Below are positions 1 through 64,000 of a DNA stretch of 64,000 bases, piece by piece. Where the stretch lies: contig JBBTWP010000004.1 in the NCBI GenBank assembly GCA_038062675.1, positions 6,751 through 70,750 of the forward strand. Reading direction: 5' to 3'. Each line of letters begins with the position of its first letter. Positions within the stretch are counted from its first letter, which is position 1. Made by a program: the position numbers and the translations under genes. This DNA is from Patescibacteria group bacterium (GTDB taxonomy: Bacteria > Patescibacteriota > Minisyncoccia > Phycocordibacterales > UBA1550). The notes beneath the pieces were generated by a model. It was not told the origin of the DNA. It saw only the letters and a program-made list of their open reading frames with translations, and did not search any database.

Positions 1-685
1 TCGCCTCGAAGATATCATGGGTGGTGGTTCTGGTGAGGAAGTGATGCGCGAGTACGAGGAGACGGTAGAGCGCGACGAATTCCTCGCGAAGGAGCTCGAA
101 GATTTGAAAGCGAGCGCAGATTCGCTCCGCGCCCTCATGCGCGAACTCGAAGAGACGCTCGATGGGCAGTTTAAGGAAGGTATACTCAAAATCAACACAC
201 AGTTTAGTGAATTTTTTGGTTTGATGTTTGGGGGCGGTTCAGCATCTCTCCAGATTGTGCGCGAGAAGAAAAAGAAACGCTCTGACACCGATATCGCAGA
301 GGGTCCTGAAGTGGACGACGAAGACGCCGAGGAGGGGATTGAGGTCAATATTTCGCTTCCCCACAAAAAAATTCGTGGACTCCAGATGCTTTCGGGTGGG
401 GAACGCGCACTCACCTCCATTGCACTTTTGTTTGCGGTGTCACAAGTGAACCCACCACCATTCCTCGTACTCGACGAGACCGACGCCGCCCTCGACGAAG
501 CAAACTCACGCAAGTATGGCGACATGATCGAAAATCTCGCAAAATACTCCCAGCTTATTGTCATCACCCACAATCGCGAAACCATGTCCCGCGCCGGCAT
601 CATTTACGGTGTCACTATGGGCTCTGATGCTATCTCCAAACTTCTCTCTATCAAGTTCGACGAAGCAGCACAAATGGCGAAATAG
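1..685 (+). CDS. smc: Chromosome segregation protein SMC, C-terminal fragment (5' end lies outside the window)
   Basis: Frame is open from nt 2 to the stop at 683-685. Contains ABC signature LSGGERALTSIALLFA, Walker B/D-loop FLVLDETDAALD and the ITHNRETM tail typical of the SMC C-terminal head. The preceding segment is Glu/Leu-rich and coiled-coil-like. Confidence 0.85.
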   Translation, partial: RLEDIMGGGSGEEVMREYEETVERDEFLAKELEDLKASADSLRALMRELEETLDGQFKEGILKINTQFSEFFGLMFGGGSASLQIVREKKKKRSDTDIAEGPEVDDEDAEEGIEVNISLPHKKIRGLQMLSGGERALTSIALLFAVSQVNPPPFLVLDETDAALDEANSRKYGDMIENLAKYSQLIVITHNRETMSRAGIIYGVTMGSDAISKLLSIKFDEAAQMAK

Positions 686-702
686 AGGGAATCCAGATAA
701 AT

Positions 703-731
703 TTGCGTTTTGTGTAAATTTGTGATATAAT
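703..731 (+). promoter_or_regulatory. Sigma70-type promoter for the two small ORFs (TTGCGT - 17 nt - TGaTATAAT)
   Basis: TTGCGT at 703-708, 17-nt spacer, extended -10 TGaTATAAT ending at 731. Lies about 30 nt upstream of a GAGGAGG Shine-Dalgarno. Confidence 0.5.
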
Positions 732-761
732 GTAAAAAGGTGTTACTTTGAGGAGGTGGCT

Positions 762-947
762 ATGAATCTTGAATGTCTTACAACAGACGAGGGCTTGTTG
801 TGGCAACTTGCCGATTCGGCAAGAAAACCGCTTTCGCGTGCTGAGGTTCGAGCACAAAGAATCTCGTTTGTCTTTTCAATCGTCGGGCATCGTGGTGTCA
901 TGCGTGCTGATATCCAAAAAGTTCTTGCACAACAGGAGGGTATATAA
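762..947 (+). CDS. Small hypothetical protein (61 aa)
   Basis: ATG at 762 is preceded by GAGGAGG (749-755). Its stop overlaps the next ORF start (TAATG at 944-949). No recognisable domain. Confidence 0.45.
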   Translation: MNLECLTTDEGLLWQLADSARKPLSRAEVRAQRISFVFSIVGHRGVMRADIQKVLAQQEGI

Positions 948-1174
948 TGTCTGACCAAACGCTTCCCGTTTCAAATGGAATCAATCCCGATTTTGTTTCA
1001 CCCGATGGGTATGATTTGTGCGTGAATGTGAGATGTAAGGCGAAAACTCCGTACAAAACAACTTTTCCCATCGAAGCTCGGTTTTGGTATGTCGAAGGGA
1101 TGGGACAGTATTGCCGGAATTGTTGCCCGTCTGAATTAAAGCCTCAGCAAGAAGTTGTTCCGCCGAGTTGGTAG
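947..1174 (+). CDS. Small Cys-rich hypothetical protein (75 aa), possible zinc ribbon (CvnvrC ... CrnCC)
   Basis: ATG at 947 is preceded by GGAGGG and is translationally coupled to the upstream ORF. Two cysteine pairs. Followed directly by an intrinsic terminator. Confidence 0.5.
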   Translation: MSDQTLPVSNGINPDFVSPDGYDLCVNVRCKAKTPYKTTFPIEARFWYVEGMGQYCRNCCPSELKPQQEVVPPSW

Positions 1175-1186
1175 TTAATAAGACCC

Positions 1187-1228
1187 AAACCCCGCACGAT
1201 GCAATGTCGTGCGGGGTTCTTTTTTTTG
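1187..1228 (+). terminator. Intrinsic terminator (10-bp GC-rich stem + T-run) between convergent genes
   Basis: CCCCGCACGA (1190-1199) / TCGTGCGGGG (1207-1216), 7-nt loop, then TTCTTTTTTTTG. Sits exactly between the small-ORF pair (+) and the RNase R stop (-). Confidence 0.75.
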
Positions 1229-3202
1229 TTATTTTTTTCCTTCAACGAGCTCGTAGTCGATACTCTTGCGTGCAAGATCGACTAATTTCACGCGAATTTT
1301 TACGGCGTCGCCCAAGGTGTAGCTTTTGCGGGTCTTTTTGCCCACGATGCGGTAGTTTTCTTTTTCAAAAACATAAAAATCGTCACCCAAATTTCCGATG
1401 CGCACAAGCCCTTCGCATTTTGTTTCATTTTCTTCTACAAAAATACCCCAATCGGTAACGCTTGAAATCTTTCCATCAAATGTTTGCCCCACGCGTTCGC
1501 TCATGTATTCGGCTTGCTTGAATTTGATGGATGCGCGCTCGGCATCAGAGGCAAGTTTTTCCATTTCTGATGAATGCAGAGAGAGTGCGCGGTACTCTTT
1601 CATTTCATCTTTTGAAACTTCTTCGCCAGCGAGATAGTGGGAAAGGAGGCGATGCACCATGACATCCGGATAGCGACGGATAGGGGAGGTGAAGTGTGTG
1701 TAGTGCTCGAATGCGAGCCCGTAGTGCCCGATATTTGCGGTGGAATAGGTTGCTTTTGCCATGGTGCGAATCGTCGCCGTGTGAAGCATGGATTCCTCCG
1801 GCTTGCCTTTGATGGCGGCGAGGAGCTTGTTGATATCCTGCCCAAGAACACGTCCTTCTTTGATGGGGAGCTTGTAGCCAAGACGACTCAAGAATATCGC
1901 CAAAGCACCCAAGCGTTCAGGTTTTGGCTCGTCGTGAATGCGGAACACAAAAATGTCATCATCTTTTTGCTTTTTGGAAACAAATTCGGCAACTTTTTTG
2001 TTGGCGAGAAGCATGAATTCTTCAATGAGTTTGTTGGTGTCTTGGGGTACTTTTTTGTAGACGCCGATAGGGCGTTTGTTTTCGTCCAAAATAAACTTTA
2101 CCTCATCGTGGGCAAAGGAAATCGTGCCGTGCGCCTTGTTTTCTTTCTCCAATTTTTTTCCGATAGTGTTGAGGGTGAGGAGTTCGGCGTGGAACATTCC
2201 TGCGCCATCGTCTAAAATTTTTTGCGCCTCTTCATAAGTGAAGCGTTTGTTTGAGTGAATGATGGTGCGCCCAAACCATTGGTCAGTAATCTTGGTGGGG
2301 GCTTTTGGGTCAGCAAGCGATTCTTTTGAAAAAGTAAATACGGCGGAAAAGGTGAGCTTGTCTTCTCCTTGATTCAACGAGCAGAGATCGTTAGAGAGGA
2401 CTTCAGGGAACATGGGAATGACACGGTCGACAAGATAGATGGAGGTGGCACGCCGACGTGCTTCCTCGTCGATTTCGGTGTGTGGCTTAACGTACGCATC
2501 TACGTCGGCAATATGAATACCTACCTCGATAGACCCATCGGGAAGTGTTTGGATAGAAAGCGCATCGTCGAAATCTTTTGCGTCGGCAGGGTCGATGGTA
2601 AATGTAGTTATTGTGCGGAAGTCGCGGCGTTTAGGTACTTCTTCTGCCAAGAGTTTTGGTGCGCGAGCTTTGATTTCGTGTGCCTCCTTTTCGATTTTCT
2701 CGGGAAGCTCCATGGGAAGCCCTTTGTCGAGTACGATGGCGCGAATTTCTGTTTCGTTTTCACCAACAGAGCCAATGATTTCGAGAATCTCCCCTTCAGG
2801 ATTTTTTTTCGGGTCGTCCCATTTAACAATACGCGCGAGCACCTTTTTCCCATCTGCCCCCTCGGGAACCTTGGTGGAGGGGATACGAATATCGACATAC
2901 ATGTGATGGTCTTGGGGCACAAGAAAATATGCATCGGTATCTTTTTCGAGCGTGCCGACAAAGCTCATTTTTGCGCGTTCAAGAATTTCAACTACTTCGC
3001 CCGTCTGTTGTGCTCCTTGTGTCTGAGGGTGAAGAAGAATCTTTACGCGGTCGTGTGAAAGGGCCGTGTTCAGGAACCCTGCCTCAATACGGATGTCATT
3101 TTCGCGAGGACTGTCAGCGCCGAGAGACACAAAACCGAGCCCTTTTCCAGTTGTAGTAATAACGCCTTCTTGGTGCCGACTAAGAGTCTTTTCTTTGTTC
3201 AT
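1229..3202 (-). CDS. rnr: Ribonuclease R (RNB-family 3'-5' exoribonuclease with C-terminal S1 domain)
   Basis: RNB catalytic region (FTIDPADAKDFDDALS, HYGLAFEHYTHFTSPIRRYPD) and a C-terminal S1 fold (GQTFDGKISSVTDWGIFVE). Start placed at MNKEKTL (3202). The track ORF extends to 3286, but that extension overlaps the rpsP upstream region. Confidence 0.9.
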   Translation of the reverse strand: MNKEKTLSRHQEGVITTTGKGLGFVSLGADSPRENDIRIEAGFLNTALSHDRVKILLHPQTQGAQQTGEVVEILERAKMSFVGTLEKDTDAYFLVPQDHHMYVDIRIPSTKVPEGADGKKVLARIVKWDDPKKNPEGEILEIIGSVGENETEIRAIVLDKGLPMELPEKIEKEAHEIKARAPKLLAEEVPKRRDFRTITTFTIDPADAKDFDDALSIQTLPDGSIEVGIHIADVDAYVKPHTEIDEEARRRATSIYLVDRVIPMFPEVLSNDLCSLNQGEDKLTFSAVFTFSKESLADPKAPTKITDQWFGRTIIHSNKRFTYEEAQKILDDGAGMFHAELLTLNTIGKKLEKENKAHGTISFAHDEVKFILDENKRPIGVYKKVPQDTNKLIEEFMLLANKKVAEFVSKKQKDDDIFVFRIHDEPKPERLGALAIFLSRLGYKLPIKEGRVLGQDINKLLAAIKGKPEESMLHTATIRTMAKATYSTANIGHYGLAFEHYTHFTSPIRRYPDVMVHRLLSHYLAGEEVSKDEMKEYRALSLHSSEMEKLASDAERASIKFKQAEYMSERVGQTFDGKISSVTDWGIFVEENETKCEGLVRIGNLGDDFYVFEKENYRIVGKKTRKSYTLGDAVKIRVKLVDLARKSIDYELVEGKK

Positions 3203-3316
3203 ATATTCAGCACACAATACCATAGAATTGTGTATTTTGCATGTTGTGGAGGGTTTTTTGCTTATTTGAGCCCTAAAAATTTGCATTTCTTTGCGACTTC
3301 TGGTAGGATGCTTCTC

Positions 3317-3670
3317 ATGTTAATGATTCGATTACAGCGCGTGGGAAGAAAGAACGATCCGTCGTTCCGCGTTATTGTTACTGATTCCAAATGGAAACCT
3401 AAAACGGGGAAATTCCTTGAAATTTTGGGTTCGTATGATGCGCGCAAGGGTGCGCCTGTTATCAACACTGAGCGCGCAAAACACTGGCTCTCTGTTGGTG
3501 CAAAAGCGTCAGGAACGGTACACAATCTCTTAATCAACCTCAAAGCGATTACTGGCAAGAAGGTGAATGTGTTGGGAAAGAAGACGCCTATTGCAAAAGA
3601 AGTAGTTGTGGAAGAGTCAAAAAAGGAGGAAGCACCAGTGGCAGAAGTTCCAGCTGAAGTAGTAGCGTAA
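3317..3670 (+). CDS. rpsP: 30S ribosomal protein S16
   Basis: MLMIRLQRVGRKNDPSFRVIVTDS matches the canonical S16 N-terminus (MxxIRLxRxGxKxxPxYRIV). GGTAGGA lies 9 nt upstream of the ATG at 3317. The track's upstream extension is not S16-like. Confidence 0.9.
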   Translation: MLMIRLQRVGRKNDPSFRVIVTDSKWKPKTGKFLEILGSYDARKGAPVINTERAKHWLSVGAKASGTVHNLLINLKAITGKKVNVLGKKTPIAKEVVVEESKKEEAPVAEVPAEVVA

Positions 3671-3695
3671 TCAGAATAATCTTTTTGAGATTTAA

Positions 3696-3729
3696 AAAAC
3701 AGCCGACACAAAATGTGCCGGCTGTTTTA
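3696..3729 (+). terminator. Intrinsic terminator after rpsP
   Basis: AAAACAGCCGaCAC ... GTGcCGGCTGTTTT hairpin followed by T-run. Confidence 0.6.
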
Positions 3730-3758
3730 ATGCAAGGCAGAAATTGCACTTTTCGATT

Positions 3759-3836
3759 CTGCGGAATCGTGTCGCGCAAGTCCGTTGGGCGCGACCGGCC
3801 TGCGGAATCGTGTCGCGCAAGTCCGTTGGGCGCGAC
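3759..3836 (-). repeat. Two tandem copies (41-nt period) of a 37-nt double-hairpin unit 'U', minus orientation
   Basis: CTGCGGAATCGTGTCGCGCAAGTCCGTTGGGCGCGAC occurs at 3759-3795 and again, identical, at 3800-3836. The reverse complement is GTCGCGCCCAACGGACTTGCGCGACACGATTCCGCAG. The flank at 3837-3853 reads (reverse complement) AAGGTACGGATTTTTT, the same 5' junction as in elements E1-E3. Confidence 0.85.
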
Positions 3837-3877
3837 TAAAAAATCCGTACCTTTGAAACGACACCTCAACCGAAGAA

Positions 3878-3907
3878 TTGCATAATTTAAAGTAACTATA
3901 GTATAAT
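3878..3907 (+). promoter_or_regulatory. Candidate promoter of the KH-protein gene (TTGCAT - 18 nt - TATAAT)
   Basis: TTGCAT at 3878-3883, TATAAT at 3902-3907, about 60 nt upstream of the ATG at 3970. Confidence 0.4.
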
Positions 3908-3969
3908 AAATATATTGTAAGAATAGTTGTCGAGAATATCACGGGCGATAAGATTTAGAATATACCAAT

Positions 3970-4281
3970 ATGACCCAAGAACCAGATGTAGTATTTCTTG
4001 AATACGTAGTAAAAGCACTTGTGGATCATCCCAGCGACGTGAGAGTTGGTCGTACTGTTGATGAAATGGGTGTACTTATTACACTCGATGTGAATCCGGG
4101 CGACATGGGTAAGATTATTGGTCGCACCGGCAACACCGCAAAGGCAATCCGCACGCTTCTTCGTGTGGTAGGAATGAAAAATAACGCTCGCGTGAATTTG
4201 AAAATCCATGAGCCCGAAGGTGGGAAGCCTGCATCGCCAACCAAGAGTGTTGACGAGGTGATCGATGGTTTGAAGGTATAG
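3970..4281 (+). CDS. KH-domain RNA-binding protein (YlqC/UPF0109-like)
   Basis: VVKALVDHPSDVRV ... GDMGKIIGRTGNTAKAIRTLLRVVG carries the KH GxxG loop. It occupies the conserved position between rpsP and trmD. Confidence 0.8.
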   Translation: MTQEPDVVFLEYVVKALVDHPSDVRVGRTVDEMGVLITLDVNPGDMGKIIGRTGNTAKAIRTLLRVVGMKNNARVNLKIHEPEGGKPASPTKSVDEVIDGLKV

Positions 4282-4288
4282 TTTTTAT

Positions 4289-4366
4289 TGCCCCCCCAAA
4301 GGACTTACGCGACGCGATTCCGCAGGTTCGTCGCGCCCAAAGGACTTACGCGACGCGATTCCGCAG
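4289..4366 (+). repeat. Two tandem copies (41-nt period) of unit U, plus orientation; the first copy is degenerate at its 5' end
   Basis: GTCGCGCCCAAAGGACTTACGCGACGCGATTCCGCAG at 4330-4366. The copy at 4289-4325 is identical except for its first 6 nt. Differs at 3 of 37 positions from the inverted copies at 3759-3836. Confidence 0.85.
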
Positions 4367-4375
4367 AATCGAAAG

Positions 4376-4405
4376 CCCCGACATCTTTGATGTCGAGGCT
4401 TTTTC
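4376..4405 (+). terminator. Hairpin + T-run after the KH gene / U array
   Basis: CCCCGACATC tttg GATGTCGAGG followed by CTTTTTCG. Confidence 0.5.
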
Positions 4406-4421
4406 GTGTAGAGTGGTGAGT

Positions 4422-5111
4422 ATGACACGTTTTCATATCGTGAGCTTGTTTCCCGAGGTGTGTCGCTCGTACTGCGAAGCGTCGATTTTGGGGCGTGCGC
4501 AACAAGAAAAGCTCATCGAGGTTCTGTATGTGAACCCTCGTGACTTTGCGCGTGACAAACATCAAAAAGCGGACAATCGTCCGTACGGTGGCGGCCCCGG
4601 CATGGTTATGATTGCAGAACCACTTCTTTTGGCGCTTGAAAAGATCTCGAAAGACATTGCACGCAAAACCGCGCGCATGAAAAAACCCGCAAAAATAAAA
4701 ATCATTCTTTTTTCTCCTTCAGGAAAACAGTTTACGAATGTGTATGCAAAAAATTTGGTGACGAAGTATTCGGATATTGTGCTGATTGCTGGGCGCTACG
4801 AAGGCATTGATGCGCGTGTGAAAAAGATTTTCAAAGCAGAAGAAGTCTCGGTGGGGCCGTTTGTACTCACGGGCGGGGAAGTGCCTGCCATGGTGGTGGT
4901 GGATGCGTGCGCGCGACAGATTGAAGGGGTTTTGGGTGCCCATGAGTCTGTGGAGGAGCTTCGTCCACAAATAGGGCAGATGGCATCACCTGAGGTGTAC
5001 ACACGCCCCGAGGTACTTTCTTGGAAGGGTAAAAAGTACCGTGTTCCCAAAGTCCTTCTTGGTGGTGATCCAAAAAAAATAGAGGAGTGGAAGCAAAAGC
5101 AACAGGGATAA
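4422..5111 (+). CDS. trmD: tRNA (guanine37-N1)-methyltransferase
   Basis: MTRFHIVSLFPE N-terminus, GGGPGMVM, GRYEGIDARV and YTRPE motifs. ATG at 4422 is preferred over the GTG at 4413. Confidence 0.9.
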   Translation: MTRFHIVSLFPEVCRSYCEASILGRAQQEKLIEVLYVNPRDFARDKHQKADNRPYGGGPGMVMIAEPLLLALEKISKDIARKTARMKKPAKIKIILFSPSGKQFTNVYAKNLVTKYSDIVLIAGRYEGIDARVKKIFKAEEVSVGPFVLTGGEVPAMVVVDACARQIEGVLGAHESVEELRPQIGQMASPEVYTRPEVLSWKGKKYRVPKVLLGGDPKKIEEWKQKQQG

Positions 5112-5147
5112 CTCAAATAGTATTGTAAAATAAGGCTTAATTTCTAT

Positions 5148-5175
5148 TTGACAGGATTTTTGGGTCTGATATACT
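5148..5175 (+). promoter_or_regulatory. Candidate promoter of the rpoB-rpoC-dnaG-rpoD block (TTGACA - 16 nt - TATACT)
   Basis: Consensus -35 TTGACA at 5148-5153, TATACT at 5170-5175. It would give a leader of about 215 nt before rpoB. Confidence 0.5.
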
Positions 5176-5394
5176 GGCAAGTAACGGTATTTGATTGAGT
5201 TATTGGCGCACCGTGGGGAAAAATCAATATTACAAGGTCTTAATTTATGCTTCGAGTATAAATTAAAGAGTTCTACATACCCTTAGTTATCAAGAAGGTG
5301 GATATTCCATGCCTTTTTGTTTTTTGTCGTTTATGCGGCGGCATGCTAAGTGGTTTGAGAAGCTTACATAATTAAATACGGCGTCCCACAACCT

Positions 5395-8300
5395 ATGAGA
5401 GAGAAGAAATATTTTGCGCGATACAAGAAACCCCTCGTACCTTTGCCGAACCTCGTAGAGACACACCTCAAGTCATACCAATGGCTTATTGAGGAAGGTC
5501 TCAAAGATGCATTTAAAGAATTTTCTCCTATTAGAGATTACTCGGAAAAGAAGTTTGAATTTGAATTTTTGGGGATCGAGCTCTCGAAACCAAAATATGA
5601 TGAGTACTATGCGAAAGAAAATAAACTTTCCTACGAAGCACCTCTCAAGGCGCGCGTAAAGCTCATCAACAAAACATTTAAGAGCGAAAAAGAGCAAGAG
5701 ATCTTCATGGCGGATTTTCCTATGATGACTTCTCACGGAACGTTCATTGTGAACGGTGTTGAACGCGTGGTGGTCCCTCAGATCTCGCGTTCTTCTGGTG
5801 TGTCTTTTACGGTTGATGAAATAAAAGGCAAGAGATATTTTGGCGCAAAAATCATCCCAAGTCGCGGTGCGTGGATTGAAGTTGAGTCTGATCCTGATGG
5901 AGCAGTGTATGTGCGCATTGATAAGAAACGCAAATTCCCTGCGTCCGTGCTTTTGCGTGCTCTTGGTTTTCGTGACAATGATGCGATTTTGAAAGAATTT
6001 GCATCTGATGAGGCTGGAAAAAAAGCTATCGAAGGCACAATCGCCAAAGACACTCTCTTGACGGCAAATGAATCATATGTAGAAATTCACAAAAAACTCC
6101 GCGATGGTGATCTTGCTACGCCGGAGAACGCAAAAGAGTTTGTTGACTCTATTTTTGCAAAAGAAAAATATGATCTTTCTGAGGTTGGGCGTTTTAAATT
6201 CAATAAGCGTTTTGGACAAAGTCTTGAAAAAGGTGAAATCGCTCGTCGTACGGTAAATGCTCACGATGTGGCGCTCATAGTTCAACATATTGCAAAGTTG
6301 AACGCTACCCCAAGTGCGCTTCCTGACGACATTGACCACCTCGGTTCGCGTCGTATTCGTTCAGTAGGAGAAATGCTTCAGCAAAAGATTCGCGTTGGTA
6401 TGACGCAAATCAAGCGCAATATTCAAGATCGCATGTCGACCATCGATACTGATGCAACAATGCCAATGCAATTCATTAGTCCTCGCCCACTCCAGGCGCG
6501 TCTCAAGGAATTCTTTGCGACGAACCAGCTTTCGCAGTTCATGACGCAGTACAATATTTTGAGCGAGATTGAAAACCTCCGCACCTTTTCTGCGTTGGGG
6601 CCGGGAGGTCTTACCCGCGAGCGTGCAGGTATTGAAGTTCGCGACGTGCACTCGTCTCACTATGGTCGTTTGTGTCCTATCCACACTCCAGAAGGTCCGA
6701 ACATCGGCCTTATTCTCCGTCTCTCATGTTATGCGCGCATCAATGATTTCGGCATGATCGAAACACCATACGCAAAAGTAAAGAACGGGAAGATTACGAA
6801 AGAAATCGTGTACATGGATGCGCTCGAAGAAGAGCAATACAATATTGCGCACGGAGCAGCTCGTGTTGAGAACGATGCATTTGCTGAAGAGAAAGTTGAA
6901 GTTCGCCAGAAGGGTTATCCAAAACTGGTTGCACGAGACGATGTTCACTATGTGGATGTCGCCGCAAATCAGCCATTTTCAATCGCGACTTCAATGGTTC
7001 CTTTCTTGGAACACGACAATGCAAACCGCGCACTCATGGGTTCAAACATGCAGAAGCAAGCCATTCCTTGTGTTCGTCTTGAAGCTCCGCTTGTGGCAAC
7101 CGGCATGGAGGAGTCTGCGGCGCGCGATACTGGTCGCTTGGTGATTGCAGATGCAAACGGTACTATTACACATGCAGATGCTAAGAAGATTGTACTCAAA
7201 GATGAGAAGAACAAGGAGTACACTTACAATTTGGTAAACTTCTCTCGTACGAATGGTTTTACCGCATTCCATCAACGCCCCTCAGTTGTTCCGGGCGATA
7301 AGGTTAAAAAGGGGGACATCCTCGCTGACACATCATCGTCAGATCAGGGACAAATGGCACTTGGACAAAATGCACTTGTCGCGTTCATGACATGGGGTGG
7401 ATCAAACTACGAAGATGCCATTATTCTTTCGGAACGTCTTGTGAAGAACAGTAAGTTTACTTCGATTCACATGGATGAATTTGTTGTGAACGTGCGTGAC
7501 ACAAAGCTTGGGCCTGAAATTACAACTCACGACATTCCAAACGTCGGCGAAGCAAAACTCAAAGACCTCGACGAAGACGGAATCATTCGTGTTGGTGCCG
7601 AAGTGCACCCCGGAGATATTCTTGTGGGTAAAATTACTCCCAAAGGTGAAGCAGAACTCACATCGGAAGAGCGACTCCTCCGTTCGATTTTTGGTGAAAA
7701 AGCACGCGACGTAAAAGACACTTCACTTCGCATGGAACACGGCAAACGTGGTCGTATTGTGGGAGTCAAAGTATTCTCCCGCGAGAAGGGTGACAATCTT
7801 GAAAGTGGTATCATTAAACGTATTCACATCGAAGTTGCACAGGTCCGCAACATTTCCGTTGGAGATAAGCTTGCAGGACGTCACGGAAACAAAGGAGTTA
7901 TCTCCGTTATTCTTCCAGAAGAAGACATGCCTTACATGGCAGACGGTACGCCTATCGATGTTATTTTGACTCCGCTTGGTGTTCCTTCTCGTATGAACCT
8001 CGGACAGATTCTTGAGCTTCACTTGGGTCTTGCGGCACACACGCTTAACTATCAGGCAATCGTGCCTCCATTTATGGGTGCAACGGCTGAGGAGATTAAG
8101 GGCGAGCTCGTGAAGGCAGGATTCCGTGAGGATGGAAAGATGAAACTCTTTGACGGTCGTTCTGGTGAATCATTTGATCAGGATATTGCCGTAGGGTACA
8201 TGTACATTTTGAAATTGAACCACATGGTTGAAGACAAAATTCACATGCGTTCAATCGGGCCATACTCGCTCATCACACAGCAGCCACTCGGTGGTAAGGC

Positions 8301-8553
8301 GCAGGGTGGTGGACAGCGTTTCGGCGAAATGGAAGTGTGGGCGCTTGAAGGATACGGTGCCGCACACGTGCTTCGTGAAATGCTTACGGTGAAGTCGGAC
8401 GACATCTCTGGACGTTCGGGTGCGTTTGATGCGATTGTGAAAGGAAATGATGTTACAGAAACTCATGTCCCTGAATCATTCAACGTGCTCTTGAATTACC
8501 TCCGCGGACTTTTACTCGATGTACAGCTCGTAAAAAAGGGTGAAATTAAATAA
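5395..8553 (+). CDS. rpoB: DNA-directed RNA polymerase subunit beta
   Basis: 1052 aa with the conserved beta blocks (GTFIVNGVERVVV, RALMGSNMQKQA, GDKLAGRHGNKGV, GGQRFGEMEVWALEGYGAA). Confidence 0.97.
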   Translation: MREKKYFARYKKPLVPLPNLVETHLKSYQWLIEEGLKDAFKEFSPIRDYSEKKFEFEFLGIELSKPKYDEYYAKENKLSYEAPLKARVKLINKTFKSEKEQEIFMADFPMMTSHGTFIVNGVERVVVPQISRSSGVSFTVDEIKGKRYFGAKIIPSRGAWIEVESDPDGAVYVRIDKKRKFPASVLLRALGFRDNDAILKEFASDEAGKKAIEGTIAKDTLLTANESYVEIHKKLRDGDLATPENAKEFVDSIFAKEKYDLSEVGRFKFNKRFGQSLEKGEIARRTVNAHDVALIVQHIAKLNATPSALPDDIDHLGSRRIRSVGEMLQQKIRVGMTQIKRNIQDRMSTIDTDATMPMQFISPRPLQARLKEFFATNQLSQFMTQYNILSEIENLRTFSALGPGGLTRERAGIEVRDVHSSHYGRLCPIHTPEGPNIGLILRLSCYARINDFGMIETPYAKVKNGKITKEIVYMDALEEEQYNIAHGAARVENDAFAEEKVEVRQKGYPKLVARDDVHYVDVAANQPFSIATSMVPFLEHDNANRALMGSNMQKQAIPCVRLEAPLVATGMEESAARDTGRLVIADANGTITHADAKKIVLKDEKNKEYTYNLVNFSRTNGFTAFHQRPSVVPGDKVKKGDILADTSSSDQGQMALGQNALVAFMTWGGSNYEDAIILSERLVKNSKFTSIHMDEFVVNVRDTKLGPEITTHDIPNVGEAKLKDLDEDGIIRVGAEVHPGDILVGKITPKGEAELTSEERLLRSIFGEKARDVKDTSLRMEHGKRGRIVGVKVFSREKGDNLESGIIKRIHIEVAQVRNISVGDKLAGRHGNKGVISVILPEEDMPYMADGTPIDVILTPLGVPSRMNLGQILELHLGLAAHTLNYQAIVPPFMGATAEEIKGELVKAGFREDGKMKLFDGRSGESFDQDIAVGYMYILKLNHMVEDKIHMRSIGPYSLITQQPLGGKAQGGGQRFGEMEVWALEGYGAAHVLREMLTVKSDDISGRSGAFDAIVKGNDVTETHVPESFNVLLNYLRGLLLDVQLVKKGEIK

Positions 8554-8573
8554 GCTTAACGATACTAATCATT

Positions 8574-11500
8574 ATGAAAACATTACGCGAACAAGAAAAT
8601 TTTGATGCGATCATCCTTAAGCTTGCATCACCTGACCGTATCAAGGAGTGGTCATACGGAGAAGTGGCAAAACCAGAGACGATCAACTATCGTACTCAAC
8701 GCAGCGAGCGTGGCGGTTTGTTTGACGAGCGCATCTTTGGACCTGAGAAGGATTACGAATGTTACTGTGGAAAGTATAAGCGCATTCGTTACAAAAATAT
8801 TATTTGTGAAAAATGCGGCGTTGAAGTCACCCGCAGTATTGTGCGTCGCGAACGCATGGGTCACATTGAGCTTGCAAGTCCTGTTGCACACATTTGGTTC
8901 CTCCGCAGTATTCCTTCACGTATGGGGCTCATCCTCAATCTTCCGATTGTTGATCTTGAAAAAGTTATTTACTTTGCAGGATACATCATCACGAGTGTAA
9001 ACCTTGGTGACAAGGAGCGCTTGATGAAGGAGTTGGACTCTGAGTACAAGTCAAAGTTCAAAAACTTGACTGACGAGAAAGGAAAAGAAAAACTTAAAGA
9101 GCTTCTCTTGACTGCAAAGCATGACGTGGAGTCGCTTGTGGAAGGACGTGTGCTTGATGAAATGACATATCACAAGTTTGCGCTTAAGTACGGAACAGCG
9201 TTCGAGGCAGGTATCGGGGCAGAAGCGATTTACAATATTTTCAAGAAGCTCGATTTGGCAAAATTGCGCGAGCGTCTTCAGGCTGAAATGGAAAAAGCAG
9301 GTTCTGTTGAACGACAAAAACTCAATAAGCGTATTGGTATTGTGAAGTCCATGATGGCTTCCGGAGTACGCCCCGAGTGGATGTTTATCAGTGTCATTCC
9401 TATCATTCCTCCTGCACTTCGCCCGATGGTTGCTCTCGAGGGAGGTCGCCATGCAACATCAGACTTGAATGATCTTTATCGTCGTGTTATCAATCGTAAT
9501 AATCGCTTAAAGAAACTCAAAGAGATTGGTGCGCCTGACGTGATTCTCCGTAACGAGAAACGTATTTTACAGGAAGCCGTTGACTCACTTATTGATAACT
9601 CGATCCGTCGCGTGCAGTCAGTGGCGATGAATCAAGCACAAAAGCGCACATTGAAGTCACTCTCAGATACGCTTAAAGGAAAACAAGGTCTTTTCCGTCA
9701 GAACCTTCTCGGCAAGCGCGTGGACTACTCGGGTCGTTCGGTGATTGTGGTGGGTCCAAAACTTTCTCTGGATCAGTGCGGGCTTCCAAAACACATGGCA
9801 CTCGAGCTCTTCCGTCCGTTTATTGTCTCAAAAATTCTTGAGCGTGAACTTGCATACAATATTCGCGGGGCAAACAAACTCATCGATGAGGGCGTACCAG
9901 AAGTATGGGCAATTCTTGAAGGTGTGATTAAAGGGAAGTACGTTCTTTTGAACCGCGCACCTACGCTTCACCGTCTCGGTATTCAGGCGTTCCACCCTGT
10001 GCTCATTGAGGGTAATGCTATTCAAGTACACCCACTCGTATGTACAGCGTTTAACGCTGACTTCGATGGTGACCAAATGGCGGTACACGTACCTCTTTCG
10101 ATTGCTGCTCAAGACGAGGCAAAAAACCTCATGGCGGCAAACAAAAACCTTTTGAGTCCGGGAAACGGCGATCCTATTGTTAACCCAAAACTCGACATTG
10201 TGCTTGGTTGTTATTCAATGACAAAAATCGTAGAAGGTGAAAAAGGTGAAGGAAAGATTTTCCCAACACCAAACAATGCTATTACCGCGTATGACTTCGA
10301 CGCCGTAGGATTCCGTGCAAAGATTAAAGTCATGGGAACCGATGCAATAAAGTATAGCCAATTTGAAGGCGCTATTTTCGAAACCTCAGTAGGACGCTTG
10401 CTCTTCAATAGTGTGCTTCCTTCGGACTTCCCTTATATCAACAAAGAGATCAACAAGAAAGAACTCGAGTCTCTTGTTGATGAGCTCATCAATGTTTACG
10501 GAATCGATGCAACGCCTGCGGTACTCGACAAGATTAAAGGATTCGGTTTCAAGTATGCAAGCAAGGCTGGTATGACATGGGGTATTGACGAAATTCAGGT
10601 TCCTAAAGAGAAAAAAGAAATCATTGGTCGTGCACGCGTACTCGCTGACACTGTTCGCGAAGAATATAGCGAAGGACTTCTCTCTGAAGAAGAGCGTTAC
10701 CGAAAGACGATTGAGATTTGGCAGGGTGCTCGCGGAGAAATTGAAAAACTCATGCCGGGAACACTCGCTAAGAACGGTTCTGTGGAAGACATGATTAAGT
10801 CAGGTGCCCGCGGTGCTATTTCGAACATCGTAAACATGGGAGGTATGACCGGTCTCATCACCAACACTCAGGGTCGCGCTATCGACTTCCCGATTATTCC
10901 TTCAAGTAAGGAAGGTTTGTCTCCTATTGAATATTTCGTCACGACGCACGGTTCACGCAAAGGTCTTGCCGACACCGCGCTCAACACCGCGAAGGCTGGA
11001 TACCTCACTCGTCGTATTGTGGATGTGGCTCAGGACGCTATTATTACGGAAGAGGATTGTGGCGATAAAGAAGGAAAACTCATTAAGAAGGAAAACCTTG
11101 TCGGGTTTGATATTCCTCTTGCTCGCAATCTCAAGGGACGTGTACTTATCGAGGAAATCAAAGATGCTTCAGGTGAAACTCTTTTCAAGAAGGGTCATTT
11201 GATGACAAAGCACGAGGCGAAAGAGGCTGAGAAATATGTTTCTGAAGTCTTGGTGCGTTCACCGCTCTCATGCAAAACTCGCCATGGAGTATGTCGCAAG
11301 TGTTATGGTTTGGACATTGGTAGAAACGAACTCGTGAAGCTTGGTGAGTCAGTGGGTATTATTGCCGCACAGGCAATTGGTGAGCCGGGAACCCAGCTCA
11401 CGATGCGTACGTTCCATGCCGGAGGAGTTGCATCAGCCGGAGGAGATATTACGATGGGTCTTCCGCGCGTTGAAGAAATCTTCGAGTGCCGTATTCCAAA

Positions 11501-12218
11501 AAGTATCGCAATTGTCAGCCGCACATCGGGGGTTGTGCTTGACGTCGTAAAAGACAACAAGGAACTCAAGATTACGGTTCTTCCGGGAGAAGGAGAAGGA
11601 AAGAAAAAGGGAGACAGTATTGAGTATGCAACAACAATTTCACGTACTTCATTTGTGAGGATTGGTGACAAGGTTGTGAAAGGACAGCATCTCACTGATG
11701 GTTCTGCTGATATTGGTGAAGTCTTTGAGTACGCAGGAAAAGATGCAGCAGAAAACTACATCATTGCCGAGGTCTTGAAAATTTACGAATTGCAAGGCGC
11801 GTCAATTTCACGAAAGCACATCGAGGTGATTATTCGCCAAATGTTCTCACGCCGCAAGGTGAAGGAATCAGGAGATACAAAGTTTAACCGCGGAGATATT
11901 ATTGAGCAGAATGATCTTGCGGAAGAAAACGAGCGCACCGAGAAAGCAGGTGGAGAGAAAGCAAAAGCTGATCCAATCGTACGCGGTATTTCCGAGGTTG
12001 CCCTCACGACGAAGAGTTGGCTCTCAGCGGCTTCGTTTGAAAACACGACACGTATCCTCATCAACACTGCAATCAAGGGAGGTGTGGACACGCTCCGCGG
12101 ACTCAAAGAGAATGTTATCATTGGTAATTTGATTCCTGCGGGAACAGGGTTTGGTCTTACAAAAAAAGATAGAAGCTTACCAGGGAGTGTAGAAGAGGAG
12201 GAAAAGAAAAACGCGTAG
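8574..12218 (+). CDS. rpoC: DNA-directed RNA polymerase subunit beta'
   Basis: 1214 aa. Zn-binding [23 protein letters not shown], catalytic [12 protein letters not shown], and bridge-helix/trigger-loop blocks. Confidence 0.97.
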
Positions 12219-12299
12219 GTTTTTTTCGGAGGGTTCTTTTGCGGATGGGGTTTGCTACGCTACTTGCTCGGTGCACAGTAATAATTCTTCAACGAAATT

Positions 12300-14030
12300 A
12301 TGTCTTCAGTCATCGAAGAAATTAAATCACGCCTAAATATCGTAGATGTTGCGAGTTCGTATCTCAAGCTCGAAGGAGCAGGAGGGAGTTTTAAAGCGCG
12401 GTGTCCCTTCCATAGTGAGAAGTCAGCATCGTTCTTTATTTCGCCGGCACGGCAGACATACCATTGTTTCGGATGCAATCGTGGAGGCGACCTTATTTCC
12501 TTTGTGGAGGAAATCGAGGGGCTCGATTTTTCCGGAGCATTAAAAGTTCTAGCGGAGCGTGCGGGGATAGAGCTCCAGCCTCAAAAAGCATTCAGTAAAG
12601 AAAGCAAAGATGAACGCGAGGCACTCTATCACGCACTCGACTGGGCGACAAAGTTCTATCAGGCAGTTTTGCCAAAATTTCCTGAGGCGCTCAAATATCT
12701 GCACACGCGCGGACTGACGGATGAAACCATAAAGAATTTCCGAGTTGGATTTGCTCCCGATGAATGGAATTCGCTTTCTGATTTTTTGAAAAAGAAAGGA
12801 GTTTCCGAGCAGACGATGGAACGTGCTGGGCTTGTGGTGCGTGGGACAAAAGGAGTCTACGATAGGTTTCGCGGGCGAGTGATGTTTCCGCTCACCGATA
12901 TGTCAGGGCGTGTCATTGCGTTCTCGGGGCGCATCTTGAAAGAAGAAGCAGGAAAGACGTTGGGTGCGTCAGCGCAGGCAAAGTATGTAAATAGTCCCGA
13001 GACGGAGGTCTTCCAAAAATCACGCGTTCTTTTTGGATTTTCTCAAGCGAAACAGGAAATGCGCCGGAGGGATATGGCGGTGTTGGTGGAAGGACAGATG
13101 GACCTCATTCTTTCGCATCAAGCGGGGGTTGCCTGCACAGTGGCATCTTCGGGAACGGCCTTGACGTCCGAGCAACTTGCGCTTATTAAACGTTTTACCA
13201 AAAATGTAGTGATTGCATTTGACGCTGATTCTGCGGGAAACACCGCGGCACTTCGCGGTGTAGGACTTGCACTTGCGCAAGGAATGACGGTGCGTATTGC
13301 TCATTTGCCCAAAGGAAGTGACCCTGCAGACATGGCGCTCAAAGATCCTCAAGTATGGCGTGCGACTGTCGAAGAAGCGAAACAAGTTATTGATTTCTAT
13401 CTCGAGACGTTACCTCTCGAGCACATAAATCGCGCGGTGCTTCGTGCAAAAGTTTCTGAGATTGTCATTCCGTTTATCGCTGAACTTCAAAGTTCTATCG
13501 ATCAAGGATATTATGTGGGGCAGGTGGCGAAACTCTTGGGCGTTAAAGATGAACCGGTGTGGGAGGAGGTGAAGAAACGGGGGGTGCAAGGTCATGCAAG
13601 TTCTGAAGTTCAAATTCCAACTGCTCCGATTCTTTCCAGAAAATCTCGTCTGGCACGAATCATTGAAGGAGTGCTTTTGTGGCAAGAGCAAGAAAAAACT
13701 CCCTTGCTTACTGATCTTAAAAAACATCGTGCACGATTTTCTGAGCTCGTCTCGCTTCTTGGTGGAGCAGAAAAAAATGAGCGACCTCCGGGGGAGGCAG
13801 AGAAACTCATTTTTGAAGCAGAGATACGGTTTCAGGGAATAGAAACGCCCGATAAAGAGCTTGAAGAGCTTTTACAAAACTTTGAAGATGAATTACTGAG
13901 GGAGCGGTTGGCTCGAAAAATGGAGGAACTCAAAATGGCAGAAACACGAGGGGATATACAGGGGGCACACACGATTCTCGCCGAATGTCAGGAGCTCTCA
14001 AAGAAATTACACGTAACAAAAAATTTTTAA
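12300..14030 (+). CDS. dnaG: DNA primase
   Basis: CHC2 zinc finger (CPFHSEKSASFFISPARQTYHCFGC) and TOPRIM motifs (LVEGQMDLI, AFDADSAG). Confidence 0.93.
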   Translation: MSSVIEEIKSRLNIVDVASSYLKLEGAGGSFKARCPFHSEKSASFFISPARQTYHCFGCNRGGDLISFVEEIEGLDFSGALKVLAERAGIELQPQKAFSKESKDEREALYHALDWATKFYQAVLPKFPEALKYLHTRGLTDETIKNFRVGFAPDEWNSLSDFLKKKGVSEQTMERAGLVVRGTKGVYDRFRGRVMFPLTDMSGRVIAFSGRILKEEAGKTLGASAQAKYVNSPETEVFQKSRVLFGFSQAKQEMRRRDMAVLVEGQMDLILSHQAGVACTVASSGTALTSEQLALIKRFTKNVVIAFDADSAGNTAALRGVGLALAQGMTVRIAHLPKGSDPADMALKDPQVWRATVEEAKQVIDFYLETLPLEHINRAVLRAKVSEIVIPFIAELQSSIDQGYYVGQVAKLLGVKDEPVWEEVKKRGVQGHASSEVQIPTAPILSRKSRLARIIEGVLLWQEQEKTPLLTDLKKHRARFSELVSLLGGAEKNERPPGEAEKLIFEAEIRFQGIETPDKELEELLQNFEDELLRERLARKMEELKMAETRGDIQGAHTILAECQELSKKLHVTKNF

Positions 14031-14031
14031 T

Positions 14032-15345
14032 ATGATCAAGAAAAACCCATCAACAAAAAAAATGGCATCATCAAAAAAGCCTGTGGCATCCGCTGGAAAA
14101 AAGAAAGTAATCGAAAAAGAAAAAAAACCTCTCGGTAAAGCGGTTAAAAAGGTTGTGCCAGTAAAAAAGGTTGTGGTAAAAAAGCCGGTGAAAAAAGTTG
14201 TTAAGGCTGCAACCTCAAAGAAACCTGCAGGTAAGGCGGTGAAGAAAGTTGCGTCAAAAACCGGCGGAAAGAAAAGCGGTAACTGGGAAGAAAAAGCGGC
14301 ACGCCTTATTTTAAAGGGTCGCGCGCGCGGATTTATCACCTTTAATGAAATTTTGAAAGAATTTCCACTTATTGAACAGGATATTTTGTTTCTTGATCAG
14401 CTGTATGAAAAACTCGGTGATGCAGGTGTGGATATCCTTGAAAGCGGCGGGCTTTTGGAGATTGAACCCGAGGAAGCGATTTCCCACAAAAAATATATTT
14501 ATAAAAGTGGCGACTCTTCGTACGACTCCATTCAAATGTACTTGAAAGAGATTGGACAGTACCCGCTCCTTTCACCGGTAGATGAGCGCACACTTGCACA
14601 GCGCATTCAGGCGGGAGATATGGAGGCAAAAAATTTACTCGCGCGTGCAAACTTGCGTCTCGTGGTTTCGATTGCAAAGAAATATGTGGGACGCAGTGCG
14701 GATCTTACGCTTCTTGACCTCATTCAAGAAGGGAACCTCGGTCTCTTTAAGGCAGTGGAGAAGTTTGAATGGGAGAAAGGATACAAGTTCTCAACCTACG
14801 CGACATGGTGGATCCGTCAGGCTATTACACGCGCGCTTGCTGATCAGTCACGTACGATTCGTATTCCGGTTCATATGGTGGAAACGATTTCGAAATATAA
14901 GCAGGTGGTGCGCCGTCTCTCGCAAGATCTTGGTCGCGAACCTCTTGCAGAAGAGGTCGCGACAGAAATGGGGCTTGAGGTTGAAAAAATCTATAACATT
15001 AAAAACATTGACCACGACACGGTGTCGCTTGAGAAATCTATTGGAGACGATGACGACAAATCAACGCTTGGTGAATTTATCGCCGATGACAAAATTCTTT
15101 CTCCGGACCAAGAGTCGGCGCGTCGCATTCTTTCTGATCAAGTAAAAGAAATTTTGGACGACCTTTCAGAAAAGGAGCGCAAGATTCTTGAAATGCGCCA
15201 CGGTTTGGTGGGCGGTATTGTACACACACTCGAAGAAGTGGGCAAGGAGTTCGGGGTGACACGTGAGCGCATTCGTCAGATTGAGGCAAAGGCGATTGAA
15301 AAGATTCGCCAACATGAGAAGGTGGGGAAGTTGAAGAATTATTAA
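14032..15345 (+). CDS. rpoD: Primary RNA polymerase sigma factor (sigma70 family) with a Lys-rich N-terminal extension
   Basis: Region 2 (YATWWIRQAITRA), region 3 and region 4.2 (LEEVGKEFGVTRERIRQIEAKA). The first roughly 85 aa are KKxV/AGK-type low complexity. The ATG lies 1 nt after the dnaG stop. Confidence 0.93.
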   Translation: MIKKNPSTKKMASSKKPVASAGKKKVIEKEKKPLGKAVKKVVPVKKVVVKKPVKKVVKAATSKKPAGKAVKKVASKTGGKKSGNWEEKAARLILKGRARGFITFNEILKEFPLIEQDILFLDQLYEKLGDAGVDILESGGLLEIEPEEAISHKKYIYKSGDSSYDSIQMYLKEIGQYPLLSPVDERTLAQRIQAGDMEAKNLLARANLRLVVSIAKKYVGRSADLTLLDLIQEGNLGLFKAVEKFEWEKGYKFSTYATWWIRQAITRALADQSRTIRIPVHMVETISKYKQVVRRLSQDLGREPLAEEVATEMGLEVEKIYNIKNIDHDTVSLEKSIGDDDDKSTLGEFIADDKILSPDQESARRILSDQVKEILDDLSEKERKILEMRHGLVGGIVHTLEEVGKEFGVTRERIRQIEAKAIEKIRQHEKVGKLKNY

Positions 15346-15355
15346 TTCGGCGCTA

Positions 15356-15493
15356 CGTGCGACAAGTCTTTTTCAGGGTACGGATATTCTGGTCGCGCCC
15401 AAAGGACTTGCGCGACACGATTCCGCAGAATCGAAAATCCTGAAGTTCTCGCGCCGTCGCGCTCCCTAGTCCCTGAAAAAGACTTGTCGCACG
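15356..15493 (+). repeat. Structured intergenic element E1 (conserved core, 23-bp perfect outer stem, apical domain = one U unit at 15392-15428)
   Basis: CGTGCGACAAGTCTTTTTCAGGG (15356-15378) pairs perfectly with CCCTGAAAAAGACTTGTCGCACG (15471-15493). The core GGGTACGGAT ... ATCCTGAAGTTCTCGCGCCGTCGCGCTC is shared with E2 and E3. Starts 11 nt after the rpoD stop. Confidence 0.8.
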
Positions 15494-15529
15494 CGCGGAG
15501 TTAATAATGTCTTCATGAAAAAGAAAAAA

Positions 15530-15549
15530 GGCGGACATTCCTGTCCGCC
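15530..15549 (-). terminator. Intrinsic terminator of the 85-aa membrane-protein gene
   Basis: GGCGGACA ttcc TGTCCGCC hairpin. On the minus strand it is followed by CTTTTTTCTTTTTC. Confidence 0.7.
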
Positions 15550-15567
15550 TTTCGAGTTTTAGGCGAT

Positions 15568-15825
15568 TCATTTTTTTGGATCTTCCTCTTCTTCCATATG
15601 GACTTCTGGTTGAAGTAAGCCGATTTTTGCTAAATAACAAAGAGTGCATCCAACCGAATACAGTACAAGGTAAATAAACACCCACAGCCCGACTGTTGAC
15701 ACCAGAATCCCTTGCCGTAGCACGGCACCATTGTTCATCCAGAGTTCATGCATCGTCAGTGTTCCTAGTGTTGCCAGTACAAAAGCAATGACTCCATTTG
15801 GGTATTTCTTAGGTTTCACGATCAT
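15568..15825 (-). CDS. Small membrane protein (85 aa, 2 predicted TM segments, acidic C-terminus)
   Basis: GAGGAGG Shine-Dalgarno 8 nt upstream of the ATG, its own consensus promoter and terminator, two hydrophobic stretches. No recognisable family. Confidence 0.55.
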   Translation of the reverse strand: MIVKPKKYPNGVIAFVLATLGTLTMHELWMNNGAVLRQGILVSTVGLWVFIYLVLYSVGCTLCYLAKIGLLQPEVHMEEEEDPKK

Positions 15826-15870
15826 CTATTTTTCCTCCTCTTTTGGGAATGTTCAAATGTAGCTTTTTCA

Positions 15871-15899
15871 ATTATACACCCAAACGTGGGACTTGTCAA
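15871..15899 (-). promoter_or_regulatory. Consensus sigma70 promoter (TTGACA - 17 nt - TATAAT) for the 85-aa gene
   Basis: Minus strand reads TTGACAagtcccacgtttgggtgTATAAT. The -35 hexamer overlaps a plus-strand TTGTCA (15893-15898). Confidence 0.65.
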
Positions 15900-15928
15900 T
15901 ACCACGCTTGCGTGCTAGAGTGGGGGAT

Positions 15929-17287
15929 ATGAATGAGGTTAAAAACACTCACAAAAGCAAGGAAAACCAACCTCTTTCGGAGGCGCTTGTTCGTCATATC
16001 TCGGCGACAAAGAATGAGCCGGCGTGGATGCTGGAAAAGCGCCTCGCGGCGTACGAGCTGTACCAGAAAGCACCCATGCCAAAGTGGGGGCCTTCGCTCG
16101 CGAATCTTGATCTTGATGGTATGAATTTTTACGCTGACCCCGGAGTTGCCGAGACTGATGCATGGGAGGACTTGCCAGCAGAAATTACAGAAACATTTGA
16201 AAAACTCGGTATTCCAAAAGCAGAGCGCGAGTACCTTGGTGGCGTGGGTGCGCAGTATGACTCAGGGATTGTGTACCATCGTCTGAAACAGTCGCTTGCC
16301 GACAAGGGGGTGATTTTTGAAAACATGGATGTTGCACTCCAAAAATATCCTGAGCTCGTGCAGAAATATTTCATGACAAAGTGCGTGCCGATTACCGACC
16401 ACAAGTTCGTCATGCTTCATGCGGCAGTGTGGAGTGGTGGGACGTTTATCTACGTCCCCAAGGGGGTAAAAGTTGGCATGCCACTCCAAGCGTATTTTCG
16501 TATGAACCGCGAACGCAGTGCACAGTTTGAGCACACGCTTATCATTGCAGACGAAGGTTCGGAGATCGAGTACATTGAAGGGTGTTCGGCGCCACGATAT
16601 AATTTTTCTTCACTTCATGCGGGGTGTGTCGAGATTTTTGTGCATGCAGGGGCGAAGGCAAAATATGTGAGCATTGAAAACTGGTCGCTCAATACGTACA
16701 ACTTGAACACCAAGCGCGCCATTGTGGAAAAGGATGCTGAAATAAAATGGGTGAACGGCAACATGGGTTCGGGGGTGACGATGCTCTATCCTTCGTCGGT
16801 GCTCGTGGGGGAGGGTGCTCGTGCCGACAACTTGGGGCTCGTAATTGCGGGAAAAGGACAAGTGCAGGATACGGGCGCGAAGTCGATTCACCTTGCGCCA
16901 CACACGACCTCAACTATCTATTCAAAGTCTATTTCAAAAGATGGTGGCATTGCAAACTATCGTGGGCTCATTAAAGTTTCTTCTCGTGCGCATGGGTCGC
17001 GTGCGTCGCTTGTGTGTGACTCGCTTCTTCTCGACAAGGGGTCGAAGGCAAATGCGTTTCCTGCGGTTGAGAATGCAAACGACGACGTGGAGATTTCGCA
17101 CGAAGCGCGTATTGGGCGCATTGGTGACGAAGAGATTTTCTATTTGAAGACACGCGGGTTTACGGAGTCTGCTGCGGTGCGCCTCGCGGTTAATGGTTTC
17201 GCACAGCCAATCATTAAAGAACTTCCTCTCGAGTACGCGGTCGAGCTCAATAAATTGATTGCGCTTGAAATGGGGGAGGATGCGTGA
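15929..17287 (+). CDS. sufB: Fe-S cluster assembly scaffold protein SufB
   Basis: Full-length SufB-like sequence (FEHTLIIADEGSEIEYIEGCSAP, NTKRAIVEKDAEIKWVNGNMGS, ISHEARIGRIGDEEIFYL). ATG at 15929 is preceded by GGGGGA. The track start at 15893 is a non-ATG codon inside the promoter. Confidence 0.93.
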   Translation: MNEVKNTHKSKENQPLSEALVRHISATKNEPAWMLEKRLAAYELYQKAPMPKWGPSLANLDLDGMNFYADPGVAETDAWEDLPAEITETFEKLGIPKAEREYLGGVGAQYDSGIVYHRLKQSLADKGVIFENMDVALQKYPELVQKYFMTKCVPITDHKFVMLHAAVWSGGTFIYVPKGVKVGMPLQAYFRMNRERSAQFEHTLIIADEGSEIEYIEGCSAPRYNFSSLHAGCVEIFVHAGAKAKYVSIENWSLNTYNLNTKRAIVEKDAEIKWVNGNMGSGVTMLYPSSVLVGEGARADNLGLVIAGKGQVQDTGAKSIHLAPHTTSTIYSKSISKDGGIANYRGLIKVSSRAHGSRASLVCDSLLLDKGSKANAFPAVENANDDVEISHEARIGRIGDEEIFYLKTRGFTESAAVRLAVNGFAQPIIKELPLEYAVELNKLIALEMGEDA

Positions 17288-17299
17288 TCTGTTTTTTGT

Positions 17300-18544
17300 A
17301 TGATTGATAAGAATATTAAAAAAGATTTTCCAATTTTTGGCCAAGGTCTCGGTGAGGGGCAGGGTTTTGCGTATTTAGACACGGCAGCGACGTCGCAGAC
17401 GCCGAAAGTGGTACTTGATGCAATGGAGGAATATTACACAAAGTTTCGTGCGAATATTCACCGTGGAACATATAAAGCGGGGCAAACTGCGAGTGAGGCG
17501 TACGAGGATGCGCGGGCGAGCGTAGCGCGTTTTATTGGTGCGGAGAAGCAGGAAGTCATTTTTACAAGCGGCGCGACGGCATCATCAAATATGCTGGTTT
17601 CCATGCTTGAGCATTCAAAATTCCAAGGGTTACCCTTGGAAGAGGGGGGTGAAATCGTTACGACCGCGATGGAGCATCACGCGAGCCTCATTCCGCTTCA
17701 AGAACTTGCGCGACGGCACGATTTGGATTTGAAGCACCTTCCACTGGTAGATAATGGAGTTGCACTTAATTATGATGTGGTGGAGAAATTTATAACTCCG
17801 AAAACAAAAATAGTGAGCGTGATGCTTGCGTCGAATGTGACGGGGGTGATCAACGATGTGGCGCGCATTGCGGAGGTTGCGCATAAGGTCGGCGCGCTTG
17901 TGGTGTGTGATGCTACGGCAGCAGCGGGGCACATGTCGGTTGATGTGAAAAAACTCGACGTCGATTTTCTGTATTTTTCGGGGCACAAGATGTGCGGTCC
18001 GACGGGGGTGGGAGTGCTCTGGGGGCGCGCTGAACTTTTAAAAAATCTTGAACCGGGTGTGTATGGTGGGGGGATTGTGGATGAAGTGACGCTTGCGCGT
18101 GCAACGTGGCGCGGGATTCCCGAACGGTTTGAAGCGGGGACACCGAACATAGGAGGGGTGATTGGGCTTGGTGCGGCGGTCAAATACCTGGAAAAAGTTG
18201 GGGTGGATAATGTTCACGCGCATAGTGCAAAACTCGCGGAGGAGGCAATTGCGCGTCTTGAGGAAATTTCTGGTGTGCGGGTGATTGCGGAGCGTGATGG
18301 TATAAAAAATGTCGGCATTGTTTCGTTTGTCGTCGAGGGGGTTCACCCCCATGATGTTGCAGAAATTTTGGGTCGGGAAGGTGTCGCAATCCGTGCGGGG
18401 CACCACTGCGCGATGCCCTTGGTGACCGATGCACTCGGAGTGACTGCGGTGTCTCGTGCCAGTTTTTATTTGTATAATACTGCGGAAGACATTGACGCGC
18501 TTATGAATGGAGTGAAGAAAGCACAAGCGGTTTTTGAAAAATAA
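17300..18544 (+). CDS. sufS: Cysteine desulfurase, SufS-type (class V aminotransferase)
   Basis: PLP-lysine motif FSGHKMCGPTGVGVL and catalytic cysteine loop RAGHHCAMPL. Adjacent to sufB. Confidence 0.9.
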   Translation: MIDKNIKKDFPIFGQGLGEGQGFAYLDTAATSQTPKVVLDAMEEYYTKFRANIHRGTYKAGQTASEAYEDARASVARFIGAEKQEVIFTSGATASSNMLVSMLEHSKFQGLPLEEGGEIVTTAMEHHASLIPLQELARRHDLDLKHLPLVDNGVALNYDVVEKFITPKTKIVSVMLASNVTGVINDVARIAEVAHKVGALVVCDATAAAGHMSVDVKKLDVDFLYFSGHKMCGPTGVGVLWGRAELLKNLEPGVYGGGIVDEVTLARATWRGIPERFEAGTPNIGGVIGLGAAVKYLEKVGVDNVHAHSAKLAEEAIARLEEISGVRVIAERDGIKNVGIVSFVVEGVHPHDVAEILGREGVAIRAGHHCAMPLVTDALGVTAVSRASFYLYNTAEDIDALMNGVKKAQAVFEK

Positions 18545-18577
18545 AAAAAAGAGGCCGCGATAAGACGGCCCCTTTGT
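18545..18577. terminator. Hairpin between convergent sufS and the membrane-protein gene
   Basis: A-run, GAGGCCG cgataaga CGGCCCC, then TTTGTGT. Positioned between two convergent stops. Confidence 0.5.
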
Positions 18578-18590
18578 GTAGGAAAAGAAG

Positions 18591-18956
18591 TTACCCTTCT
18601 TTTCCTACGACTTCATCCAACATTTTGCTCGCGTGGGGTACAATCGATTTTGCGATTAAGGTAACTATCGCAAAAACCCCAAGAGCAAACAAGAAGAATA
18701 CTGCTATCAACAAGACTCCAATGTTGGTCATTGCCTCGTTCATTATAGTGTTCGCGCTGACCGCTATTGTTGTACCTATTGCAGTTACCATCAGGAGTCT
18801 GAGGGCAAAGGCGATTCCGATGAGTCCACCAATGACGATGAGTCCCCGAATGAGATATTTTTTCATTGTTTCGGGTGACTTTTTCCCTTGAATTATCATA
18901 ACGATGAAAAGTACAAGGATTGCTACAAATGCAGGTAATACCAGAAATTTGTACAT
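18591..18956 (-). CDS. Small membrane protein (121 aa, 3-4 predicted TM segments)
   Basis: Start moved to MYKFLVLPAF (ATG at 18956, AAGGGGA upstream), because the track start at 19010 lies upstream of the consensus promoter's -10 box. Highly hydrophobic. Confidence 0.55.
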   Translation of the reverse strand: MYKFLVLPAFVAILVLFIVMIIQGKKSPETMKKYLIRGLIVIGGLIGIAFALRLLMVTAIGTTIAVSANTIMNEAMTNIGVLLIAVFFLFALGVFAIVTLIAKSIVPHASKMLDEVVGKEG

Positions 18957-19001
18957 GGAGTTTCCCCTTTGTTGGATGTGAATGTGACTTGTCTGGTTAT
19001 A

Positions 19002-19029
19002 ATTATACACGAATTCAAGAACTTGTCAA
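19002..19029 (-). promoter_or_regulatory. Consensus sigma70 promoter (TTGACA - 16 nt - TATAAT) for the 121-aa gene
   Basis: Minus strand reads TTGACAagttcttgaattcgtgTATAAT. The -35 overlaps the plus-strand TTGTCA of the sufU promoter. Confidence 0.65.
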
Positions 19030-19051
19030 GCCCCACAAAATGGGCTATACT
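19023..19051 (+). promoter_or_regulatory. Candidate promoter of sufU-sufC-DUF59 (TTGTCA - 17 nt - TATACT)
   Basis: TTGTCA at 19023-19028, TATACT at 19046-19051, 18 nt upstream of the sufU ATG. Confidence 0.45.
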
Positions 19052-19068
19052 AAAGGATATTTTGAGAT

Positions 19069-19449
19069 ATGAACGAAGAACTCTATAAAGAAAACTTACT
19101 CGACCACAGTGCACATCCGCACAACAAGCGGGTGATTGAAGGCATTTGTCTTGAAGCCGAGGCACGTAATGCGTCCTGTGGTGATCGTGGCGTGCTTCAA
19201 ATTGCGATGGGGGATGATGGGCGCGTATCTGATTCCGCATTTCAGGGTGAAGGGTGCGCCGTCTCTCAGGCGGCGCTCTCAATGCTTACCGACAAACTCA
19301 AAGGTCTGACAGTGTCGGATATGAAGCTCTTGTTGCCCGGCGATATTTATACTATGCTGGGGGTACACATAAGTCCGGCGCGGGTGAATTGTGCGCTTTT
19401 GGGATATGAGGCGCTCCAAAAAATTTTGTTGTCTGTGCCGCAAAAATAA
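19069..19449 (+). CDS. sufU: SUF-system Fe-S assembly protein, SufU/IscU (NifU N-terminal) family
   Basis: LYKENLLDHSAHPHNKR N-terminus and the three conserved Cys (NASCGD, GEGCAVS, a C-terminal C). Confidence 0.85.
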   Translation: MNEELYKENLLDHSAHPHNKRVIEGICLEAEARNASCGDRGVLQIAMGDDGRVSDSAFQGEGCAVSQAALSMLTDKLKGLTVSDMKLLLPGDIYTMLGVHISPARVNCALLGYEALQKILLSVPQK

Positions 19450-19450
19450 C

Positions 19451-20182
19451 ATGTCTCCCATTCTCTCTATTAAAAATTTTACCGTGCGACGTGAGGGTAA
19501 GGTTGTTGTCGACGATGTTTCTTTGGATGTGCGTGCAGGGGAACTTCACATTCTCATGGGGCCTAACGGGTCAGGGAAGTCGACGCTCTTGAATGCACTC
19601 ATGGGGCACCCTGCGTACGAGGTGGTGGGCGGAGAGATGCTTCTTGATGGTGAAGACCTTGCACAGCTTTCGACAGAAAAAAAGGCAGCACGGGGATTAT
19701 TTTTGTCTCCGCAACATGCGCCCAAGGTTGATGGCGTAACCATGCTTGCATTTCTCCACCGTGCGTATCGCATCATTAAAAAAAGCGAAATTTCAGTTCC
19801 TTATTTTTATAATAAACTTACGACAAAAGTGAAAGAGTTTGGGTTTGAGGAGGGGCTTCTAAAACGATTTGTGAATGTTGGATTTTCGGGTGGGGAGAAA
19901 AAACAGGGAGAAATGATTCAACTTCTTGCCCTTGAACCAAGGTTCGCGCTTCTCGACGAGATTGATTCGGGGGTTGATGTAGATTCCTTGAAAAATGTAT
20001 TTGGGACGATTGAAAAACTGCGTGTACAGGGAGTTGGGTTTCTATTGGTGACACATTTGGGTACTGTTCTTGAACATGTAACCCCCGACCGTGTGTCTGT
20101 CATGAGAGATGGAAAAATTGTTCGGACAGGGGACGCTGCCCTCGCGCGCGAGATTTTAACTAAGGGATTTGAAAACATTTAA
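19451..20182 (+). CDS. sufC: Fe-S cluster assembly ATPase SufC
   Basis: Walker A GPNGSGKST, signature FSGGEKKQGEM, Walker B ALLDEIDSGVD. The ATG lies 1 nt after the sufU stop; the track's upstream extension overlaps sufU. Confidence 0.92.
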   Translation: MSPILSIKNFTVRREGKVVVDDVSLDVRAGELHILMGPNGSGKSTLLNALMGHPAYEVVGGEMLLDGEDLAQLSTEKKAARGLFLSPQHAPKVDGVTMLAFLHRAYRIIKKSEISVPYFYNKLTTKVKEFGFEEGLLKRFVNVGFSGGEKKQGEMIQLLALEPRFALLDEIDSGVDVDSLKNVFGTIEKLRVQGVGFLLVTHLGTVLEHVTPDRVSVMRDGKIVRTGDAALAREILTKGFENI

Positions 20183-20184
20183 AT

Positions 20185-20481
20185 ATGAAAAACATTCAAG
20201 AAAAAGATATTATTGAAAAGCTGAAACTCGTGAAAGACCCCGAGATTGGGATTGATGTGTGGACATTGGGACTGATTTACAAAATCACTATCGAGAAAGA
20301 TAGCGTAGAAATCCTGATGACGCTCACGACCCCGTTTTGTCCTTTTGCAGATGAGCTTATGGCTGATATAGAAAAGCAGGTGAGTGCATTCGGGTACGCA
20401 AAAGGTGCGGTGCGGGTGGAGCTGACGTTTGAGCCGGCATGGGAACCGTCGGCGGAGCTTCGGCTCATGATGGGGGTTTAA
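20185..20481 (+). CDS. DUF59/MIP18-family Fe-S assembly protein (SufT-like)
   Basis: VKDPEIGIDVWTLGLIY ... LTTPFCPFADEL is the hallmark DUF59 motif. Last gene of the suf unit. Confidence 0.8.
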   Translation: MKNIQEKDIIEKLKLVKDPEIGIDVWTLGLIYKITIEKDSVEILMTLTTPFCPFADELMADIEKQVSAFGYAKGAVRVELTFEPAWEPSAELRLMMGV

Positions 20482-20523
20482 AAAAACTGCCCGCCTTTTT
20501 TTAAAAAGGCGGGCAGTTTTTTT
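20480..20523. terminator. Bidirectional intrinsic terminator
   Basis: AAAAAACTGCCCGCCTTTTT tt AAAAAGGCGGGCAGTTTTTTT. A perfect long hairpin flanked by an A-run and a T-run, between convergent genes. Confidence 0.85.
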
Positions 20524-20543
20524 AAACGTAATTTCCTAGGGTA

Positions 20544-21281
20544 TTACTTTGCAAGCAATGCGTCAATTTGTGCTTTCACTGCTCCGAATGGTTGTGCCCC
20601 GTCGATAGTGCCCACAACTTTTTTGTCTACGAGGATGAGCGAATGAGGAGTGCCACGTACACCTGCTTTGATTCCGCTCGCAAGTCCTGCTTCAATGATA
20701 GGCTTCATTTCATCACTTGCGAGGCATGCCGTGAATGCTGCTTCGTCGATGCCAATTTCTTGTGCAAGTTTTGGAAGCAGGGACATGTCGAGTCCGTTGT
20801 TGGCGGGAGTTATTTCAAAAATTTTGTTCGTGTACTCCCAGAATTTTGCATTTCCACCAAGTTTTGAAACACACTCAGTTGCTTGCGCTTCTTTGTCTGC
20901 TTTGGAGTGGAACGAAAGCGGGAAGTGGCGATACACCCAAGCTACTTTGCCACTCTCCCCATATTCGCTCATTACTTGGTTCATGCTTTTGTGGAATGTC
21001 TTACAAAAAGGACACTCGAGGTCGGAGTATTCAACGATAACAATTTTTGCATTTGGGTTGCCGAGAATATGGTCTTTGTTGGTGACGGGGTCGAGACTTG
21101 CAGCTTGGTTTCCTGTGGGCGCAGCAAGAACACCTCTGTTGTTGTCACCAAAATAAATTGCCGCCGCAATCGCTATTCCTGCAATGACGATTGCAAAGGG
21201 AATGGCAAGACTTTGCATGAGCGCGGGCTGTGGTTTCGTTGCGACAGTTTGTTCGGTTGGCGTGTTGTTCATTGGTTCCAT
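20544..21281 (-). CDS. Membrane-anchored thioredoxin-fold thiol:disulfide oxidoreductase (DsbA family)
   Basis: N-terminal TM helix, CxxC active site (ECPFCKTFH) and DsbA-like helical insert. Confidence 0.8.
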   Translation of the reverse strand: MEPMNNTPTEQTVATKPQPALMQSLAIPFAIVIAGIAIAAAIYFGDNNRGVLAAPTGNQAASLDPVTNKDHILGNPNAKIVIVEYSDLECPFCKTFHKSMNQVMSEYGESGKVAWVYRHFPLSFHSKADKEAQATECVSKLGGNAKFWEYTNKIFEITPANNGLDMSLLPKLAQEIGIDEAAFTACLASDEMKPIIEAGLASGIKAGVRGTPHSLILVDKKVVGTIDGAQPFGAVKAQIDALLAK

Positions 21282-21394
21282 GAATAATGTAAGTTAACTG
21301 ACGGTGTAATACTCTTTAGTGTACGCTACCTGCAGGAATCAAGCAAGCAGTCTATTCTTTGTGTTTTAGGGTAAATCATGGTTATATTAGGATT

Positions 21395-21967
21395 ATGGAA
21401 ATTAAAAGCGCCGTATTTGTAAAGGGGATTGTCGGGACCGACGATATCATGAAAAAAGAGACCCCGCAGGTGGCGTTTGTTGGGCGATCGAATGTGGGCA
21501 AATCGAGCGTTATCAACTCCCTTCTTCCCAAAAAGAATCTCGTAAAGTCGAGTTCGATGCCTGGCAAAACCAAAGAAATCAACTTTTTCCTTATTAATGA
21601 AAATCGCTTTTTTGTCGATTTGCCCGGTTATGGTTTTGCGCGCATGAGCTCAAAGGGCGCCGAAAAACTCCGGAAACTTATCCTATGGTATCTCGTAAAG
21701 GGGCGGTCGCGGCTGTCGCTTGTGGTGCTTATTGTAGATGCTTCTATTGAGCCCATGCCGTATGATGAAGAAATGGTGGGTATTTTGCGCAACGAACAAA
21801 TCCCTTTTGTGATTGTGGCAAACAAAGTTGACCGCCTCAACCAATCCACCCGCGCGAAAAGTCTAAGAGCTCTAGAGTCCGTTTTTGCTACACCTATTCT
21901 TCCCTATTCCGCAAAAACAAAAGAAGGCCGTGACGAACTTTTTGCCGAGGTGTTCGCAGAGGAATAA
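21395..21967 (+). CDS. engB: Ribosome-biogenesis GTPase EngB/YsxC
   Basis: G1 GRSNVGKSS, G3 DLPGYG, G4 NKVD. Start placed at MEIKSAVFVKG. Confidence 0.88.
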   Translation: MEIKSAVFVKGIVGTDDIMKKETPQVAFVGRSNVGKSSVINSLLPKKNLVKSSSMPGKTKEINFFLINENRFFVDLPGYGFARMSSKGAEKLRKLILWYLVKGRSRLSLVVLIVDASIEPMPYDEEMVGILRNEQIPFVIVANKVDRLNQSTRAKSLRALESVFATPILPYSAKTKEGRDELFAEVFAEE

Positions 21968-22016
21968 GGAGCTGTATTTTTTGTCGAAGTTGTGTCGGTG
22001 TGGTACACTGAAACAA

Positions 22017-22949
22017 ATGCATACATCTCGGGTTATTGTGGTGGGAGTGGTGTTGGTTGGAGCGACTTTGCTTGCGGTGTGGTATGGTGGGTGGTCAAGT
22101 AGTGAGAAACCAATTGCCGAAGAGGGGAAGTTGTCCGTGATGACGAGTTTTTATCCGTTGGCATATCTTGCGCAAGCGATTGGCGGAGGTATGGTTTCGG
22201 TTACCAATATGACGCCTCCTGGTTCTGAACCACACGATTTTGAACCGTCTCCTCGGCACATGATTTTGATGGGGAAAGCAAAACTTTTTATGTATAATGG
22301 TGCGGATTTTGAGCCATGGGTTATGAAGTGGCGCGCTGGGGCATTTGAACACCCAGAAAGAATTCTTGATATGGCGGCGACACTCAAGGGTCGTGGAGTA
22401 AGTTTGCTAGAAAAACAGGGCTCTGTAGATCCGCATGTCTGGCTTGATCCGCTGGTAATGATTAAAGAGGCGGAGATTGTGCGCGATTCTTTCTCCCTGC
22501 TCGATCCAGCACAGACTGATTATTATACAGAAAATGCAGTACGGGTGATTGATCTCCTTACCAACCTTGACCGTGCGTTTCGGGCCGGACTTGGTGTGTG
22601 CGAGCAAAATGACATCGTTGTGTCACACGAAGCATTCGAGTACCTTGCCCGTGCATACGGCATTCACGTAACTTCAATTGCAGGCATTTCTCCTGACGAG
22701 GAACCTTCACCAAAAGAACTTGCGCGTATTGTTGCTTTGGTTCGGGCAAAAGGAGTCAAATATGTCTTTTTTGAAACAACAGCAAGTCCAAAGCTTTCAG
22801 AAGTTCTTGCTCGAGAGATTGGGGGAGAGACGCTCGTTCTGAACCCACTTGAAAGTCTTACCCCTCATGAGTTACAATCAGGGGAAGATTATGTTTCATT
22901 AATGATGATGAATCTAAATAATTTACGCAAAGCTCTTGTATGTCAATAA
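22017..22949 (+). CDS. znuA: Metal ABC transporter substrate-binding protein (ZnuA/TroA family)
   Basis: N-terminal TM/signal anchor (MHTSRVIVVGVVLVG), EPHDFEPSP and DPHVWLDP metal-ligand motifs. Start at 22017; the track's extension overlaps engB. Confidence 0.85.
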   Translation: MHTSRVIVVGVVLVGATLLAVWYGGWSSSEKPIAEEGKLSVMTSFYPLAYLAQAIGGGMVSVTNMTPPGSEPHDFEPSPRHMILMGKAKLFMYNGADFEPWVMKWRAGAFEHPERILDMAATLKGRGVSLLEKQGSVDPHVWLDPLVMIKEAEIVRDSFSLLDPAQTDYYTENAVRVIDLLTNLDRAFRAGLGVCEQNDIVVSHEAFEYLARAYGIHVTSIAGISPDEEPSPKELARIVALVRAKGVKYVFFETTASPKLSEVLAREIGGETLVLNPLESLTPHELQSGEDYVSLMMMNLNNLRKALVCQ

Positions 22950-23704
22950 ATCAACCACAACCCTACATCGAACTCAATAATGTGGGTTTTACATACGGGG
23001 GCGTACCTGCTCTCGAGGGGGTAAGTTTTGTCGTAAATAAAGGTGATTACCTCGGAATTATTGGACCAAACGGCGGAGGAAAAACAACACTCATTCGCAT
23101 TATTTTGGGGCTCTTGCACCCAACTTCTGGGCGCGTCGCACTTTTTGGTAAGGACCACCATGATTTTAAAGAGAAGTATCGTATTGGTTATGTGCCCCAG
23201 CGTGTTACCCAGACGGATAAAAATTTTCCCGCGACTGTTTTTGAGGTGGTACAAAGTGGGCGCATTCCTCGACTCGGATTTTTCCGTGGGTTTACCAAGA
23301 AAGACCGCGAGGTGGTAGAACGTGTCATGGAACTCTCAGGGATTGCAAAATACAATAATACATTGGTTGGCAATCTTTCGGGAGGAGAGCGTCAACGGGT
23401 GTTTATTGCGCGCGCACTTGCGAGTGAGCCTGACGTACTTATTCTCGATGAGCCAACGGTAGGGGTTGATATTGGAGCACAAAAAAAGTTTTATGAATTT
23501 TTAGGCTCACTCAATCGTGACCAGCATCTAACGATTGTTTTTGTTTCTCATGACGTAGATGCTGTAGCAGGAGAGATTAAGACTGTGCTGTGTTTGAATC
23601 ATAGTATGGTTTGTCATGGTGTGCCACAAATACTGCTTACCGAAGACACCTTAAAACGTCTCTATGGTGATCATGTAACTAACATTACTCACGAACATGC
23701 TTGA
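22940..23704 (+). CDS. znuC: Metal (zinc-type) ABC transporter ATP-binding protein
   Basis: Walker A GPNGGGKTT, signature LSGGERQRVFIARAL, Walker B LILDEPT. 10-nt overlap with the upstream gene. Confidence 0.88.
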   Translation: MSINQPQPYIELNNVGFTYGGVPALEGVSFVVNKGDYLGIIGPNGGGKTTLIRIILGLLHPTSGRVALFGKDHHDFKEKYRIGYVPQRVTQTDKNFPATVFEVVQSGRIPRLGFFRGFTKKDREVVERVMELSGIAKYNNTLVGNLSGGERQRVFIARALASEPDVLILDEPTVGVDIGAQKKFYEFLGSLNRDQHLTIVFVSHDVDAVAGEIKTVLCLNHSMVCHGVPQILLTEDTLKRLYGDHVTNITHEHA

Positions 23705-24497
23705 AATTTTCCAATACGATTTTATGGTGCGCGCGCTCGGGGCAGGCCTTGCCGTGGGTGTTGTCGCCCCCCTTATCGGCATGTTTTTGGTGGTTCGACG
23801 CTATTCCCTTATGGCTGATACTCTTGCGCATGTTTCGCTTGCAGGAGTGGCGGTGGGGCTTTTGCTCGCCATTAACCCTATTTTTTCAGCAATCGTTTTT
23901 TCACTTGCTGCGGCGCTTGGCATCGAGAGCTTGCGTAATTCTCGACGGTTGTTTGGAGAGGCAATCCTCGCCTTGTTTCTTTCAGGCTCTCTTGCGGTTG
24001 CGGTTATTATTTTGTCGTTCGCGAAAGGGTTTAATGCAAACTTATTCAGCTATTTATTTGGAAGCATATCAACAGTTTCCTTGAGCGATTTGTTTATTAC
24101 TATAGGGCTTGCAGTGGTTGTGTTTTTTGCGACAGTACTTTTGTATAAGGAGATGTTTTTTGTAGCATTTGACGAAGAACTTGCTCAAGCTAACGGACTT
24201 CCGGTGAAGTGGATTAATATTGCGATGGTTATGCTTGCGGCTGTGGCGATTGCGCTCTCGATTCGTATTGTAGGAGTGCTTTTGATTGGAGCGCTTATGG
24301 TGATTCCGGTTATTTCAGCAATGCAATATAGTCGTGGATTTCGTACGACGCTTATCTTGTCGGTTATTTTTTCACTTACTTCAGTAATTGCGGGTTTATT
24401 TGCCTCTTTTTATCTTGACTTGGCATCAGGTGGGGCCATTGTGGTTGTCGCTCTTATGCTCTTTCTTGTGAGTTTGGTGATTACAAAAAAGTCATAG
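23697..24497 (+). CDS. znuB: Metal (zinc-type) ABC transporter permease
   Basis: ABC-3 family permease of about 8 TM segments (FMVRALGAGL ... LMADTLAHVSLAGVA). Overlaps znuC by 8 nt. Confidence 0.88.
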   Translation: MLEIFQYDFMVRALGAGLAVGVVAPLIGMFLVVRRYSLMADTLAHVSLAGVAVGLLLAINPIFSAIVFSLAAALGIESLRNSRRLFGEAILALFLSGSLAVAVIILSFAKGFNANLFSYLFGSISTVSLSDLFITIGLAVVVFFATVLLYKEMFFVAFDEELAQANGLPVKWINIAMVMLAAVAIALSIRIVGVLLIGALMVIPVISAMQYSRGFRTTLILSVIFSLTSVIAGLFASFYLDLASGGAIVVVALMLFLVSLVITKKS

Positions 24498-24561
24498 AAA
24501 CTACTCGCCACATGCGGGTTTCTAACATAGGGGGAGATTGTGGTAAGTACTTAATGATAAA

Positions 24562-24592
24562 GCGCCCGTTTCGACAAAGTCGAAACGGGCGC
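24562..24592. terminator. 14-bp perfect hairpin between convergent transcription units
   Basis: GCGCCCGTTTCGAC aaa GTCGAAACGGGCGC. On the minus strand it is followed by TTTATCATT. Lies 24 nt downstream of the 57-aa ORF stop. Confidence 0.6.
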
Positions 24593-24615
24593 TCGGTCCT
24601 GTCGTCAGCTCTTAT

Positions 24616-24789
24616 TTAGAGCCGTACGTCAGGCATGGGGACATAATGTTCGCCACCACGGGATGTTTCTAGGTGGTCGTCGGTAGGAGGGGGAGGGACT
24701 GATACGTTGCTTTCTTCTTGAAGATTTCGAGGCATTTCTTTTGCTTTACGCAATTTTTTTGTGCACTGGGGTATCGATTGTTTTGCCAT
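24616..24789 (-). CDS. Candidate small protein (57 aa; below the ORF-track cutoff)
   Basis: Hand-translated as MAKQSIPQCTKKLRKAKEMPRNLQEESNVSVPPPPTDDHLETSRGGEHYVPMPDVRL. AAGGAAGTG lies 6 nt upstream of the ATG at 24789. It has its own promoter (24884-24911) and the hairpin at 24562-24592 downstream. Confidence 0.35.
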   Translation of the reverse strand: MAKQSIPQCTKKLRKAKEMPRNLQEESNVSVPPPPTDDHLETSRGGEHYVPMPDVRL

Positions 24790-24883
24790 AGTTCACTTCC
24801 TTTTTTAAAGAACGCTGAATGAAGGAGTTTTCCTCCTTCCCCACCTTTTTGCGCCTTATTGTAGGAGCTGGAAAGGAAGTTAC

Positions 24884-24911
24884 ATTATAGCATGTTTGTA
24901 GGGAAAAGCAA
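24884..24911 (-). promoter_or_regulatory. Promoter (TTGCTT - 16 nt - TGcTATAAT) upstream of the 57-aa ORF
   Basis: Minus strand reads CTTGCTTttccctacaaacaTGcTATAATg. Confidence 0.5.
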
Positions 24912-24953
24912 GTTTCTGCACCCCTGAGTTCAATAGTCAATTGCAACAAATAT

Positions 24954-25538
24954 TTACTTCCCGCCAATAAATATTTCGATATCCGTTAGGGTTGTTTCTG
25001 TGCTTGTTGCGATGCGAGCACCAGGGTAGGTTTTTGAGACTATTTCAAGCACAAGTTTTGCTGCTGTCATTGCGCTTTCTTTTGCAAGGATGCTGGTGCT
25101 GGTGCGTTTATTTTTTGCGTTACTTGTGGTGACGGTGGTAAATCCAGCTGCCTGAAGTTTTTTTGCAAGGGTTCCGGCAATTCCAGTTTTGCTGGTGCCG
25201 TTCATTATAGAAATAGTCGCAGCGAAATTTATTTCCCCTACACTTGTTGGGGCGACTGCCTCGATTGGCTCTGGTTGTTTTGATGCGTCGGGCGGAATGC
25301 CTAGTTTTTTTGCAACGAGAGAATATTGCGTGATATTAAGCGCAGACGTGCCAGAATCATCCTCAATGGTAAATACTTTGTTTATGTTTGAAGAAATGAA
25401 TTGTATTGAAAAGAAAAAGAGGACGCCGACGGCAATCAAAAACATGATTGAAATTGACACATATATGAAATCCCGTAGTTTCATTGTTTTCAAAAATGAA
25501 ATAAATTTTTGAGATTGGTTATTTAGGTAATTATTCAT
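24954..25538 (-). CDS. Membrane-anchored LytR_C (LytR cell-envelope-related C-terminal) domain protein
   Basis: One N-terminal TM helix. C-terminal ISIMNGTSKTGIAGTLAKKLQAAGFTTV ... DIEIFIGG fits the LytR_C pattern (VlNGtg.~GlA...L...Gf.v ... divvvlG). Confidence 0.7.
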   Translation of the reverse strand: MNNYLNNQSQKFISFLKTMKLRDFIYVSISIMFLIAVGVLFFFSIQFISSNINKVFTIEDDSGTSALNITQYSLVAKKLGIPPDASKQPEPIEAVAPTSVGEINFAATISIMNGTSKTGIAGTLAKKLQAAGFTTVTTSNAKNKRTSTSILAKESAMTAAKLVLEIVSKTYPGARIATSTETTLTDIEIFIGGK

Positions 25539-25550
25539 GATTTTGTTATG

Positions 25551-26114
25551 TTAGAGTTCGTCCTGCTTTGTGTAAAAGACTGCATGAAAGGAAGTAGTTC
25601 CGGAATCTTTCCACCCTGAAGCACTTTGTGAAGAAAAAGAAATTCCAATGATCTTGGTGAAGTAGGGGAGGCGCTCAAACTCTTTTAGGTAGGTGATGAG
25701 ATTTGAAACGTTGGCTGGAAAACTGATGTCGTATCCAACGGCCGCAATGGTGAATGGGGCGCCTATGGTTGTGGGTTGGGGGGTGCCGAATCGAAACCCT
25801 TGGACAACACTTGTTTTCAAGGCCAAAGTTTCAAGCGCGTCGGTGAATTCGAGAATGTTTCCCGAAGAAAGAAAAGCTCTCTCCATAAGGGTGTTGTTTG
25901 TGCCAATAATTTCGGCGTCATGGCGGATAGTTGAGAAAAGTTCAGTGCGTTTTTGAAGAGTATGGGCAAGGTTTCTCGTTTCAAATACTTTTGCGGATGT
26001 TCGTTCGATGGCGCGGGAAAGGAAAAATATTACAATAATGGCGATGACGATTGATACAAATGCAAAGAGCATGTGGCGACCAATAAGGAATAAAAGATTT
26101 TTTGTAGTAAACAT
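25551..26114 (-). CDS. PilO-like type IV pilus alignment-complex protein (tentative)
   Basis: Bitopic: N-terminal TM helix, short coiled segment, C-terminal alpha/beta domain. Sits immediately downstream of the PilM-PilN fusion. Assigned mainly by architecture and position. Confidence 0.45.
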   Translation of the reverse strand: MFTTKNLLFLIGRHMLFAFVSIVIAIIVIFFLSRAIERTSAKVFETRNLAHTLQKRTELFSTIRHDAEIIGTNNTLMERAFLSSGNILEFTDALETLALKTSVVQGFRFGTPQPTTIGAPFTIAAVGYDISFPANVSNLITYLKEFERLPYFTKIIGISFSSQSASGWKDSGTTSFHAVFYTKQDEL

Positions 26115-26122
26115 AATCTTAT

Positions 26123-27568
26123 TTATTTATAGTATACCGCACTTGGGTCTTTGAGGCGAAATGCGACAGAGAATGGGATATTAGTTTTTTGTTCCAAGTT
26201 GGTGAGAGGGAGTTCAACGTCGGCAAACATGGGCGATGCCTGAAGTGACTTCTTGAAGCGATTAAGGCTGTCACGGTTGCCGGATACTCCAACGACGGAC
26301 ATTTTGTCACCGACCGTCCCTGTTGAAAAGGTTGAAATTATAATATTTTCGGTTACCCTTGAGAGAACTTCTTCAATGACACCGCTCCAGACTGGCGTTT
26401 CTTTTAAGATTGCTTCACCTGCTTGAGTCATTCCATTTGTGTGGGTGATCATGGCTTCTTTTTGAATAAGTTCCGGTGGAACAGAATAGGAAGACAATGT
26501 GCTTATGGTTTTTACTGCATTCTGAGAAAGAAAGAGTACAAACAAATATGCACCAAGGTATGCCACCATGAAAAAAATAGAGACGCCAATGGTGATGTTT
26601 CGAAATAGAACCATAAAAATTGACGCTTTCTGGTAAGCGTAAGCCTCTTCGGTTCCTACAGGGAGGAGGCTAATGAGGTTGTCGCGCCCTTCGGGGATTT
26701 GTCCGCGAATGAGGGCGCCAAGTGGGATAAGCCATTTTGCCTTTGGGGCTGTAAGGGCGGGATGTTCTGCGTAGTCGTCGCGAATATGAGCCTCCATAAT
26801 GGCTTGCTCAATAATAGGTGTTTTTGAGTCGGACTCAAGGAAGCTTTTTATGTTTCGTACTTCACGAGCAACACGCTCTTCTGGTACGGAAGCTAGGGGG
26901 AGTGTTCGGGCAAAACGAAGTGAACCATTTTTGACGCTAAAAACTGTTGTTCCATCGGGAAATTTTTCAGTAAGGAGCGTCGTTTGGTTTGGGGGGAGTT
27001 TGATTGAGCGGGCGATACTGGCAAGGTGAGACTCTAGTGCCACCATTTTCCATCCAGCCTTATCGAGAGCCTCTACATAACCTTGAGCAACGGTGCGATC
27101 GATGGTTGAAAGAAGAATCTCGTTTGTTCCGTGAGTATCAAAAACGCGCTCCCAGTCGAGGTAGGCACTCTCTGTTTTTATGGGGAGTTGCAAGCTTATG
27201 GCAAGACGCATTGCTTCTGGTATGCGTGTGTCACCAACGCTTTTTGGAAACGAAAAGATACGAGAATAGATTTTGTTGTCGGGAATAGAGACAATTGCAT
27301 AATTGGTGTCAATTTTTATCTTTGTTCGGAGTAGCTGGAGTGTTTTTGCGAGAAGGTCTTTGTCTATGACTACTCCGTCCGCAATAATATTTGAAGGGAT
27401 GGGTTCCTCTACGAGTATGAGCTCGTCGTGCGGCGCGAGGTTCTTTTCTTTGTTTTTTTTATGGGAGAGCTTTTTAGGGGCGCGAAAGAAAGCAATGCGG
27501 ATGAGGGAGTCGCTAATTTCGATTCCAACAACATTTTTTTTCTGCGTAAGTAAATTTAATATGTTCAT
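26123..27568 (-). CDS. pilM: Type IV pilus assembly protein, PilM (actin-like ATPase fold) fused to a PilN-like TM + periplasmic domain
   Basis: N-terminal VVGIEISDSLIRIAFF ... and overall length fit PilM. A TM helix (ITIGVSIFFMVAYLGAYLFVLFL) follows, then a PilN-like C-terminal domain. Start placed at MNILNLL. Confidence 0.7.
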   Translation of the reverse strand: MNILNLLTQKKNVVGIEISDSLIRIAFFRAPKKLSHKKNKEKNLAPHDELILVEEPIPSNIIADGVVIDKDLLAKTLQLLRTKIKIDTNYAIVSIPDNKIYSRIFSFPKSVGDTRIPEAMRLAISLQLPIKTESAYLDWERVFDTHGTNEILLSTIDRTVAQGYVEALDKAGWKMVALESHLASIARSIKLPPNQTTLLTEKFPDGTTVFSVKNGSLRFARTLPLASVPEERVAREVRNIKSFLESDSKTPIIEQAIMEAHIRDDYAEHPALTAPKAKWLIPLGALIRGQIPEGRDNLISLLPVGTEEAYAYQKASIFMVLFRNITIGVSIFFMVAYLGAYLFVLFLSQNAVKTISTLSSYSVPPELIQKEAMITHTNGMTQAGEAILKETPVWSGVIEEVLSRVTENIIISTFSTGTVGDKMSVVGVSGNRDSLNRFKKSLQASPMFADVELPLTNLEQKTNIPFSVAFRLKDPSAVYYK

Positions 27569-27721
27569 GTGCAATTTGTTACCAATTCATTATACCAAGT
27601 TTTTAAAGAGCATGCTATACTTTTTGAGAAGAAAGCGTTATTGATAATTTTAAAATAAAATTTTTATGATAAGTTCACGATTGTTTTCTGAAACCTTAGT
27701 CTTATTATACTAATCGACACT

Positions 27722-30205
27722 ATGTCACTTCGAACAAAAATAATTAGCTTGCTCGGGATAATTACGGTTCTTTTATTGGGTCTTGTTGTTTATTATTTTC
27801 AGTATCCGTTGAAAGAAAGTTTTAGGCGAGAAGTCGAGAGCAATCTAAATGATTTAGCGGAAGTCAATTTACGTACTTACCGTGCGTTTTCCGAAGGACT
27901 CAAGATCCGCACAGTGGACTGGAGCGCAGGCGACCAAGTGGTACGATTTGCAGAAAAAATTTTAGATAAAAATACTCCACTTGCAAAGAGAAATCTTGCA
28001 GCAAGTGAATTTGCTGCGTACATTCGTGAATACAAAATGCCCTATGACCCCGATGCTATTATTGTCGAGATACTTGACTCAGAGGGGGTGGTCGTTGCCT
28101 CAACACGCGAAGATAGAATAGGTACAGACGAACGCCAAGAAGAAATCGAAAACAACGTGCACCATTTTGCAAAAACGCTGCACGCGGGCATTGGAGAGGC
28201 GTTCATGCGAGGCTCTGTACTCGAAGCGGACGAGACGGATCGGCCTATGTCGCACATAACAACTCGCTTGTTTTCAAAAAGAAAAGACGCGCAAGGGAAT
28301 TTTATCCCCCTCCCGGGAGTTTTTCTTGTTCATTTTGTTTCCGCTGCTTCCTTGTTGGAATTTCAGCAAAAAAAATCTGACAAAAATCTCGCTACGGACT
28401 CTCTAAATAAATCTGTGACAGGACTTCAAGGTCTTGATGTGTATTTAGTGAATGGTGATCGTTTGATTGCAAGCGCACCAAACTCGGGAAGTGCGGAGAT
28501 GGTCGGAAAACCAATTGCCACAAAACCAGTGAGCGAGTGTTTTGATCGCGGAACCGATACGTTTGGGGAATATGTAAATTATAGAGGGGTAACAGTCTTG
28601 GGTGCTTCACGTTGCCTTGTAGAGGAAGGAGTCTTGATTTTAAATGAGATGGAAGTCAAAAAAGCTTATACTTTTTTGACTGACTTGGTTCGAAAAACAA
28701 TTTTTGCCGGAGTAGCATTAGCAGCAGGATTCGTTTTTTTTGTGATTCTCGTCACTCGACGACCATTGAAAAACCTTAAACTCATGGTTGATGTTGCCGA
28801 AGCTGTGTCTAAAGGAGACCTTACTAAACGAGCTCTCGCTATTGGACGTGATGAAATCGGCTACCTTGCCCGTGTTTTTAATGCAATGCTCGAAACAATA
28901 TCAGCGTCTCAAGGCAAGTTAATGGAATCAGAGAAAAAACTTGAGCAGGAAGCAGAAAAACTCTTGAAAGATTTGAGTGAACATAAAGAGCAGTCAAAAT
29001 TTGTCGAACAATCAAAGCGTGCCACACAAAATCTTCTGGAAGACGCGTGGGAAATTAAAGAAAAGCTTGAAGTTGAACGTAATCGATTACAGACGATTCT
29101 CGCTTCTATTGGTGACGCCTTGGTGCTTATTGATATTCAGTACAGTATTGTATTGGTCAATCCAAAAGCAGTTGAAATTTTTGCAACACCTGCCACGGAT
29201 CTCCTTGGAAAAGACTTGCGTGTAGTAATGAAACTGATAAAGAAGAAGAAAGGAGAATTGTCGCCCGCAGAGTGGCCTATTGAAGAAATGTTTCTTGCAA
29301 AACACGTGATAGTTGCTGACCTTGAAGATGAACTCTCTTTGATGACCGAAAAGCGCACAGGACCTCTCCCGATAGCGCTCTCTGCGGCGCCTCTTGTGGG
29401 AGAAGGCGGGGAAACTACGGGTGGGGTGATTGTTATTCGTGACGTAACGGAGGATCGAGAGCTCGATGAGGCGAAGTCAGGCTTTATTTCTGTTGCTTCG
29501 CACCAACTCCGTACGCCTCTTACAACGATTCGTTGGTATTCGGAAATGCTTTTGGGGGACGATGTGGGAAACATGACTAAAGAGCAACGAGAATTTCTCG
29601 AAGAGATTCATGGCGGGGCGGAGCGGTTGTATCAAACTATTGACTTGCTTTTGGGTATTTCCCGTGTCGAGAGCGGGAAGCTAAAAGCTGAAAAAAAGCC
29701 TATTGATCTTACTTTATTTACAGCTGATTTAGGAAAAGAACTTGCTCCACAGATGATCGAAAAGAAGTTGGTATTTTCAATGGTGCCTCCCCTTGGTGAA
29801 CCAGTGATTGTTTCGCTTGACCCTCTAACGCTTCGCCAAGTGGTGCTGAACTTGGTTTCTAATGCAATTCGTTACACCAATGAAAATGGTACGATTGAAG
29901 CGAAGTGGGCAGTTGATGATAAGCATACCGAAGTAACGTATTTAGTAAAAGACAATGGTATCGGCATTCCTTTGGCTCAGCGTGGACGCATTTTCTCGAA
30001 ATTTTTCCGAGCAGAGAATGCGCTTTCCAAGGTTCCTGATGGGTCAGGGCTTGGACTTGCCTTGGTTAAGGAACTTGTTCTCGCATGGGGTGGAAAAGTT
30101 TGGTTTGAGGTTGAGGAAGGAAAGGGAACTACATTTTTCTTTACGATTCCCCTCGTGTCCTCCGTGGAGCCACTTGCAGAAGATGCTCAACGTGCTAAGA
30201 TATAA
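27722..30205 (+). CDS. Sensor histidine kinase (2 TM, large extracytoplasmic domain, HAMP, coiled coil, PAS, HisKA, HATPase_c)
   Basis: H-box SVASHQLRTPLT, N-box NLVSNAIRYT, G1 DNGIGIP, G2 GSGLGLALV. HAMP lies after the second TM helix, and a PAS-like region is around LQTILASIGDALVLID. Confidence 0.9.
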   Translation: MSLRTKIISLLGIITVLLLGLVVYYFQYPLKESFRREVESNLNDLAEVNLRTYRAFSEGLKIRTVDWSAGDQVVRFAEKILDKNTPLAKRNLAASEFAAYIREYKMPYDPDAIIVEILDSEGVVVASTREDRIGTDERQEEIENNVHHFAKTLHAGIGEAFMRGSVLEADETDRPMSHITTRLFSKRKDAQGNFIPLPGVFLVHFVSAASLLEFQQKKSDKNLATDSLNKSVTGLQGLDVYLVNGDRLIASAPNSGSAEMVGKPIATKPVSECFDRGTDTFGEYVNYRGVTVLGASRCLVEEGVLILNEMEVKKAYTFLTDLVRKTIFAGVALAAGFVFFVILVTRRPLKNLKLMVDVAEAVSKGDLTKRALAIGRDEIGYLARVFNAMLETISASQGKLMESEKKLEQEAEKLLKDLSEHKEQSKFVEQSKRATQNLLEDAWEIKEKLEVERNRLQTILASIGDALVLIDIQYSIVLVNPKAVEIFATPATDLLGKDLRVVMKLIKKKKGELSPAEWPIEEMFLAKHVIVADLEDELSLMTEKRTGPLPIALSAAPLVGEGGETTGGVIVIRDVTEDRELDEAKSGFISVASHQLRTPLTTIRWYSEMLLGDDVGNMTKEQREFLEEIHGGAERLYQTIDLLLGISRVESGKLKAEKKPIDLTLFTADLGKELAPQMIEKKLVFSMVPPLGEPVIVSLDPLTLRQVVLNLVSNAIRYTNENGTIEAKWAVDDKHTEVTYLVKDNGIGIPLAQRGRIFSKFFRAENALSKVPDGSGLGLALVKELVLAWGGKVWFEVEEGKGTTFFFTIPLVSSVEPLAEDAQRAKI

Positions 30206-30222
30206 GAATAATATTTGTAAAA

Positions 30223-30606
30223 ATGGAAGCACAAAAACAAAAAACTATTCTTTTGGTGGAAGACGACAAAGCGCTTAATCGTGCGGTGATGTTTAAGCTT
30301 GAGCAAAAGGGACACAAAGTCATCTCAACCATGCGTGCCGAGGATGCGCTGGATATTCTCAAAAAAGAATCCGAACATATTGATATTATTTGGCTGGATA
30401 TTCTTTTGCCCGGCATGAACGGCATTGAATTTTTGGAAGAAATTCGCAAGCGCGAAGAAGGGAAAGATAAAAAAGTAGTTGTTTGCTCGGTTTCTGGGCG
30501 TGCGGACTCAAAAGGGGTTGCGTATGAGCTCGGCGTGGTTGATTATTTAGTGAAAAGCGATTATGATTTGAATACTCTTGTCGAGAAGGTTGTGAGTTAT
30601 GCGTAG
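30223..30606 (+). CDS. Single-domain response regulator (CheY-like receiver)
   Basis: LLVEDD acidic pocket, phospho-acceptor D in IWLDILLPGMNG, conserved S/T and K. No output domain. Confidence 0.88.
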   Translation: MEAQKQKTILLVEDDKALNRAVMFKLEQKGHKVISTMRAEDALDILKKESEHIDIIWLDILLPGMNGIEFLEEIRKREEGKDKKVVVCSVSGRADSKGVAYELGVVDYLVKSDYDLNTLVEKVVSYA

Positions 30607-30625
30607 GTTTTTAGACTCTTAAATT

Positions 30626-31006
30626 ATGGATACTAACAAGAAAAAAATAGTAATTGTGGAGGACGATGATCATATTTCAAAAGTATATGAGATAAAGTTC
30701 GCCAAAGAAAATGTAACCACTGTTGTTGCGCGTGACGGTGAGGAGGGTGTGGCGAAAATCAAATCAGAAAAACCGGACATGATTTTACTTGACCTCATGG
30801 TTCCCAAGAAAGATGGATTCGCGGTGCTTGAAGAAATAAAGAAAATTCCAGAGCTCGCCAAGATTCCTGTTATGGTTCTCTCAAACCTTGGTCAAAAGGC
30901 TGACCAAGAACGTGCCATGGCACTTGGTGCAAATGAATATTTGGTCAAGGTTGATTACCCCATTCAGGAAGTAATCAACAAGGTCAAGGGGTACTTGGGG
31001 TTGTAG
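30626..31006 (+). CDS. Single-domain response regulator (CheY-like receiver)
   Basis: VIVEDDD, phospho-acceptor D in ILLDLMVPKKDG, then LSNLG ... K. No output domain. Confidence 0.88.
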   Translation: MDTNKKKIVIVEDDDHISKVYEIKFAKENVTTVVARDGEEGVAKIKSEKPDMILLDLMVPKKDGFAVLEEIKKIPELAKIPVMVLSNLGQKADQERAMALGANEYLVKVDYPIQEVINKVKGYLGL

Positions 31007-31015
31007 GGGTAAGTT

Positions 31016-31140
31016 ACGGAACCGCTTACGCAGTGTGCTGTTGTAAGGGTACGGATTTTTTGAAGCTTAAAAAATCCTGAAATTCTTACGCCGTCGCGTT
31101 CGAAACCCCCTTAAAACAGCACACTGCGACGGGTTTCGTA
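31016..31140 (+). repeat. Structured intergenic element E2 (core 31029-31128)
   Basis: Outer stem CGCAGTGTGCTGTTGTAAGGG / CCCTTAAAACAGCACACTGCG (1 mismatch). Core GGGTACGGATTTTTTgaagcttAAAAAATCCTGAAATTCTTACGCCGTCGCGTTC. Begins 10-23 nt after the response-regulator stop. Confidence 0.8.
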
Positions 31141-31211
31141 ATCTGGCATTTCAAAATGGAAGGACCGAGTGATAGTTATCCACAGGGAACTTTTCTTTTT
31201 CAAGTCCCCTT

Positions 31212-31220
31212 TGCTATAAT
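31212..31220 (+). promoter_or_regulatory. Extended -10 element (TGcTATAAT) upstream of the first pilin gene
   Basis: TGCTATAAT at 31212-31220, 30 nt upstream of the ATG at 31250. No clear -35. Confidence 0.4.
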
Positions 31221-31249
31221 AAAAGAGCATTATTAAAAATTTATAAATT

Positions 31250-31942
31250 ATGATTTCATCAATAAACATGGCAGAGAAGCGCAAAGACGGTTTTACTCTT
31301 CTCGAACTTTTAATCGTTATTTCGATTATCGCGATTTTGTCAGTAGCACTTGTGCTGGTCTTGGATCCCGCAGAAACTTTAAAGAAGTCACGTGACTCAC
31401 AGCGTCTTTCGGATTTAAGTACCATGAAAACAGCAATCGCGCTCTATCTCACGAGTACGACAACTCCGTATTTGGGAGCTGCAACAGCAGGGGCTTTGAA
31501 TAATACTAATTGCAAAGCAACGCCATCTGCCGCAACCGCTAAGGTTATGTACTCGCTCGTTTCAACCAGTGCTATTACCGATACAACACTTGACGCAGCT
31601 TCGGCCTCGGCAGCCGTTCAAGTTGCAACACCATCGTTAACAAATGGTGCAGGATGGATTCCTGTTATGTTTGACAATTTAACTGGTGGATCTCCAATCT
31701 CCAACATGCCTCTCGATCCCGTTAACACCGTGACCGCACTTGGGGCTGTCGCAAGCACTGATCTTGTATACCGATATGCATGTTCAGTAACTCCGTTGGC
31801 ATTTGAGCTTGGAGCACAACTTGAAAGTATTGCGTATACGTCAACTGATAATAAGAAGTCAACTGATGGTGGCAATAATGACAACTACTACGAAGTTGGT
31901 ACAAATCTGAGAATTCTTGATGGCGCAACGAACCAATACTAA
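31250..31942 (+). CDS. Type IV pilin (prepilin with class III signal; major-pilin candidate 1)
   Basis: MISSINMAEKRKDG|FTLLELLIVISIIAIL: G-1, F+1, E+5 and a hydrophobic alpha1-N helix. Ala/Thr/Ser-rich globular part with two Cys. Confidence 0.85.
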   Translation: MISSINMAEKRKDGFTLLELLIVISIIAILSVALVLVLDPAETLKKSRDSQRLSDLSTMKTAIALYLTSTTTPYLGAATAGALNNTNCKATPSAATAKVMYSLVSTSAITDTTLDAASASAAVQVATPSLTNGAGWIPVMFDNLTGGSPISNMPLDPVNTVTALGAVASTDLVYRYACSVTPLAFELGAQLESIAYTSTDNKKSTDGGNNDNYYEVGTNLRILDGATNQY

Positions 31943-31967
31943 ATCCTTATTAATTAATTCACTATTT

Positions 31968-32717
31968 ATGATTTCACTTATCACCGCAAATGAAGAAAAG
32001 CGCAAGAATGGATTTACCCTCCTTGAGCTCTTGATTGTTATTTCAATCATCGCCATTTTATCCATCGCCCTTGTGTTCTTGCTCAACCCTGCGGAAACAC
32101 TTAAGAAAGCTCGTGATGCACAGCGCATCTCAGACTTGAAGACTATTAAGACTGCCCTCGGCGTTATGCTTACAGCAAGCTCAACGCCAAGTTTGGATAG
32201 TTTCACCGCACAAGCAACAGCAGTATGTCTCACTGCAACAACAGCAGCAGGAGCGACTACATTGTCTACGGCTCCGAAAATTAGATATAGTGCCAATACT
32301 GCGCCTACTCTGACTTCTGCCACCCCTGGAGCTGATGCTGCAAGTACTGCAACAGCTTTTATTTCCGCTGCTTCTGGCTCAACGGCAGGAAAAGTTGATG
32401 CTACGGGCTGGATCCCAGTAAATTTGAAAGCGTTGACAGGAGGTACACCAATTTCAGCTTTTCCTATCGACCCTGTTAATACTGTCAGTTCTACTGCTAC
32501 TGTCACAGATCTTGTTTATCGCTACGCATGTCAAAACGGAACGACAGCGTCAGTTGGTTCAGGGAAGCCAGCATATATTTTTGAGATTGATGCTGTACTT
32601 GAAAGTAACGCGTATACTCAGGATGATAACAAGATGTCAAAAGATGGCGGAGACAATGACTCTTACTATGAGTCAGGGAATAGTTTGAATCTCTTGCCTG
32701 CTGCAGGTGCATTCTAG
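31968..32717 (+). CDS. Type IV pilin (major-pilin candidate 2, tandem paralog)
   Basis: MISLITANEEKRKNG|FTLLELLIVISIIAIL. Start at 31968 mirrors the first pilin (both begin ATGATTTCA). Shares the C-terminal DPVNT ... DLVYRYAC motif with its neighbour. Confidence 0.85.
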   Translation: MISLITANEEKRKNGFTLLELLIVISIIAILSIALVFLLNPAETLKKARDAQRISDLKTIKTALGVMLTASSTPSLDSFTAQATAVCLTATTAAGATTLSTAPKIRYSANTAPTLTSATPGADAASTATAFISAASGSTAGKVDATGWIPVNLKALTGGTPISAFPIDPVNTVSSTATVTDLVYRYACQNGTTASVGSGKPAYIFEIDAVLESNAYTQDDNKMSKDGGDNDSYYESGNSLNLLPAAGAF

Positions 32718-32747
32718 TTTGATTCATTAAATTTTGATTTTACAAAA

Positions 32748-32780
32748 ACACCCCCGCGGAAACGCGAGGGTGTTTTTGTG
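32748..32780 (+). terminator. Intrinsic terminator after the pilin pair
   Basis: ACACCCcCGCG gaaa CGCGaGGGTGT followed by TTTTTGTGTTTT. Confidence 0.7.
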
Positions 32781-32817
32781 TTTTGGTGCTAAAAATTTTA
32801 TGTGATAGAATATTTCC

Positions 32818-33513
32818 ATGATGGATATAATAGAGAATATGTATTTACGGGTTTTGTTTCAGTTTACACATCCAGAGCCGCAGGTGATTGTGGGCATAAT
32901 TTGGCTTTTGATTGTAGTTGTCGCACTTTTTCGTTACATAGAATTTTCGTTTTTTACACGGGTTTCGTGGAAATGGCTTGTGGTTGTGGCTGTTGTTCTC
33001 CGTATTGGTTACGGTGCAACTCTAACATGGCTGCAATATGCACAATGGGAGAGTAGTTCATTTACTCAAACTTTTTTGACTCAACCGCTTTCAAAAGAAG
33101 CGCCACTTCCACTTCTTCTTGAATGGGTGCGTCCCTCTCTGGAGCAACCATTGGGATATTTTATTTTTTATGTATTCGGACGCTTTTGGATTAACATCAT
33201 AATCATTTTAGGGCTAGCAGGATTTTTTGCAGCACTCCTCAAGCTTCGTGCGTATTATCGTCCTTGGAACTTTAAAGAAGGAGAGATCTTGGCAATTACA
33301 CTTTCTCTCCTTGTGTCGGGGTGGCCGGGGGTTATCGTCCTCCTGCCCCTTGCGTTTATTTTTGCAATTATTTTCTCAGTCATCTCTTCTACTTTTTACG
33401 GAGTTTCGCGAATTTATCTAACCCCTGCGTTTTTGGTTGCCGCTCCTGTTGCGCTCCTGTACGGGGCAGCGATCCTTAAGTTCGTTGGTTTGTACGCTCT
33501 ACTCAAAATCTAA
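32818..33513 (+). CDS. Polytopic integral membrane protein (about 6-7 TM segments), function unknown
   Basis: Continuous hydrophobic segments. Located between the pilin genes and pilB, where a prepilin peptidase might be expected, but no GxGD-type motif is visible. Confidence 0.5.
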   Translation: MMDIIENMYLRVLFQFTHPEPQVIVGIIWLLIVVVALFRYIEFSFFTRVSWKWLVVVAVVLRIGYGATLTWLQYAQWESSSFTQTFLTQPLSKEAPLPLLLEWVRPSLEQPLGYFIFYVFGRFWINIIIILGLAGFFAALLKLRAYYRPWNFKEGEILAITLSLLVSGWPGVIVLLPLAFIFAIIFSVISSTFYGVSRIYLTPAFLVAAPVALLYGAAILKFVGLYALLKI

Positions 33514-33623
33514 TTCCCTAGGACCGTCCTCGGGAAATGTTCTCGGAAAGTTAAAAGAGTGGAATAGAGTTATACACATTTTTAAAGTCGTTATCGGATT
33601 TTGGTATGATATACTTATAACTA

Positions 33624-35333
33624 ATGCATATTGGACAAGAAAAGCTAAAAGAAATATTGCTTGAATCCGGACTCGTGAGCGATGAGGATTTTGAATATGC
33701 TACTGCAGAGGCTCGGCGCAGCGGACAGTCGCTTTCTAATGTCTTGGTTGGAGAAGGCAAAATTTCTGAAGATTATTTTACCGAACTCCTTGCTCCCTAT
33801 TATGGTGTTCAGGTTGTGAATCTCAAAAAAGAAACTATAGACCATGAGATTTTGGAGCTTATTCCTGAAATATACGCGAAGTCAAAGAATATTGTATTGT
33901 TTTTTTATGATAAAGAGAAAGGTATTGCAAAACTTGCCATGCTCGACCCCTTTGACTACGATACTATTGAGTATGTGCGGGCGAAGCTTGATGCGTGGGT
34001 CGAACCTTATCTCTCGACAGTCGCAAGTGTTCGTTATGGGCTCAAGCAATACAGCACAAAAATCGGTGTTGGCTTTGAACAAATCATTTCTGAAAATGTT
34101 GAACAGTCGCTTTCTGTTGCTGAAGAAAAAGATCTTTCAAAAACAGCTGCGTCGGTGCCTATTGTTACCATCCTTGATAATGTTATCGAGCATGCAGTTA
34201 CTTTAAATGCATCCGATATTCATTTTGAGCCCCTTGAGCATGAACTTTTGGTGCGTTTTCGTGTCGATGGCATCATGCAGGAGGTGGTGAGTCTCCCGAA
34301 AGCAATTGCTCCTGTTTTGGTCGCGCGCGTAAAAATCCTCGGAAGTCTTCAGATTGACGAACACCGCACCCCTCAGGATGGACGTTTTCGTTTTGATATG
34401 GACGATGGATCAAATATTGATTTACGCGTAAATATCATGCCGATTTTCCACGGGGAGAAAGTGGAAATGCGTCTCTTGAAGAGCTCTGCGCGACCACTGA
34501 CGCTCAAAGACCTTGGTTTTTCGGATGCAAATACCGCAGTCCTTGTAAATGAAGTCAAAAAACCCCACGGTATGATTTTAGTGACGGGGCCAACAGGACA
34601 TGGAAAAACTACAACACTGTATGCGGTGTTGCATATTCTCAATAAACCATCCGTGAACATTACAACCATTGAGGATCCTATTGAGTATGAGTTTCCGCGC
34701 GTAAATCAAACACAAGTAAACCAGAAAGCGGGGATTACGTTTGCAAATGGACTTCGCGCGCTTTTGCGTCAAAATCCCGACATCATTATGGTGGGTGAAA
34801 TCCGTGATAATGAGACGGTTGAAATTGCAATTCATGCCGCGCTTACGGGGCACCTTGTGCTGTCATCACTTCACACCAATGATGCCCCCTCTGCTATCCC
34901 ACGCCTTTTGGATATGGGTGCGCCGGCGTTCCTGTTGTCTTCAACTATCAACATGGTTATCGCTCAGCGTCTTGTGCGACGTATTTGTGCGTCGTGTACC
35001 GAGTCATATCCTGTAAGCCCAGAAATGGCGCGCCTTCTCAAGGCGCAAATCGAGCTGGCGGGGACCACAAATAGTAATGTTCCGGCGAGCTTGTTTCGTG
35101 GTAAGGGGTGCAAGGTATGCGGGAATTCCGGATATCAGGGGCAGATTGGTATTTTCGAGCTTTTGCGGGTTACTGAATCAATTCGTGCATTGATTTTGGA
35201 CGAAGCATCCATTCCGGAAGTGCGAAAGAAAGCAATTGAAGAGGGGATGATCACGATGTTTGAAGACGGGCTCGACAAGGTTGAGCGGGGAGTTACGACT
35301 GTGGAGGAGGTGCTCAGGGTAGTAAAAGAATAG
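33624..35333 (+). CDS. pilB: Type IV pilus assembly (extension) ATPase, PilB/GspE family
   Basis: N-terminal MshEN-like domain, Walker A GPTGHGKTTT, Asp box, Walker B DIIMVGEIRD, His box, tetracysteine motif (CASC ... CKVCGNSG). Confidence 0.92.
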   Translation: MHIGQEKLKEILLESGLVSDEDFEYATAEARRSGQSLSNVLVGEGKISEDYFTELLAPYYGVQVVNLKKETIDHEILELIPEIYAKSKNIVLFFYDKEKGIAKLAMLDPFDYDTIEYVRAKLDAWVEPYLSTVASVRYGLKQYSTKIGVGFEQIISENVEQSLSVAEEKDLSKTAASVPIVTILDNVIEHAVTLNASDIHFEPLEHELLVRFRVDGIMQEVVSLPKAIAPVLVARVKILGSLQIDEHRTPQDGRFRFDMDDGSNIDLRVNIMPIFHGEKVEMRLLKSSARPLTLKDLGFSDANTAVLVNEVKKPHGMILVTGPTGHGKTTTLYAVLHILNKPSVNITTIEDPIEYEFPRVNQTQVNQKAGITFANGLRALLRQNPDIIMVGEIRDNETVEIAIHAALTGHLVLSSLHTNDAPSAIPRLLDMGAPAFLLSSTINMVIAQRLVRRICASCTESYPVSPEMARLLKAQIELAGTTNSNVPASLFRGKGCKVCGNSGYQGQIGIFELLRVTESIRALILDEASIPEVRKKAIEEGMITMFEDGLDKVERGVTTVEEVLRVVKE

Positions 35334-35340
35334 GACGCTC

Positions 35341-35435
35341 GCTAAGTTCTTTTTAGGGTACGACTTTTTTGAAGCTTAAAAAAGTCTGAAGTTCTCGCGC
35401 CGTCGCGCTCAAAACCCCCTAAAAAGCAACTTAGC
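35341..35435 (+). repeat. Structured intergenic element E3
   Basis: Outer stem GCTAAGTTCTTTTTAGGG / CCCTAAAAAGCAACTTAGC (1 bulge). Core GGGTACGACTTTTTTgaagcttAAAAAAGTCTGAAGTTCTCGCGCCGTCGCGCTC. Begins 8 nt after the pilB stop. Confidence 0.8.
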
Positions 35436-35546
35436 TCGCTTTAAGGTTAAATGCCGTGTAGGGCACCAAGAAAAAGAAGAGCTCGCTTTACAGTGTCAAT
35501 CTGATGTATAATAAATGTAGTATTCAAATATTGAATTCGCAAATTT

Positions 35547-36770
35547 ATGGCAATATTTACTTATGAAGCATATGATGGTTCCGGCGCTGTTCTTCGGGGG
35601 GAGTACGAGGGCTCTTCTCAAGACGAGGTGTCGCAGTATCTTTTCAAGAGAAGTCTTACGCCCATTTCTATCACCATGCTTTCTGGTAAGCACGGTGGCA
35701 TGCAGAAGTTTCTATCTTCTTCCCCGTTTGAGAAACTTGATGCTGTTGATGTAATGTTCTTGGTACGAAACCTCGCCACGACCGTTAAGGCTGGGCTTTC
35801 ATTGATGGAGGCACTCGATATTCTTATTGCCGATGCAGAGAAAAACATTTTAAAGAAAGTGCTCAGGGAGGTGCAGGCCATGGTCAAAAATGGGCAGCAG
35901 CTTTCTGCAGGGTTTGAAGCGTATGCTAGTTCATTCCCTCCTGTTTTTATAGGAATGCTGAAAGCCGGAGAAGGCTCTGGTCAACTCGACAAAACACTTG
36001 CGGAGCTCGGTCGTTATTTGGGTAAAGAATATGCTCTACGGAGCAAAATAAAATCTGCACTGATGTATCCGGTTATTCTACTTGTTGCATCTACGGGAGT
36101 GGTGACGCTTCTTCTTATGTTTGTGTTGCCGCGGCTTACCAAGGCGTTTTTAGCGAGTGGCGTTGAGCTCCCCCTTCTTACTAAATTCTTTCTTGCTTTA
36201 TCCAATGCACTTACGTGGAGTTATGCGCTCGATGGTGTAGTGTTTGTGGTGGCGTTGTGGTTCTTTTTGTATTTTCGTACAACACAACTTGGGAAAAGAT
36301 TTTTCTTTTTTACTATGTCGCATGCACCCGTGGCAAGGGATTTGGTAAAAAAGGTCGCGCTCGTACGTTTCTCTCGCACGCTCTCAAATCTTATTGGTAG
36401 TGGACTTTCGGTTGTGGAAGCACTCGACCTATCGTCGCAATCGATTGGGAATCGGACATATACACTTGCGCTCAATCAGGTAATTATGGAAGTCAAGACC
36501 GGTAGCCCTATTTCCGGCGCACTTGAAAAATTTCCAAAACTTTTCCCGCGCATGCTCGTGAGTTTGGTGGTGGTGGGGGAACGTACGGGAACACTTGGAC
36601 AGATTCTTTCCACTTTTGCCGACTTTTATGAAGAGGAAGTTGACGGCAAGCTTAAAGACCTGACCGCTGCTCTGGAGCCGATACTCTTGCTCCTTATGGG
36701 AGTTTTGGTGGGGTCGATTGCCGTTTCTATTATTCTCCCTATCTATCAACTCGTGGGTAATTTTGTCTAA
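35547..36770 (+). CDS. pilC: Type IV pilus platform protein, PilC/GspF family
   Basis: Two GspF-type repeats and three TM segments. Typical length (407 aa) and position after pilB. Confidence 0.9.
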   Translation: MAIFTYEAYDGSGAVLRGEYEGSSQDEVSQYLFKRSLTPISITMLSGKHGGMQKFLSSSPFEKLDAVDVMFLVRNLATTVKAGLSLMEALDILIADAEKNILKKVLREVQAMVKNGQQLSAGFEAYASSFPPVFIGMLKAGEGSGQLDKTLAELGRYLGKEYALRSKIKSALMYPVILLVASTGVVTLLLMFVLPRLTKAFLASGVELPLLTKFFLALSNALTWSYALDGVVFVVALWFFLYFRTTQLGKRFFFFTMSHAPVARDLVKKVALVRFSRTLSNLIGSGLSVVEALDLSSQSIGNRTYTLALNQVIMEVKTGSPISGALEKFPKLFPRMLVSLVVVGERTGTLGQILSTFADFYEEEVDGKLKDLTAALEPILLLLMGVLVGSIAVSIILPIYQLVGNFV

Positions 36771-36777
36771 ACTTAAT

Positions 36778-37245
36778 ATGCACATACATACAACATCATC
36801 AGGATTTTCAATGTTTGAACTTTTGATTGTCTTGAGTATTGTTGCTGTTTTGGGAGGCGGCGGAGTTGGATTTTATCAAAATTTTTCAAAAGATGTTGAG
36901 CTCAAGACTACGATGCGAGTGATAAATGCCGACTTGCGCACTGCACGAGCAAAGTCTATGGCGCGACAAGACGACCTAAAGTGGGGGGTGCATTTTGTGA
37001 ATGATGGCGCAAATCCACATTATTACGAACTTTTCTCAACTCCTACCGATTATGCGAATGCAAGTATGTCCGTGAGCGCAACCACCACTCTTTCTAAAGG
37101 TCTTACATTTTCTGATCCGAGCTCGGGAACAAAAGACATTATTTTTTACAAAGTCGCCGGCACTACGACAGCGTCCACCGTGGGTGTGACCTCAAGCGCC
37201 GGCACACAGACGCTCACTATTTCGGCGTTGGGGACAATTTATTGA
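36778..37245 (+). CDS. Minor pilin / pseudopilin (prepilin-type N-terminus)
   Basis: MHIHTTSSG|FSMFELLIVLSIVAVLGG with G-1, F+1, E+5. Start at 36778; the track's extension overlaps pilC. Confidence 0.75.
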   Translation: MHIHTTSSGFSMFELLIVLSIVAVLGGGGVGFYQNFSKDVELKTTMRVINADLRTARAKSMARQDDLKWGVHFVNDGANPHYYELFSTPTDYANASMSVSATTTLSKGLTFSDPSSGTKDIIFYKVAGTTTASTVGVTSSAGTQTLTISALGTIY

Positions 37246-37246
37246 T

Positions 37247-37768
37247 ATGTATAAAAAAGTTTCCAATTACGCCTTTATTGATAGCCAAAATCTCAATCTT
37301 GCAATTCAGGATCAGGGATGGAAGCTTGACTTTACCCGTTTTCGAGTATACCTCAAAGAAAAATATGGTGTGACAAAAGCCTTTCTGTTTATAGGGCACA
37401 TCGAAGGCAATAATCATTTGTATATTTCTCTACAGTCAGCTGGGTTTCTTTGTGTTTTTAAACCGACACTCGAGTACAAGGATGGTACAACCAAAGGCAA
37501 CTGCGATGCGGAATTGGTTCTTCATGCGATGATAGAGTATCCTAACTACGACAAAGCGATAATCGTTACCGGAGATGGGGATTTTTATTGTTTAGCCCAG
37601 CACTTGCTTGAAAAAGATAAATTGCAGGCAATTCTTATTCCCAATAAGTTGAAGTTCTCAGGACTTTTAAAGTTTAAGATATTTCGCCCTTATTTGCGAT
37701 TAATGAACGATTTAAAAGAGCTATTAAGGTATAAAAAGAAAAGGCCCTATGAGGACAAAACCTCATAG
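37247..37768 (+). CDS. NYN-domain (LabA/YacP-like, PIN-fold) predicted ribonuclease, paralog 1
   Basis: YAFIDSQNLNL ... KGNCDAELVL ... YDKAIIVTGDGDFYCL: the N-terminal Asp, central Asp and GDGDF acidic constellation of NYN domains. No signal peptide or TM segment. The ATG lies 2 nt after the pseudopilin stop. Confidence 0.8.
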   Translation: MYKKVSNYAFIDSQNLNLAIQDQGWKLDFTRFRVYLKEKYGVTKAFLFIGHIEGNNHLYISLQSAGFLCVFKPTLEYKDGTTKGNCDAELVLHAMIEYPNYDKAIIVTGDGDFYCLAQHLLEKDKLQAILIPNKLKFSGLLKFKIFRPYLRLMNDLKELLRYKKKRPYEDKTS

Positions 37769-37863
37769 GGGGGACTCTTCCGTTGGTGATAGACATAGTA
37801 TACACCTAACAAAAAATGTGTCAACGGGGTATAATGAAAAGAGGATATTTTGAAAAAACCATA

Positions 37864-38550
37864 ATGTTTAATATGCAACATCAAAAATTTAACACGAAAC
37901 ATCTTCTCCGCTCACGTGGCTCACTCCTGCTCGAACTCCTTCTTTCGATTTCTGTGCTCGCAATCATTCTTTCTTTGAGTGCTCAGACGATGCTTGTGAG
38001 TTTGCAGAGTGAAAAAGTTTCGGGCGAGCGGGATGTGGCTGTTGCGCTTGCCAATGAGACACTGGAGGCAGTGCGTGCGGTTGCGGACGAAAAGTGGGTG
38101 AATATTTATTCGCTTACCGGCAAGGGGTCAACTCATTATAAAACTGTGCAGTCTGGGAATGCATGGACATTGGCAACAGGGGACGAAACAATTGCGCTTA
38201 ACAACGCCTCATATACTCGCTATGTGGTAATTGAGAATGTGAATCGGTGTCTCGATGTCGAAGCGGGTGGGGGGCGTAACCTTGCCAGCACTACCGTCGG
38301 TTGCACTCCCTCTACCAACTACCTCGATGACCCTTCCACCCAAAAAGCGACCGTGACGGTGTCGTGGACAGGAGGCAACCCTATCGTCATTAGTGAGTAT
38401 TTTTTCAGGTGGCGAAACAAAGTGTGCAATCAGACTGGATGGACGGGAAATGGAGGTTCGGGGAACAGTGTGGTTTCCTGCACTGATACAACCTATGATA
38501 TTGCCGACTCTGCAATCTCTACTTCAACGGGGACACTTAGGCTTGAATAG
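37864..38550 (+). CDS. Pseudopilin-like protein (prepilin-type N-terminus)
   Basis: ...HLLRSRG|SLLLELLLSISVLAIIL with G-1 and E+5. Start uncertain (37864 or 37873; the track gives 37816). Confidence 0.65.
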   Translation: MFNMQHQKFNTKHLLRSRGSLLLELLLSISVLAIILSLSAQTMLVSLQSEKVSGERDVAVALANETLEAVRAVADEKWVNIYSLTGKGSTHYKTVQSGNAWTLATGDETIALNNASYTRYVVIENVNRCLDVEAGGGRNLASTTVGCTPSTNYLDDPSTQKATVTVSWTGGNPIVISEYFFRWRNKVCNQTGWTGNGGSGNSVVSCTDTTYDIADSAISTSTGTLRLE

Positions 38551-38632
38551 GCTTTGTTTTAGCGAAAGACAACTCGTGGCATTAAAGAGGGGAGATTTAT
38601 TATAGCGAACTACGGAGCGATATAGTATAATT

Positions 38633-41600
38633 ATGTTAATGAATATAAAAAGGCAAATGATTTTGAAAAAAATTTTTGGATACGTCAAAAAATTTTCTAA
38701 ATTTAGTGTCGTTTTTTTGTTAATTGTAACTTTTGGGTTTGCGGATGTTGCAACAGTGGTTTTTGATGGGCTTGGTGCGCCAAAGTTGGCGCAGTGGACA
38801 GCAATCAAGAAAGCAGAAGCAGTGGCGCAGGGAGATGGAGAGATTATATACGGCGATAGTAATGCTAGTCTTGTAAGGAGAAGAGATTGGACAGGAACTT
38901 TCAGCGTGGAGTATGACACCCTTGCTGCTGGAACAGTAATTCGCCATGTTGTCATTAAAGCTTCACCGGTTAGGAATGAAATGATTGCCGGTATACAAAC
39001 CACTGCAGGCACGCTTTACATACAACGCTTTAATGGCACAAGTTGGTCCAATGAGTGGAATGTGACGGTTGGTGATGGAAATCTCCCTCGTTTTGACATC
39101 AGCTTCGAGGGCACTTCTGGAGATATGATGGTGGTGTATACAGGCAACACAGCCACTGACGGACAGGAACTGGTGTATAGAATTTGGAATGGCTCTACTT
39201 GGACTGTTGCGGCCAATTTGGGCTCAACGAGAACGACTGGCATTGTTGACGGTATAGCTATGGAGCGTCGCGGAGGCACTGATGAAATTGCGCTTGTGTA
39301 CGGAGACAGAAACTTCGACCTTTCGGCAAATTTTTGGGATGGTGCAACAAATGCATGGAAGGGGGAGCCGTCGGCAGCATTGGAAACAAGCTTGGCAAAA
39401 GTGGGAACCGCGACGACTCTAACTAACTTTTCTTTTGACCTTGAATTTGAATCCACATCCGGCGAGCTTTTGATTGTGTGGGGTGCTGATGCAGTGTTGG
39501 ACGGCAAGTATGTCACTCGTGGTGCTGGGCCGGCAGGCGCGTGGGGTTCTGTTACCACCAATACGGCTTTTCTTGAAGAGCCGACTGATGTGGAGCTTTC
39601 TGCCGACCCAAACTCAAATTACATTGCGTATGCGAATAGCTCGGATAACGGCGCAGACTCCGATGCCATAGTCTGGACGGGCACTGCGTGGGGGACGGCG
39701 TTTCAAGTTGACGCTTCAAACGACACGGTGGGTGCCGGAACAAGTAACAATGCGGTAAACTGGGTGACGAGTGGTGCCCAGACGCGTGCTGTGCTCACCT
39801 ACGACGATGCCAATGCAGCGGGTGTTGACTGGGCAGTATATAACAAAAATACCAATGCATGGGCTCTCCAAACCGACTGTACTACCGCTTGCTCGTCGCA
39901 ACCACTGAGTGGTGACGATAAGGTTCATCGTTTGCGACGCAATCCGTTTAATCAAGCTGAACTTCTTTTTTTGGGAGTAGATAACACTTCCGATTTATGG
40001 GTGAAAAAATTGGTCTTCGACGGAACTAATTTCACATGGTCAAATGCCGATGGCGGAGTAGCTCTTGAAACTGTGATATCGAGCGTTACCGGTTTTGCGG
40101 CAGATTTTGCATACAATAGGTACATTCCTCCTACGGTTACCACCACCCTTGCGACCGGCTCCGACCCTGCCGCCGCTACTATTGCCCCCGAAGCTGTAAC
40201 GACCGATGTAAATCAGTTTACTCTGCAGACAAGCAGTGGAACGGAAACAGTAACGTCGGTTACAGTGAATCTTTCAACCGGCAGCGGGGTGGATTCGCTT
40301 TATATTACTGATAATACCAATACGGTTTTGGGTTCAATAATCGCGCCGCTGTCGGGGGGCTCTAATGTGGTTGCCGTTTCGGGGATGTCAGCAGGTACAT
40401 CCGCCACAACATTCAAGGTTCGTGTTACTCCCCTGCCTCACAGTTTAATGCCAGCAGTGACGGGTGCAGCATACGCCATCACCGCACCCGTCACTGCATG
40501 GGCGGGGAATGCCACGACACACGCGGGGAGTGATACGAATACCAATGCACTTACAATTGACAATGCATCCCCTTCGGGAGCTACAAGCGCAAGTGGTACA
40601 GCAGGTGACGCAAAGGTAACACTCAACTGGACGACATCGGCGTCCACCGATTTTAGTCGCTCGGTGATGCTCCGGTGGACAGCATCAACGCCGAGTGCAG
40701 CGGTGCCCGAAGAGGGGACGGATTATGCGAATGGGAATACTGTTGGTAGTGGTTCAAAAATTGACTACAATACAGGAGCCAGTCCCATAGGTGTCGCCTT
40801 CGACTCCTCCACCAACTCTGTTTGGGTGGTGAATAGTGGTGGCAATACTGTCACCAAGCTCACCGCTGCCACTGGCGCTTTGGTGGGAACATATACAGTG
40901 GGAAATGCTCCTCGAGATGTCGCCTTCGACTCCTCCACCAACTCTGTTTGGGTGACGAATACTGGTGGTGGTTCCGGCAATACTGTCACCAAGCTCACCG
41001 CCGCCACCGGCGCCTTGGTGGGAACATATACAGTGGGAACTGGTCCTTTTGGTGTCGCGTTCGACTCCTCCACCAACTCTGTTTGGGTGGCGAATAATGG
41101 TAGTGGTTCCGGCAATACTGTCACCAAGCTCACCGCCGCCACCGGCGCCTTGGTGGGAACATATACAGTGGGAACTGGTCCTTTTGGTGTCGCGTTCGAC
41201 TCCTCCACCAACTCTGTTTGGGTGGCGAATAATGGTAGTGGTTCCGGCAATACTGTCACCAAGCTCACCGCCGCCACCGGCGCCTTGGTGGGAACATATA
41301 CAGTGGGAACTGGTCCTTTTGGTGTCGCGTTCGACTCCTCCACCAACTCTGTTTGGGTGGCGAATAATGGTAGTGGTTCCGGCAATACTGTCACCAAGCT
41401 CACCGCCGCCACCGGCGCCTTGGTGGGAACATATACGGTGGGAACTGGTCCTCGAGATATCGCCTTCGACTCCTCCACCAACTCTGTTTGGGTGGTAAAT
41501 AATGGTGGAAATACTGTCACTAAGCTCACCGCCGCCACCGGCGCTTTGGTGGGAACATATACGGTGGGAACCGGTCCCATAGATGTCGCCTTCGACTCCA

Positions 41601-43132
41601 CCACCAACTCTGTTTGGGTGGTGAATAATGGTGACGATACCGTCACCAAGCTCACCGCCGCCACCGGCGCTTTGGTGGGAACATATGCAGTGGGGGTCAG
41701 TCCCATTAGTGTTGCTTTCGACTCCTCCACCAACTCTGTTTGGGTGGTGAATAATGTTGGCGAAACCGTCAGCAAAGTGGATGCAGTGGGCGCCACGGTT
41801 GTCTGTGTCCGCACTGATGCTGCATCGACCGCCATTACCGACATCAACGGTGCCGGTGGCACCAGCTGTCTCACTACCGCCCTTACGAACGGCACCGCCT
41901 ACAGTTACAAAGTTTTCCAAAAAGACGCAAATGGCAACTATGACGCCGGTGTCGTGCCGACGGGTTCGCCGTTTACACCAGCTGCCATCACAACCACGCT
42001 TGCCACTGGTTCCGACCCTGCCGCGGCAACAATCGCCCCCGGAGCCGTCGCAACTGATGTTGATTTATTTACTTTGCAAACAAGCAGTGGAACGGAAACA
42101 GTAACTTCGGTGACGGTGAACCTTTCGACAAATAGTGGTATCGGTTTGCTCGCCATTACCGACAATGCAAACACTGTTTTGGGGTCGACTGCATCGCCGG
42201 TTACGGGTTCTAACGTTATTACGGTCTCAGGTATGTCAGCAGGTACCACGCTCACCACGTTTAAAGTCCGCGCCACACCTCTCAGTCATGCGCTGATGCC
42301 CGCACCTGCAGGCGGTGCGTACGCCATCACTGCGCCAGTGACAAGCTGGGCGGGAGCAAATACGCACGCAGGGAGTGATACAAACTCCAATGCGCTAACG
42401 ATTGACAACGGGTCGCCTGCTGGCACAACAGGCGCTGGCGCGGTAGCTGGGAACGCACAGGTCACGGTGAGCTGGACGAATCCTGCTGATGCTGATTTTC
42501 AAAAGGTAATTATTTATTGTAAGACCGCAAGCATCACTGAAACGCCAACAGAAGGATCTGATCCAACGGTGGACGTCGCCGCCTGCGACGCAACAGCACG
42601 TGTCAAGTATAATGGTTCAATAAGCCCGCAGATTATCACCGGCCTCACTAACGGTACGTTGTATTATTTTAGAATTTATGCGCGTGACACCAACGGTAAC
42701 TTTACCGCTATTGCATCTACACAGCAGGTTTCTGCTACGCCCGCGGCTGGAGGCGGACTCCCCGTTTCAGGGACACTCACCTCTGGGGTTTTTGACACAG
42801 GAACTGCTGATGGGGCGACGTTTAATTCTATTTTATGGAATGGAACCACTATCGGGACAGGAGCAGTACGCTTCCAGTTTTCGGCATCGAATAGTAGTAC
42901 AGGTCCATGGGACTATAACGGAGCAGGTTCAGGGACATGCGGGGCATTGGACTGGTTTAACCCCGGAGCTCTTGATACCGCTGTGGAGCTAAAGGGTTCT
43001 GGATGCGCAGCGCTTTGGAACAACAAACGATACTATCGTTACAAGGTACAGATTTGTTCCGCCGCAAATTGTACTGATGTTGGTGCTACTAGTCCTATTA
43101 TAAATAAAATTGTTGTCAGTTGGTCACCGTAA
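38633..43132 (+). CDS. Giant (1499 aa) membrane-anchored/secreted surface protein: N-terminal Trp-repeat propeller-like region, module A1, 8 YVTN-type beta-propeller repeats, module A2, C-terminal Ig/Fn3-like region. Candidate pilus-associated adhesin.
   Basis: N-terminal hydrophobic anchor (FSVVFLLIVTFGF). Seven W-containing repeats spaced 50-65 aa apart. Eight repeats of NTVTKLTAATGALVGTYTVGtGPxgVAFDSSTNSVWVaNnG match the 40-residue YVTN propeller repeat pattern. Encoded inside the minor-pilin operon. The exact start (38633 vs 38657) is uncertain. Confidence 0.85.
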   Translation: MLMNIKRQMILKKIFGYVKKFSKFSVVFLLIVTFGFADVATVVFDGLGAPKLAQWTAIKKAEAVAQGDGEIIYGDSNASLVRRRDWTGTFSVEYDTLAAGTVIRHVVIKASPVRNEMIAGIQTTAGTLYIQRFNGTSWSNEWNVTVGDGNLPRFDISFEGTSGDMMVVYTGNTATDGQELVYRIWNGSTWTVAANLGSTRTTGIVDGIAMERRGGTDEIALVYGDRNFDLSANFWDGATNAWKGEPSAALETSLAKVGTATTLTNFSFDLEFESTSGELLIVWGADAVLDGKYVTRGAGPAGAWGSVTTNTAFLEEPTDVELSADPNSNYIAYANSSDNGADSDAIVWTGTAWGTAFQVDASNDTVGAGTSNNAVNWVTSGAQTRAVLTYDDANAAGVDWAVYNKNTNAWALQTDCTTACSSQPLSGDDKVHRLRRNPFNQAELLFLGVDNTSDLWVKKLVFDGTNFTWSNADGGVALETVISSVTGFAADFAYNRYIPPTVTTTLATGSDPAAATIAPEAVTTDVNQFTLQTSSGTETVTSVTVNLSTGSGVDSLYITDNTNTVLGSIIAPLSGGSNVVAVSGMSAGTSATTFKVRVTPLPHSLMPAVTGAAYAITAPVTAWAGNATTHAGSDTNTNALTIDNASPSGATSASGTAGDAKVTLNWTTSASTDFSRSVMLRWTASTPSAAVPEEGTDYANGNTVGSGSKIDYNTGASPIGVAFDSSTNSVWVVNSGGNTVTKLTAATGALVGTYTVGNAPRDVAFDSSTNSVWVTNTGGGSGNTVTKLTAATGALVGTYTVGTGPFGVAFDSSTNSVWVANNGSGSGNTVTKLTAATGALVGTYTVGTGPFGVAFDSSTNSVWVANNGSGSGNTVTKLTAATGALVGTYTVGTGPFGVAFDSSTNSVWVANNGSGSGNTVTKLTAATGALVGTYTVGTGPRDIAFDSSTNSVWVVNNGGNTVTKLTAATGALVGTYTVGTGPIDVAFDSTTNSVWVVNNGDDTVTKLTAATGALVGTYAVGVSPISVAFDSSTNSVWVVNNVGETVSKVDAVGATVVCVRTDAASTAITDINGAGGTSCLTTALTNGTAYSYKVFQKDANGNYDAGVVPTGSPFTPAAITTTLATGSDPAAATIAPGAVATDVDLFTLQTSSGTETVTSVTVNLSTNSGIGLLAITDNANTVLGSTASPVTGSNVITVSGMSAGTTLTTFKVRATPLSHALMPAPAGGAYAITAPVTSWAGANTHAGSDTNSNALTIDNGSPAGTTGAGAVAGNAQVTVSWTNPADADFQKVIIYCKTASITETPTEGSDPTVDVAACDATARVKYNGSISPQIITGLTNGTLYYFRIYARDTNGNFTAIASTQQVSATPAAGGGLPVSGTLTSGVFDTGTADGATFNSILWNGTTIGTGAVRFQFSASNSSTGPWDYNGAGSGTCGALDWFNPGALDTAVELKGSGCAALWNNKRYYRYKVQICSAANCTDVGATSPIINKIVVSWSP
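40775..41785 (+). repeat. Tandem coding repeats (126-135 bp) encoding the YVTN blades; 40970-41420 is a perfect 135-bp x 3.3 array
   Basis: GGTTCCGGCAATACTGTCACC... recurs at 40970, 41105, 41240 and 41375 (exact 135-bp spacing). I saw no substitutions until about 41421. Confidence 0.9.
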
Positions 43133-43167
43133 CAGTTTTAGATATGATAAGCTATAAAAACTAGGCG

Positions 43168-43671
43168 ATGAAAAAAATACTCAATAATTATGCATATATA
43201 GATAGTCAAAACCTGAATCTTGGTATTCAGAAACTTGAATGGAAATTAGATTATCGGAAATTTAGGATATATCTTGCTGAAAAATACAGCGTTAAGAAGG
43301 CATATATGTTTATCGGTTTTGTTGCATTAAATCAATCGCTGTATGACAATCTCCAAGAAGCGGGATTTATTTTGAGATTCAAACCGACAGTTCCGGATGC
43401 TGACGGTAAAATTAAAGGCAACATAGATGCAGACATGGTTTTGCTTGCAACGCTTGAATTAAATGCTTATGACAAAGCGGTTATTGTTTCCAGTGATGGC
43501 GATTTTTATTCGCTCGTGCAGTATTTGCACGAGAATGGTAAATTAAGAGTTGTATTGAGCCCAGACATTAAAAATTGTTCAACGTTGCTTAAGCAGACAG
43601 CAAGAGAAAAGATATGGTTTATGAATGAATTGAGAAATAAACTTGAGTATAAAAAGAAAAGCACCGCTTAA
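43168..43671 (+). CDS. NYN-domain (LabA/YacP-like, PIN-fold) predicted ribonuclease, paralog 2
   Basis: YAYIDSQNLNL ... KGNIDADMVL ... YDKAVIVSSDGDFYSL. Colinear with paralog 1, with roughly half of the residues identical by eye. Visibly AT-rich. Confidence 0.8.
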   Translation: MKKILNNYAYIDSQNLNLGIQKLEWKLDYRKFRIYLAEKYSVKKAYMFIGFVALNQSLYDNLQEAGFILRFKPTVPDADGKIKGNIDADMVLLATLELNAYDKAVIVSSDGDFYSLVQYLHENGKLRVVLSPDIKNCSTLLKQTAREKIWFMNELRNKLEYKKKSTA

Positions 43672-43762
43672 GGATGAAACCTTAAACAGTACTTTCCCTA
43701 GAAATACATTTTAATTATATCAAATGGCTAAATTATGTCAAGCATCAAACAAGCACCGTAAT

Positions 43763-44287
43763 ATGAACATATTTTCTTACAAAAAAATACATACCGCACG
43801 TGGAGTCACGCTCCTTGAGCTTCTTATTTATGTGGCGGTGTTCTCGGGGATTGCGGTTGTGGTTGCTGATACCTTTCTCTCGATAGCAAAAGCACGCGGG
43901 CAGTCGGAGGCGCGCGCAGAGGTGAATTCCGCGATACGGTTTGCGACGGAGCTTGTTCGACAAGACTTAAAGGCGGCGACAGCGCTCGCCACACCCGCGT
44001 TGGGGACACCATCCGCGACTTTGGTTGCGACTGTAGCTGGGGCGACCGTCACCTATGACGTAGTTTCGGGACAGCTTCGTAGAAATGCTGTGGCGGTAAC
44101 CGGAAGTTTGATTTTTGTTGATACTCCTTCGTTTACACGGCTCGAGAACTATAACTCGGTGGTGGGGGTGACAGGGTTTGGTGCGACCACTACGGCAGTT
44201 TCGGTCTTGATGACCTTTCGATATAATGCTTCAAGCACCGACTGGACATACGCGGATACACTTCGCACGACCGTGACTTTGCGGTAG
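43763..44287 (+). CDS. Minor pilin / pseudopilin (prepilin-type N-terminus)
   Basis: MNIFSYKKIHTARG|VTLLELLIYVAVFSGIAVVV with G-1 and E+5. Start placed at 43763. Confidence 0.7.
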   Translation: MNIFSYKKIHTARGVTLLELLIYVAVFSGIAVVVADTFLSIAKARGQSEARAEVNSAIRFATELVRQDLKAATALATPALGTPSATLVATVAGATVTYDVVSGQLRRNAVAVTGSLIFVDTPSFTRLENYNSVVGVTGFGATTTAVSVLMTFRYNASSTDWTYADTLRTTVTLR

Positions 44288-44290
44288 ACT

Positions 44291-44773
44291 ATGGTTATGA
44301 TGAGATTTAATATAAAAAAAAGAAAATCGCAGGGCGGGGCAACACTTCCCACTGTTTTGGTCTTGACGATTTTAACGCTCACGGTTGCAGTGGGAATCAC
44401 CACTATTTCATTCACCGAATCTTTTATTTCAGAAAGTGGGGTGCAGTCATCCACCGCGCTCTTTTATGCCGAGGCAGGGACGCGGGATGCATTGACGAAA
44501 ATTGCACGCAACAAGGGGTATACCTGCGCTTCTGCCGATTATTGTTACAGTATTGAACTTGTTTCCGGTGGGTGTACAGGGTCTGTATTAGGATGCGCAC
44601 GGGTTTCGGTAAGTGCCGGAGCGGGGACTACTGCTGCGCCCAAAGTCGTTACCTCAAAGGGGATTGTAAAAACAAGCACACGAACACTTAGTGTAGATGT
44701 AATTCTCGATAGTGGGGCAGGGACAAATATTGGTCAGATTACTTCCGCCACAACGACGGAGTTGACCAACTAG
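44291..44773 (+). CDS. PilX-like minor pilus protein (hydrophobic N-terminus without E+5)
   Basis: KRKSQGGATLPTVLVLTILTLTVAVGITT resembles PilX_N-type N-termini. Last gene of the minor-pilin operon. Four Cys in the globular part. Confidence 0.5.
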   Translation: MVMMRFNIKKRKSQGGATLPTVLVLTILTLTVAVGITTISFTESFISESGVQSSTALFYAEAGTRDALTKIARNKGYTCASADYCYSIELVSGGCTGSVLGCARVSVSAGAGTTAAPKVVTSKGIVKTSTRTLSVDVILDSGAGTNIGQITSATTTELTN

Positions 44774-44781
44774 CCCGATGT

Positions 44782-44840
44782 GTAATCGAATGGCAAGGAC
44801 GGTCCTCGCCATTCGATTACCGAGGACGGTCCTCGGTAAT
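44782..44840. repeat. Nested palindromes between convergent operons (19-bp-arm hairpin + CGAGGACGGTCCTCG)
   Basis: GTAATCGAATGGCaAGGAC g GTCCTcGCCATTCGATTAC (44782-44820) is followed by the perfect palindrome CGAGGACGGTCCTCG (44821-44835) and GTAAT. Probably acts as a bidirectional terminator. Confidence 0.6.
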
Positions 44841-44865
44841 AGGCGAGAGATGCCTTATGGTACGG

Positions 44866-47412
44866 CTAGTTTTTTTGGGGTGAGTTGGCTGCTTCGATGC
44901 GATAATAGAGCAATTTTGCTATTTCTGTGGTGACAAAATAGGTGGCGACAATGCCCAGCACTAACGCAAGAGACTGCGGGGAAGGGGCAACAAAACCAAA
45001 TACAGATTGACCGAATGAGGTAAAAGGAATGATGATGGTTGCAGCAAACGCGACGACTGAGAGGGTGATGAGGGGTTTTGACGGTGCGCGCGCCTTGAGG
45101 AAAAATACACGAGAGCGTATTGAGTAGAGGAAAAGAATTTCAGTGAGGATGCTGACCATGAACCAATGAGTTTGAAGCATTTGTGCACTGATGTGATAGA
45201 ACGATGCGAATGTGATGAAGTCAAAGACCGTTGATACAATGCCGAGAACGGTTCCAAACGCAAGAATTTTCTTGATGTTGTATTCTTGCGGTTTTTGAAT
45301 GTCACTGTCTTCAACGGTATCGGTGGCGATTGCAATAGCGGGGAAGTCGGATAGGAGATTTACCAGCAGAATTTGAAGGGGAAGCATGGGGAGAAATGGA
45401 ATAAAGAGCGAAGAGATTGCCACCGCGTAAAAATTGCCGAAATTCGATGAAAGGGAACTGCGAATATATTTGATAGTGTTGGCGAATGTTACGCGGCCTT
45501 CGCGGATGCCTTCTATGATCACGAGGAGATTTTTTTTGAGAAGGACGATATCAGCAGCTTCTCGTGCAATGTCGGATGCAGACTGCACTGCAATGGCAAC
45601 GTTGGCGATTTTGAGCGCTGGAGCATCGTTAATTCCTTCACCCAAAAATCCGACATGGTATTTTTTCTGTAATAGTTCAATAATTTTATATTTGTCCTCC
45701 GGTGAAACGCGCGCAAAAGTACTCAATCGTTCGAGGGCTTCACTGCGCGCTTCATCATGAAGAGCAAAGAAATCGCGTGCAGTCAAAACATCTTGCGGAG
45801 TCTGTGCAAGACCAACGGCGTATGCGACCTGCCCTGCAACTTCAGGACTGTCTCCGGTAAGAATTTTGATCTTCACTCCCAATTTCACGGCTTCCTTGAT
45901 GGCTTCGCGTGCGCTTTCTTTTATGGGGTCAATGAAAGAAATAGAACCAATGAAGGTTAGAGATGTTTCGTCACTTACCGCGTCGTATTCATTGGAAGCG
46001 AGGGCTTTTGAAGCGACAGCAAGGGTTCGTCTGCCTGCAGCGCCTTCTTGTGCAGTCCATGCGAGAACGCTTGCGCGCTCTTCTGGTGTCATGTTTGACG
46101 CGTTTACGATTGCCTCTGGTGCTCCGCGTACCATGAGGGTGGTTTCGCCACTCTGTTTCAAGAGAACGCTGTTTTGCTTGCGTACGGGGTCAAAGGGGAT
46201 GTCACGCAATCGTTCGTATGATTTAATTTGATTTTGGTCGTCGGAAGAAAGTGCCTGCCAGAGCGCTTCATCGAATGGGTCAATGCCTTGGTTGCGATCC
46301 TTCATCAAGAGATATGAGCTCGCGAGATTGCCTGCGGTGAGTATTTGTCGGGAGCTTTGTTTTGACTCCGGACTATGGGTGAGATGTACGGTGAGCTTGT
46401 TTTCGGTCAGCGTGCCCGTCTTGTCGGTACAGAGAACATCAATTCCTCCAATATCTTCAATAGAAGAAAGACGCTTTACGATAACATGTTTTTTTGCTAA
46501 ACGTCGCGCACCGCGAGAGAGCGAAAACGTCATAACGACAGGGAGAGCTTCAGGAACCACTGATACTGCGAGTGCGATTGAAAAAATGGCAAGAGAGGCA
46601 ATGTTTGCGTCCCATCCTTTGAGTGCGATGTTGGTCGCGAAAATGAAAATGAGCGTTCCGACGACAATATAAAGAATAAATTTACTAAACCGTGCGAGCT
46701 CACTTTCGAATTTGCTTGCGTGGCTTGTTGTGCCGGTTAGGCGTGCGATGTTGCCAATGATGGTCTGGGATCCTGTGGCAAATACAATACCCACTGCACT
46801 TCCAGAAAGGACTGTTGTTCCCGAGAAAGCAATATTATTTGCAGTGTGAAGCTCCGAGGAGGGTTTTTCCATGGGCTTACTGCTCTTCATTACTGAGACG
46901 GATTCTCCTGTGAGCGGCTCCTCGTTGATGAGGAGGTTTATGTCCTCAATGATGCGCATGTCGGCGGCAATACTGTCGCCAGCTTCGGCGATGACAATAT
47001 CTCCGGGAACGAGCTCTTTCGTCGTGATGGTATACACAGAACCATCACGACGAACTTTGGTGCGCGCCGTGATGTAATGCCTGAGGAGTTCTACTGTTTT
47101 TTCGGAACGATATTCTTGGTAAAAGCCCAGAGTAGCGTTGATGAAGAGGAATAATACGATTGCCCATCCCTCAATCATTTGACCCAACATGAATGAAAGT
47201 CCTGCCGCTGCAAAAAGCAGGTAGATGAAAGAAGATTTGAATTGTCGGAGGAAAATTTTCCATGGGCGAACCGCGCTTTTTTCAATACGGTTCAATCCGT
47301 GTATTTTCCTAAGCTCTTCGACTTGTGTAATCGAGAGCCCTTGTGCTGGATCCACGGAAAATATTTTTGCTGTGGCGTCAGTGTCACGTGTTGTGTACTC
47401 GGTAAATCCCAT
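44866..47412 (-). CDS. Cation-transporting P-type ATPase (P2/P3-like, Mg2+/Ca2+-type architecture)
   Basis: Cation_ATPase_N-like start (GLSITQVEELRKIHGLNRIE), TGES, VPEALP in TM4, DKTGTLT, GDGINDAPAL, 10-TM layout. Confidence 0.9.
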   Translation of the reverse strand: MGFTEYTTRDTDATAKIFSVDPAQGLSITQVEELRKIHGLNRIEKSAVRPWKIFLRQFKSSFIYLLFAAAGLSFMLGQMIEGWAIVLFLFINATLGFYQEYRSEKTVELLRHYITARTKVRRDGSVYTITTKELVPGDIVIAEAGDSIAADMRIIEDINLLINEEPLTGESVSVMKSSKPMEKPSSELHTANNIAFSGTTVLSGSAVGIVFATGSQTIIGNIARLTGTTSHASKFESELARFSKFILYIVVGTLIFIFATNIALKGWDANIASLAIFSIALAVSVVPEALPVVMTFSLSRGARRLAKKHVIVKRLSSIEDIGGIDVLCTDKTGTLTENKLTVHLTHSPESKQSSRQILTAGNLASSYLLMKDRNQGIDPFDEALWQALSSDDQNQIKSYERLRDIPFDPVRKQNSVLLKQSGETTLMVRGAPEAIVNASNMTPEERASVLAWTAQEGAAGRRTLAVASKALASNEYDAVSDETSLTFIGSISFIDPIKESAREAIKEAVKLGVKIKILTGDSPEVAGQVAYAVGLAQTPQDVLTARDFFALHDEARSEALERLSTFARVSPEDKYKIIELLQKKYHVGFLGEGINDAPALKIANVAIAVQSASDIAREAADIVLLKKNLLVIIEGIREGRVTFANTIKYIRSSLSSNFGNFYAVAISSLFIPFLPMLPLQILLVNLLSDFPAIAIATDTVEDSDIQKPQEYNIKKILAFGTVLGIVSTVFDFITFASFYHISAQMLQTHWFMVSILTEILFLYSIRSRVFFLKARAPSKPLITLSVVAFAATIIIPFTSFGQSVFGFVAPSPQSLALVLGIVATYFVTTEIAKLLYYRIEAANSPQKN

Positions 47413-47426
47413 AATGTGTTTTGTGA

Positions 47427-49346
47427 TTAAACTGAAGCAAGTTTTTGGTTATCTGGTCTTCCTGTGTTGTTATTATAACGTTTTGCTTTGTATTGGTACA
47501 GACGTAATGCGTTTGCGACGGGAATGAAATCCGTGAGAAAGTTGTATGCTGCTGCATCTTTTGGATCAAATACTCCTGCGAACACAAAATAGAGTCCAAG
47601 AATATTGATGACAGCCCATATTGCAAAATTTTGATAAGCGACATTGGTCACGCGCTGTGCAATGTCGCGAAGTTCAAGTAGTTTAGCAAAATCATCGTTC
47701 ATAAGAATGATATCGGCTGAGTTGATGGCAGCGTCGGAGCCTATGCCACCCATTGCTATTCCAACGTCTGCGCGCGTAATGCAGGCAGCGTCGTTGACAC
47801 CGTCGCCGAGCATCGCCACCACTTCTTTTTTGTTGAGGTATGTTTCGAGTATGGAGACTTTGTGCTCTGGAAGAAGATTTGCGTGGTACGCATTGAGCTT
47901 TCCGTGTTCTGCGATAGTCTTCGCGACATGTTCGTTGTCCCCCGTAAGCATGACGATTTTTTTGACACCGCTTTTTCTAAGTGCGGCGATGGTGCGGTCA
48001 ACATCAGGGCGAAGTTTGTCTGAGAGTTCAAATAGTCCGACAATATTTTTTTCAACTGCTATCAATGTCACACTCCTGCTTTTAGAAAGTGCTTCTGTTA
48101 TCGCACTCGCAATTTCAGGGGTTATGGGAATTCCTTGCTCTTCTAAAAATTTCGGCTTTCCCAGTGTTATTTTTTGGTTTTGTTGATTAACTCCAGCAAT
48201 TCCTTGTCCTTCGGTTTCTTGAAATACTCCAGAAGCCTTGCATGACAACCCCTGTTCTGTTGCGTGTCGCGCGATTGCTTTTGATGCGGGATGGGTCGAT
48301 CTGCTACAGATAACGCCAGACAACTCAAGCACTTGAGAAAGGGGGATATTTCCAAAGGATCGAGCATCCTGCACGCTGAGCTGTCCCATTGTTAGTGTTC
48401 CTGTTTTATCGACAATAAGTGTAGAAATTTTTGAGGCACGCTCAAGGAAGTCAGCTCCTTTAATGAGAATGCCACGCTTTGCGGCGGTTCCCATAGCAAC
48501 AATATAAGCAAGGGGAATCGCGATCGCAATGTCATCCGCACACACAACGAGAACAACTGCAAGAACAAGCTTAACATCTCCGGTAACAAGGTAGAGAACC
48601 AGCGACACGACGAGCATAATGCCAATGTACCAGCTTGCAAAACGCTCAGCGAGAGTCTTCATCCTTGTCTTTGCTCCTTGAGAACTTTCAACCAAACTTA
48701 TCATGCGTTCAAATATTGTCTGTGTGCCAATTTTTTCTGTAGAAATAATAATATTTCCCGACACGACAAGAGTGGAGGCAAGAACCATATCATTTTTGGC
48801 GAGGAGGACAGGAACAGATTCTCCGGTGAGTGACGATTGGTCTACTGTAGCGTTCCCTTCTGTTACTCTCCCGTCCACCGGTATTTGTTCCCCGAGGTTT
48901 ACGAGTACTAAATCCCCAAGAGAAAGATCTGCAATCGGAACGGTAATGGTTTGGTTGTTGCGGAGAACATGCGCTACGGAAGGCTTGAGTTTTCTGAGAC
49001 TTTCGAGAGAATTTTGTACGCGACGCTCTGTAATGATTCCAAAAATGCGTGCCAATGAAAGCATGGCGTTGATGAAAAGCACCGACTCCCATTCTTGTGC
49101 GAGAAGTGAGAATACAAGAGCGATGGAAGCAAGGAGGTCGACATTGATTTTCTTATTACGAAGACTTCGAGCGGTGCTCTTAAGTACAGGATAAAGCCCA
49201 ACAAGGGAGATGCCACCAAGAATGAATATGCGGAGCTGTTCAGGGATAGCTCCAAGTAAATATGCAAGAAGTGCTGCAGTAAACAGACAAAGAAGCCCGA
49301 CTTCAAGAGAGAGGAGTTTTTTTGATTCACTCGGTGTGTAGTTCAT
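47427..49346 (-). CDS. P1B-like (heavy-metal-type) P-type ATPase lacking an N-terminal metal-binding domain, with C-A-D in place of the CPx motif
   Basis: TGES, DKTGTLT, GDGVNDAA and 8-TM P1B topology. The TM segment before the phosphorylation site reads VLVVCADDIAIAIP where CPC/CPH/SPC is expected. Confidence 0.85.
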   Translation of the reverse strand: MNYTPSESKKLLSLEVGLLCLFTAALLAYLLGAIPEQLRIFILGGISLVGLYPVLKSTARSLRNKKINVDLLASIALVFSLLAQEWESVLFINAMLSLARIFGIITERRVQNSLESLRKLKPSVAHVLRNNQTITVPIADLSLGDLVLVNLGEQIPVDGRVTEGNATVDQSSLTGESVPVLLAKNDMVLASTLVVSGNIIISTEKIGTQTIFERMISLVESSQGAKTRMKTLAERFASWYIGIMLVVSLVLYLVTGDVKLVLAVVLVVCADDIAIAIPLAYIVAMGTAAKRGILIKGADFLERASKISTLIVDKTGTLTMGQLSVQDARSFGNIPLSQVLELSGVICSRSTHPASKAIARHATEQGLSCKASGVFQETEGQGIAGVNQQNQKITLGKPKFLEEQGIPITPEIASAITEALSKSRSVTLIAVEKNIVGLFELSDKLRPDVDRTIAALRKSGVKKIVMLTGDNEHVAKTIAEHGKLNAYHANLLPEHKVSILETYLNKKEVVAMLGDGVNDAACITRADVGIAMGGIGSDAAINSADIILMNDDFAKLLELRDIAQRVTNVAYQNFAIWAVINILGLYFVFAGVFDPKDAAAYNFLTDFIPVANALRLYQYKAKRYNNNTGRPDNQKLASV

Positions 49347-49370
49347 GTGTGGGAGTGTGGTAGTAGAAAA

Positions 49371-50885
49371 TTATTGAGTGAGAGAATTAAGGAAAGAGCG
49401 AGTCTTGGGACCAATGGCGCCGTAGCCGGGTTGTCCAGAACGAACAATATTGTTTTTTGCCTGAAACCGTCCGACTGCACGCTCGGTTGCGGGCCCAAAT
49501 ACTCCACTAATGATTCCTTCGGGATAAATGGTTGAGTCGTTTTTTAGGAACTCTTGAAGAGAGCGAACATCTGTGTGTTTCATTCCTCGTCGAAGATTTA
49601 CGAGAAATTTTTTGCCATAAATTTTTGTTTTTGTTGTGCTATTAGCAATTGGACAAGGTTGCCCGGTGGTAGAGTTGTAACGATTTGCTCCAGCACAACC
49701 GAGAGGAATGGCTACGCTTGTTGTGGTAGTAGTGGTTGTTGGAGTAGTAGTTGTTGTCGTCGACAGAGAAGCCGGTGTCTGAAGTGAAGAAACAGGAGTG
49801 TCTTTTGATGCGATGGACAAGTTGATGGTCTTTGCGCGCGTGCCGTCAAACCCCCCGGCAATCCTTCCTGGAAGAAGAGTGATGCTTTGTTGCTGGTCTG
49901 TATTGCTTTTGTTTGCAAAATAAAGTGTTATGGTTCCGTTTTCGCCAAGGGGGGTGTTGAGGGCGGTAGAGCCACATCTTAGAGTTGTCGTTGCGTTGTT
50001 GATGAGGGTTGTTGTTGTAATGGCATCATTGCATGGTAGCTGCATGTTTGCGTTCAGTGCATTTTCTGTTGCCCAAGTGAATACGATGGGCATGTCTGAT
50101 CCTGCTGTATTCGTCGTTGCAGAGGTCAAGAATGAGGTGAGGGTTGGTTCGGGTACCACATTGCTCCTCACAAGAACTTCGAGTGTTTTTGTGTGAATGC
50201 CATCGTATGCCCCTGCAGACATTGCGGGATAGAGGGTCAGGGTTACTGTTTCGGCTGATGGTGAGCTGTTTGAGAAATAGAGCGTGAGTGCGCCCGAGCC
50301 TGCAAGGTCGGTGGTAAAGATGGGTTTCCCACAAGGGAGATATACTTGTGCGTATGAGGTTGAGCTTGCCTGAATGTTGCTAGAACATGGAAAAGAAAGA
50401 TTTGTGCCATCAATGAGGCTTGAGCTCCAAGCGATGGGGTAAGCAACAAAGGAGGCAGTGCTGGTTGCTCCAGTGAATGTGGCGATTGGTTCTGGTGCTG
50501 TTGCTACTGAAATAGAGAGGTCTTGACGCCCAAGGTCGTAGTCGGTCCCTGTTGCATCTTTGGGGATAGCACGCATGGTAACGGTTTTTGTAATGCCGGA
50601 AATATTGTAGATGAGCAAATCAATCCCACCGAGAGCAGTTGCTGTCGAAGAAATCTTCGTGTTGCATTCAAAGGCGGTGCCGTCAGTCCGTTTTAGCTTA
50701 ATTCCCTGTACACAAGGAATTAAGAATGAATATCCTCCCGCGTCTGCCATGCGCCACGAGAATGACGCGATTCCTCCTGAAGTCATTCCGGTTGTGGATT
50801 GGATAAATGATTCAACAGATGGGTTTGCTGCGGATACGGCGAATGGAAGCGCTAATAGTGCTCCGACGATAATTTTTAATATCAT
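49371..50885 (-). CDS. Secreted protein with repeated beta-rich modules, poly-Thr linker and C-terminal peptidoglycan-binding (PG_binding_1-like) domain
   Basis: Signal peptide MILKIIVGALLALPFAVSA, TTTTTPTTTTTTT linker, C-terminal DVRSLQEFLK ... GVFGPATERAVGRFQ. Confidence 0.7.
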   Translation of the reverse strand: MILKIIVGALLALPFAVSAANPSVESFIQSTTGMTSGGIASFSWRMADAGGYSFLIPCVQGIKLKRTDGTAFECNTKISSTATALGGIDLLIYNISGITKTVTMRAIPKDATGTDYDLGRQDLSISVATAPEPIATFTGATSTASFVAYPIAWSSSLIDGTNLSFPCSSNIQASSTSYAQVYLPCGKPIFTTDLAGSGALTLYFSNSSPSAETVTLTLYPAMSAGAYDGIHTKTLEVLVRSNVVPEPTLTSFLTSATTNTAGSDMPIVFTWATENALNANMQLPCNDAITTTTLINNATTTLRCGSTALNTPLGENGTITLYFANKSNTDQQQSITLLPGRIAGGFDGTRAKTINLSIASKDTPVSSLQTPASLSTTTTTTPTTTTTTTSVAIPLGCAGANRYNSTTGQPCPIANSTTKTKIYGKKFLVNLRRGMKHTDVRSLQEFLKNDSTIYPEGIISGVFGPATERAVGRFQAKNNIVRSGQPGYGAIGPKTRSFLNSLTQ

Positions 50886-50949
50886 GATGTAATTTGTTAT
50901 ACTGAAAGATTCCTTATTAGTATAACAAATTCACTGGATTCAGGTAATA

Positions 50950-52530
50950 TCACTTCTCTACTGTAAATCCAAACATCATGCCCGCTTCGAGGTGCTCGGC
51001 AATGTGGCAGTGAGCCATCCATTCGCCGGGGTTGGAAATATCGAGGAGAATGTCGGCGTATTCACCAGCAGGTACAAGCACGGTGTCTTTCCAAACAAGA
51101 TTTTTTTGTGCCGTTCCATTTTTGTCGAGTACCAAAAACCGTTGTCCGTGGAAGTGAATAGGGTGTTGCATTGGGTGCATGGATTTTGGGTCATTGAAGA
51201 TGCGAATTTTTACTTTGTCGCCAACCTTGAATTTCCAGTCGATGTCCATGTTGGCCTTGCCCGTTCCTTGATCAAGAATAGCCCATGAGATTTGATCACT
51301 ATTTTGATCGCTCATCATTTCCCCGTCATCTTCCCATTCAATGCCGCCTTTTGGTGCGGACATCATCATGTTTCCACCCATCATTGAGCCGTCAGGCATC
51401 ATATGTCCACCACTCATGTTTCCCGCTGCACCACCCATCATGCTGACCGAAAGTGAAATTTGTTTGTCGAGAGCTTTTGTGAAGAATGCACGGAATGGGT
51501 CGATGCTTTTAATAGTCTCGAGATTTGAATGCAGGGTATTAAAATTGAAGACGGGTTTGCGCAGGCGTTTTGATTCCGTAACCATTATTTTCCCGAGCGT
51601 TGTTGTCTGGTCAGGCGTTTTGTTTTGAAGAAGGATGTCGCCTTTTTTGTTGAACAATACTTCAACAATAGCACGCTCAGAAGGACCAAGGGTGACGGTA
51701 TCAACCCACTCTTCTTTTTCGTATGCACCATTATCACCTCCAACAAGCTTCATTTTCGTGCCCTCAAACGCCAGACGAAACGGACGTACATTTGCAGAGT
51801 TGGTAAATGAAAAACGTACCACGTCGCCCTGCTCAACGCTCTGTGTATAATTTGTTTCTCCGTTGACAAGCATGGTGTTACCGAAACGTCCCATGAGTGC
51901 GTAGTCGGCATTTTTTGTGTAAAAAGGTGTGATTTTTCCGTCTTCGACTAGAATGTCATCAACAAACAAAGGAACTTCGCGGTCGACAGTATTCCAGTAC
52001 GTGGGGTTTTTTGGTGTTACTAAAAAGTTGCCGTAGAGTCCGAGTTCTTGTGCGTAATCCTCGCGGACATGAGGGTGATACCAGTAGGTGCCGGCATCGG
52101 GGAACGTAAGTTTGTAGGTAAATGAATCCCCGACAAGGATTGGGTCTTGTGTTACGTGTGGAACTCCATCAAATGCATTTTCGAGGCGAAGTCCGTGTGA
52201 GTGGACGGTGGTCTCCACATCGGTTTCATTTTTGAAATTTACGGTGATGGTTGCGCCTTGGGGAACCTTGAGGGTTGGTCCGGGGATAGAGCCGTTATAT
52301 GCGAGCATTTTTACATCATTGCCATTGATATTTTTTTTAACCCGGCTTGCGGTGAGCTCAAATGTGTCACCGTCTTTTAGCTCGACAACGGAAGAGGGTT
52401 GTAGAGCGGCAAGTCCACGCGTACTTCCAGAAAATTGTCCTGAAGGAGACCCGCTTTGTTTTGTTGCTACGATTGCAAAAATAAAAGCAAGAAGGAACCC
52501 TGCAATGATGATATTTTTTTTGTATTTCAT
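50950..52530 (-). CDS. Multicopper oxidase (CueO/CopA-PcoA-like) with a Met/Gly-rich insert
   Basis: Copper-ligand motifs HSHG, WYHPH, HPIHFHG, HCHIAEHLEAGMM. Met-rich MMGGAAGNMSGGHMMPDGSMMGGNMMM. Start at MKYKKNIII (52530); the track's 73-aa extension overlaps the upstream ATPase gene. Confidence 0.88.
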   Translation of the reverse strand: MKYKKNIIIAGFLLAFIFAIVATKQSGSPSGQFSGSTRGLAALQPSSVVELKDGDTFELTASRVKKNINGNDVKMLAYNGSIPGPTLKVPQGATITVNFKNETDVETTVHSHGLRLENAFDGVPHVTQDPILVGDSFTYKLTFPDAGTYWYHPHVREDYAQELGLYGNFLVTPKNPTYWNTVDREVPLFVDDILVEDGKITPFYTKNADYALMGRFGNTMLVNGETNYTQSVEQGDVVRFSFTNSANVRPFRLAFEGTKMKLVGGDNGAYEKEEWVDTVTLGPSERAIVEVLFNKKGDILLQNKTPDQTTTLGKIMVTESKRLRKPVFNFNTLHSNLETIKSIDPFRAFFTKALDKQISLSVSMMGGAAGNMSGGHMMPDGSMMGGNMMMSAPKGGIEWEDDGEMMSDQNSDQISWAILDQGTGKANMDIDWKFKVGDKVKIRIFNDPKSMHPMQHPIHFHGQRFLVLDKNGTAQKNLVWKDTVLVPAGEYADILLDISNPGEWMAHCHIAEHLEAGMMFGFTVEK

Positions 52531-52589
52531 ATTTTCTGATGTTATTGGCGCATTATACCATGGGATACGATTTCTGGGGTTCAAACTGG

Positions 52590-54728
52590 CTATAGCTTTT
52601 TTCTGCGGAGAAGCAGGGCATTGGCGGCGACAATAACTGTACTTGCCGACATGAGCACCGCTCCAACTGCCGGTTCTAAAATAATGCCCCATGCGTAGAG
52701 TGCCCCTGCAGCGAGCGGTAATGCGACAATATTGTACCCTGTCGCCCAAAAAAGATTTTGAATCATTTTTGTGTAGGTCATTTGAGACAGTTTGATTATT
52801 TTTACAATATCTCGAGGGTCGTTTCGAACGAGAATTATGCCAGCTGATTCAATGGCAATATTTGTACCGGCGCCAATAGCGATACCAAGATCAGCTTGCG
52901 ATAGAGCTGGTGCGTCGTTGACTCCATCTCCAACCATTGCGACTTTTTGTCCACGACTTTGCAGTTCTTTTACTTTTGCTGATTTCTGTTCAGGGAGTAC
53001 GCGTGCAAAGTATTCATCGATGCCAAGTTCAGTGCTTACCCACTGCGCGACATCCTCAGAGTCGCCCGTGATCATTGCGGAGCGGATACCGATTTTTTTT
53101 AGTGCCAAGATTGCTTCCTGCGACTCTTTTCGGATGATGTCGGCAAGAGCAATTGCGCCGAGTAGTTCGCGAGCTTTTATTGTAAAAATAACTGTCTGCC
53201 CCTTTTTTCCTGCATCGGTTATCTGTTGGATGAGCTCATTGGGAATGCTGATACCCATGTCTTCAAGAAGTGTTGCTCCGCCAACCTGAATTTCTTCTTC
53301 CTTAATAAAAGCTTTTACCCCCTTACCCTTCATTGCTTCAAATTTTCTTGGTTCCGTTAGTGTAAGTCCTTGCTCTTTTGCTTTGGCGACGATTGCCTTT
53401 GCAATCGGATGCTCCGAGAGTGCGTCGAGGGATGCTGCAAGTCGCAAAACTTCTTCCTCTGTGTTGTTTTTTGTGCTCCATACATTTACCACACCAAATG
53501 CTCCGGTGGTTAATGTTCCCGTTTTATCAAAGAGCACCACATCGATGCTTCGCGCCACTTCGAGTGCAATTCGTTTTTTTATAAGGAAACCGTTTTGGGC
53601 CGCTTTGGTTGTGGAAATAGAAGCAACAAGAGGCACAGCAAGACCTAACGCGTGAGGACATGCGATGACGAGCACCGCCACAAGTCGAGCGACAGCAAAG
53701 CTAGCCTCTGCCCCTACAAAAAGCCACAAGGTGAGGGTTGCGATTCCTCCCGTCACGGCAACGATAGTCAAGTAAAGTGCAGCTCTGTCTGAGAGTATTT
53801 GAAGTCTTGATTTGGACGACTGTGCTTCTTCGACGAGTCGCATAATGCCGGCAAGAAAAGTTTTTTCTCCAATATGAGAGACGTTGACCTTGAGCGCACC
53901 ATCACCGTTGATTGTCCCCGCAATGACCATGCTCCCCACTATTTTTGAAATAGGTTTTGATTCCCCTGTAACCATTGATTCGTTGATGTCAGATTCCCCG
54001 TCAATGATTATGCCATCTGCAGGTATTCTTGTTCCCGGTCGTACAAAGACGGTGTCGTTTTCTTGGAGTAGTGTAAGTGCTATAGTTTCCGTTTTGCCTT
54101 CTCGAATAACTTCGGCAGTATCAGGGAGCAATTTTGAAAGTTCTTTGAGTGCTCCCTGTGCTCCCGTGACCGCACGCATTTCAATCCAGTGCCCGAGCAA
54201 CATGATGGTGATGAGTGTTGTCAATTCCCAAAAAAGTGTTTCTTCGTCTGCGAACACGGCATACACGCTCCAGAGGTACGCCGCTATTGTTGCCATTGCA
54301 ATTAGCGTCATCATGCCCGGAAGACGCGCTTGTAGTTCTTTTTGCGCTCCAGCGAGGAATACAAAACCACCGTAGAAAAATACAATCGTCCCTAATATTA
54401 GTGGTAGGTATTCGGAACCAGAGAAGCTTGGAGGCGACCACTGAAAAATCATTTTAATAACATCAGCATACAAGACGACCGGAATCGTGAGAATTAAACT
54501 TATCCAAAATTTTCTTAAAAACGTTGTAGTATTGTGTCCGGCATGCTTACCGTGTTCACGGTGGATAGGTTCTTGTGTTCTTGTTGTTGGTACAAGTTGC
54601 ATTCCGCATTCAGGGCACATGCCGGGGCTCGTGCGCAACACTCCAGAATGCATGGGGCATGTATAAGAGGGGCTAGGGGAGTTTGGTGATACTGCTCCGT
54701 GTTCAGTGAAGTGTTTCATATGATTCAA
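52590..54728 (-). CDS. copB: Copper-translocating P1B-type ATPase with CPH motif (CopB-like) and an N-terminal CPMH...CPxCGM metal-binding motif
   Basis: ACPHALGLAVP in TM6, TGES, DKTGTLT, GDGVNDAPAL. N-terminus YTCPMHSGVLRTSPGMCPECGMQLVP. Confidence 0.88.
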   Translation of the reverse strand: MNHMKHFTEHGAVSPNSPSPSYTCPMHSGVLRTSPGMCPECGMQLVPTTRTQEPIHREHGKHAGHNTTTFLRKFWISLILTIPVVLYADVIKMIFQWSPPSFSGSEYLPLILGTIVFFYGGFVFLAGAQKELQARLPGMMTLIAMATIAAYLWSVYAVFADEETLFWELTTLITIMLLGHWIEMRAVTGAQGALKELSKLLPDTAEVIREGKTETIALTLLQENDTVFVRPGTRIPADGIIIDGESDINESMVTGESKPISKIVGSMVIAGTINGDGALKVNVSHIGEKTFLAGIMRLVEEAQSSKSRLQILSDRAALYLTIVAVTGGIATLTLWLFVGAEASFAVARLVAVLVIACPHALGLAVPLVASISTTKAAQNGFLIKKRIALEVARSIDVVLFDKTGTLTTGAFGVVNVWSTKNNTEEEVLRLAASLDALSEHPIAKAIVAKAKEQGLTLTEPRKFEAMKGKGVKAFIKEEEIQVGGATLLEDMGISIPNELIQQITDAGKKGQTVIFTIKARELLGAIALADIIRKESQEAILALKKIGIRSAMITGDSEDVAQWVSTELGIDEYFARVLPEQKSAKVKELQSRGQKVAMVGDGVNDAPALSQADLGIAIGAGTNIAIESAGIILVRNDPRDIVKIIKLSQMTYTKMIQNLFWATGYNIVALPLAAGALYAWGIILEPAVGAVLMSASTVIVAANALLLRRKKL

Positions 54729-54735
54729 TTATACA

Positions 54736-56016
54736 TCACTTTTGCTCATTTTTTGCGGCGGCATTACCTGCAACAAATCCAGTGGTCCAACAAATCTGGA
54801 GACTAAAACCTCCTGACGGGCGGTCAAAATCGAGGACATCCCCTGCAAGGTAAAGATTTTCAACGATATGTGAACGCATGGTTTTAAAATCAATTTCTGT
54901 AAGCGCTACGCCTCCGCTTGAAACAATAGCTTTTTCGGGACCAAGAAGTCCGGTGGGAGTAATGGTGAGAGATTTTAGAATCTCTACGAATGCAAGTCGG
55001 GCCGTGCGGGGAATTTCGTTTACGAAAAGCTCTGGATTGATTTTCGACATTTCTGCCAGAATCGGCGCGAATCGTGCGGGAACAAAACCGGAAAGCGCGT
55101 TCTTCCATTTTTTATTTTGTACGATAGCAAAGTGCTCAAGGAGTTTTGAGTCGAGATTTGCACGGTCGAGTGCGGGGAAGAGGTCAAATTCGAGCGTGAC
55201 AGAGCTTTCTTTCATTGCTTCGCCAATCAAGCGGCTCATGTTGAGAACAAGTGGTCCCGAGATGCCAAAATGCGTAAAAAGCATTTTTCCTGTTTGTGTT
55301 TCGGTACGGATGCCGTTTTCAAGAATGGTAATTTTTACATTGGGTAAAGCGACACCTTTGAGAGTGTGCACCCAAGATTCAGATATTTTTACGGGAACAA
55401 GAGCGGGGTCGGGGGTGACGATAGTGTGCCCTAGTTTTTTGAGCCATGAAAATCCGTCTCCGGTCGAGCCGGTTTCAGGGCGCGAGGTTCCTCCAGTGGT
55501 TATAATAAAAGATCGTGCCTGGATAATCCCTCTTGGCGTTTCTGCTCCGGTGATAGCCTCGTTCTTGAGAATTAATTTTGTGACGGGTGCATTCAAAAAA
55601 GTTTGAATATTATGTTTCTTTAGGTCATGTACGAGTACATCCCAAACGCTTTGTGCTGATCCGCTTTTGGGGAACATGCGCCCTTCTGCCTCAAGCATGG
55701 TTGGCATACCGCGAGACTCAAAAAAATCGACTGTATTTTGTGTATCGAATTGCGCAAGAGGGGAGAGAAGAAACTTCCCTTTTTCCCCGTATTTTTTTGC
55801 AAGTACGCGATGGTTGAATGTAGCATTGGTTACATTGCAACGGCCCCCGCCAGTGATGAGGAGTTTTTTGCCAAGCTTGTCGTTTTTCTCGATAAGTACG
55901 ACGTGCCGACCGAGCTCGGCCGCACGGATAGCCGCCATCATTCCTGCGGGGCCGCCACCAATGATGGCAATGTCATACATAATGTCTTTTGTTGTCGGGG
56001 ATGATTTCATATCCAT
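54736..56016 (-). CDS. NAD(P)/FAD-dependent oxidoreductase, HI0933/BaiN-like flavoprotein
   Basis: YDIAIIGGGPAGMMAAIRAAE dinucleotide fold, then KKLLITGGGRCNVTN, typical of the HI0933 family. First gene of the long minus-strand operon. Confidence 0.85.
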   Translation of the reverse strand: MDMKSSPTTKDIMYDIAIIGGGPAGMMAAIRAAELGRHVVLIEKNDKLGKKLLITGGGRCNVTNATFNHRVLAKKYGEKGKFLLSPLAQFDTQNTVDFFESRGMPTMLEAEGRMFPKSGSAQSVWDVLVHDLKKHNIQTFLNAPVTKLILKNEAITGAETPRGIIQARSFIITTGGTSRPETGSTGDGFSWLKKLGHTIVTPDPALVPVKISESWVHTLKGVALPNVKITILENGIRTETQTGKMLFTHFGISGPLVLNMSRLIGEAMKESSVTLEFDLFPALDRANLDSKLLEHFAIVQNKKWKNALSGFVPARFAPILAEMSKINPELFVNEIPRTARLAFVEILKSLTITPTGLLGPEKAIVSSGGVALTEIDFKTMRSHIVENLYLAGDVLDFDRPSGGFSLQICWTTGFVAGNAAAKNEQK

Positions 56017-56045
56017 ATTTTACTTCATGTTCGAGATTTACTATA

Positions 56046-56486
56046 ATGCTCCAGTCGACGAAACTTCAGTCTATGCCCATTCCTATTTTATACAATGCTT
56101 CTTTGGTAGTTAAACGTTCAAGTGCGGGCTTGGGGCTTTTTGCGGGTGCCAAAATAAAACGTGGCGCATATCCTATTGAATATATTGGTACAGTTGTCCG
56201 AGGAAAGGCAGTAAATGATATTGCGAATAAATACCTCTTTGAAACAAGTCGATATCGCATGATTGATGGAAGCTCCCGAAAGAACATTGCACGGTACATC
56301 AACCATTCTTGTAAGCCGAATTGCGAGATTGATATTATTGGCGGACGCGTGTTTGTGCATACGCTTCGCAGTATCAAGGAAGGGGAAGAGCTCACGTATG
56401 ATTATGGGGATGAATATATTGATGAATATATTAAGCCCTATGGCTGTCGTTGTGCACCGTGTGGCATGAAAGGGAAGAATCGCTAA
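56046..56486 (+). CDS. SET-domain protein (putative protein-lysine methyltransferase)
   Basis: GLGLFAGAKIKRGAYPIEYIG ... ARYINHSCKPNCE ... GEELTYDYG followed by a post-SET-like CRCAPCG. The start (56046 vs 56073) is uncertain because TATAAT overlaps the first ATG. Confidence 0.8.
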   Translation: MLQSTKLQSMPIPILYNASLVVKRSSAGLGLFAGAKIKRGAYPIEYIGTVVRGKAVNDIANKYLFETSRYRMIDGSSRKNIARYINHSCKPNCEIDIIGGRVFVHTLRSIKEGEELTYDYGDEYIDEYIKPYGCRCAPCGMKGKNR

Positions 56487-56513
56487 CACCCTTTATTCGA
56501 GGTTTTAAAAAAA

Positions 56514-56542
56514 TTGTCCCGCACGCGAAGCGTGCGGGACAA
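56514..56542 (-). terminator. Intrinsic terminator of the zinc-ribbon gene (also follows the SET gene)
   Basis: TTGTCCCGCACGC gaa GCGTGCGGGACAA. On the minus strand it is followed by TTTTTTTAAAA. Confidence 0.75.
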
Positions 56543-56574
56543 TGGTACAAAAAAAGATTTGCTTGGGCTTTAAG

Positions 56575-56841
56575 CTATCCCGTTAAATCGTATGCATGAA
56601 GCAAATCGGTACGCGGACAAACGCAATTTCGGCCATCATGACGCACGTTGATGCCTTTTCGCGTATGCCGTGAAAATTTTTTCAAACGCACAAGGTGCAT
56701 TTGTGTGCCAATGGTATAAATGTTCACTGTCGGAAGCCTCGGCTCTGCACAATTTTCGCACGTTTTAAAATCTGCATCTTGAACGTGTCCACAATGGGGA
56801 CACTCAGCCATCTTGCTTTTTTGTTTGCGAACTTCACTCAT
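56575..56841 (-). CDS. Small zinc-ribbon protein (88 aa), function unknown
   Basis: CPHCGH ... CENC zinc-ribbon pairs near the N-terminus. AAGGAGGGA Shine-Dalgarno 6-7 nt upstream of the ATG at 56841. Confidence 0.5.
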   Translation of the reverse strand: MSEVRKQKSKMAECPHCGHVQDADFKTCENCAEPRLPTVNIYTIGTQMHLVRLKKFSRHTRKGINVRHDGRNCVCPRTDLLHAYDLTG

Positions 56842-56924
56842 CTGCACTCCCTCCTTGCTAGTTGCTCACGGTTGTACAAAATTGTCTTTTCTCAGTATGC
56901 ATAATCATAAAAGTAAAGTCAAGG

Positions 56925-56955
56925 AAACAAAAAGCCCGTCAGAAAAAATGACGGG
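56925..56955 (-). terminator. Intrinsic terminator of the 203-aa gene
   Basis: GCCCGTCA gaaaaaa TGACGGGC. On the minus strand it is followed by TTTTTGTTTCC. Confidence 0.75.
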
Positions 56956-56964
56956 CGAGGGGTG

Positions 56965-57573
56965 TTAATGGGATGAAAAAACTCTGGTTTGAGGATCCGC
57001 GGTAATCGCTTCTTCGGTTGTGGGAATTTCTCGAAGTCCTTCATAATGAAGCCACTGAGCCCAAGAAGGGGCAATTTTTTCGGCAATGCGCAATATGAAG
57101 GCAAGGTCTCGCTCGTCGTGAGGGATACCAGCTCGTTCAAGAGCAAACGACATTCGTTCCGCGGGATGTTTAAATGCGGCACTTTTCATCGCCGAATCAA
57201 TAACCCTCACAAGACCTCGTTCCCCTTCAAAAATCTCAACAAAATCTTCCTTACTAAGAGTGAGAGGCGTCCTTCTTCCCCAGCCCTCCTCGTTTTTTTC
57301 TTGAAGAGATTTCATATCGCGTTGGCCAATGAACGTAATTTGATCCAAACACCATTCAGGGATATCCCCATCACAGTTGACCAAACTTTGTCTTTTAGAA
57401 TCCCAGCGATGTGGATTGCCAGAGACTGGAGTGTTGCCTAACTGAGGGTCAGTCCTTGTTAAGAAAAGATCATCTCCTTTTCGACTTTCGATAATCATTC
57501 TGCCTTGGATTGCGAGAGAGTCTCCCGGGATGGCATTTGCAATAAACTCATCAACGCTGCTCTGGGTGCTCAT
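56965..57573 (-). CDS. Hypothetical protein (203 aa), no recognisable domain
   Basis: ATG at 57573 is preceded by TAGGAGG, with a dedicated terminator. The track's 26-aa upstream extension precedes the SD. Confidence 0.6.
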   Translation of the reverse strand: MSTQSSVDEFIANAIPGDSLAIQGRMIIESRKGDDLFLTRTDPQLGNTPVSGNPHRWDSKRQSLVNCDGDIPEWCLDQITFIGQRDMKSLQEKNEEGWGRRTPLTLSKEDFVEIFEGERGLVRVIDSAMKSAAFKHPAERMSFALERAGIPHDERDLAFILRIAEKIAPSWAQWLHYEGLREIPTTEEAITADPQTRVFSSH

Positions 57574-57695
57574 GGAGAAACCTCCTATGCTAATATAATA
57601 AAAAGGACTGCCACTACTACCTCTATTTCCTTTATACCTTATTCTCGGCAAATTTCCTAGTGTTCAAAAAATACGCTGCTGGGGATAATACAAAA

Positions 57696-57733
57696 AGCGC
57701 GTGAAGGGGATAGAATCTCCTCTTCACGCGCTT
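57696..57733 (-). terminator. Intrinsic terminator of the 187-aa gene
   Basis: GCGCGTGAAGgGGA tagaat CTCCTCTTCACGCGC. On the minus strand it is followed by TTTTTGTATT. Confidence 0.7.
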
Positions 57734-57749
57734 GTTACTTCGCTACTTT

Positions 57750-58313
57750 CTAAATCATTCCTTTGAGTGCCATCTTGACTCCCGCAAATCGTGTAAACCA
57801 AAATGCTCCGCGAGGGAATGCCCATTTTGACTGCGTCCATGCTTGAGAAGAGTGTCGATTGTAGGGAATAGAACGTACACTAACGGGTACTAGAAGCGCA
57901 AAACCAAATTCTTTTGCAATGAGTGCGCACAACCACAAATAGTCAGCGTGTGCAATACATACGATAGTTTTCCATTTAGGGTGTTCCTTGCGAAGTCTTG
58001 CAAAGAATCCGTACACTGAAAGAGAATCGCATCCCGGAAGCACGAAATCACAATGAATGTTACGAATCAAATTTTGCAGTTCCTTCTGGACTACAAGCGG
58101 AAGACTTCGATTGCTAAGGTGCAGATCTTCTATAATGTGCGCAATGGAAAGATTGCTTTCTCCGGGAAGCTGAGGCTTCTCGATTATAAAAGCTACCCCA
58201 ACAATAGCGTCAACTACCCCATCAAAAGTATTTTTGTTTGACCACGTTATTCCTTTTCTGCAATAAGGGCACAAGATTGCTTTGCACAAACGTCGTATGA
58301 ACGGTTTGGACAT
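57750..58313 (-). CDS. Hypothetical protein (187 aa) with N-terminal Cys cluster; weak DUF218/YdcF-like resemblance
   Basis: ATG at 58313 is preceded by GAGGGAG. CKAILCPYC at the N-terminus. VDAIVGVAF ... TIVCIAHADYLWLCALIAKEFGF loosely recalls DUF218 motifs (low confidence). Confidence 0.5.
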   Translation of the reverse strand: MSKPFIRRLCKAILCPYCRKGITWSNKNTFDGVVDAIVGVAFIIEKPQLPGESNLSIAHIIEDLHLSNRSLPLVVQKELQNLIRNIHCDFVLPGCDSLSVYGFFARLRKEHPKWKTIVCIAHADYLWLCALIAKEFGFALLVPVSVRSIPYNRHSSQAWTQSKWAFPRGAFWFTRFAGVKMALKGMI

Positions 58314-58472
58314 AAAATCTCCCTCTTGTTTCTTTGAAATGTACAGCCTGCCTTCAAGCATACTCCTTTTGTTTTGAAAAACAAGTGGGGTTGTCAACAG
58401 GTCTCAAATCCAAGCTGTCTTATGCGTTTGTTTGTTGTGAAATGTATGGGGAGTTGGTAATATGAAGCTATT

Positions 58473-58709
58473 ATGAAAAATAGTATGCGCGGGTTTGGTT
58501 ATATCGGGCTCTTGGTCACACTCGCTCTTGTGGCTGTAATGATGAGCGTTGGCTACTCGTCGCTTCTTTCAAGTAAGAACACTACGGCAGGAGATGCGAC
58601 GACGCAGGAGAGAGGAATAGGCGCAATCCATGAAGCGAATGAAGCCAAGCGATTGCTCGAAGAACAAAGTTCGGCGCAACTCAAAATACAACAACAATTA
58701 CTTAAATAG
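58473..58709 (+). CDS. Small membrane-anchored protein (78 aa) with coiled-coil-like tail
   Basis: MKNSMRGFGYIGLLVTLALVAVMM hydrophobic N-terminus followed by a polar Glu/Gln-rich tail. Confidence 0.4.
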   Translation: MKNSMRGFGYIGLLVTLALVAVMMSVGYSSLLSSKNTTAGDATTQERGIGAIHEANEAKRLLEEQSSAQLKIQQQLLK

Positions 58710-58768
58710 TTTGAATTACGAATCAACGAGTCTCATAATTCTGGCAATAATTTTGATAAGATTTATTT

Positions 58769-60439
58769 TTAATAAACACGGTCTATGTGTTCTTTGATGT
58801 ACGTCATGTCATTGCCAAATACTTTTTTGCCGGGGTTGAAAATGTTTTGTGCATCAAAAATATTCTTAGTTTCCTCGAAAAGCCGATAGATGGTGTCGCC
58901 ATACATTTGACGGAGGAACGGGGTTCGAATGAGGCCGTCGTTGTGTTCTGCTGACATAGAACCTTTGAATTCAAACGTGAGGTCAAAAACTTTTTCGCCA
59001 AGCTCAAGGATGATGTCGCGCTCGCGTGCATTGCGGAGATCCATGAGAGGAATGATGTGCATGTTGCCGTCACCAATGTGCCCTGCGATTGTGTAAGTGA
59101 GATTGTATTCGTTCATGAGTTTAGTGAGGCGCGGTAAAAATTCTGGCAGATACTCAGGTGATACGATGATGTCATCGATAAACGGCGCAGTGCGTTTTTT
59201 TCCACCGTGGTGGCGGAGGAGGTTGAAACTTTCGTGGCGAATGGTCCAGAATTTTTCAGCATCTTCTTTCGAGGTGGTGATTTTTGATTTTACGGCAAAT
59301 TCCTCAATATCCTTTTGTGCGCGGATTGCTTGCTCGGTAGCCTCAACCTCGGTGGTGCCGACAAATTCTGCGAGGAGTACCAATTTTGGAACCCCACCGC
59401 GAAGAATCATCATAACTTCAGGAAGGAAGCGGAAGGCGAGGGTGGCAAGTCCGCGTGCTTTGAGAGATTTTGCAATATCGGGAAAAAACCGAACAGCGAA
59501 TTTGAAGGTGTTGTCGTCGTAGGATTCAAATGTCTCGGGTTTGTGAATGAGGATTTTTTTGACGAGGTTGGGGAGGATTGCTAAGTCCTTAATAAAAACG
59601 ACAAGGAGTTTTGACGCCGGTCGTGGCTCCACAAGCCCGAAGGTGATTTCCGTAGTGATCCCCAAGGTACCCTCAGATCCGGTAAAAAGTTTTGTGAGGT
59701 CAAAGGTGGTGCGATCCCAGACATTCCAAAGGGCGTATCCAGTAGAATTTTTTGAGACACGAGGTTTCGCCTGCGCAATCACGTCATAGTTTGCCTCAAT
59801 GAGATTGTAAACTCTGCGATACACTTCACCTTCAAAGGTTTGCATGGTCATTTTTTGGTCGAGTTCGGTTTTTGAGAGGGGACCAAAAGAATATTCGTTG
59901 CCATCAGCAAGAACAACTTTTAAATTTTGCACATAGCGCTCGGTACTCCCGTAGTTAAGAGTTTTTTCCCCGCCTGCGTTGGTTCCGACCATTCCACCCA
60001 CCGAACAAATACTTTTTGATGCTGGGTATGCGGGCATAATGCGATTCTTTGCAAGAGTTGCTTGTTCGAGGTCGCGGAAAAAAACTCCCGGTTCAACAAT
60101 TGCATGCTCAGCTGTTACTTCTTTGATGGCGTTGAGGTTGCCCATTTCGAGCACAATAGACTCCGTAAGGGCACCACCTGCCATGCCTGTGCCTGCTGCG
60201 CGTGCTGTCAGTGAAATACTTGGGTCATCTTTCTTGTGCTCACTTACAAATCGCACAATCGCTTTAATATCGTCAGTATTTTGCGGGCGAGCAACAAGGC
60301 GCGGCATGAGCTCAAAAATACTTGCGTCATTTGCGCGTGCAACTAGGTCCGCTTGTGTATCTAGGAGTTCTCCTTTGAATGTTGATTCGAGTGATTGTTT
60401 GAGATTCATAATTGTTTTTAAGTTAAAAGATTGGTTCAT
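58769..60439 (-). CDS. FAD-linked oxidase (GlcD / D-lactate dehydrogenase-like, FAD_binding_4 + C-terminal oxidase domain)
   Basis: ARAAGTGMAGGAL, SICSVGGMVGTNAGGEK, GSEGTLGITTEITF and C-terminal GSMSAEHNDGLIR motifs. AAAGGGG SD upstream of 60439. Confidence 0.88.
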   Translation of the reverse strand: MNQSFNLKTIMNLKQSLESTFKGELLDTQADLVARANDASIFELMPRLVARPQNTDDIKAIVRFVSEHKKDDPSISLTARAAGTGMAGGALTESIVLEMGNLNAIKEVTAEHAIVEPGVFFRDLEQATLAKNRIMPAYPASKSICSVGGMVGTNAGGEKTLNYGSTERYVQNLKVVLADGNEYSFGPLSKTELDQKMTMQTFEGEVYRRVYNLIEANYDVIAQAKPRVSKNSTGYALWNVWDRTTFDLTKLFTGSEGTLGITTEITFGLVEPRPASKLLVVFIKDLAILPNLVKKILIHKPETFESYDDNTFKFAVRFFPDIAKSLKARGLATLAFRFLPEVMMILRGGVPKLVLLAEFVGTTEVEATEQAIRAQKDIEEFAVKSKITTSKEDAEKFWTIRHESFNLLRHHGGKKRTAPFIDDIIVSPEYLPEFLPRLTKLMNEYNLTYTIAGHIGDGNMHIIPLMDLRNARERDIILELGEKVFDLTFEFKGSMSAEHNDGLIRTPFLRQMYGDTIYRLFEETKNIFDAQNIFNPGKKVFGNDMTYIKEHIDRVY

Positions 60440-61478
60440 GTTTGCCCCTTTTGAATAGCCTGCCCTCGAGTGTCATATTGTCATAACCATGCGCGAAAGT
60501 GGCAAGGGCACCGCCCACCAAGATGAGATGTGGCCACGCAGCCTCAGGGAAATAAAGGTACGAGAGGAAAAGAAAGATAGCAAAAAAGATTGCTGAAAAA
60601 CGAAGATGTATACCAAGTACAAAGAATAACCCAAAAAGCATCTCAAGAATACCAGCACCCAAGACTATAAATTCTGGACTGAAAGGGAAATAGTCAGTGA
60701 GCCTATAGTCAAGTACAACCTGAAGAGCTACGTTGCTATGAAGGAATTTCCCGTAAAACGCCGCGTACATGATGCTAAAGCCAAGACCAAGACGGATAAT
60801 GAGAAGGGCGTAGTCGGAAAAAATGAGTGAAAGTGATCGACGGAATTTTTGTAATTTTGAATCGCTGTTTTTGTCGTGCAGGACGATGTTTTGAAACGCA
60901 GGTTTTCCTGCCCCCACAAGCAAGAGCGCGAGTAATATGCCTAAATAATCGACGTAAGTTAAAAGATAAATCCCGTACTTCCCAACCGCCACCGCAAAAA
61001 TACCGAGACCGATAACGGCAGCTGTGCGTACAAAAATACCAAGTGTGATGGTGATACCGATAATGATGAGGAGCCAAGAGGTGAGCGTAGTGTAGGTTCC
61101 AAAGATTGTGACAAGACTCATCTCGGGCCCAAAAAGGGTCTGATAGAGACCTGAAAATATTAAACAAACTCCAACGGCTCCGCGCGCAATAACAAACGCA
61201 TACGGTTTAAGCTTGAACAGGAACGGATTGAATTTGTCCTGCATTCGATGCGAAAGTGAAAAGAAAAGCAATAAGATAAGAAGTAGGAATACTGCAGTTG
61301 CCCAAAAGATGAATTGTCCGATATTTGCGCTAATGATATCGAGTGGGTTTGTTGGTGGATGGGTAAGAAGTTCGGAAACTATACTGCTTTCAAGTACGTA
61401 CATTTCATGTGCTGTGGCAATTGTAGGGAAGAGCATCGCAAAGACTGCAAGGGTTGCGCTAGAAATCTTCTTTATCAT
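60423..61478 (-). CDS. Polytopic membrane protein (signal peptide + about 8-9 TM segments), function unknown
   Basis: MIKKISSATLAVFAMLFPTIATA signal-like start, then regularly spaced hydrophobic helices. Its 3' end overlaps the FAD-oxidase start by 17 nt. Confidence 0.6.
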   Translation of the reverse strand: MIKKISSATLAVFAMLFPTIATAHEMYVLESSIVSELLTHPPTNPLDIISANIGQFIFWATAVFLLLILLLFFSLSHRMQDKFNPFLFKLKPYAFVIARGAVGVCLIFSGLYQTLFGPEMSLVTIFGTYTTLTSWLLIIIGITITLGIFVRTAAVIGLGIFAVAVGKYGIYLLTYVDYLGILLALLLVGAGKPAFQNIVLHDKNSDSKLQKFRRSLSLIFSDYALLIIRLGLGFSIMYAAFYGKFLHSNVALQVVLDYRLTDYFPFSPEFIVLGAGILEMLFGLFFVLGIHLRFSAIFFAIFLFLSYLYFPEAAWPHLILVGGALATFAHGYDNMTLEGRLFKRGKHEPIF

Positions 61479-61563
61479 AGTGCTCTTATTATACTAAGTT
61501 CCTAAACAAAAGTGAAACACAATAAAAAGGGGTGCCTCGCTGAGTTTCTTCTTTGTTTTTTGT

Positions 61564-61989
61564 CTAGTATTCTTCTTGTATTGTACTTCCGTCCTTATTG
61601 GTGCGATAAGTGAATGTTTCTCCACGAACCTGCGCGGTAATAAGGTATCCCGGAGTGAGCACTTGTGCACAGAGGACTTCTTTTGAAAGAAATCCGAGAC
61701 ATGAATCGGGCCAAGTCTTTTCATCCACTTGTAGGGCTATAACTTCACCTTCGGGCACGCCAAGTCTGCGAGCGAGCGTCTTTTTTACTGCTGTAACGGC
61801 GGCTGGGACAGGAAGGTTGTGGATGCTTCCTGGTGGTGCATTGTCTGCTGAAGTGGGTGCGTTGGTTGTAGGGGTCTCTTTTATGATTACGGTGTCGCTC
61901 GTAGTTTTATCGTTCATTACGAAATACCAAAAGCCAGCGCCAGCGAGAAGGAGGACGACAAGAATGCTGAATATTATTGATTTGTTCAT
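61564..61989 (-). CDS. Membrane-anchored hypothetical protein (141 aa)
   Basis: N-terminal TM helix (IIFSILVVLLLAGAGFWYFV), a Thr/Pro/Ala linker and a small C-terminal domain with two Cys. Confidence 0.5.
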   Translation of the reverse strand: MNKSIIFSILVVLLLAGAGFWYFVMNDKTTSDTVIIKETPTTNAPTSADNAPPGSIHNLPVPAAVTAVKKTLARRLGVPEGEVIALQVDEKTWPDSCLGFLSKEVLCAQVLTPGYLITAQVRGETFTYRTNKDGSTIQEEY

Positions 61990-62060
61990 ATGTAGTATAT
62001 TGTTTACTCTAGTAATAACTACTTACATTTTACCATATTTTAAAATATTTGCCGAGAAAG

Positions 62061-62094
62061 AAAAAACCGCCCGAATCTTTCGGGCGGTTTTTTT
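62061..62094 (-). terminator. Intrinsic terminator after the M14 peptidase pair
   Basis: AAAAAACCGCCCGAA tctt TCGGGCGGTTTTTTT. Perfect hairpin with A/T runs on both sides. Confidence 0.85.
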
Positions 62095-62140
62095 GTGGAT
62101 GCTTGCTCAATTTCCAAGCACTACATTTCCATAATTTTGG

Positions 62141-63055
62141 TTAGTTATTAAGCCCACTATTTGAGTTTGCGACCTCAAGCCGGCTGTAGTAGTTGAAGAT
62201 CGCTTTGATGCCTGCCAGATTACGTTCCCACTCGACGGTTTCGTGAGTGCTAAGTTCTACGGTAATCGCTGGTATGTTGATTGAGGCGAGCCACCCCTCG
62301 GCATCTCCGGAAGTTTCGTATGCAGTGAATGATTTTATTGCGTTGTATTTTGACGCTTTTGCGTATGCATTCATGAGGTCAAGTGTTTTTGGAAGAATGC
62401 CAGCCTGACACTCTGATGCATAAACAGCATTTGCTTTGCTGTGCCAAAAGATAGCACTGTCGGGATTGTGTGCGATGACGAAGTCGCGAATGGCAACTGC
62501 CTCCGGCTCTGAAAATGCTTTTGTCCCGGCGCTTACAACCTTACTCTTCCACATGCTTTTTGGTTTCCATTTGCAGTCAAAATTGCGATTGAGGTCCACA
62601 CTGTGCGCATTGAATCGTCCTGACTCGACAAGTTTAGTGCTGTCGGAAACATCTCCAGCTGTAAAGCGACCTTCTTTCCTTACTACTCGAAAAAGTCCGT
62701 CGGGGTTGGCTGAAGGAATAATCGAAATCGTGAGGTTTTTTGGAATAAAGTCAGGATTTGCTTTTACGTAGTCTATGAATTGATACGCCAGAAGAACACT
62801 GTTCCATTCATAACCACCGTGGACACCACCCACAAAGAGGAGACGAGTCTCACCTGTTCCGTAAGTGTATGCTTCTATTGCACGACCCTCTACTGAGGTG
62901 CCGACGATTTCTTTTTCGGCCTGAATGGGCTTTGCGACTATTGGAATCGGCGCGTGTGTCGCTTTGTATTTCTGCATGAGGATAAAGATTCCAAAAGAAA
63001 AGAGTGCAATTACGCTGAGAGCAACGAAGACATTTTTTTTAAAGAAGGCCGGCAT
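62141..63055 (-). CDS. M14-family zinc carboxypeptidase (membrane-anchored), paralog A
   Basis: GGVHGGYEWNS zinc-ligand region, NPDG, DLNRNFDCKWKP, and a downstream H (IFWHS). N-terminal TM anchor. Confidence 0.85.
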   Translation of the reverse strand: MPAFFKKNVFVALSVIALFSFGIFILMQKYKATHAPIPIVAKPIQAEKEIVGTSVEGRAIEAYTYGTGETRLLFVGGVHGGYEWNSVLLAYQFIDYVKANPDFIPKNLTISIIPSANPDGLFRVVRKEGRFTAGDVSDSTKLVESGRFNAHSVDLNRNFDCKWKPKSMWKSKVVSAGTKAFSEPEAVAIRDFVIAHNPDSAIFWHSKANAVYASECQAGILPKTLDLMNAYAKASKYNAIKSFTAYETSGDAEGWLASINIPAITVELSTHETVEWERNLAGIKAIFNYYSRLEVANSNSGLNN

Positions 63056-63939
63056 TATTGGCGGAGCATGTTCAAAACTGCATCAATACCCGCTTTGTTT
63101 TTTGTCCACTCAGTGTCTGTGTGTGTAGTGAGAAGTACGCTAATCGCAGGAATTTCTTTCTTTGCAAGCCAGTTTGTCATATCTCCCGCTGTCTCGTAGA
63201 AGTCGAAACTGTCGTATGCTTTGTATCCCGAGGCGGTTGCATAAGTGCTGGTCAAGAGTTTTGTTTCAGAAGAGATGCTCTTGTCGCAACTTGAAGAAAA
63301 CACACCCCCCGCGGAGCTGTACCACACAACAACCGCAGCAGGATTGTTTGCCTCGATATAGTTTTTAAACGCTTGGCTCTCTGGTTCAGAGAAAGCGCTT
63401 GTTCCACCACTAACGGTTTTTTCCATCCAGACTCCTTTTGGTTTCCAGTCACAATCAAAGTTGCGATTGAGGTCTACATTGTTTGCATTGAAACGACCTA
63501 GAACCACAGTGTCTTTTGAGGAAGATACATCTGCTGGAGTAAAACGTCCCGCTGTCCCTACTGTTTTGTTGAGACCGTCAGGATTCAAAACAGGGATGAC
63601 GGTTACTTTTGCGTCTTTAGGGATGATGGTTGGGTTTGCGGTGAGGTAGTCCATGAGCTCATATGCTACGAGAACCGTGTTCCATTCATAGCCACCATGA
63701 ATACCGCCCACAAACAATAATTCCTTGGTTCCGGTACCAAAATGGTATGCAGTAATGTCACGTTTTTCAACAGAGGTACCGAGGACTGTTTTTGTTTTGT
63801 CCTTAGTTTCTGTTTGGGTGCTTGTTGGTGCACCTTTGTTTTCTGTTTCCGGAGCAACGCTCGGAGAAGGTTTGGTTAAAAAATAAATACCGACAGCGAT
63901 AATAATCACACCTACGATAATAATAATTGTTTTTTTCAT
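63055..63939 (-). CDS. M14-family zinc carboxypeptidase (membrane-anchored), paralog B
   Basis: GGIHGGYEWNT, NPDG, DLNRNFDCDWKP. Its stop overlaps the start of paralog A (TAATG). Confidence 0.85.
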   Translation of the reverse strand: MKKTIIIIVGVIIIAVGIYFLTKPSPSVAPETENKGAPTSTQTETKDKTKTVLGTSVEKRDITAYHFGTGTKELLFVGGIHGGYEWNTVLVAYELMDYLTANPTIIPKDAKVTVIPVLNPDGLNKTVGTAGRFTPADVSSSKDTVVLGRFNANNVDLNRNFDCDWKPKGVWMEKTVSGGTSAFSEPESQAFKNYIEANNPAAVVVWYSSAGGVFSSSCDKSISSETKLLTSTYATASGYKAYDSFDFYETAGDMTNWLAKKEIPAISVLLTTHTDTEWTKNKAGIDAVLNMLRQ

Positions 63940-64000
63940 ATCTATAGTTTACCACAAATTGTTGCAAATGTGGGGGCGAGGCTGTGGACGGCTGGGGGGT

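Follow-up and report, generated by a model that had tools for sequence, protein, structure and literature searches.

Hairpin elements in the window

The window, by which we mean the whole stretch of 64,000 nucleotides that was analysed, holds three intact and two decayed copies (in 64 kb) of an interspersed element that we call E, and one of the intact copies, E1, carries a second and smaller repeat, U. The intact copies follow rpoD, a response-regulator gene and pilB, and the truncated ones flank khpA within rpsP-khpA-trmD; a gene for RNase R is found at 1229-3286. The RpoD protein of the window is closest to Yonathbacteria proteins. The elements, with a terminator that lies near one of them, are as follows.

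3745..3864, minus strand: truncated E[UU] without a 3' half, between rpsP and khpA and antisense to both
4270..4374, plus strand: second truncated E[UU], made up of the E-like junction GAAGGTATAGTTTTT, a degenerate U, an intact U and then AATCGAAA
15356..15493, plus strand: E1, a complete E with U in the tip of P2 (E[U] type), by covariance model and fold
15526..15553, either direction: GC-rich terminator hairpin, separate from E1 and downstream of it, with an A-run before and a T-run after
31015..31141, plus strand: E2, a canonical E of the long-arm subfamily; core 31040-31118, 86.9 bits; fold z = -7.8
35337..35454, plus strand: E3, a canonical E with the P2 variant GACTTTTTT/AAAAAAGTC; core 35349-35427, 89.2 bits

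E1 lies directly 3' of the rpoD stop codon (15343-15345) and has the same architecture as E2 and E3, a long stem that closes a three-way junction. It folds with an MFE of -70.2 kcal/mol (z = -7.7), and covariance model R1 matches it at 15369-15482 (47.4 bits, E = 2.9e-9). Its parts are listed below.

15356..15378, plus strand: 5' arm of P1, pairing with 15471-15493 (23 nt, 100% complementary)
15379..15391, plus strand: junction TAC (15379-15381), 5' strand of the P2 base GGAT (15382-15385) and linker ATTCTG (15386-15391)
15392..15433, plus strand: U module (nhmmer, 58.4 bits)
15437..15470, plus strand: 3' half, with the P2 3' strand ATCC, the junction TGAAGTTCT, P3 and J31
15471..15493, plus strand: 3' arm of P1, completing the 23-nt inverted repeat

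The 5' junction of E1 is GGGTACGGAT, and its 3' half, CTGAAGTTCTCGCGCCGTCGCGCTC, is identical to that of E3 (two matches in the window, none expected by chance). P3 reads GCGC-CGTC-GCGC at 15451-15462, and J31 is atypical, with TCCCTAGT where the E family has TCGAAAC. The sequence of the P1 5' arm is found in no other copy, except for TTTTTCAGGG. An earlier note on this DNA had described E2 and E3 as carrying GGATTTTTT-gaagctt-AAAAAATCC, or a GACT/AGTC variant, and E1 as carrying GGATattctg-U-aatcgaaaATCC in the place of that hairpin; a base-level check of the window agrees with both descriptions. E1 keeps the P2 base GGAU/AUCC, with the loop swapped for attctg-U-aaa. As for the other two intact copies, E2 follows the response-regulator gene, precedes a pilin-like gene and has the outer helix ACGGAACC/GGGTTTCGT, and E3 lies between pilB and pilC. 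Both strands of the E elements fold equally well.

The same note had identified the E1 insert with the unit U that recurs in tandem at 3759-3836 and 4289-4366, and this identification is correct. The U pattern matches four times in the window, with no match expected by chance. The units are those at 15392-15428 (plus strand, in E1), at 3800-3836 and 3759-3795 (minus strand, identical to each other) and at 4330-4366 (plus strand); a further one, at 4289-4325, is degenerate, having lost the 5' arm of hairpin 1. The predicted two hairpins are recovered in the fold of the E1 copy (z = -2.65), where hairpin 1 pairs 15392-15398 with 15410-15416 around the 11-nt loop CCAAAGGACTT and hairpin 2 pairs 15418-15423 with 15428-15433 around the loop CGCA. 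The length originally given to U was 37 nt; the functional unit is longer, at 42-45 nt, and includes both hairpins.

The degenerate fourth element that had been proposed on the minus strand is indeed present at 3745-3864, as the 5' junction AAGGTACGGATTTTTT followed by two U units and then AATCGAAAAG. It retains a remnant of the P1 5' arm, GGTGTCGTTTCAAAGG, which is homologous to the arms of the elements at two loci elsewhere (L069 and L082). In the plus-strand tandem (4282-4374), the E-like 5' junction gives khpA its last codons and its stop. The stretch 3751-3843 and the 4270..4374 element form 93-nt inverted repeats around khpA. At the three U loci, homology reaches past U, to the 5' junction and, on the 3' side, to AATCGAAA. 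Because both tandem loci keep an E-type 5' junction together with AATCGAAA, we read them as truncated E1-type copies and not as free U arrays.

E is a repeat family of Patescibacteria with a conserved core

An exact-pattern scan for the E 3' half, made on one genome per bacterial species, returned 76 loci. A real E is present at 66 of them (67 matches, up to eight per genome), all in Patescibacteria or in MAGs without an assigned phylum, under the labels Nomurabacteria, Paceibacterota, Yonath-, Adler-, Yanofsky- and Saccharibacteria; the other ten fall in GC-rich coding sequence from other phyla and match by chance. Using nhmmer and covariance model R1, we count 89 E copies at E <= 2e-5 in 784 kb of fetched Patescibacteria DNA, a number which, like all copy numbers and proportions given here, is biased because the loci were fetched through E, U or neighbouring genes; the E pattern also misses E[U] copies with diverged 3' halves. 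When the window is compared with all fetched loci, the elements are the sole DNA-level alignment. Several E copies lie at contig ends, and repeats break metagenome assemblies.

An E unit of 110-150 nt consists, in order, of P1, J12 (UAC), P2, J23, P3, J31 and the return strand of P1. The three-way-junction core of about 75 nt is nearly invariant, being more than 90% identical between lineages whose protein-coding DNA can no longer be aligned, with conservation highest at the unpaired bases of the junction. In the consensus, P2 is GGAUUUUUU-loop-AAAAAAUCC (the loop being gaagcuu in E2 and E3), J23 is UGAARUU (UGAARUUCU in E2 and E3), P3 has a CGNC loop and a 2x2 UC/UC internal loop, and J31 is AAAC; E2 and E3 form P3 around CGCCGUCGCG, followed by the junction CUCGAAAC. 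The closing stem P1, of 20-35 bp, has a subfamily-specific sequence and keeps its pairing despite this divergence. Its only part shared across copies is (T)TTTTnAGGG / CCCTnAAAA beside the core, and the outer part of P1 adds a median of about 25 further pairs. The long-arm subfamily (E2 and the E[U] of locus L080) conserves an outer helix, ACRAAACUC/GAGUUUYGU, together with an internal loop.

Covariance analysis, one of the checks that the earlier note had named, reveals compensatory changes in the E helices as well as in both hairpins of U. In a MAFFT alignment scored against a hand-drawn structure (A3), 84.5% of the cells are in standard pairs, and double changes are seen at 17 of 26 pairs, where shuffles give 7.9 +/- 1.7 (none of 500 as high); controls with the structure slid along the alignment also stay below the observed value. 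In a second alignment (A4), which was fitted to the covariance model and so leans towards it, double changes occur in 25 of 26 pairs and the covariation score is 0.207 versus 0.066. Since two registers are present side by side (GCCGG...CCCCUU and AGGG...CCCCCUA), RNAalifold did not recover P1 from the raw MAFFT alignment, a problem that was remedied by the hand-drawn structure and the covariance model. Among the individual helices, P3 alternates between GCGC-CGUC-GCGC, GGCU-CGUC-AGCC and AGGC-CGUC-GCCU, and its extension between C-G, G-C and U-A, with the 2x2 UC/UC internal loop sliding along the helix; P2 alternates between GGAUUUUUU, GGGAUUUU and GGCGAUU, with matching partner strands.

Extra hairpins occur in E at peripheral places only. 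The P2 tip holds a GC hairpin in L013b, J23 holds a hairpin in L013a and L013c, the P2 loop is longer in L027b and L067b, and J31 of L080 contains an insert of about 60 nt, so the suggestion that E tolerates alternative apical domains is borne out. Three copies from one genome (L013a, L013b and L052a) are especially clear: they have their arms and core in common, similarity stops at the foot of the hairpin, and one carries the J23 hairpin, one the P2 hairpin and one neither. The shared arms and core indicate that these inserts are recent and arose within a single subfamily.

Neither family has an Rfam match. Rfam 15 gave no match at the gathering threshold over the whole window, and permissive scans of the E1 and E2 regions (E <= 10 and E <= 1) returned miRNA and sRNA noise far below threshold. 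A tRNA/tmRNA scan had no match. In IMG/VR, the E scan hit one chance match in a GC-rich coding region and the U scan hit nothing. A literature search found no description of such repeats in Patescibacteria/CPR. By these searches, both families are previously undescribed.

Position and strand of E

The foot of P1 lies 0-10 nt from a stop codon. On the basis of simple ORF calls, 21 copies lie between convergent genes and three between divergent ones; of the 31 that lie between co-directional genes, 22 are in sense and 9 in antisense orientation (about 30%). E and its upstream gene share a strand in 52 copies and have opposite strands in 14. Many copies are found 10-50 nt before the next co-directional gene. 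The pairs themselves give no strand signal: in the P1 duplex, G-U and A-C combinations number 138 and 119, and among the core pairs 111 and 47, but 91 of these 111 G-U come from two fixed positions, and without them the numbers are 20 and 43.

Gain, loss and relocation between relatives

The order rpoB-rpoC-dnaG-rpoD-(small ORF)-sufB is conserved, and the site after rpoD is occupied as follows.

Window, after rpoD: E[U], then the GC-rich terminator
L093, after rpoD: E[U] with different arms; 77.5% DNA identity, the alignment being continuous from rpoD into the element
L092, after rpoD: E with a plain A/U hairpin and an unrelated arm; RpoD 95% identical to that of the window
L094, after rpoD: terminator only, no E; RpoD homolog with 87% identity over the aligned part
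L098/99, after rpoD: terminator only, no E; RpoD homolog with 89% identity over the aligned part

The DNA of L092, the closest of these relatives, and that of the window are 87% identical, and this identity ends exactly at the rpoD stop codon. The two differ by the whole element and not by a clean exchange of the apical domain: the contrast between U and a plain hairpin, first seen within one genome, recurs between genomes at the rpoD site, but with the whole element involved. The terminator at 15526-15553 is retained in the relatives without E.

Two further comparisons show the same behaviour. E3 is 89% identical over 121 nt, including the arms and a 15-nt tail, to an element (L053) of a Yonathbacteria MAG, located after a ribonucleotide reductase gene. 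L053 is not an ortholog of E3, as tblastn finds neither pilB nor pilC nearby; it is the same element at another locus. At khpA, the closest relative (L101, with a TrmD 97% identical) shares the khpA promoter region of the window and lacks U, and its khpA ends in ...AAAATGTAA instead of the ...AAGGTATAG of the window; three more relatives (L102, L104 and L105) have neither E nor U around khpA. The comparisons at rpoD, L053 and khpA together show that whole units are gained, lost and relocated at the DNA level. The presence of both families varies among close relatives, which is the behaviour of mobile DNA, although their folds are conserved as in functional RNAs.

U spreads on its own and within E

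U is a separate double-hairpin repeat. A metagenome scan found it at 15 loci, which correspond to 11 distinct places, and nhmmer added further copies. In seven copies the pair C7-G19 is replaced by U7-A19, and hairpin compensation is also seen from U-A to C-G (the L093 rpoD copy) and from C-G to U-A (L082a). U is usually flanked by a T-run before and an A-run after.

Lone copies of U are found at L084 and L087/88, and tandem pairs at L077/85 and L082, where the fold places a duplication of 41 nt within the hairpin 2 loop. At L078/81, L079, L083 and L086, U is nested in the loop of a diverged U-like hairpin, and these nested copies sit just upstream of start codons. Two copies lie in frame within genes. 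In L093 (10046-10089), U adds VASKGLTRHNPAGS to the Lys-rich N-terminus of RpoD, a segment that is missing in four orthologs; in L104 (2614-2658), a copy read in a frame unlike that of the rpoD copy adds SRPKDLRNPIPQN to TrmD, and the trmD of the window is the empty site. The segments that U encodes in these two proteins are 13-14 residues long. The occurrence of U outside E, alone, nested and intragenic, therefore shows that it spreads on its own as DNA, as the earlier note had considered when it called U an independently mobile module; both of its alternatives, a mobile U and an E tolerant of exchange, are supported by the census.

U is also recurrent within E. The tip of E carries it in three genomes: besides the window, intact E[U] elements occur after rpoD in L093 (GCA_039732045.1) and at another site in L080 (Ga0075988_109), and decayed ones at L082 (two copies), L089/90, L091 and L105 (5784-5900). 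That E1 might be a single chimera, produced by local rearrangement of an E copy with the U tandems at 3.7-4.4 kb, was the outcome that would have spoken against the earlier note. E1 is the sole intact E with U inside the window and is 98% complementary to 3750-3796, both of which fit such an origin. Against it, E[U] is present at the orthologous site in L093 and at a different site in L080, with decayed copies in at least four further contigs, so the census refutes a unique local event and we hold this explanation to be scarcely credible.

The boundary between E and U is identical across all E[U] copies, and the search for target-site duplications around U that had been suggested saw none. The fixed boundary argues that E[U] is mostly a propagating composite subfamily and not the result of repeated fresh insertions; this is the best-supported reading, with E1 as a member. 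L080 and E1 belong to different arm subfamilies, which leaves two origins for E[U]: repeated formation at one and the same point, or shuffling from one subfamily to another. At L091 a 30-nt direct repeat encloses the decayed E[U]; local duplication is a likelier source of this repeat than target-site duplication.

Two other ideas about U were discarded. A pseudoknot between the U loop (GGACU) and J31 (AGUCC) of E1 has a comparable partner in L080 (AAGUC), but L093 shows no covariation (CGACU versus UAAGCC). The U tandems were also considered as CRISPR or TIGR arrays. Such arrays have unique spacers of at least 20 nt between their repeats. The tandems have two units per locus and spacers of 4-5 nt (GGCC, GTTC, ACTA and AGCTG), unlike CRISPR or TIGR arrays (PMC12045711).

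Discussion

Our work describes two repeat families of the class Paceibacteria (formerly Parcubacteria). Both are multi-copy, and whole units, including the arms, are found at unrelated loci of different genomes. U is inserted as DNA, in some cases within a gene and in frame, and small hairpins, U among them, nest at the periphery of E, in the P2 tip, J23 and J31. We lean, with a little more than even confidence, towards reading E and U as small, non-autonomous, hairpin-forming interspersed repeats that are mobile in the manner of REPs and MITEs. No mobilising gene or transposase was found in a Pfam scan of the 30 ORFs of the window, nor a mobilising gene among the annotated genes of L092-L105, and no target-site duplications or conserved terminal inverted repeats of E were seen at the boundaries. 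These absences, the conservation of the core and of its unpaired bases and the maintained pairing of the arms weaken a purely selfish reading; such conservation of core and unpaired bases is more typical of functional RNA than of selfish DNA.

A rival reading places function first and regards E as primarily a cis-acting structured RNA (a processing or stability element, a protein scaffold or an undiscovered ribozyme) that selection keeps after many genes. U and the other small hairpins would then be peripheral domains that can replace one another, and their spread as DNA would come second. The nearly invariant three-way junction with its conserved single-stranded bases, the compensatory changes in P1, P2 and P3, the restriction of extra hairpins to the periphery, the higher conservation of the core than of the adjoining coding DNA and the sense bias relative to the upstream gene (52 versus 14) all fit this idea. 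It has difficulty, however, with the antisense copies between co-directional genes (9/31), with G-U pairs that are not in excess over A-C, with presence, absence and replacement at one locus among close relatives, and with the same unit standing at unrelated loci; nor is E tied to any gene class or matched by an Rfam family, and U also lies inside coding sequences, where no E domain is possible. On balance we find it rather unlikely. The pairing without a strand signal, the use of both orientations and the palindromic character of the elements would suit protein-binding or structural sites on DNA (BIME-like nucleoid or gyrase sites, uptake or recombination signals) that are kept for that role, and type IV pilus and competence-type genes adjoin E2 and E3. 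Yet the core is asymmetric and built of three helices, unlike known uptake sequences or Xer/attC sites, and integron attC sites conserve their outer R''/R' boxes and vary in the centre, the reverse of E, so that we consider DNA-level sites improbable.

A decorated bidirectional intrinsic terminator, with P1 as its stem and a core that only stabilises an A/U-rich hairpin, would explain why E is found at gene 3' ends, at convergent sites far more than at divergent ones, why many Nomurabacteria-type copies begin with an A-run and finish with a T-run, and why both strands fold equally well. Intrinsic terminators combine a GC-rich stem with a U-tract directly after it. No T-tract follows P1 in E1, E2 or E3, a strong run of T (at least six in seven) marks the 3' foot of just about 8 in 79 copies, and many copies lie shortly before a co-directional gene. 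Around E1, a terminator search flags only the separate GC-rich hairpin, the one kept in relatives without E. E does not conform to a canonical terminator, and we rate a terminator role as a poor prospect for the family. A real function of the E core, as RNA or ssDNA, seems to us possible but doubtful. In the same tentative spirit, we could speculate that the E core is a new, Paceibacteria-specific functional structured nucleic acid, a catalytic or protein-read three-way junction carried on a self-propagating hairpin, with U-type double hairpins as exchangeable peripheral domains.

Several known repeats resemble E or U in part. ERIC (IRU) is, like E, an imperfect palindrome of about 125 nt with tens to hundreds of copies. 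Its size variants reportedly stem from internal insertions at fixed sites (work attributed to Sharples & Lloyd in 1990 and Hulton in 1991). ERIC elements lie in transcribed intergenic regions and 3' ends, are highly conserved across genera and affect mRNA decay (PMC10969869). They have no sequence relation to E. Conservation in ERIC falls on the arms; E conserves its asymmetric three-helix centre instead, with arms that vary but keep their pairing. REPs, for their part, are palindromes of 20-40 bp with an unpaired GTAG/CGTC tag at one end, found downstream of ORFs and sometimes within genes, and are plausibly RNA elements (PMC3733652). U is similar in being a GC-rich palindrome of 20-40 nt that is mostly downstream of ORFs, sometimes in tandem and sometimes intragenic, and E recalls the REPIN as a long hairpin of about 100 nt. 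However, U is not a tagged REP: it has no unpaired tag, its 5' flank is (T)TG/TCG and its 3' flank ACGATTC, and CGTC occurs in E only as the loop of P3. Likewise, the U tandems are direct repeats with 4-5-nt spacers and not the inverted pairs of a BIME, E does not consist of a REP in each arm, and RAYT, the Y1 transposase that mobilises REPs and whose gene the repeats flank, is absent from the 30 ORFs of the window.

The behaviour of U also resembles that of the Rickettsia palindromic elements, which insert in frame into unrelated housekeeping genes (PMC10969869). U, too, is a small palindromic repeat of a reduced genome that lies in frame in rpoD and trmD, but the Rickettsia elements measure about 150 bp against about 45 nt, share no homology with U and belong to a different phylum. 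The Correia elements (CREE) of Neisseria are interspersed and co-transcribed with genes, and their inverted repeats form a long RNA duplex that is cut by RNase III (PMC10969869). A long duplex is also the mode that we propose for the P1 stem of E. In contrast, E shows none of the conserved terminal inverted repeats, TA target duplication or IHF site that characterise Correia elements. Among hairpin modules, the double-hairpin elements of Allomyces are a mitochondrial example. Mitochondrial double-hairpin and repetitive hairpin-forming elements are small GC-rich modules of one or two hairpins that invade intergenic regions, loops of other structures and coding sequence, with no recognisable transposase (PMC2800124). 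They are organellar and without sequence relation to U, and nesting in a second conserved element is not among their described features.

E and U were also compared with other classes. They have some traits of MITEs, being multi-copy, non-coding, shorter than 300 bp and polymorphic in insertion between relatives; conserved terminal inverted repeats are absent, as the arms differ completely between subfamilies, and no flanking target-site duplication is seen at the boundaries of E or U. PATEs, derived from IS200/IS605, have sub-terminal hairpins at both ends and insert strand-specifically 3' of a fixed tetranucleotide without duplication, with a TnpA in the genome. The P2 and P3 of E could be such end hairpins, and duplications are not seen here; neither a fixed target motif nor a TnpA was identified. 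Hammerhead ribozymes have three stems around CUGANGA ... GAAA ... NUH, with invariant, unpaired A9 and G12. E shares the three-way junction, has CUGAAGU... and ...CGAAAC flanking one hairpin and has GUA before another; it is not a hammerhead, as position 9 is U and not A (CUGAAGU), the register of stem I does not fit, variants replace the G of GAAA by C or A, at a position that pairs in the extended P3 (C-G, G-C or U-A), and no Rfam hammerhead model matches.

How E could act can be outlined from its position and shape. E would land immediately after stop codons and be co-transcribed with the upstream gene, probably at gene 3' ends, and its RNA may form a long, junction-capped duplex that acts on the 3' end of the mRNA. 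By analogy with Correia and ERIC, this duplex might serve as an entry site for RNase III or as a block to 3' exonucleases. The conserved junction may be the recognition surface for a putative protein, either the mobilising enzyme or an RNA-binding factor, and a need for a long duplex, but not for a given sequence, could preserve the pairing of the arms as these diverge.

The genomes of Patescibacteria measure about 1 Mb, and the group is thought to discard DNA that is not essential. This lineage nonetheless keeps many copies of a 110-150 nt element whose core is better conserved than the neighbouring genes. In practice, such repeats can be misread as sRNA genes or as CRISPR-like repeats. If E and U are selfish, hairpin repeats without a recognisable transposase can thrive and nest in minimal genomes, and can supply core proteins, sigma-70 and TrmD among them, with extra peptide segments. 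A functional core, on the other hand, would be a widespread, uncharacterised RNA or ssDNA motif with more than 80 examples and good covariation. Finally, should E prove to be a new functional class, some of the smallest bacterial genomes would contain natural RNA or ssDNA building blocks that are modular and can be nested in one another.

Repeats around khpA

Two truncated copies of E[UU], the hairpin repeat E carrying two units of the double-hairpin repeat U in the tip of its P2 helix, provide inverted repeats of 93 nt that are 84% complementary:

Window 3751-3843: first arm
Window 4282-4374: second arm

These arms, separated by 438 nt, enclose the entire khpA gene, and by pairing within an rpsP-khpA-trmD transcript they could form a stem around it. 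The two U units of one E[UU] locus resemble each other more than they resemble units of the other locus. In close relatives, a BrnT/BrnA-type toxin-antitoxin pair lies between khpA and trmD (loci L101:518-1036 and L104:1836-2354), at the place taken by the U tandem in the window; this intergenic site is an insertion hot spot.

U at and within genes

In two relatives of the window organism, U lies in frame inside coding genes, and the reading frame used differs between the two:

L093:10046-10089: U in rpoD, where the Lys-rich N-terminus gains 14 residues
L104:2614-2658: U in trmD, adding 13 residues

A composite of U inside a U-like hairpin recurs in other metagenomes (L078/L081, L079, L083, L086), where it immediately precedes the start codons of genes that are unrelated to one another (those for EF-Ts, LeuRS and membrane proteins), and its 3' end reads ...GATTTYGYWAAATCA(A)ATG.

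Variants of E

A long-arm subfamily of E (window 31015-31141, L016, L069, L074, L061:2540-2680 and L080) has, beyond the closing stem P1, a conserved outer helix (ACRAAACUC/GAGUUUYGU) and an internal loop of about 6x6, which together bring its length to about 150 nt. Three further elements are E-like and divergent:

L052:5129-5206, minus strand
L045:1504-1582
L093:11429-11541

Their P2 is GC-rich or their junctions are altered (for example, UGCUAUGCUC), and one of the three stands head-to-head with a canonical E. All retain the P3 type with a CGUC loop, and this common helix suggests a wider superfamily.

Other features of the window

A perfect 25+25-nt palindrome (GTTTAAAAAAACTGCCCGCCTTTTT/AAAAAGGCGGGCAGTTTTTTTAAAC, 20476-20527) between convergent genes is a textbook bidirectional terminator, and exemplifies the ordinary terminators of this genome. 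Seven to nine tandem units of 135/126 nt, 64-96% identical (40706-41796), lie within a 1499-aa ORF (38633-43132) beside the genes for the type IV pilus. The probable product is a repetitive protein, either located at the surface or associated with the pilus. Two adjacent M14 carboxypeptidase genes (62141-63055 and 63055-63939) are paralogues; at the DNA level they form repeats D5 and D8, with an identity of about 71-73%.

Direct repeats and contig ends

One decayed E[U], an E with a single U, is flanked on both sides by a direct repeat of about 30 nt (ccggccgaaaagttacttgagcgtaacttt):

L091:3690-3800: decayed E[U]

The repeat takes in the 3' end of a gene, and could reflect either duplication of the local sequence or a target duplication of unusual length. 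Elsewhere, E copies coincide with contig ends:

L013:16-121
L052:7397-7436
L057:7949-8000
L092:3541-3576

Two of these ends are probably parts of one copy. Metagenome assemblies are thus broken by E repeats.

What the first reader, a model, noticed from the sequence alone, without database searches (positions are those of the whole stretch)
31016..31140. Family of structured elements directly after stop codons: conserved core, sequence-variable but always-paired outer stem (E1 15356-15493, E2 31016-31140, E3 35341-35435)
Seen in sequence, three plus-strand copies lie 8-23 nt downstream of plus-strand stops (rpoD, second response regulator, pilB). All share this layout:
- 5' arm.
- TTTTnAGGGTACG.
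- Apical hairpin.
- CTGAAGTTCTCGCGCCGTCGCGCTC (E2 has 4 substitutions).
- A few nt.
- CCCTnAAAA.
- 3' arm.

The distal 8-12 bp of each outer stem are unrelated between copies, yet complementary within each copy:
- E1: CGTGCGACAAGT / ACTTGTCGCACG.
- E2: CGCAGTGTGCTG / CAGCACACTGCG.
- E3: GCTAAGTT / AACTTAGC.

The base of the apical hairpin shows two compensatory double changes. E1/E2 have GGAT...ATCC and E3 has GACT...AGTC, that is G:C to A:T and A:T to C:G. None of the copies is followed by a T-run, although this genome has classical T-run terminators elsewhere.

This pattern is the opposite of a classical MITE, which has conserved ends and a variable middle. It resembles selection on a folded RNA or single-stranded DNA.

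Inference, alternatives:
- A 3'-UTR RNA module for stability, processing or termination.
- A small mobile palindromic element (TIR about CTTTTTAGGG) that targets the loops of pre-existing hairpins.
- A protein-binding cruciform.

I do not recognise it as any named ncRNA or ribozyme class.
Basis: partly seen in the sequence, partly recalled or inferred. Interest (0 to 1): 0.7.

Follow-up and report, generated by a model that had tools for sequence, protein, structure and literature searches.

The report
Conserved three-way-junction palindromic repeat in Patescibacteria
The three hairpins are real copies of a previously undescribed, multi-copy repeat found across groundwater "candidate phyla radiation" bacteria: a 62-base core that folds into a three-armed junction and sits at the tip of a long hairpin after gene ends; it behaves like a small mobile element, and which strand or molecule acts is unresolved.

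Summary

- **Family size.** The 62-nt core occurs in at least 84 copies in 33 Patescibacteria (mostly Paceibacteria) species genomes. Core identity is 89.5%; arm identity is 45%.
- **Fold.** It forms a three-way junction: P1 arms, UAC, P2, CUGAAR, P3 with a CGUC loop, AAACC. Covariation in P1, P2 and P3 is strong, and loops tolerate inserted hairpins.
- **Not a known family.** Rfam 15 has no match. It is not a hammerhead. It is not the repeat flanking the RAYT-like transposases of these genomes.
- **Location.** Copies sit at gene 3' ends. 56 follow a gene on the same strand and 13 follow one on the opposite strand.
- **Mobility.** Orientation flips at orthologous sites. Genomes share lineage-specific core variants. 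A relative with 96% identical PilB has an empty E3 site. An E3-like unit with the same arms lies at a non-orthologous site in another genome.
- **Strand.** Wobble statistics and a tandem G·A motif suggest the folding strand is the complement of the mRNA strand. Ordinary terminators in the same DNA trend the other way.

Best reading: a structure-dependent mobile palindromic repeat (REP/MITE-like, unknown enzyme) that is tolerated, or exapted, as a 3'-end hairpin. A cis-acting 3'-UTR RNA module remains a serious rival.

The parts
15331..15515 (+). E1, whole palindrome. Arms span about 15331-15375 and 15474-15515. The left arm includes the last codons and the stop of rpoD.
   Evidence: Reading; duplex of 40 pairs, -57 kcal/mol; CM hit of 63.9 bits; fold z -9.0.
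15376..15473 (+). E1 core (GGG-UAC-P2-CUGAAGUUCU-P3-CUCCCUAGU-CCC). It is disrupted by the R37 insertion and has a non-canonical 3' junction. It is orthologous to L080:11414-11556, which shares the R37 insertion and has decayed further.
15392..15428 (+). R37 repeat unit nested in the apical loop of E1's P2. It belongs to a different repeat family.
   Evidence: 0 mismatches to the R37 consensus; the same insertion is present in L080.
31016..31140 (+). E2, whole element: outer F-type inverted repeat (TTACGGAACC / GGGTTTCGTAA), variable arms CGCAGTGTGCTG/CAGCACACTGCG, and the core.
   Evidence: CM 100.9 bits; fold -59.2 kcal/mol, z -8.3; F-type arms shared with L016, L069, L074 and L061.
31047..31110 (+). 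E2 core three-way junction. The base pair at the foot of P3 is changed on both sides, G-C to A-U.
35341..35435 (+). E3, arms plus core. The unit, with its flanks (GCTCGCTAAGTT ... AACTTAGCTCGCTTTAAGGTTAAAT, to about 35452), recurs at a non-orthologous site in L053.
   Evidence: CM 95.9 bits; absent from the same pilB-pilC spacer in L084, L085 and L086.
35356..35419 (+). E3 core three-way junction. P2 is GACUUUUUU/AAAAAAGUC. The pair that closes P3 is C.A.
3837..3858 (-). Orphan left half of a core (AAAGGTACGGATTTTTTA) that abuts a tandem pair of R37 units.
58709..58748 (+). F-type hairpin without a core, directly after a stop codon. It shares the right flank TAAT(T)CTGGCA with E2 and looks like an internally deleted relative.

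Best explanation
E1-E3 belong to a multi-copy, structure-dependent palindromic repeat of Patescibacteria (class Paceibacteria). It is comparable in lifestyle to REP, ERIC, Correia or MITE elements but has an inverted architecture.

**What is shown**
- The 62-nt centre folds as a single strand into a three-way junction. Its junction nucleotides are nearly invariant (UAC / CUGAAR / AAACC, P3 loop CGNC).
- The arms, 15-40 bp long, are free in sequence but kept complementary.
- The unit appears and disappears between close relatives, flips orientation in place, and evolves in concert within a genome.

**What is inferred**
- The unit spreads at the DNA level, arms included.
- The junction is the module recognised by a still unidentified trans-acting factor.
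- The folded form is most likely single-stranded DNA, apparently the strand complementary to the mRNA.
- Copies survive only at gene 3' ends because these compact genomes have no other neutral space.
- In A+T-rich hosts the arms, flanked by an A-run and a T-run, double as bidirectional terminator hairpins.
- Arm complementarity is maintained by selection for a hairpin, by intra-palindrome templated correction, or by both.
For: **Breadth and conservation**
- A genome scan gave 66 true copies in 33 species assemblies, all Patescibacteria.
- A covariance model finds 84 copies.
- Mean pairwise identity is 0.895 for the core and 0.447 for the arms.

**Single-strand fold**
- 92.9% of cells are paired, against 77% in shuffles and 41-62% in slid controls. 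29 of 33 pairs have double changes.
- P3 variants GGCU/AGCC, GACU/AGUC and GGC[UC]GC coexist with canonical GCGC in the same genomes.
- Extra hairpins are tolerated in the P2 loop and in J2/3.

**Mobility**
- L084 (PilB 96% identical) lacks E3 cleanly. L085-L087 carry no element in 68 kb of syntenic DNA.
- L081/L082 lack the rpoD copy, while L079 (RpoD 95%) carries a fresh canonical copy with different arms.
- The E3 unit with the same arms and flanks lies at a non-orthologous site in L053.
- Arm subfamilies are shared by non-orthologous copies within a genome.
- The variant GGTACAGA is fixed in all JBAYLA copies.
- The core is inverted between orthologous sites: L028/L046 (flanks 89% identical), L011/L021 and L049/L075.

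**Decay after disruption.** The R37-interrupted orthologues E1 and L080 keep their stems but lose junction sequence.

**Strand**
- A.C/C.A versus G.U/U.G is 92 to 28 on the mRNA-sense strand, in every gene context.
- The complement strand is more stable in 76 of 83 copies.
- The conserved UC/UC loop of P3 is a tandem G.A on the complement.
- Ordinary T-run hairpins in the same DNA show 14 G.U to 8 A.C. Fisher p is 0.008 against the distal arms and 0.0005 against all helices.

**Context**
- Gene arrangements: 23 co-directional sense, 23 convergent, 7 co-directional antisense, 4 divergent.
- Genes lying between neighbouring copies are housekeeping genes.
Against: - No transposase or recombinase is linked to the element.
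  - The Y1/RAYT-like genes of these genomes are flanked by a different palindrome.
  - Only 4 non-adjacent E copies occur in 332 kb around 80 such genes.
- There is no target-site duplication above the control level.
- There are no copies on viral contigs.
- Class-wide conservation of unpaired junction nucleotides, with compensated stem variants and few dead copies, is what a host-selected functional RNA would also show.
- The 56:13 bias toward the sense orientation of the upstream gene fits a transcribed role.
- The wobble asymmetry rests partly on inherited, non-independent mismatches.
- The complement strand is G-rich, so it is expected to fold better for that reason alone.
Confidence: 0.5

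Rival explanations
1. It is a cis-acting RNA module of mRNA 3' ends. The element is transcribed as the tail of the upstream gene. The long arms form a terminator or exonuclease-blocking hairpin. The conserved three-way junction at its tip binds a conserved protein or nucleates folding of the A+U-rich stem. Its mobility is secondary.
For: - 56 of 69 copies are in the sense orientation of the upstream gene, and only 4 of 57 classified copies lie between divergent genes.
- In A+T-rich genomes the arms are bracketed by an A-run and a T-run, like bidirectional terminators.
- Orthologous spacers in relatives carry plain long hairpins at the same place.
- Junction nucleotides stay invariant while P2 and P3 covary and loops vary in length. 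Unpaired conserved positions are A-rich on the plus strand.
- The disrupted copies E1 and L080 lose junction sequence.
Against: - Seven co-directional and several other copies are antisense to the flanking genes yet have fully canonical cores of 100-122 bits.
- The core flips at orthologous sites.
- The wobble asymmetry is opposite to that of ordinary terminators.
- There is no T-run in the window copies or in the G+C-richer genomes. E1 is followed by a separate classical terminator.
- Close relatives do without the element at the same genes.
Confidence: 0.3
2. The core is a small RNA with its own activity: a new self-cleaving ribozyme, or a trans-acting RNA released from the long double-stranded stalk (for example by RNase III). 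It would be carried in many 3' UTRs.
For: - The core is a compact three-way junction with about 15 invariant junction nucleotides and freely covarying stems, the general look of small ribozymes.
- It loosely resembles the hammerhead core: GGUA..CUGAAG..GAAAC.
- Arms that pair regardless of sequence are what a processing stalk needs.
Against: - The defining positions of a hammerhead are not met: G8 is R, A9 is U and G12 is A. No ribozyme model in Rfam matches, even at E up to 10.
- Dozens of copies per roughly 1-Mb genome would be unprecedented for a trans-acting RNA.
- There are antisense copies, and the strand asymmetry points the other way.
Confidence: 0.1
3. It is a double-stranded DNA or cruciform site bound by a protein (a nucleoid, replication or uptake signal). 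The inverted repeats of P2 and P3 would be dimer-binding half-sites.
For: - It tolerates either orientation, has many copies, and the sequence is conserved on both strands.
Against: - Different P3 and P2 stem sequences coexist in one genome while keeping complementarity. Base pairing predicts this; a fixed protein specificity does not.
- The wobble asymmetry implies one strand matters.
- A 62-nt non-palindromic centre disfavours cruciform extrusion. This last point is an inference.
Confidence: 0.07

Closest known systems
REP / BIME / REPIN elements mobilised by RAYT (Y1 HUH) transposases
   Same: - Extragenic, multi-copy hairpin-forming repeats at gene 3' ends.
- Found in either orientation, and evolve in concert within a genome.
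- Can act as mRNA stabilisers or terminators.
- Thought to act as folded single-stranded DNA.
- RAYT-like genes exist in these lineages.
   Different: - REPs are 20-40-nt palindromes whose arms are the conserved part. Here the arms vary and a 62-nt three-way junction is conserved.
- The RAYT-like genes found are flanked by another palindrome (CTTGGACnnnnGTCCAAG), not by this element.
Bacterial MITE-like palindromic repeats transcribed into mRNAs (ERIC/IRU, Neisseria Correia elements, RUP, BOX)
   Same: - 100-150-nt imperfect palindromes in intergenic or 3'-UTR positions.
- Show presence/absence polymorphism and fold as long hairpins.
- Proposed RNA-level effects. This comparison rests on my own knowledge of those families.
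   Different: - Those families have conserved terminal inverted repeats and (Correia) TA duplications, and are genus-restricted.
- This element shows no target duplication.
- Its ends are variable except in the F-type subfamily.
- Its core is conserved across a whole class.
Integron attC sites
   Same: - Lie directly after stop codons.
- Structure is conserved rather than arm sequence.
- The functional form is one folded DNA strand (the bottom strand), and orientation is biased. This comparison rests on established knowledge.
   Different: - attC sites have conserved R/L boxes at the ends and a variable centre, occur in cassette arrays, and need IntI.
- None of these features is seen here.
Hammerhead ribozyme (three-way junction)
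   Same: - A three-helix junction with short conserved junction strands.
- Partial motif resemblance: CUGA, GAAAC, GUA.
   Different: - The catalytic positions are not conserved.
- The base of stem II is a UC/UC loop.
- Rfam hammerhead models do not match.
Intrinsic (Rho-independent) terminators
   Same: - A long hairpin after the stop codon.
- In A+T-rich hosts it is flanked by an A-run and a T-run.
   Different: - The loop is a 62-nt structured insert.
- The window copies and the G+C-richer hosts lack the T-run.
- The wobble bias is opposite.

Membership tests
Any Rfam 15 family | Match to the family covariance model at the gathering score, or at least a suggestive E-value | tested here: not met
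   The whole window at gathering score gave 0 hits. E1 and E3 with E up to 10 gave only spurious long-hairpin miRNA hits on both strands.
Hammerhead ribozyme | Conserved core C3-U4-G5-A6-N7-G8-A9 and G12-A13-A14 around three stems, with an NUH cleavage site | tested here: not met
   - The position equivalent to G8 is G in 46 copies and A in 37.
- A9 is U, and G12 is A or is paired.
- The base of stem II is a UC/UC loop.
- There is no hammerhead model hit.
REP/REPIN (RAYT-associated) | The cognate RAYT gene is flanked by the repeat | tested here: not met
   80 RAYT-like loci (332 kb) contain only 4 E copies, none of them adjacent. The genes are flanked by CTTGGACnnnnGTCCAAG-type palindromes.
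REP/REPIN (RAYT-associated) | A short palindrome whose arm sequence is the conserved part | tested here: not met
   Arm identity is 0.447 and core identity is 0.895.
MITE | Target-site duplication flanking the element | tested here: not met
   Flanking direct repeats are no more frequent than in shuffled flank pairs. The GCTCGCT repeat around E3/L053 is part of the copied unit.
MITE | Conserved terminal inverted repeats | tested here: inconclusive
   The F-type subfamily, which includes E2, has an approximately 18-nt conserved outer repeat, CTTTGAATTACGAAACTC. Other copies have unrelated arms.
MITE | Insertion polymorphism between related genomes, and the same unit at different sites | tested here: met
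   - Empty pilB site in L084 and empty rpoD site in L081/L082.
- The E3 unit at a non-orthologous site in L053.
MITE | An autonomous partner element with the same ends that encodes a transposase | not testable with these tools
Whole genomes could not be searched.
Intrinsic terminator | A stable hairpin immediately followed by a T-run on the transcribed strand | tested here: not met
   The window copies are followed by CGCGGAG, TAATCTGG and TCGCTTTAAGG. The feature is met in many A+T-rich hosts.
Integron attC | Conserved R''/L'' and L'/R' boxes (RYYYAAC...GTTRRRY) at the ends, arranged in a cassette array | tested here: not met
   No such boxes are visible in the arms on reading. Copies are dispersed among housekeeping genes.

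The most novel reading that the evidence does not exclude
The core is a new class of functional three-way-junction nucleic acid. It could be a folded single-stranded-DNA recombination or priming site read on the strand complementary to the mRNA (attC-like logic). Alternatively it could be a new ribozyme or protein-recruiting RNA. Either way it propagates through minimal CPR genomes without any recognisable transposase, and it has been kept nearly invariant across a whole bacterial class.
Probability: 0.25. Interest if true: 0.9.

Novelty: new variant of a known kind. Interest (0 to 1): 0.7.

Why it matters
- **Scarcity.** Patescibacteria have tiny, streamlined genomes with very few known mobile elements or regulatory RNAs.
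- **Scale.** This element occurs in at least 84 copies across 33 species genomes, and several 8-kb loci carry 3-4 copies. It occupies the 3' ends of housekeeping genes and is conserved at about 90% across a class.
- **Possible roles.** It could be a major unrecognised selfish element with an unknown, possibly protein-independent or single-stranded-DNA-based, propagation mechanism. It could instead be a widespread 3'-end RNA device.
- **Practical use.** Either way it gives a concrete, easily searchable marker: a covariance model of 108 positions.
- **Testable questions.** Which strand folds, what binds it, and does it terminate or stabilise transcripts?
- **Annotation.** Gene callers place spurious ORFs on it, for example the 72-aa ORF over E1.

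Tried and rejected
- **Rfam.** The whole window and a permissive local search gave nothing.
- **Hammerhead or other known ribozymes.** The motif resemblance fails at the catalytic positions.
- **tRNA-like origin or tRNA association.** ARAGORN finds no tRNA in the elements and no proximity to tRNA genes.
- **Viral carriage.** The one match on viral contigs is a chance hit.
- **IS200 or RAYT as the mobilising enzyme.**
  - tblastn with recalled IS608 TnpA and E. coli RAYT sequences found nothing.
  - The real Y1_Tnp family found next to pilB in L084 is flanked by its own palindromes and is not associated with the element.
- **Target-site duplications.** None above the control level.
- **A shared gene flanked by pairs of elements.** The intervening genes are YidC, Map, MnmA, Xth, ComM and similar.
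- **Insertion strictly into pre-existing terminator loops.**
  - This is plausible at the E2 site, where relatives have plain hairpins.
  - It is contradicted at the rpoD site and by units that move with their arms.
- **Internal sigma-70 promoter.** No convincing -35/-10 pair on either strand, by reading only.
- **Replication-strand explanation of the orientation bias.** Local GC skew agrees with element orientation in 54 copies against 29. This cannot be separated from gene orientation.
- **Literature.** Six searches, including the core sequence as a string, found no description.

Full report
**1. The observation**

The three copies are at the stated coordinates, and the quoted strings are correct.
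- The 25-nt core is exact in E1 and E3, and chance expects none.
- A 14-base degenerate core occurs three times, always on the + strand, against 0.39 expected.
- A covariance model run without filters finds only these three in the window.
- All three fold far better than dinucleotide shuffles, with z from -6 to -9 on the + strand. The fold is an outer stem enclosing two hairpins.
- The copies start 7-10 nt after the stops of rpoD, a response regulator and pilB. None is followed by a T-run.

Two refinements follow.
- E1's oversized apical hairpin is caused by a nested copy of a second repeat, R37. R37 also occurs as tandem pairs at 3759-3836 and 4289-4366.
- E1's palindrome runs from 15331 to 15515 and so includes the rpoD stop codon.

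**2. It is a large family**

One scan of species-representative genomes used CTGAANTTCTNNCGCCGTCGCG.
- It returned 76 loci. Ten are chance hits in unrelated phyla.
- The other 66 are true copies in 33 assemblies, all Patescibacteria. They include Nomurabacteria, Paceibacterota, Adlerbacteria, Yonathbacteria and Yanofskybacteria, plus two MAGs labelled Saccharibacteria.
- The window comes from a Hainich groundwater assembly of a Yonathbacteria-like organism.
- A covariance model built from 68 copies finds 84 in the held sequence, including about 19 divergent copies that the seed pattern had not selected.
- Mean pairwise identity is 0.895 over the 62 core columns and 0.447 over the distal arms.
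- Rfam 15 has no match at gathering score or at E up to 10. Six literature searches found nothing.

**3. Anatomy**

- **P1** is the variable arm pair. In A+T-rich hosts it has an inner T5/A5 tract, often a small pyrimidine-rich internal loop (YYC / UY), and then GG(G)/CC(C).
- **J1/2** is UAC.
- **P2** is GGAUUUUUU-GAAGCUU-AAAAAAUCC.
- **J2/3** is CUGAAR.
- **P3** is (UU)C-[UC]-GCGC-CGUC-GCGC-[UC]-G(AA).
- **J3/1** is AAACC.

Junction and loop positions are 93-100% conserved.

Covariation is strong on the model-fitted alignment, with the caveat that such an alignment leans toward the structure.
- 92.9% of cells are paired, against 77.3% in column shuffles and 41-62% when partners are slid.
- 29 of 33 pairs show changes on both sides, including 4 of 4 in the upper P3 stem and 7 of 9 in P2.

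P3 occurs as GCGC/GCGC, GGCU/AGCC, GACU/AGUC, GGC[UC]GC/GC[UC]GCC and UGC[UC]GC/GC[UC]GCA.
- The CGNC loop and both junctions stay unchanged.
- Such variants sit next to canonical copies in the same 8-kb loci.
- This argues for base pairing rather than a protein reading duplex half-sites.

The P2 loop and J2/3 accept extra hairpins (E1; three L013 copies). A second core type, with J1/2 CAC and J3/1 like CCAAGU, exists. E1's 3' junction resembles it.

**4. Genomic context**

Context was judged with crude ORF calls.
- 23 copies lie between co-directional genes in the sense orientation, 23 between convergent genes, 7 are co-directional but antisense, and 4 lie between divergent genes.
- In 56 copies the upstream gene is on the same strand, and in 13 it is on the opposite strand.
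- So the element is tied to gene 3' ends and is sense-biased, but not exclusively. The antisense copies have fully canonical cores.
- In A+T-rich hosts the arms are bracketed by an A-run and a T-run, like bidirectional terminators. In the window and in other G+C-richer hosts they are not.
- Genes between neighbouring copies are ordinary housekeeping genes.

**5. Evidence that the unit moves and turns over**

- **(a) pilB site.**
  - A relative with 96% identical PilB (L084) has stop codon, 29 nt, then the shared pilC promoter, with no element.
  - Three further relatives carry no copy in 68 kb of syntenic DNA. The window has E2 and E3 there.
- **(b) rpoD site.**
  - Yonathbacteria DMXK01 has only a classical terminator.
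  - L079 (RpoD 95%) has a canonical copy with different arms.
  - L080 (81%) has the same R37-interrupted copy as the window.
- **(c) Same unit elsewhere.** L053 carries the E3 unit with the same arms and flanks at a non-orthologous site: after a 20-codon ORF and before the RNase P RNA gene.
- **(d) Arm subfamilies.** Within A+T-rich genomes, non-orthologous copies share arm subfamilies such as AWCAAGAAYAATAT.
- **(e) Genome-wide variants.** All copies of one genome can share a private core variant, for example GGTACAGA in JBAYLA.
- **(f) Inversions.** The core is inverted relative to conserved flanks between orthologous sites: L028/L046 (flanks 89% identical), L011/L021, L049/L075 and L076/L052.
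- **(g) F-type outer repeat.** A subfamily that includes E2 has a conserved outer inverted repeat, CTTTGAATTACGAAACTC. It also encloses other centres or almost nothing, for example window 58709-58748.

No target-site duplication is detectable.

**6. Constraint**

The orthologous pair E1/L080 is dated by the shared R37 insertion.
- Both keep every stem, and their arms are unrelated yet fully paired.
- The junction sequences have drifted, while the R37 insert stays about 87% identical.
- So arm pairing is maintained in place over long times, and the junction sequence is constrained only in intact elements.

**7. Which strand?**

In the distal arms alone the count is 33 to 13.
- The excess holds in every gene context and in P2 and P3 as well as in the arms.
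- The recurrent core polymorphisms are G-to-A changes on the + strand: G29A, G100A and G114A.
- The conserved UC/UC internal loop of P3 is a tandem G.A on the complement.
- The complement folds more stably in 76 of 83 copies, by a mean of 4.85 kcal/mol.
- As a control, ordinary T-run hairpins after ORFs in the same sequences show 14 G.U to 8 A.C on the mRNA strand. Fisher p is 0.008 against the distal arms and 0.0005 against all helices.
- Known mutational skews would favour G.U on the coding or leading strand, so the asymmetry suggests pairing is selected on the complement.
- In the window, flanking genes are not expected to transcribe that strand at E2 or E3. This points to a DNA-level fold.
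- Caveats: the mismatches are partly inherited together, and the complement is G-rich.

**8. Enzyme hunt**

- A Y1_Tnp (PF01797) gene sits next to pilB in L084. A homologue lies in L030, and more than 520 relatives were found in metagenomes.
- All examined are flanked on both sides by short perfect palindromes such as CACTTGGACATCCGATGTCCAAGTG. This is a REPtron-like or IS200-like system in its own right.
- The element is not their flanking repeat. Only 4 non-adjacent copies occur in 332 kb around these genes, and their palindrome is absent from the window.
- No other candidate emerged.

**9. Verdict**

- **Best-supported explanation (about 0.5).** It is a structure-dependent mobile palindromic repeat. 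Its three-way-junction core is the functional module at the single-strand level, probably DNA and apparently the complement strand. It persists at gene 3' ends, where its hairpin is tolerated or used.
- **Main rival (about 0.3).** It is a cis-acting 3'-UTR RNA module.
- **Minor rivals.** A new ribozyme or processed small RNA (about 0.1), and a duplex or cruciform protein site (about 0.07).

It works like REP, ERIC or Correia-type repeats but fails the membership tests for REP, classical MITE, attC, hammerhead and plain terminator.

Noticed in passing
window 3759-3836 (-), 4289-4366 (+), 15392-15428 (+); L080:11445-11490: A second repeat family, R37: GTCGCGCCCAAAGGACTTGCGCGACACGATTCCGCAG(AATCG). 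Each unit has two hairpins. It occurs as tandem pairs with a 41-nt period after gene ends, and once nested in E1's apical loop. It stays about 87% identical between the window and L080 while the surrounding E core decays.
   Followed up: partly
L084:1-900; L030:5480-6400; L088-L167: Y1_Tnp (PF01797) RAYT/IS200-like genes of about 210-230 aa, flanked on both sides by short perfect palindromes (CACTTGGACATCCGATGTCCAAGTG and variants). More than 520 relatives were found in metagenome contigs, many from the same groundwater sites. In L084 the gene sits immediately upstream of pilB, where the window has an unrelated 231-aa ORF.
   Followed up: partly
window 58709-58748: A short hairpin, TTTGAATTACGAATCAACGAGTCTCATAATTCTGGCA, lies directly after a stop codon. 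It has the same outer inverted repeat and right flank as E2 but no core. It is probably an internally deleted relative.
   Followed up: partly
window 3837-3858 (-): An orphan left half of an E core (AAAGGTACGGATTTTTTA) is fused to the R37 tandem pair. The right half of the core is missing.
   Followed up: no
window 35337-35343, 35434-35440, 35481-35487: The heptamer GCTCGCT occurs three times around E3: on both sides of the palindrome and again 47 nt downstream. The first two are also present around the L053 copy.
   Followed up: partly
window 40706-41796: A tandem array of 135-nt (45-codon) repeats with some 126-nt units, 64-96% identical. It is presumably a repetitive domain of a large surface protein.
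   Followed up: no
window 15353-15685 (-); L077:4322-4540: Gene callers place a 72-110-aa minus-strand ORF on the E1 palindrome. It is very likely spurious.
   Followed up: no
L087:11735-12106: A bAvd / 23S_rRNA_IVP-family gene is inserted between pilB and pilC in one relative, at the same spacer that holds E3 in the window.
   Followed up: no
L076:1519-1635 versus L013:979-1106: The same intergenic spacer holds a tRNA gene in L076 and an E element in L013.
   Followed up: no

Follow-up and report, generated by a model that had tools for sequence, protein, structure and literature searches.

Two genes for LabA-type NYN nucleases, lodged in a type IV pilus operon of a Patescibacteria group bacterium, each form a self-contained two-gene cassette with a conserved convergent gene for a predicted small RNA at the NYN 3′ end. 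[quoted passage not shown] This proposal draws on the anatomy and conservation of the unit, on covariation in its hairpin and a fold that lies on the antisense strand, on sharp boundaries and presence/absence polymorphism, and on the lack of a family-wide association with pili.

Two NYN Nuclease Genes in a Type IV Pilus Operon

The host operon (33624..44820, plus strand), recognized by gene order and Pfam matches, lies within the 64-kb stretch of DNA that was analyzed, hereafter the window. It comprises the genes for PilB (33624-35333; T2SSE) and PilC (35547-36770; T2SSF), a pseudopilin (36718-37245), the minor pilin orf244 (37816-38550; probable true start near 37861), a 1499-aa surface protein (38633-43132), a second pseudopilin (43724-44287; probable true start near 43763) and orf160 (44291-44773), all on the plus strand, and it ends in a terminal inverted repeat (44782-44820). 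Prepilin N_methyl matches on both pseudopilins, together with the PilB and PilC matches, bear out an earlier description of the flanks as pilus genes.

Two co-oriented ORFs that the first-pass annotation had described within this operon are both present and intact on the plus strand: NYN1 (37247..37768, 173 aa, subfamily B) starts 1 nt past the final base of the preceding pseudopilin's stop codon (37245), and NYN2 (43168..43671, 167 aa, subfamily A) starts 35 nt past the stop (43132) of the surface protein ORF. They had been regarded as paralogs sharing about half of their residues, and in a BLASTP comparison they are indeed 53% identical across 165 aa (E 1e-57); a tblastn search revealed no third copy in the window. 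Their assignment as NYN/PIN-fold nucleases with an intact acidic site also held, as both proteins score well over the gathering score of 24.2 bits for Pfam NYN PF01936 (NYN1, 47.3 bits, E 3.9e-12; NYN2, 59.0 bits, E 9.9e-16), and an AlphaFold model (pLDDT 89.7) shares its fold with the LabA-type NYN structure 2qip (TM 0.77-0.79). The acidic positions named earlier in the IDSQN, DAE/DAD and GDGDF/SDGDF motifs correspond to D12, D87, D110 and D112, which are invariant in an alignment of 42 NYN sequences.

Both genes had been noted to be AT-richer than their flanks, and this is the case, with a GC content of 0.372 for NYN1 and 0.339 for NYN2, whereas the flanking genes lie at 0.44-0.52 and the window as a whole at 0.459. 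NYN1 orthologs, 73-91% identical, occur in Minisyncoccia, Nomurabacteria, Yonathbacteria and Gracilibacteria, and in three genomes they hold a GC content of 0.36-0.37 despite saturated synonymous sites, so that the low GC of NYN1 is no evidence of recent arrival. Where PilB is 78%, PilC 66% and the pilins 50-60% identical, NYN1 orthologs are 89-91% identical with saturated 4-fold sites. Judged by these alignments, the NYN protein is better conserved than PilB and unusually so for a putative toxin; conservation of this degree fits an enzyme that benefits the cell at least as well as it fits an addiction toxin.

A Predicted Convergent Antisense RNA Gene at the NYN 3′ End

A conserved convergent gene for a ~60-nt antisense RNA, overlooked by the first-pass annotation, is predicted at the 3′ end of the NYN genes. 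The promoter of antisense RNA 1 (37797..37824, minus strand) consists of a -35 element TTGACA (37824-37819), a 16-nt spacer and a -10 element TATACT (37802-37797); it scores 11/12, ranks second in the 8.4-kb region and is conserved in alignment A1. That of antisense RNA 2 (43714..43741, minus strand), with TTGACA (43741-43736), a 16-nt spacer carrying an extended TG, and TATAAT (43719-43714), scores 12/12 and is the best of the region. The window contains just five sites scoring at least 11/12 to the sigma-70 consensus, both antisense promoters included; of the other three, two serve ordinary genes, with SD and ATG coming after them. The two top promoters and the two top terminators between 36.5 and 44.9 kb all lie immediately 3′ of NYN1 and NYN2 on the minus strand.

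Predicted antisense RNA 1 (37733..37790, minus strand, ~57 nt; predicted ends) coincides with a minus-strand terminator. It would begin with a single-stranded 5′ segment, continue into a hairpin spanning the NYN1 stop codon (core stem 37770-37745, minus strand, CCCTATGAGG/CCTCATAGGG) and end in a U-run that is the complement of the Lys codons, with a fold of -22.9 kcal/mol and a CM R1 match at 37727-37824 (60.5 bits, E 2.6e-8). Predicted antisense RNA 2 (43645..43707, minus strand, ~60 nt; predicted ends likewise) would carry the 5′ segment UGUAUUUCUAGGG ahead of a 20-bp hairpin (43699-43654), in which the NYN2 stop codon is represented by its complement, and a U-run. Its fold is -29.3 kcal/mol, its minus-strand terminator is the strongest of the region, and CM R1 matches at 43645-43741 (90.1 bits, E 4.5e-14).

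All four elements (promoter, 5′ segment, hairpin, U-run) recur in 26 diverse NYN copies. The hairpin is 92% paired, with compensatory changes in 12 of its 19 pairs, a level that 0 of 500 shuffles attain; slid controls reach 48-63%. The hairpins contain 72 G·U pairs versus 6 A·C mismatches, indicating that the selected fold sits on the antisense strand; the mean fold energy is -26.1 kcal/mol for the minus strand and -17.3 kcal/mol for the plus strand. As the position of the NYN stop codon within the hairpin varies and some ORFs run through it, the hairpin is kept as a nucleic acid. CM R1 matches fall at the 3′ end of virtually all NYN copies, always in antisense, in about 110 loci; the anatomy as a whole is conserved in about 100 copies, and no Rfam family matches the RNA. 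The loop and the 5′ segment are more conserved than pure antisense pairing needs, a hint that a protein may recognize the RNA or that the longer ORF variants still impose some coding constraint. Viewed on DNA, the asymmetry in G·T would also suit a single-stranded DNA hairpin.

The Cassette Is a Discrete Mobile Unit

Each cassette consists of the NYN ORF and the antisense RNA gene with its promoter (cassette 1, 37247..37828, ~580 bp; cassette 2, 43168..43745, ~578 bp). Copies that are 88-94% identical in DNA have unrelated flanks, with similarity spanning from between -5 and +1 of the ATG to 4-6 nt beyond the -35 box; these limits define a mobile unit of ~580 bp. Among subfamily A copies, conservation likewise extends from the ATG as far as the -35 hexamer, with none past it. 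The site of cassette 1 is filled in the related loci L062, L066, L079, L146 and L148, and comparison of the window with the empty site of its closest relative, L150, places the indel at window positions 37258-37917. Across relatives, NYN identity fails to follow PilB identity. The cassette unit lacks a recombinase as well as terminal repeats, and it shows no duplication of its target.

The cassettes are embedded in host operons in a consistent manner. NYN genes are co-oriented with both neighbor genes at 31 of 33 loci, and the upstream gap has a median of 23 nt (at most 10 nt in 13 of 31). The DNA upstream of the NYN ATG is not conserved across copies, NYN1 has no promoter of its own, and no plus-strand terminator was found at the NYN gene ends between 36.5 and 44.9 kb. 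Elsewhere, the genes occupy junctions such as tkt-N/tkt-C, TIM/PGK, Wzm/Wzt and NusA/H+-PPase, and their neighbors also include MreB and tRNA synthetases, among others. At one locus (L120), NYN carries an internal deletion next to an intact RNA gene and at another (L131) the RNA gene is an orphan, a pattern of decay expected of toxin/antitoxin pairs.

Taken together, we propose that a promoterless LabA-type NYN ORF, inserted co-oriented at a junction between two genes of a host operon, would depend on read-through for its transcription, while an opposite-strand promoter close to the sigma-70 consensus would drive the ~60-nt RNA, with its 19-20-bp hairpin and U-run at the end, toward the NYN 3′ end. 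Abundant antisense RNA would hold nuclease output low, either by pairing with the operon transcript at the NYN 3′ end or by binding the nuclease itself; as the sense-strand hairpin is weaker and has no U-run, host transcription would continue into the downstream genes. Should the supply of antisense RNA fail, through cassette loss or transcription shut-off in infection, the Mg-dependent nuclease would build up and cleave RNA. The cassette may thus act within operons as a type I, possibly type III-like, TA, addiction or abortive-defense module.

Alternative Explanations

The first-pass annotation had offered three options for these genes: processing of the minor-pilin/adhesin mRNA, handling of nucleic acid imported through the pilus, and selfish or toxin-like insertion into the operon. 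A pilus-linked role could draw on the slot between pseudopilin and orf244, which holds NYN1-type genes in five related pilus operons, on NYN2-type copies located after genes for very large surface proteins (in the window and at L005, L025 and L027), and on the proposal that Patescibacteria import DNA through pili and ComEC (PMC12455944). However, among ~60 distinct homologous loci, prepilin genes are nearby only in the lineage of the window and at one other locus. NYN-pilin adjacency does not recur: a prepilin ORF lies within 5 kb at 2 of 33 NYN1-type loci, both in the window lineage, and is missing from the other 31, one of ~26 NYN2-type copies outside the window is near pilins, and N_methyl matches just 2 of 64 immediate neighbors. 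Moreover, L150 (PilB 96% identical), L151, L153 and L155 have an equivalent, intact pilus operon without NYN, NYN2 is absent from the related operons of L062 and L066, and neither NYN protein has a signal peptide or membrane segment. We consider a pilus-linked function very improbable; insertion is the sole option of the three that fits the evidence, and of the earlier interpretation the nuclease stands and the pilus link does not. The presence of cassettes inside many unrelated operons across these ultra-small bacteria makes the NYN genes look like hitch-hikers rather than pilus parts.

A beneficial housekeeping endoribonuclease, acting for example in tRNA, rRNA or mRNA processing with its dose tuned by the cis-antisense RNA, would account for the very strong purifying selection on NYN1 and for the 43 columns that are invariant across both subfamilies in the 42-sequence alignment; such cassettes would move occasionally and persist through benefit to the cell, not addiction. 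A related NYN clade without the RNA module is found stably upstream of mutM, and earlier context analyses tied bacterial NYN genes to tRNA/rRNA maturation (PMC5499597). This explanation nevertheless seems unlikely to us given the patchy distribution within the clade, with presence/absence varying among genomes whose PilB is 96% identical, several divergent NYN paralogs per locus, truncated NYN copies and orphan RNA genes, unrelated flanks of recently diverged copies, and no functional theme among the host operons. Alternatively, NYN could be the homing or transposition nuclease of a selfish element, or the hairpin a DNA signal recognized in trans, e.g., by Y1/HUH transposases, with promoter-like motif and U-run secondary. 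The discrete unit with sharp ends and no target duplication, its patchy placement between conserved coupled genes as seen for free-standing homing endonuclease genes, the incongruence of NYN and host-operon identity at one slot, Y1_Tnp genes in several neighborhoods and a wobble asymmetry compatible with a strand-specific single-stranded DNA hairpin are all in keeping with this idea. Yet proteins 70-90% identical occur at many different junctions, which disfavors site-specific homing; there is a single hairpin with none at the 5′ end, unlike in IS200/IS605, and the window holds two cassettes but no Y1_Tnp gene. An RNA gene would demand precisely the conservation seen in the promoter spacing, the -10 TAnnnT and the U-run, and the long residence with saturated synonymous sites under strict purifying selection differs from the gain-decay cycle of homing genes, so that we rate a selfish element as quite unlikely.

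Comparison with Known Systems

The NYN proteins share the alpha/beta PIN-like fold and acidic set of the LabA-like NYN group (PF01936, COG1432; 2qip is VPA0982 of Vibrio parahaemolyticus), a group that as a whole is without established function (PMC5499597). They differ from it in being single-domain proteins without OST-HTH/LOTUS or other partner domains, in their extreme sequence conservation across Patescibacteria lineages and in the coupling of each gene to a dedicated antisense RNA gene.

IS200/IS605 and REP/RAYT elements bear hairpins and lack terminal inverted repeats and target duplication. The same holds for the NYN cassette, and Y1 transposase genes are common in the genomes; in contrast, the cassette encodes no Y1 transposase and its one hairpin has a promoter on one side and a U-run on the other, in the style of an RNA gene. 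T-even phages carry free-standing homing endonuclease genes, e.g., mobE between nrdA and nrdB, and the NYN genes resemble these as small nuclease genes wedged between coupled conserved genes, probably co-transcribed with them and distributed patchily and incongruently with host phylogeny. To our knowledge, the NYN fold is not a homing family, and near-identical NYN proteins at many unrelated sites, long-term purifying selection and the antisense RNA gene set the cassettes apart.

In type I TA systems such as Bacillus txpA/RatA and bsrG/SR4, a convergent antisense RNA overlaps the 3′ end of the toxin gene; the canonical toxin is a small hydrophobic peptide expressed from a promoter of its own. 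RalR/RalA has a nuclease-type toxin. SymE/SymR is a further type I system with a nuclease-type toxin (PMC1891008). The NYN cassettes likewise have a predicted convergent small RNA, encoded in cis behind a strong promoter, that ends in a hairpin terminator and shares sequence with the protein gene at its 3′ end, and they are multi-copy and patchy, with orphan RNA genes that outlast loss of the protein gene. They differ in that the putative toxin is a soluble enzyme of 167-173 aa rather than a short membrane peptide, relies on the host operon instead of its own promoter and is conserved far above typical toxins. Type III systems (ToxIN and similar) combine an endoribonuclease with a dedicated structured small RNA, encoded as tandem repeats upstream of the toxin. 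Whereas the RNA predicted here is antisense and downstream, without upstream tandem repeats, and the nuclease has a different fold, the pairing of a nuclease with a structured RNA is shared, and the conserved loop and 5′ segment would suit protein-RNA recognition.

Two LabA-like NYN Proteins with a Predicted PIN-like Fold

NYN1 (37247-37768, +, 173 aa) and NYN2 (43168-43671, +, 167 aa), which lie amid co-oriented pilus genes, had been described in the first-pass annotation as paralogous NYN nucleases that share about half of their residues and the acidic positions of the active site. The two proteins are indeed 53% identical (E 1e-57), with no third NYN copy in the 64-kb window, and both match the Pfam NYN profile PF01936 (47.3 and 59.0 bits; gathering score 24.2). 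All 42 homologues aligned have D12, D87, D110 and D112, with either D or E at position 89. A phmmer comparison with structure 2qip gave an E value of 5e-7, and structure prediction, proposed earlier as a check of the fold, bore out the assignment: the AlphaFold model (pLDDT 89.7, pTM 0.86) has 2qip as its best PDB match (TM 0.77-0.79, E 2e-9), followed at a greater distance by the PIN-like T5 flap endonuclease. By profile, acidic residues and the predicted PIN-like three-layer alpha/beta/alpha fold, we place NYN1 and NYN2 in the LabA-like NYN group. PF01936/2qip has been classed as "NYN.COG1432 (LabA-like)", with its function given as unknown (Matelska et al., 2017; PMC5499597).

The model is of a globular, cytoplasmic type, and neither an N_methyl match nor a hydrophobic N terminus was found in the two proteins, in keeping with the reported absence of signal and prepilin features. 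The genes are also as AT-rich as had been suggested, with a GC content of 0.372 and 0.339 versus 0.44-0.52 in their neighbors. Recent horizontal arrival was rejected as the cause: syntenic orthologues have reached saturation at synonymous sites, and the three genomes all keep a GC of 0.36-0.37. The low GC of NYN1 is intrinsic to the gene.

NYN Genes Occupy Diverse Operons

In the window, both genes share a plus-strand run with PilB (T2SSE), PilC (T2SSF), the 1499-aa repeat-rich protein and two prepilin-motif ORFs (36718-37245 and 43724-44287), and pilus-linked functions (processing of the operon transcript, handling of imported nucleic acid) had been among the options put forward. The adjacency on which these options depend does not recur in relatives. 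Prepilin-motif ORFs occur within 5 kb in 2/33 distinct NYN1-type loci with adequate flanks, both from the window's own lineage, and at only one (L024) of the ~26 NYN2-type copies outside the window, and pilus operons without NYN exist. Judged by co-occurrence and by prepilin, anchor and secretion features, the NYN genes are unlikely to be a component of the type IV pilus, T2SS or competence machineries.

The immediate neighbors of NYN are diverse, with N_methyl in only 2/64. Among the homologous loci from other contigs (L numbers), NYN lies between tkt-N and tkt-C (L118), TIM and PGK (L144), Wzm and Wzt (L076, L068), two GT1 genes (L135), and NusA and H+-PPase (L129). It is co-oriented with both neighbors in 31/33 loci; the gap to the upstream ORF has a median of 23 nt and is ≤10 nt in 13/31, and the downstream gap of 50-140 nt corresponds to the predicted RNA gene described below. 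The DNA 5' of the NYN ATG has an information content of ~zero, with no conserved 5' end and no terminal repeats, which suggests that the NYN ORF is promoterless and embedded in its host operon.

At 3-4 independent loci, NYN2-type cassettes were also seen directly 3' of very large genes for surface proteins: the 1499-aa gene of the window (38633-43132, fn3/beta-propeller repeats), L005 2497-3993 (Laminin_G_3), and L025 24-5876 and L027 184-5871 (Peptidase_S74 and Ig-like domains). These cassettes may prefer variable surface-protein regions rather than pili. Within the 1499-aa gene itself, at least seven tandem repeats of 126-135 nt (42-45 aa) at 40706-41796 are bracketed by a ~1.85-kb internal duplication (40139-40634 / 41990-42479); as the repeats are up to 96% identical to one another, recent expansion or ongoing variation in repeat number is suggested. 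Downstream, a 19-nt inverted repeat with 95% complementarity (44782-44820), located between the stop of the last operon gene, orf160 (44773), and that of a convergent P-type ATPase gene (44866), is probably a bidirectional terminator closing the pilus operon.

NYN Is Variably Present at the Pilus Slot

A NYN1-type gene lies between the pseudopilin gene and the homologue of orf244, the minor pilin gene that follows NYN1, in L062, L066, L079, L146 and L148. In L062 and L066, identity to the window's proteins is 89-91% for NYN (against NYN1), 78% for PilB, 66% for PilC and 50-62% for the pilins; all of these genes have reached saturation at four-fold sites, and NYN GC is 0.364-0.372 in each genome. 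The high identity of NYN, combined with saturated four-fold sites, indicates that the gene has long resided there and has been under very strong purifying selection. The same slot carries no NYN in L151 (Yonathbacteria), in L153 and L155 (Nomurabacteria), and in the closest relative, L150 (PilB protein 96% identical, operon DNA 84-88%), where the pseudopilin gene adjoins orf244. Homology between the window and L150 runs up to 37257, 11 nt into NYN1, and resumes at 37918, with 28 unmatched nt in L150. Since the orf244 leader of the window is similar to the leaders at other empty sites, secondary loss is suggested for L150. In L148, PilB is 80.6% identical but NYN 72.8%, so that NYN identity does not track PilB identity, which points to repeated gain, loss or replacement at this slot. 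Neither L062 nor L066, in which the distal operon is not conserved, has a counterpart of NYN2, and no empty NYN2 site was found, the L150 contig ending inside the giant gene.

The pilus operons of relatives are dotted with other small accessory ORFs that are absent from the window at matching positions (L066 5750-6136; L151/L152 2395-2781; L005 5228-5596; L150 66-752; L155 5502-6835; L062 184-483). They include a 23S_rRNA_IVP (Avd-like four-helix) gene between PilB and PilC, Y1_Tnp genes, GIY-YIG genes of ~90 aa and a MazEF pair, and small selfish genes appear to land commonly at the operon junctions of these genomes.

A Predicted Antisense RNA Gene at the NYN 3' End

Both NYN subfamilies, and more divergent paralogues as well, have in common an arrangement 3' of the NYN stop that consists of a hairpin followed by ...TAGAAATACA... 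TATTATAC ...(~17 nt)... TGTCAA. On the minus strand, this reads as TTGAC[AT], a 16-18-nt spacer, TAnnnT, ~6 nt, UGUAUUUCUAGGG, a 19-20-bp hairpin and a U-run, the last being the complement of the C-terminal Lys codons of NYN. The predicted RNAs lie at 37733-37790 (-) and 43645-43707 (-), with promoters at 37824-37797 (-; 11/12 consensus) and 43741-43714 (-; 12/12 consensus with extended TG). In an independent scan of 36.5-44.9 kb, the two best promoter matches were the minus-strand sites 3' of the two NYN genes, the two strongest terminator hairpins were also there (37770-37745 and 43699-43654, both -), and no plus-strand terminator was found at either site. Only five promoter matches of at least 11/12 exist in the whole 64-kb window, and two of the other three precede small genes with a Shine-Dalgarno sequence and ATG, which suggests that this promoter class is in real use in the organism. 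These two are perfect 12/12 sigma-70 consensus promoters at 15899 (-) and 19029 (-), each with a clear Shine-Dalgarno sequence, and the genes behind them encode small membrane proteins (15568-15825 and ~18591-18950, -); the third site, at 5148 (+; 11/12), has no obvious gene start within 100 nt.

In an alignment of 26 sequences the hairpin is 92% paired, compared with 48-63% in slid registers, and 12/19 pairs show compensatory changes, a level reached by 0/500 shuffles. The hairpin contains 72 G·U pairs versus 6 A·C mismatches, and it folds with a mean energy of -26.1 kcal/mol on the minus versus -17.3 on the plus strand, indicating that the fold is selected on the strand antisense to NYN. The position of the NYN stop codon within the hairpin varies and some NYN ORFs read through it, thus the hairpin is conserved as nucleic acid and not as coding sequence. 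A covariance model built for the element found it at the 3' end of virtually all NYN copies (~110 loci), always antisense, and detected no orphan element in the window; Rfam 15 gave no match at E≤1 on either strand of 36500-44900. Altogether, promoter, terminator, covariation and strand asymmetry strongly support a predicted gene for a cis-encoded antisense RNA overlapping the NYN mRNA. An outward plus-strand promoter was rejected as a cassette feature; it is present in the window's own lineage only and is not conserved across cassettes. In the literature on NYN/LabA with antisense RNA, toxin-antitoxin systems or Patescibacteria, we found no earlier description of the module.

The ORF and Predicted RNA Gene Form a Unit of ~580 bp

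Several pairs of copies (L120/L131, L104/L105, L118/L120, L086/L103, L081/L082) are 88-94% identical in DNA and have unrelated flanks on one or both sides; L103 and L104 have the right flank alone in common. Similarity begins 0-5 nt before the ATG and, in the cleanest pairs, stops 4-6 nt past the -35 hexamer (...AAAAAATATGTCAAACTT|), limits that define a unit of ~580 bp consisting of exactly the NYN ORF and the RNA gene with its promoter (37247-37828 and 43168-43745 in the window). The unit has no recombinase, terminal repeats or target duplication. Because the similarity of L086 and L103 is mosaic, recombination between cassette copies is suggested. Decay products were found as well: in L120, NYN has an internal deletion that joins it in frame to its own last 14 codons, beside an intact RNA gene, and L131 has an orphan RNA gene that keeps ~8 NYN codons. 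Several loci have, like the window, two or three divergent NYN paralogues close together.

Other ideas about the cassette were not borne out. A composite transposon formed by two NYN copies around the adhesin is at odds with a DNA identity of only 64% between the ORFs and with the lack of flanking direct or inverted repeats; a terminal ATGTCAA acting as a new start for the displaced host gene is not supported by downstream starts, which are spread over 20-140 nt, with ~5/31 at that position, as expected by chance; and no tight link to Y1 transposases was seen, homologues being present in 21/157 sequences examined and none in the window.

Beside NYN cassettes in several unrelated contigs, we observed a repeated motif of ~30-45 nt (ATGCTTAACCAAAACGCAAAACTTAATCCGAAATTATTTTCCG and variants; L073, L082, L116, L120 at 7640-7670, 8310-8350 and 8570-8600, and the downstream flanks of L103/L104), which separates the cassettes of the L120 array and may either encode a short leader peptide (M-x-N-P-K-L-K-L-N-P-K-L...) or be a small repeat element of another kind. 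In L001-L004 (Wildermuthbacteria; 3600-4000), a 79-aa ORF resembling an RHH or antitoxin protein lies ahead of the NYN2-type gene, and the 160-nt gap is taken up by a long perfect inverted repeat (GCCCCGTAGTGAATTTTTGAC...GTCAAAAATCTACTACGGGGC); these may be an unrelated toxin-antitoxin remnant or a terminator.

A Large Family in Patescibacteria

The search returned more than 4,284 NYN2 homologues, the top 120 of which are ~167 aa long, 79-87% identical and named from Wildermuthbacteria, Berkelbacteria, Paceibacterota and Parcubacteria, plus one contig labelled Woesearchaeota. This last contig (L019, DUGB01000020.1, 3.7 kb, Candidatus Woesearchaeota) carries a complete NYN2-type cassette with 86% protein identity; its size and content make mis-binning from Patescibacteria more likely than inter-domain transfer. 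NYN1 belongs to a second subfamily of at least 7,990 homologues, with best matches (73-91% identical) in Minisyncoccia, Nomurabacteria, Yonathbacteria and Gracilibacteria. Copies ~83% identical in protein have a third-codon identity as low as 0.46-0.57, hence the spread of the family is not recent. The PADLOC defense library gave only weak partial matches, to a generic NYN model, the PHROGs phage library nothing significant for the NYN genes, and a scan of viral contigs no relatives.

Another NYN clade (L038-L051, e.g., L044 6028-6474) is 54-57% identical to NYN2 and lacks the antisense module. In many Paceibacteria its gene is found 6-13 nt 5' of mutM/fpg (MPELPEVES...), and the mobile cassettes may have descended from this stable chromosomal form. 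The match in L043 is part of a 534-aa ORF, in which NYN may be fused to the gene that follows or may have lost its stop codon.

Possible Roles of the Cassette

From sequence, the best reading is that each NYN gene is one half of a self-contained cassette in which the antisense RNA restrains an operon-expressed nuclease. The nuclease would be expressed by read-through of the host operon and kept in check by the strongly transcribed antisense RNA. The sense hairpin should not stop transcription of the host operon, as it is weakened by A·C mismatches and has no U-run, and this would suit a unit that has adapted to residing in operons. If the supply of RNA failed, the nuclease could be set free, by analogy with type I systems and nuclease toxins. 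Given that the loop and 5' segment are conserved, the protein may also recognise the RNA directly, as in type III systems.

The main caveat to a toxin-like role is the extreme conservation of the NYN protein, which would suit a beneficial RNase autoregulated by antisense RNA as well. A part for the nuclease or the hairpin in mobility is less likely than the best reading. We also consider it unlikely that the unit is a new kind of autonomous mobile element in which the NYN nuclease itself drives the spread of the cassette into intergenic operon junctions, as an unrecognised homing or transposition nuclease with the hairpin RNA or DNA as its recognition, guide or regulatory partner, even if such activity would account for a unit that has no recombinase, terminal repeats or target duplication at thousands of Patescibacteria sites.

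If the reading of an antisense RNA restraining the nuclease is correct, NYN nucleases in Patescibacteria lose a tempting but mistaken connection to pili or DNA uptake, and in its place stands a very abundant, previously undescribed two-gene module of a LabA-type NYN and a dedicated ~60-nt antisense RNA. The large LabA/COG1432 group would gain a concrete, testable candidate regulatory partner, and one more candidate structured RNA would be added outside Rfam. Patescibacteria are often called poor in toxin-antitoxin and defense systems, and the cassette would be a candidate addiction or defense module for these organisms. Cassettes in essential operons (tkt, TIM/PGK, Wzm/Wzt, NusA) would act as portable homology and may thus affect how streamlined genomes express their operons and become rearranged, besides offering a simple marker for gene flow among uncultured lineages.

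Comparison with Known Systems

Elements of the IS200/IS605 group carry a Y1 transposase and a subterminal hairpin at either end, whereas the cassette has one hairpin near its 3' end and the NYN ORF only, and no Y1_Tnp homologue occurs in the window. In integron gene cassettes, attC sites with R/L boxes are arrayed by an integrase; the NYN 3' element is instead a promoter and terminator hairpin in which inspection revealed no GTTRRRY-type boxes, the copies are mostly single and inside ordinary operons, and no integrase was seen in annotated NYN neighborhoods. Free-standing homing endonucleases have one cognate site, in contrast to NYN proteins, which occupy many unrelated junctions while being 70-90% identical, and NYN is not a known homing family; patchy distribution at one slot is the only trait in common.

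Type III toxin-antitoxin systems have a tandem-repeat RNA upstream of the toxin that is processed by it, whereas the cassette RNA is single, downstream and antisense, with no tandem repeats near the NYN genes. Type I toxins are small (<60 aa), hydrophobic and expressed from their own promoter; NYN is a soluble enzyme of 167-173 aa, with upstream gaps often ≤10 nt and no conserved upstream DNA. The cassette is therefore not a canonical member of either type. A nuclease toxin is exemplified by SymE (PMC1891008), and the convergent predicted RNA at the NYN 3' end would resemble the arrangement of type I systems with 3'-overlapping antisense RNAs.
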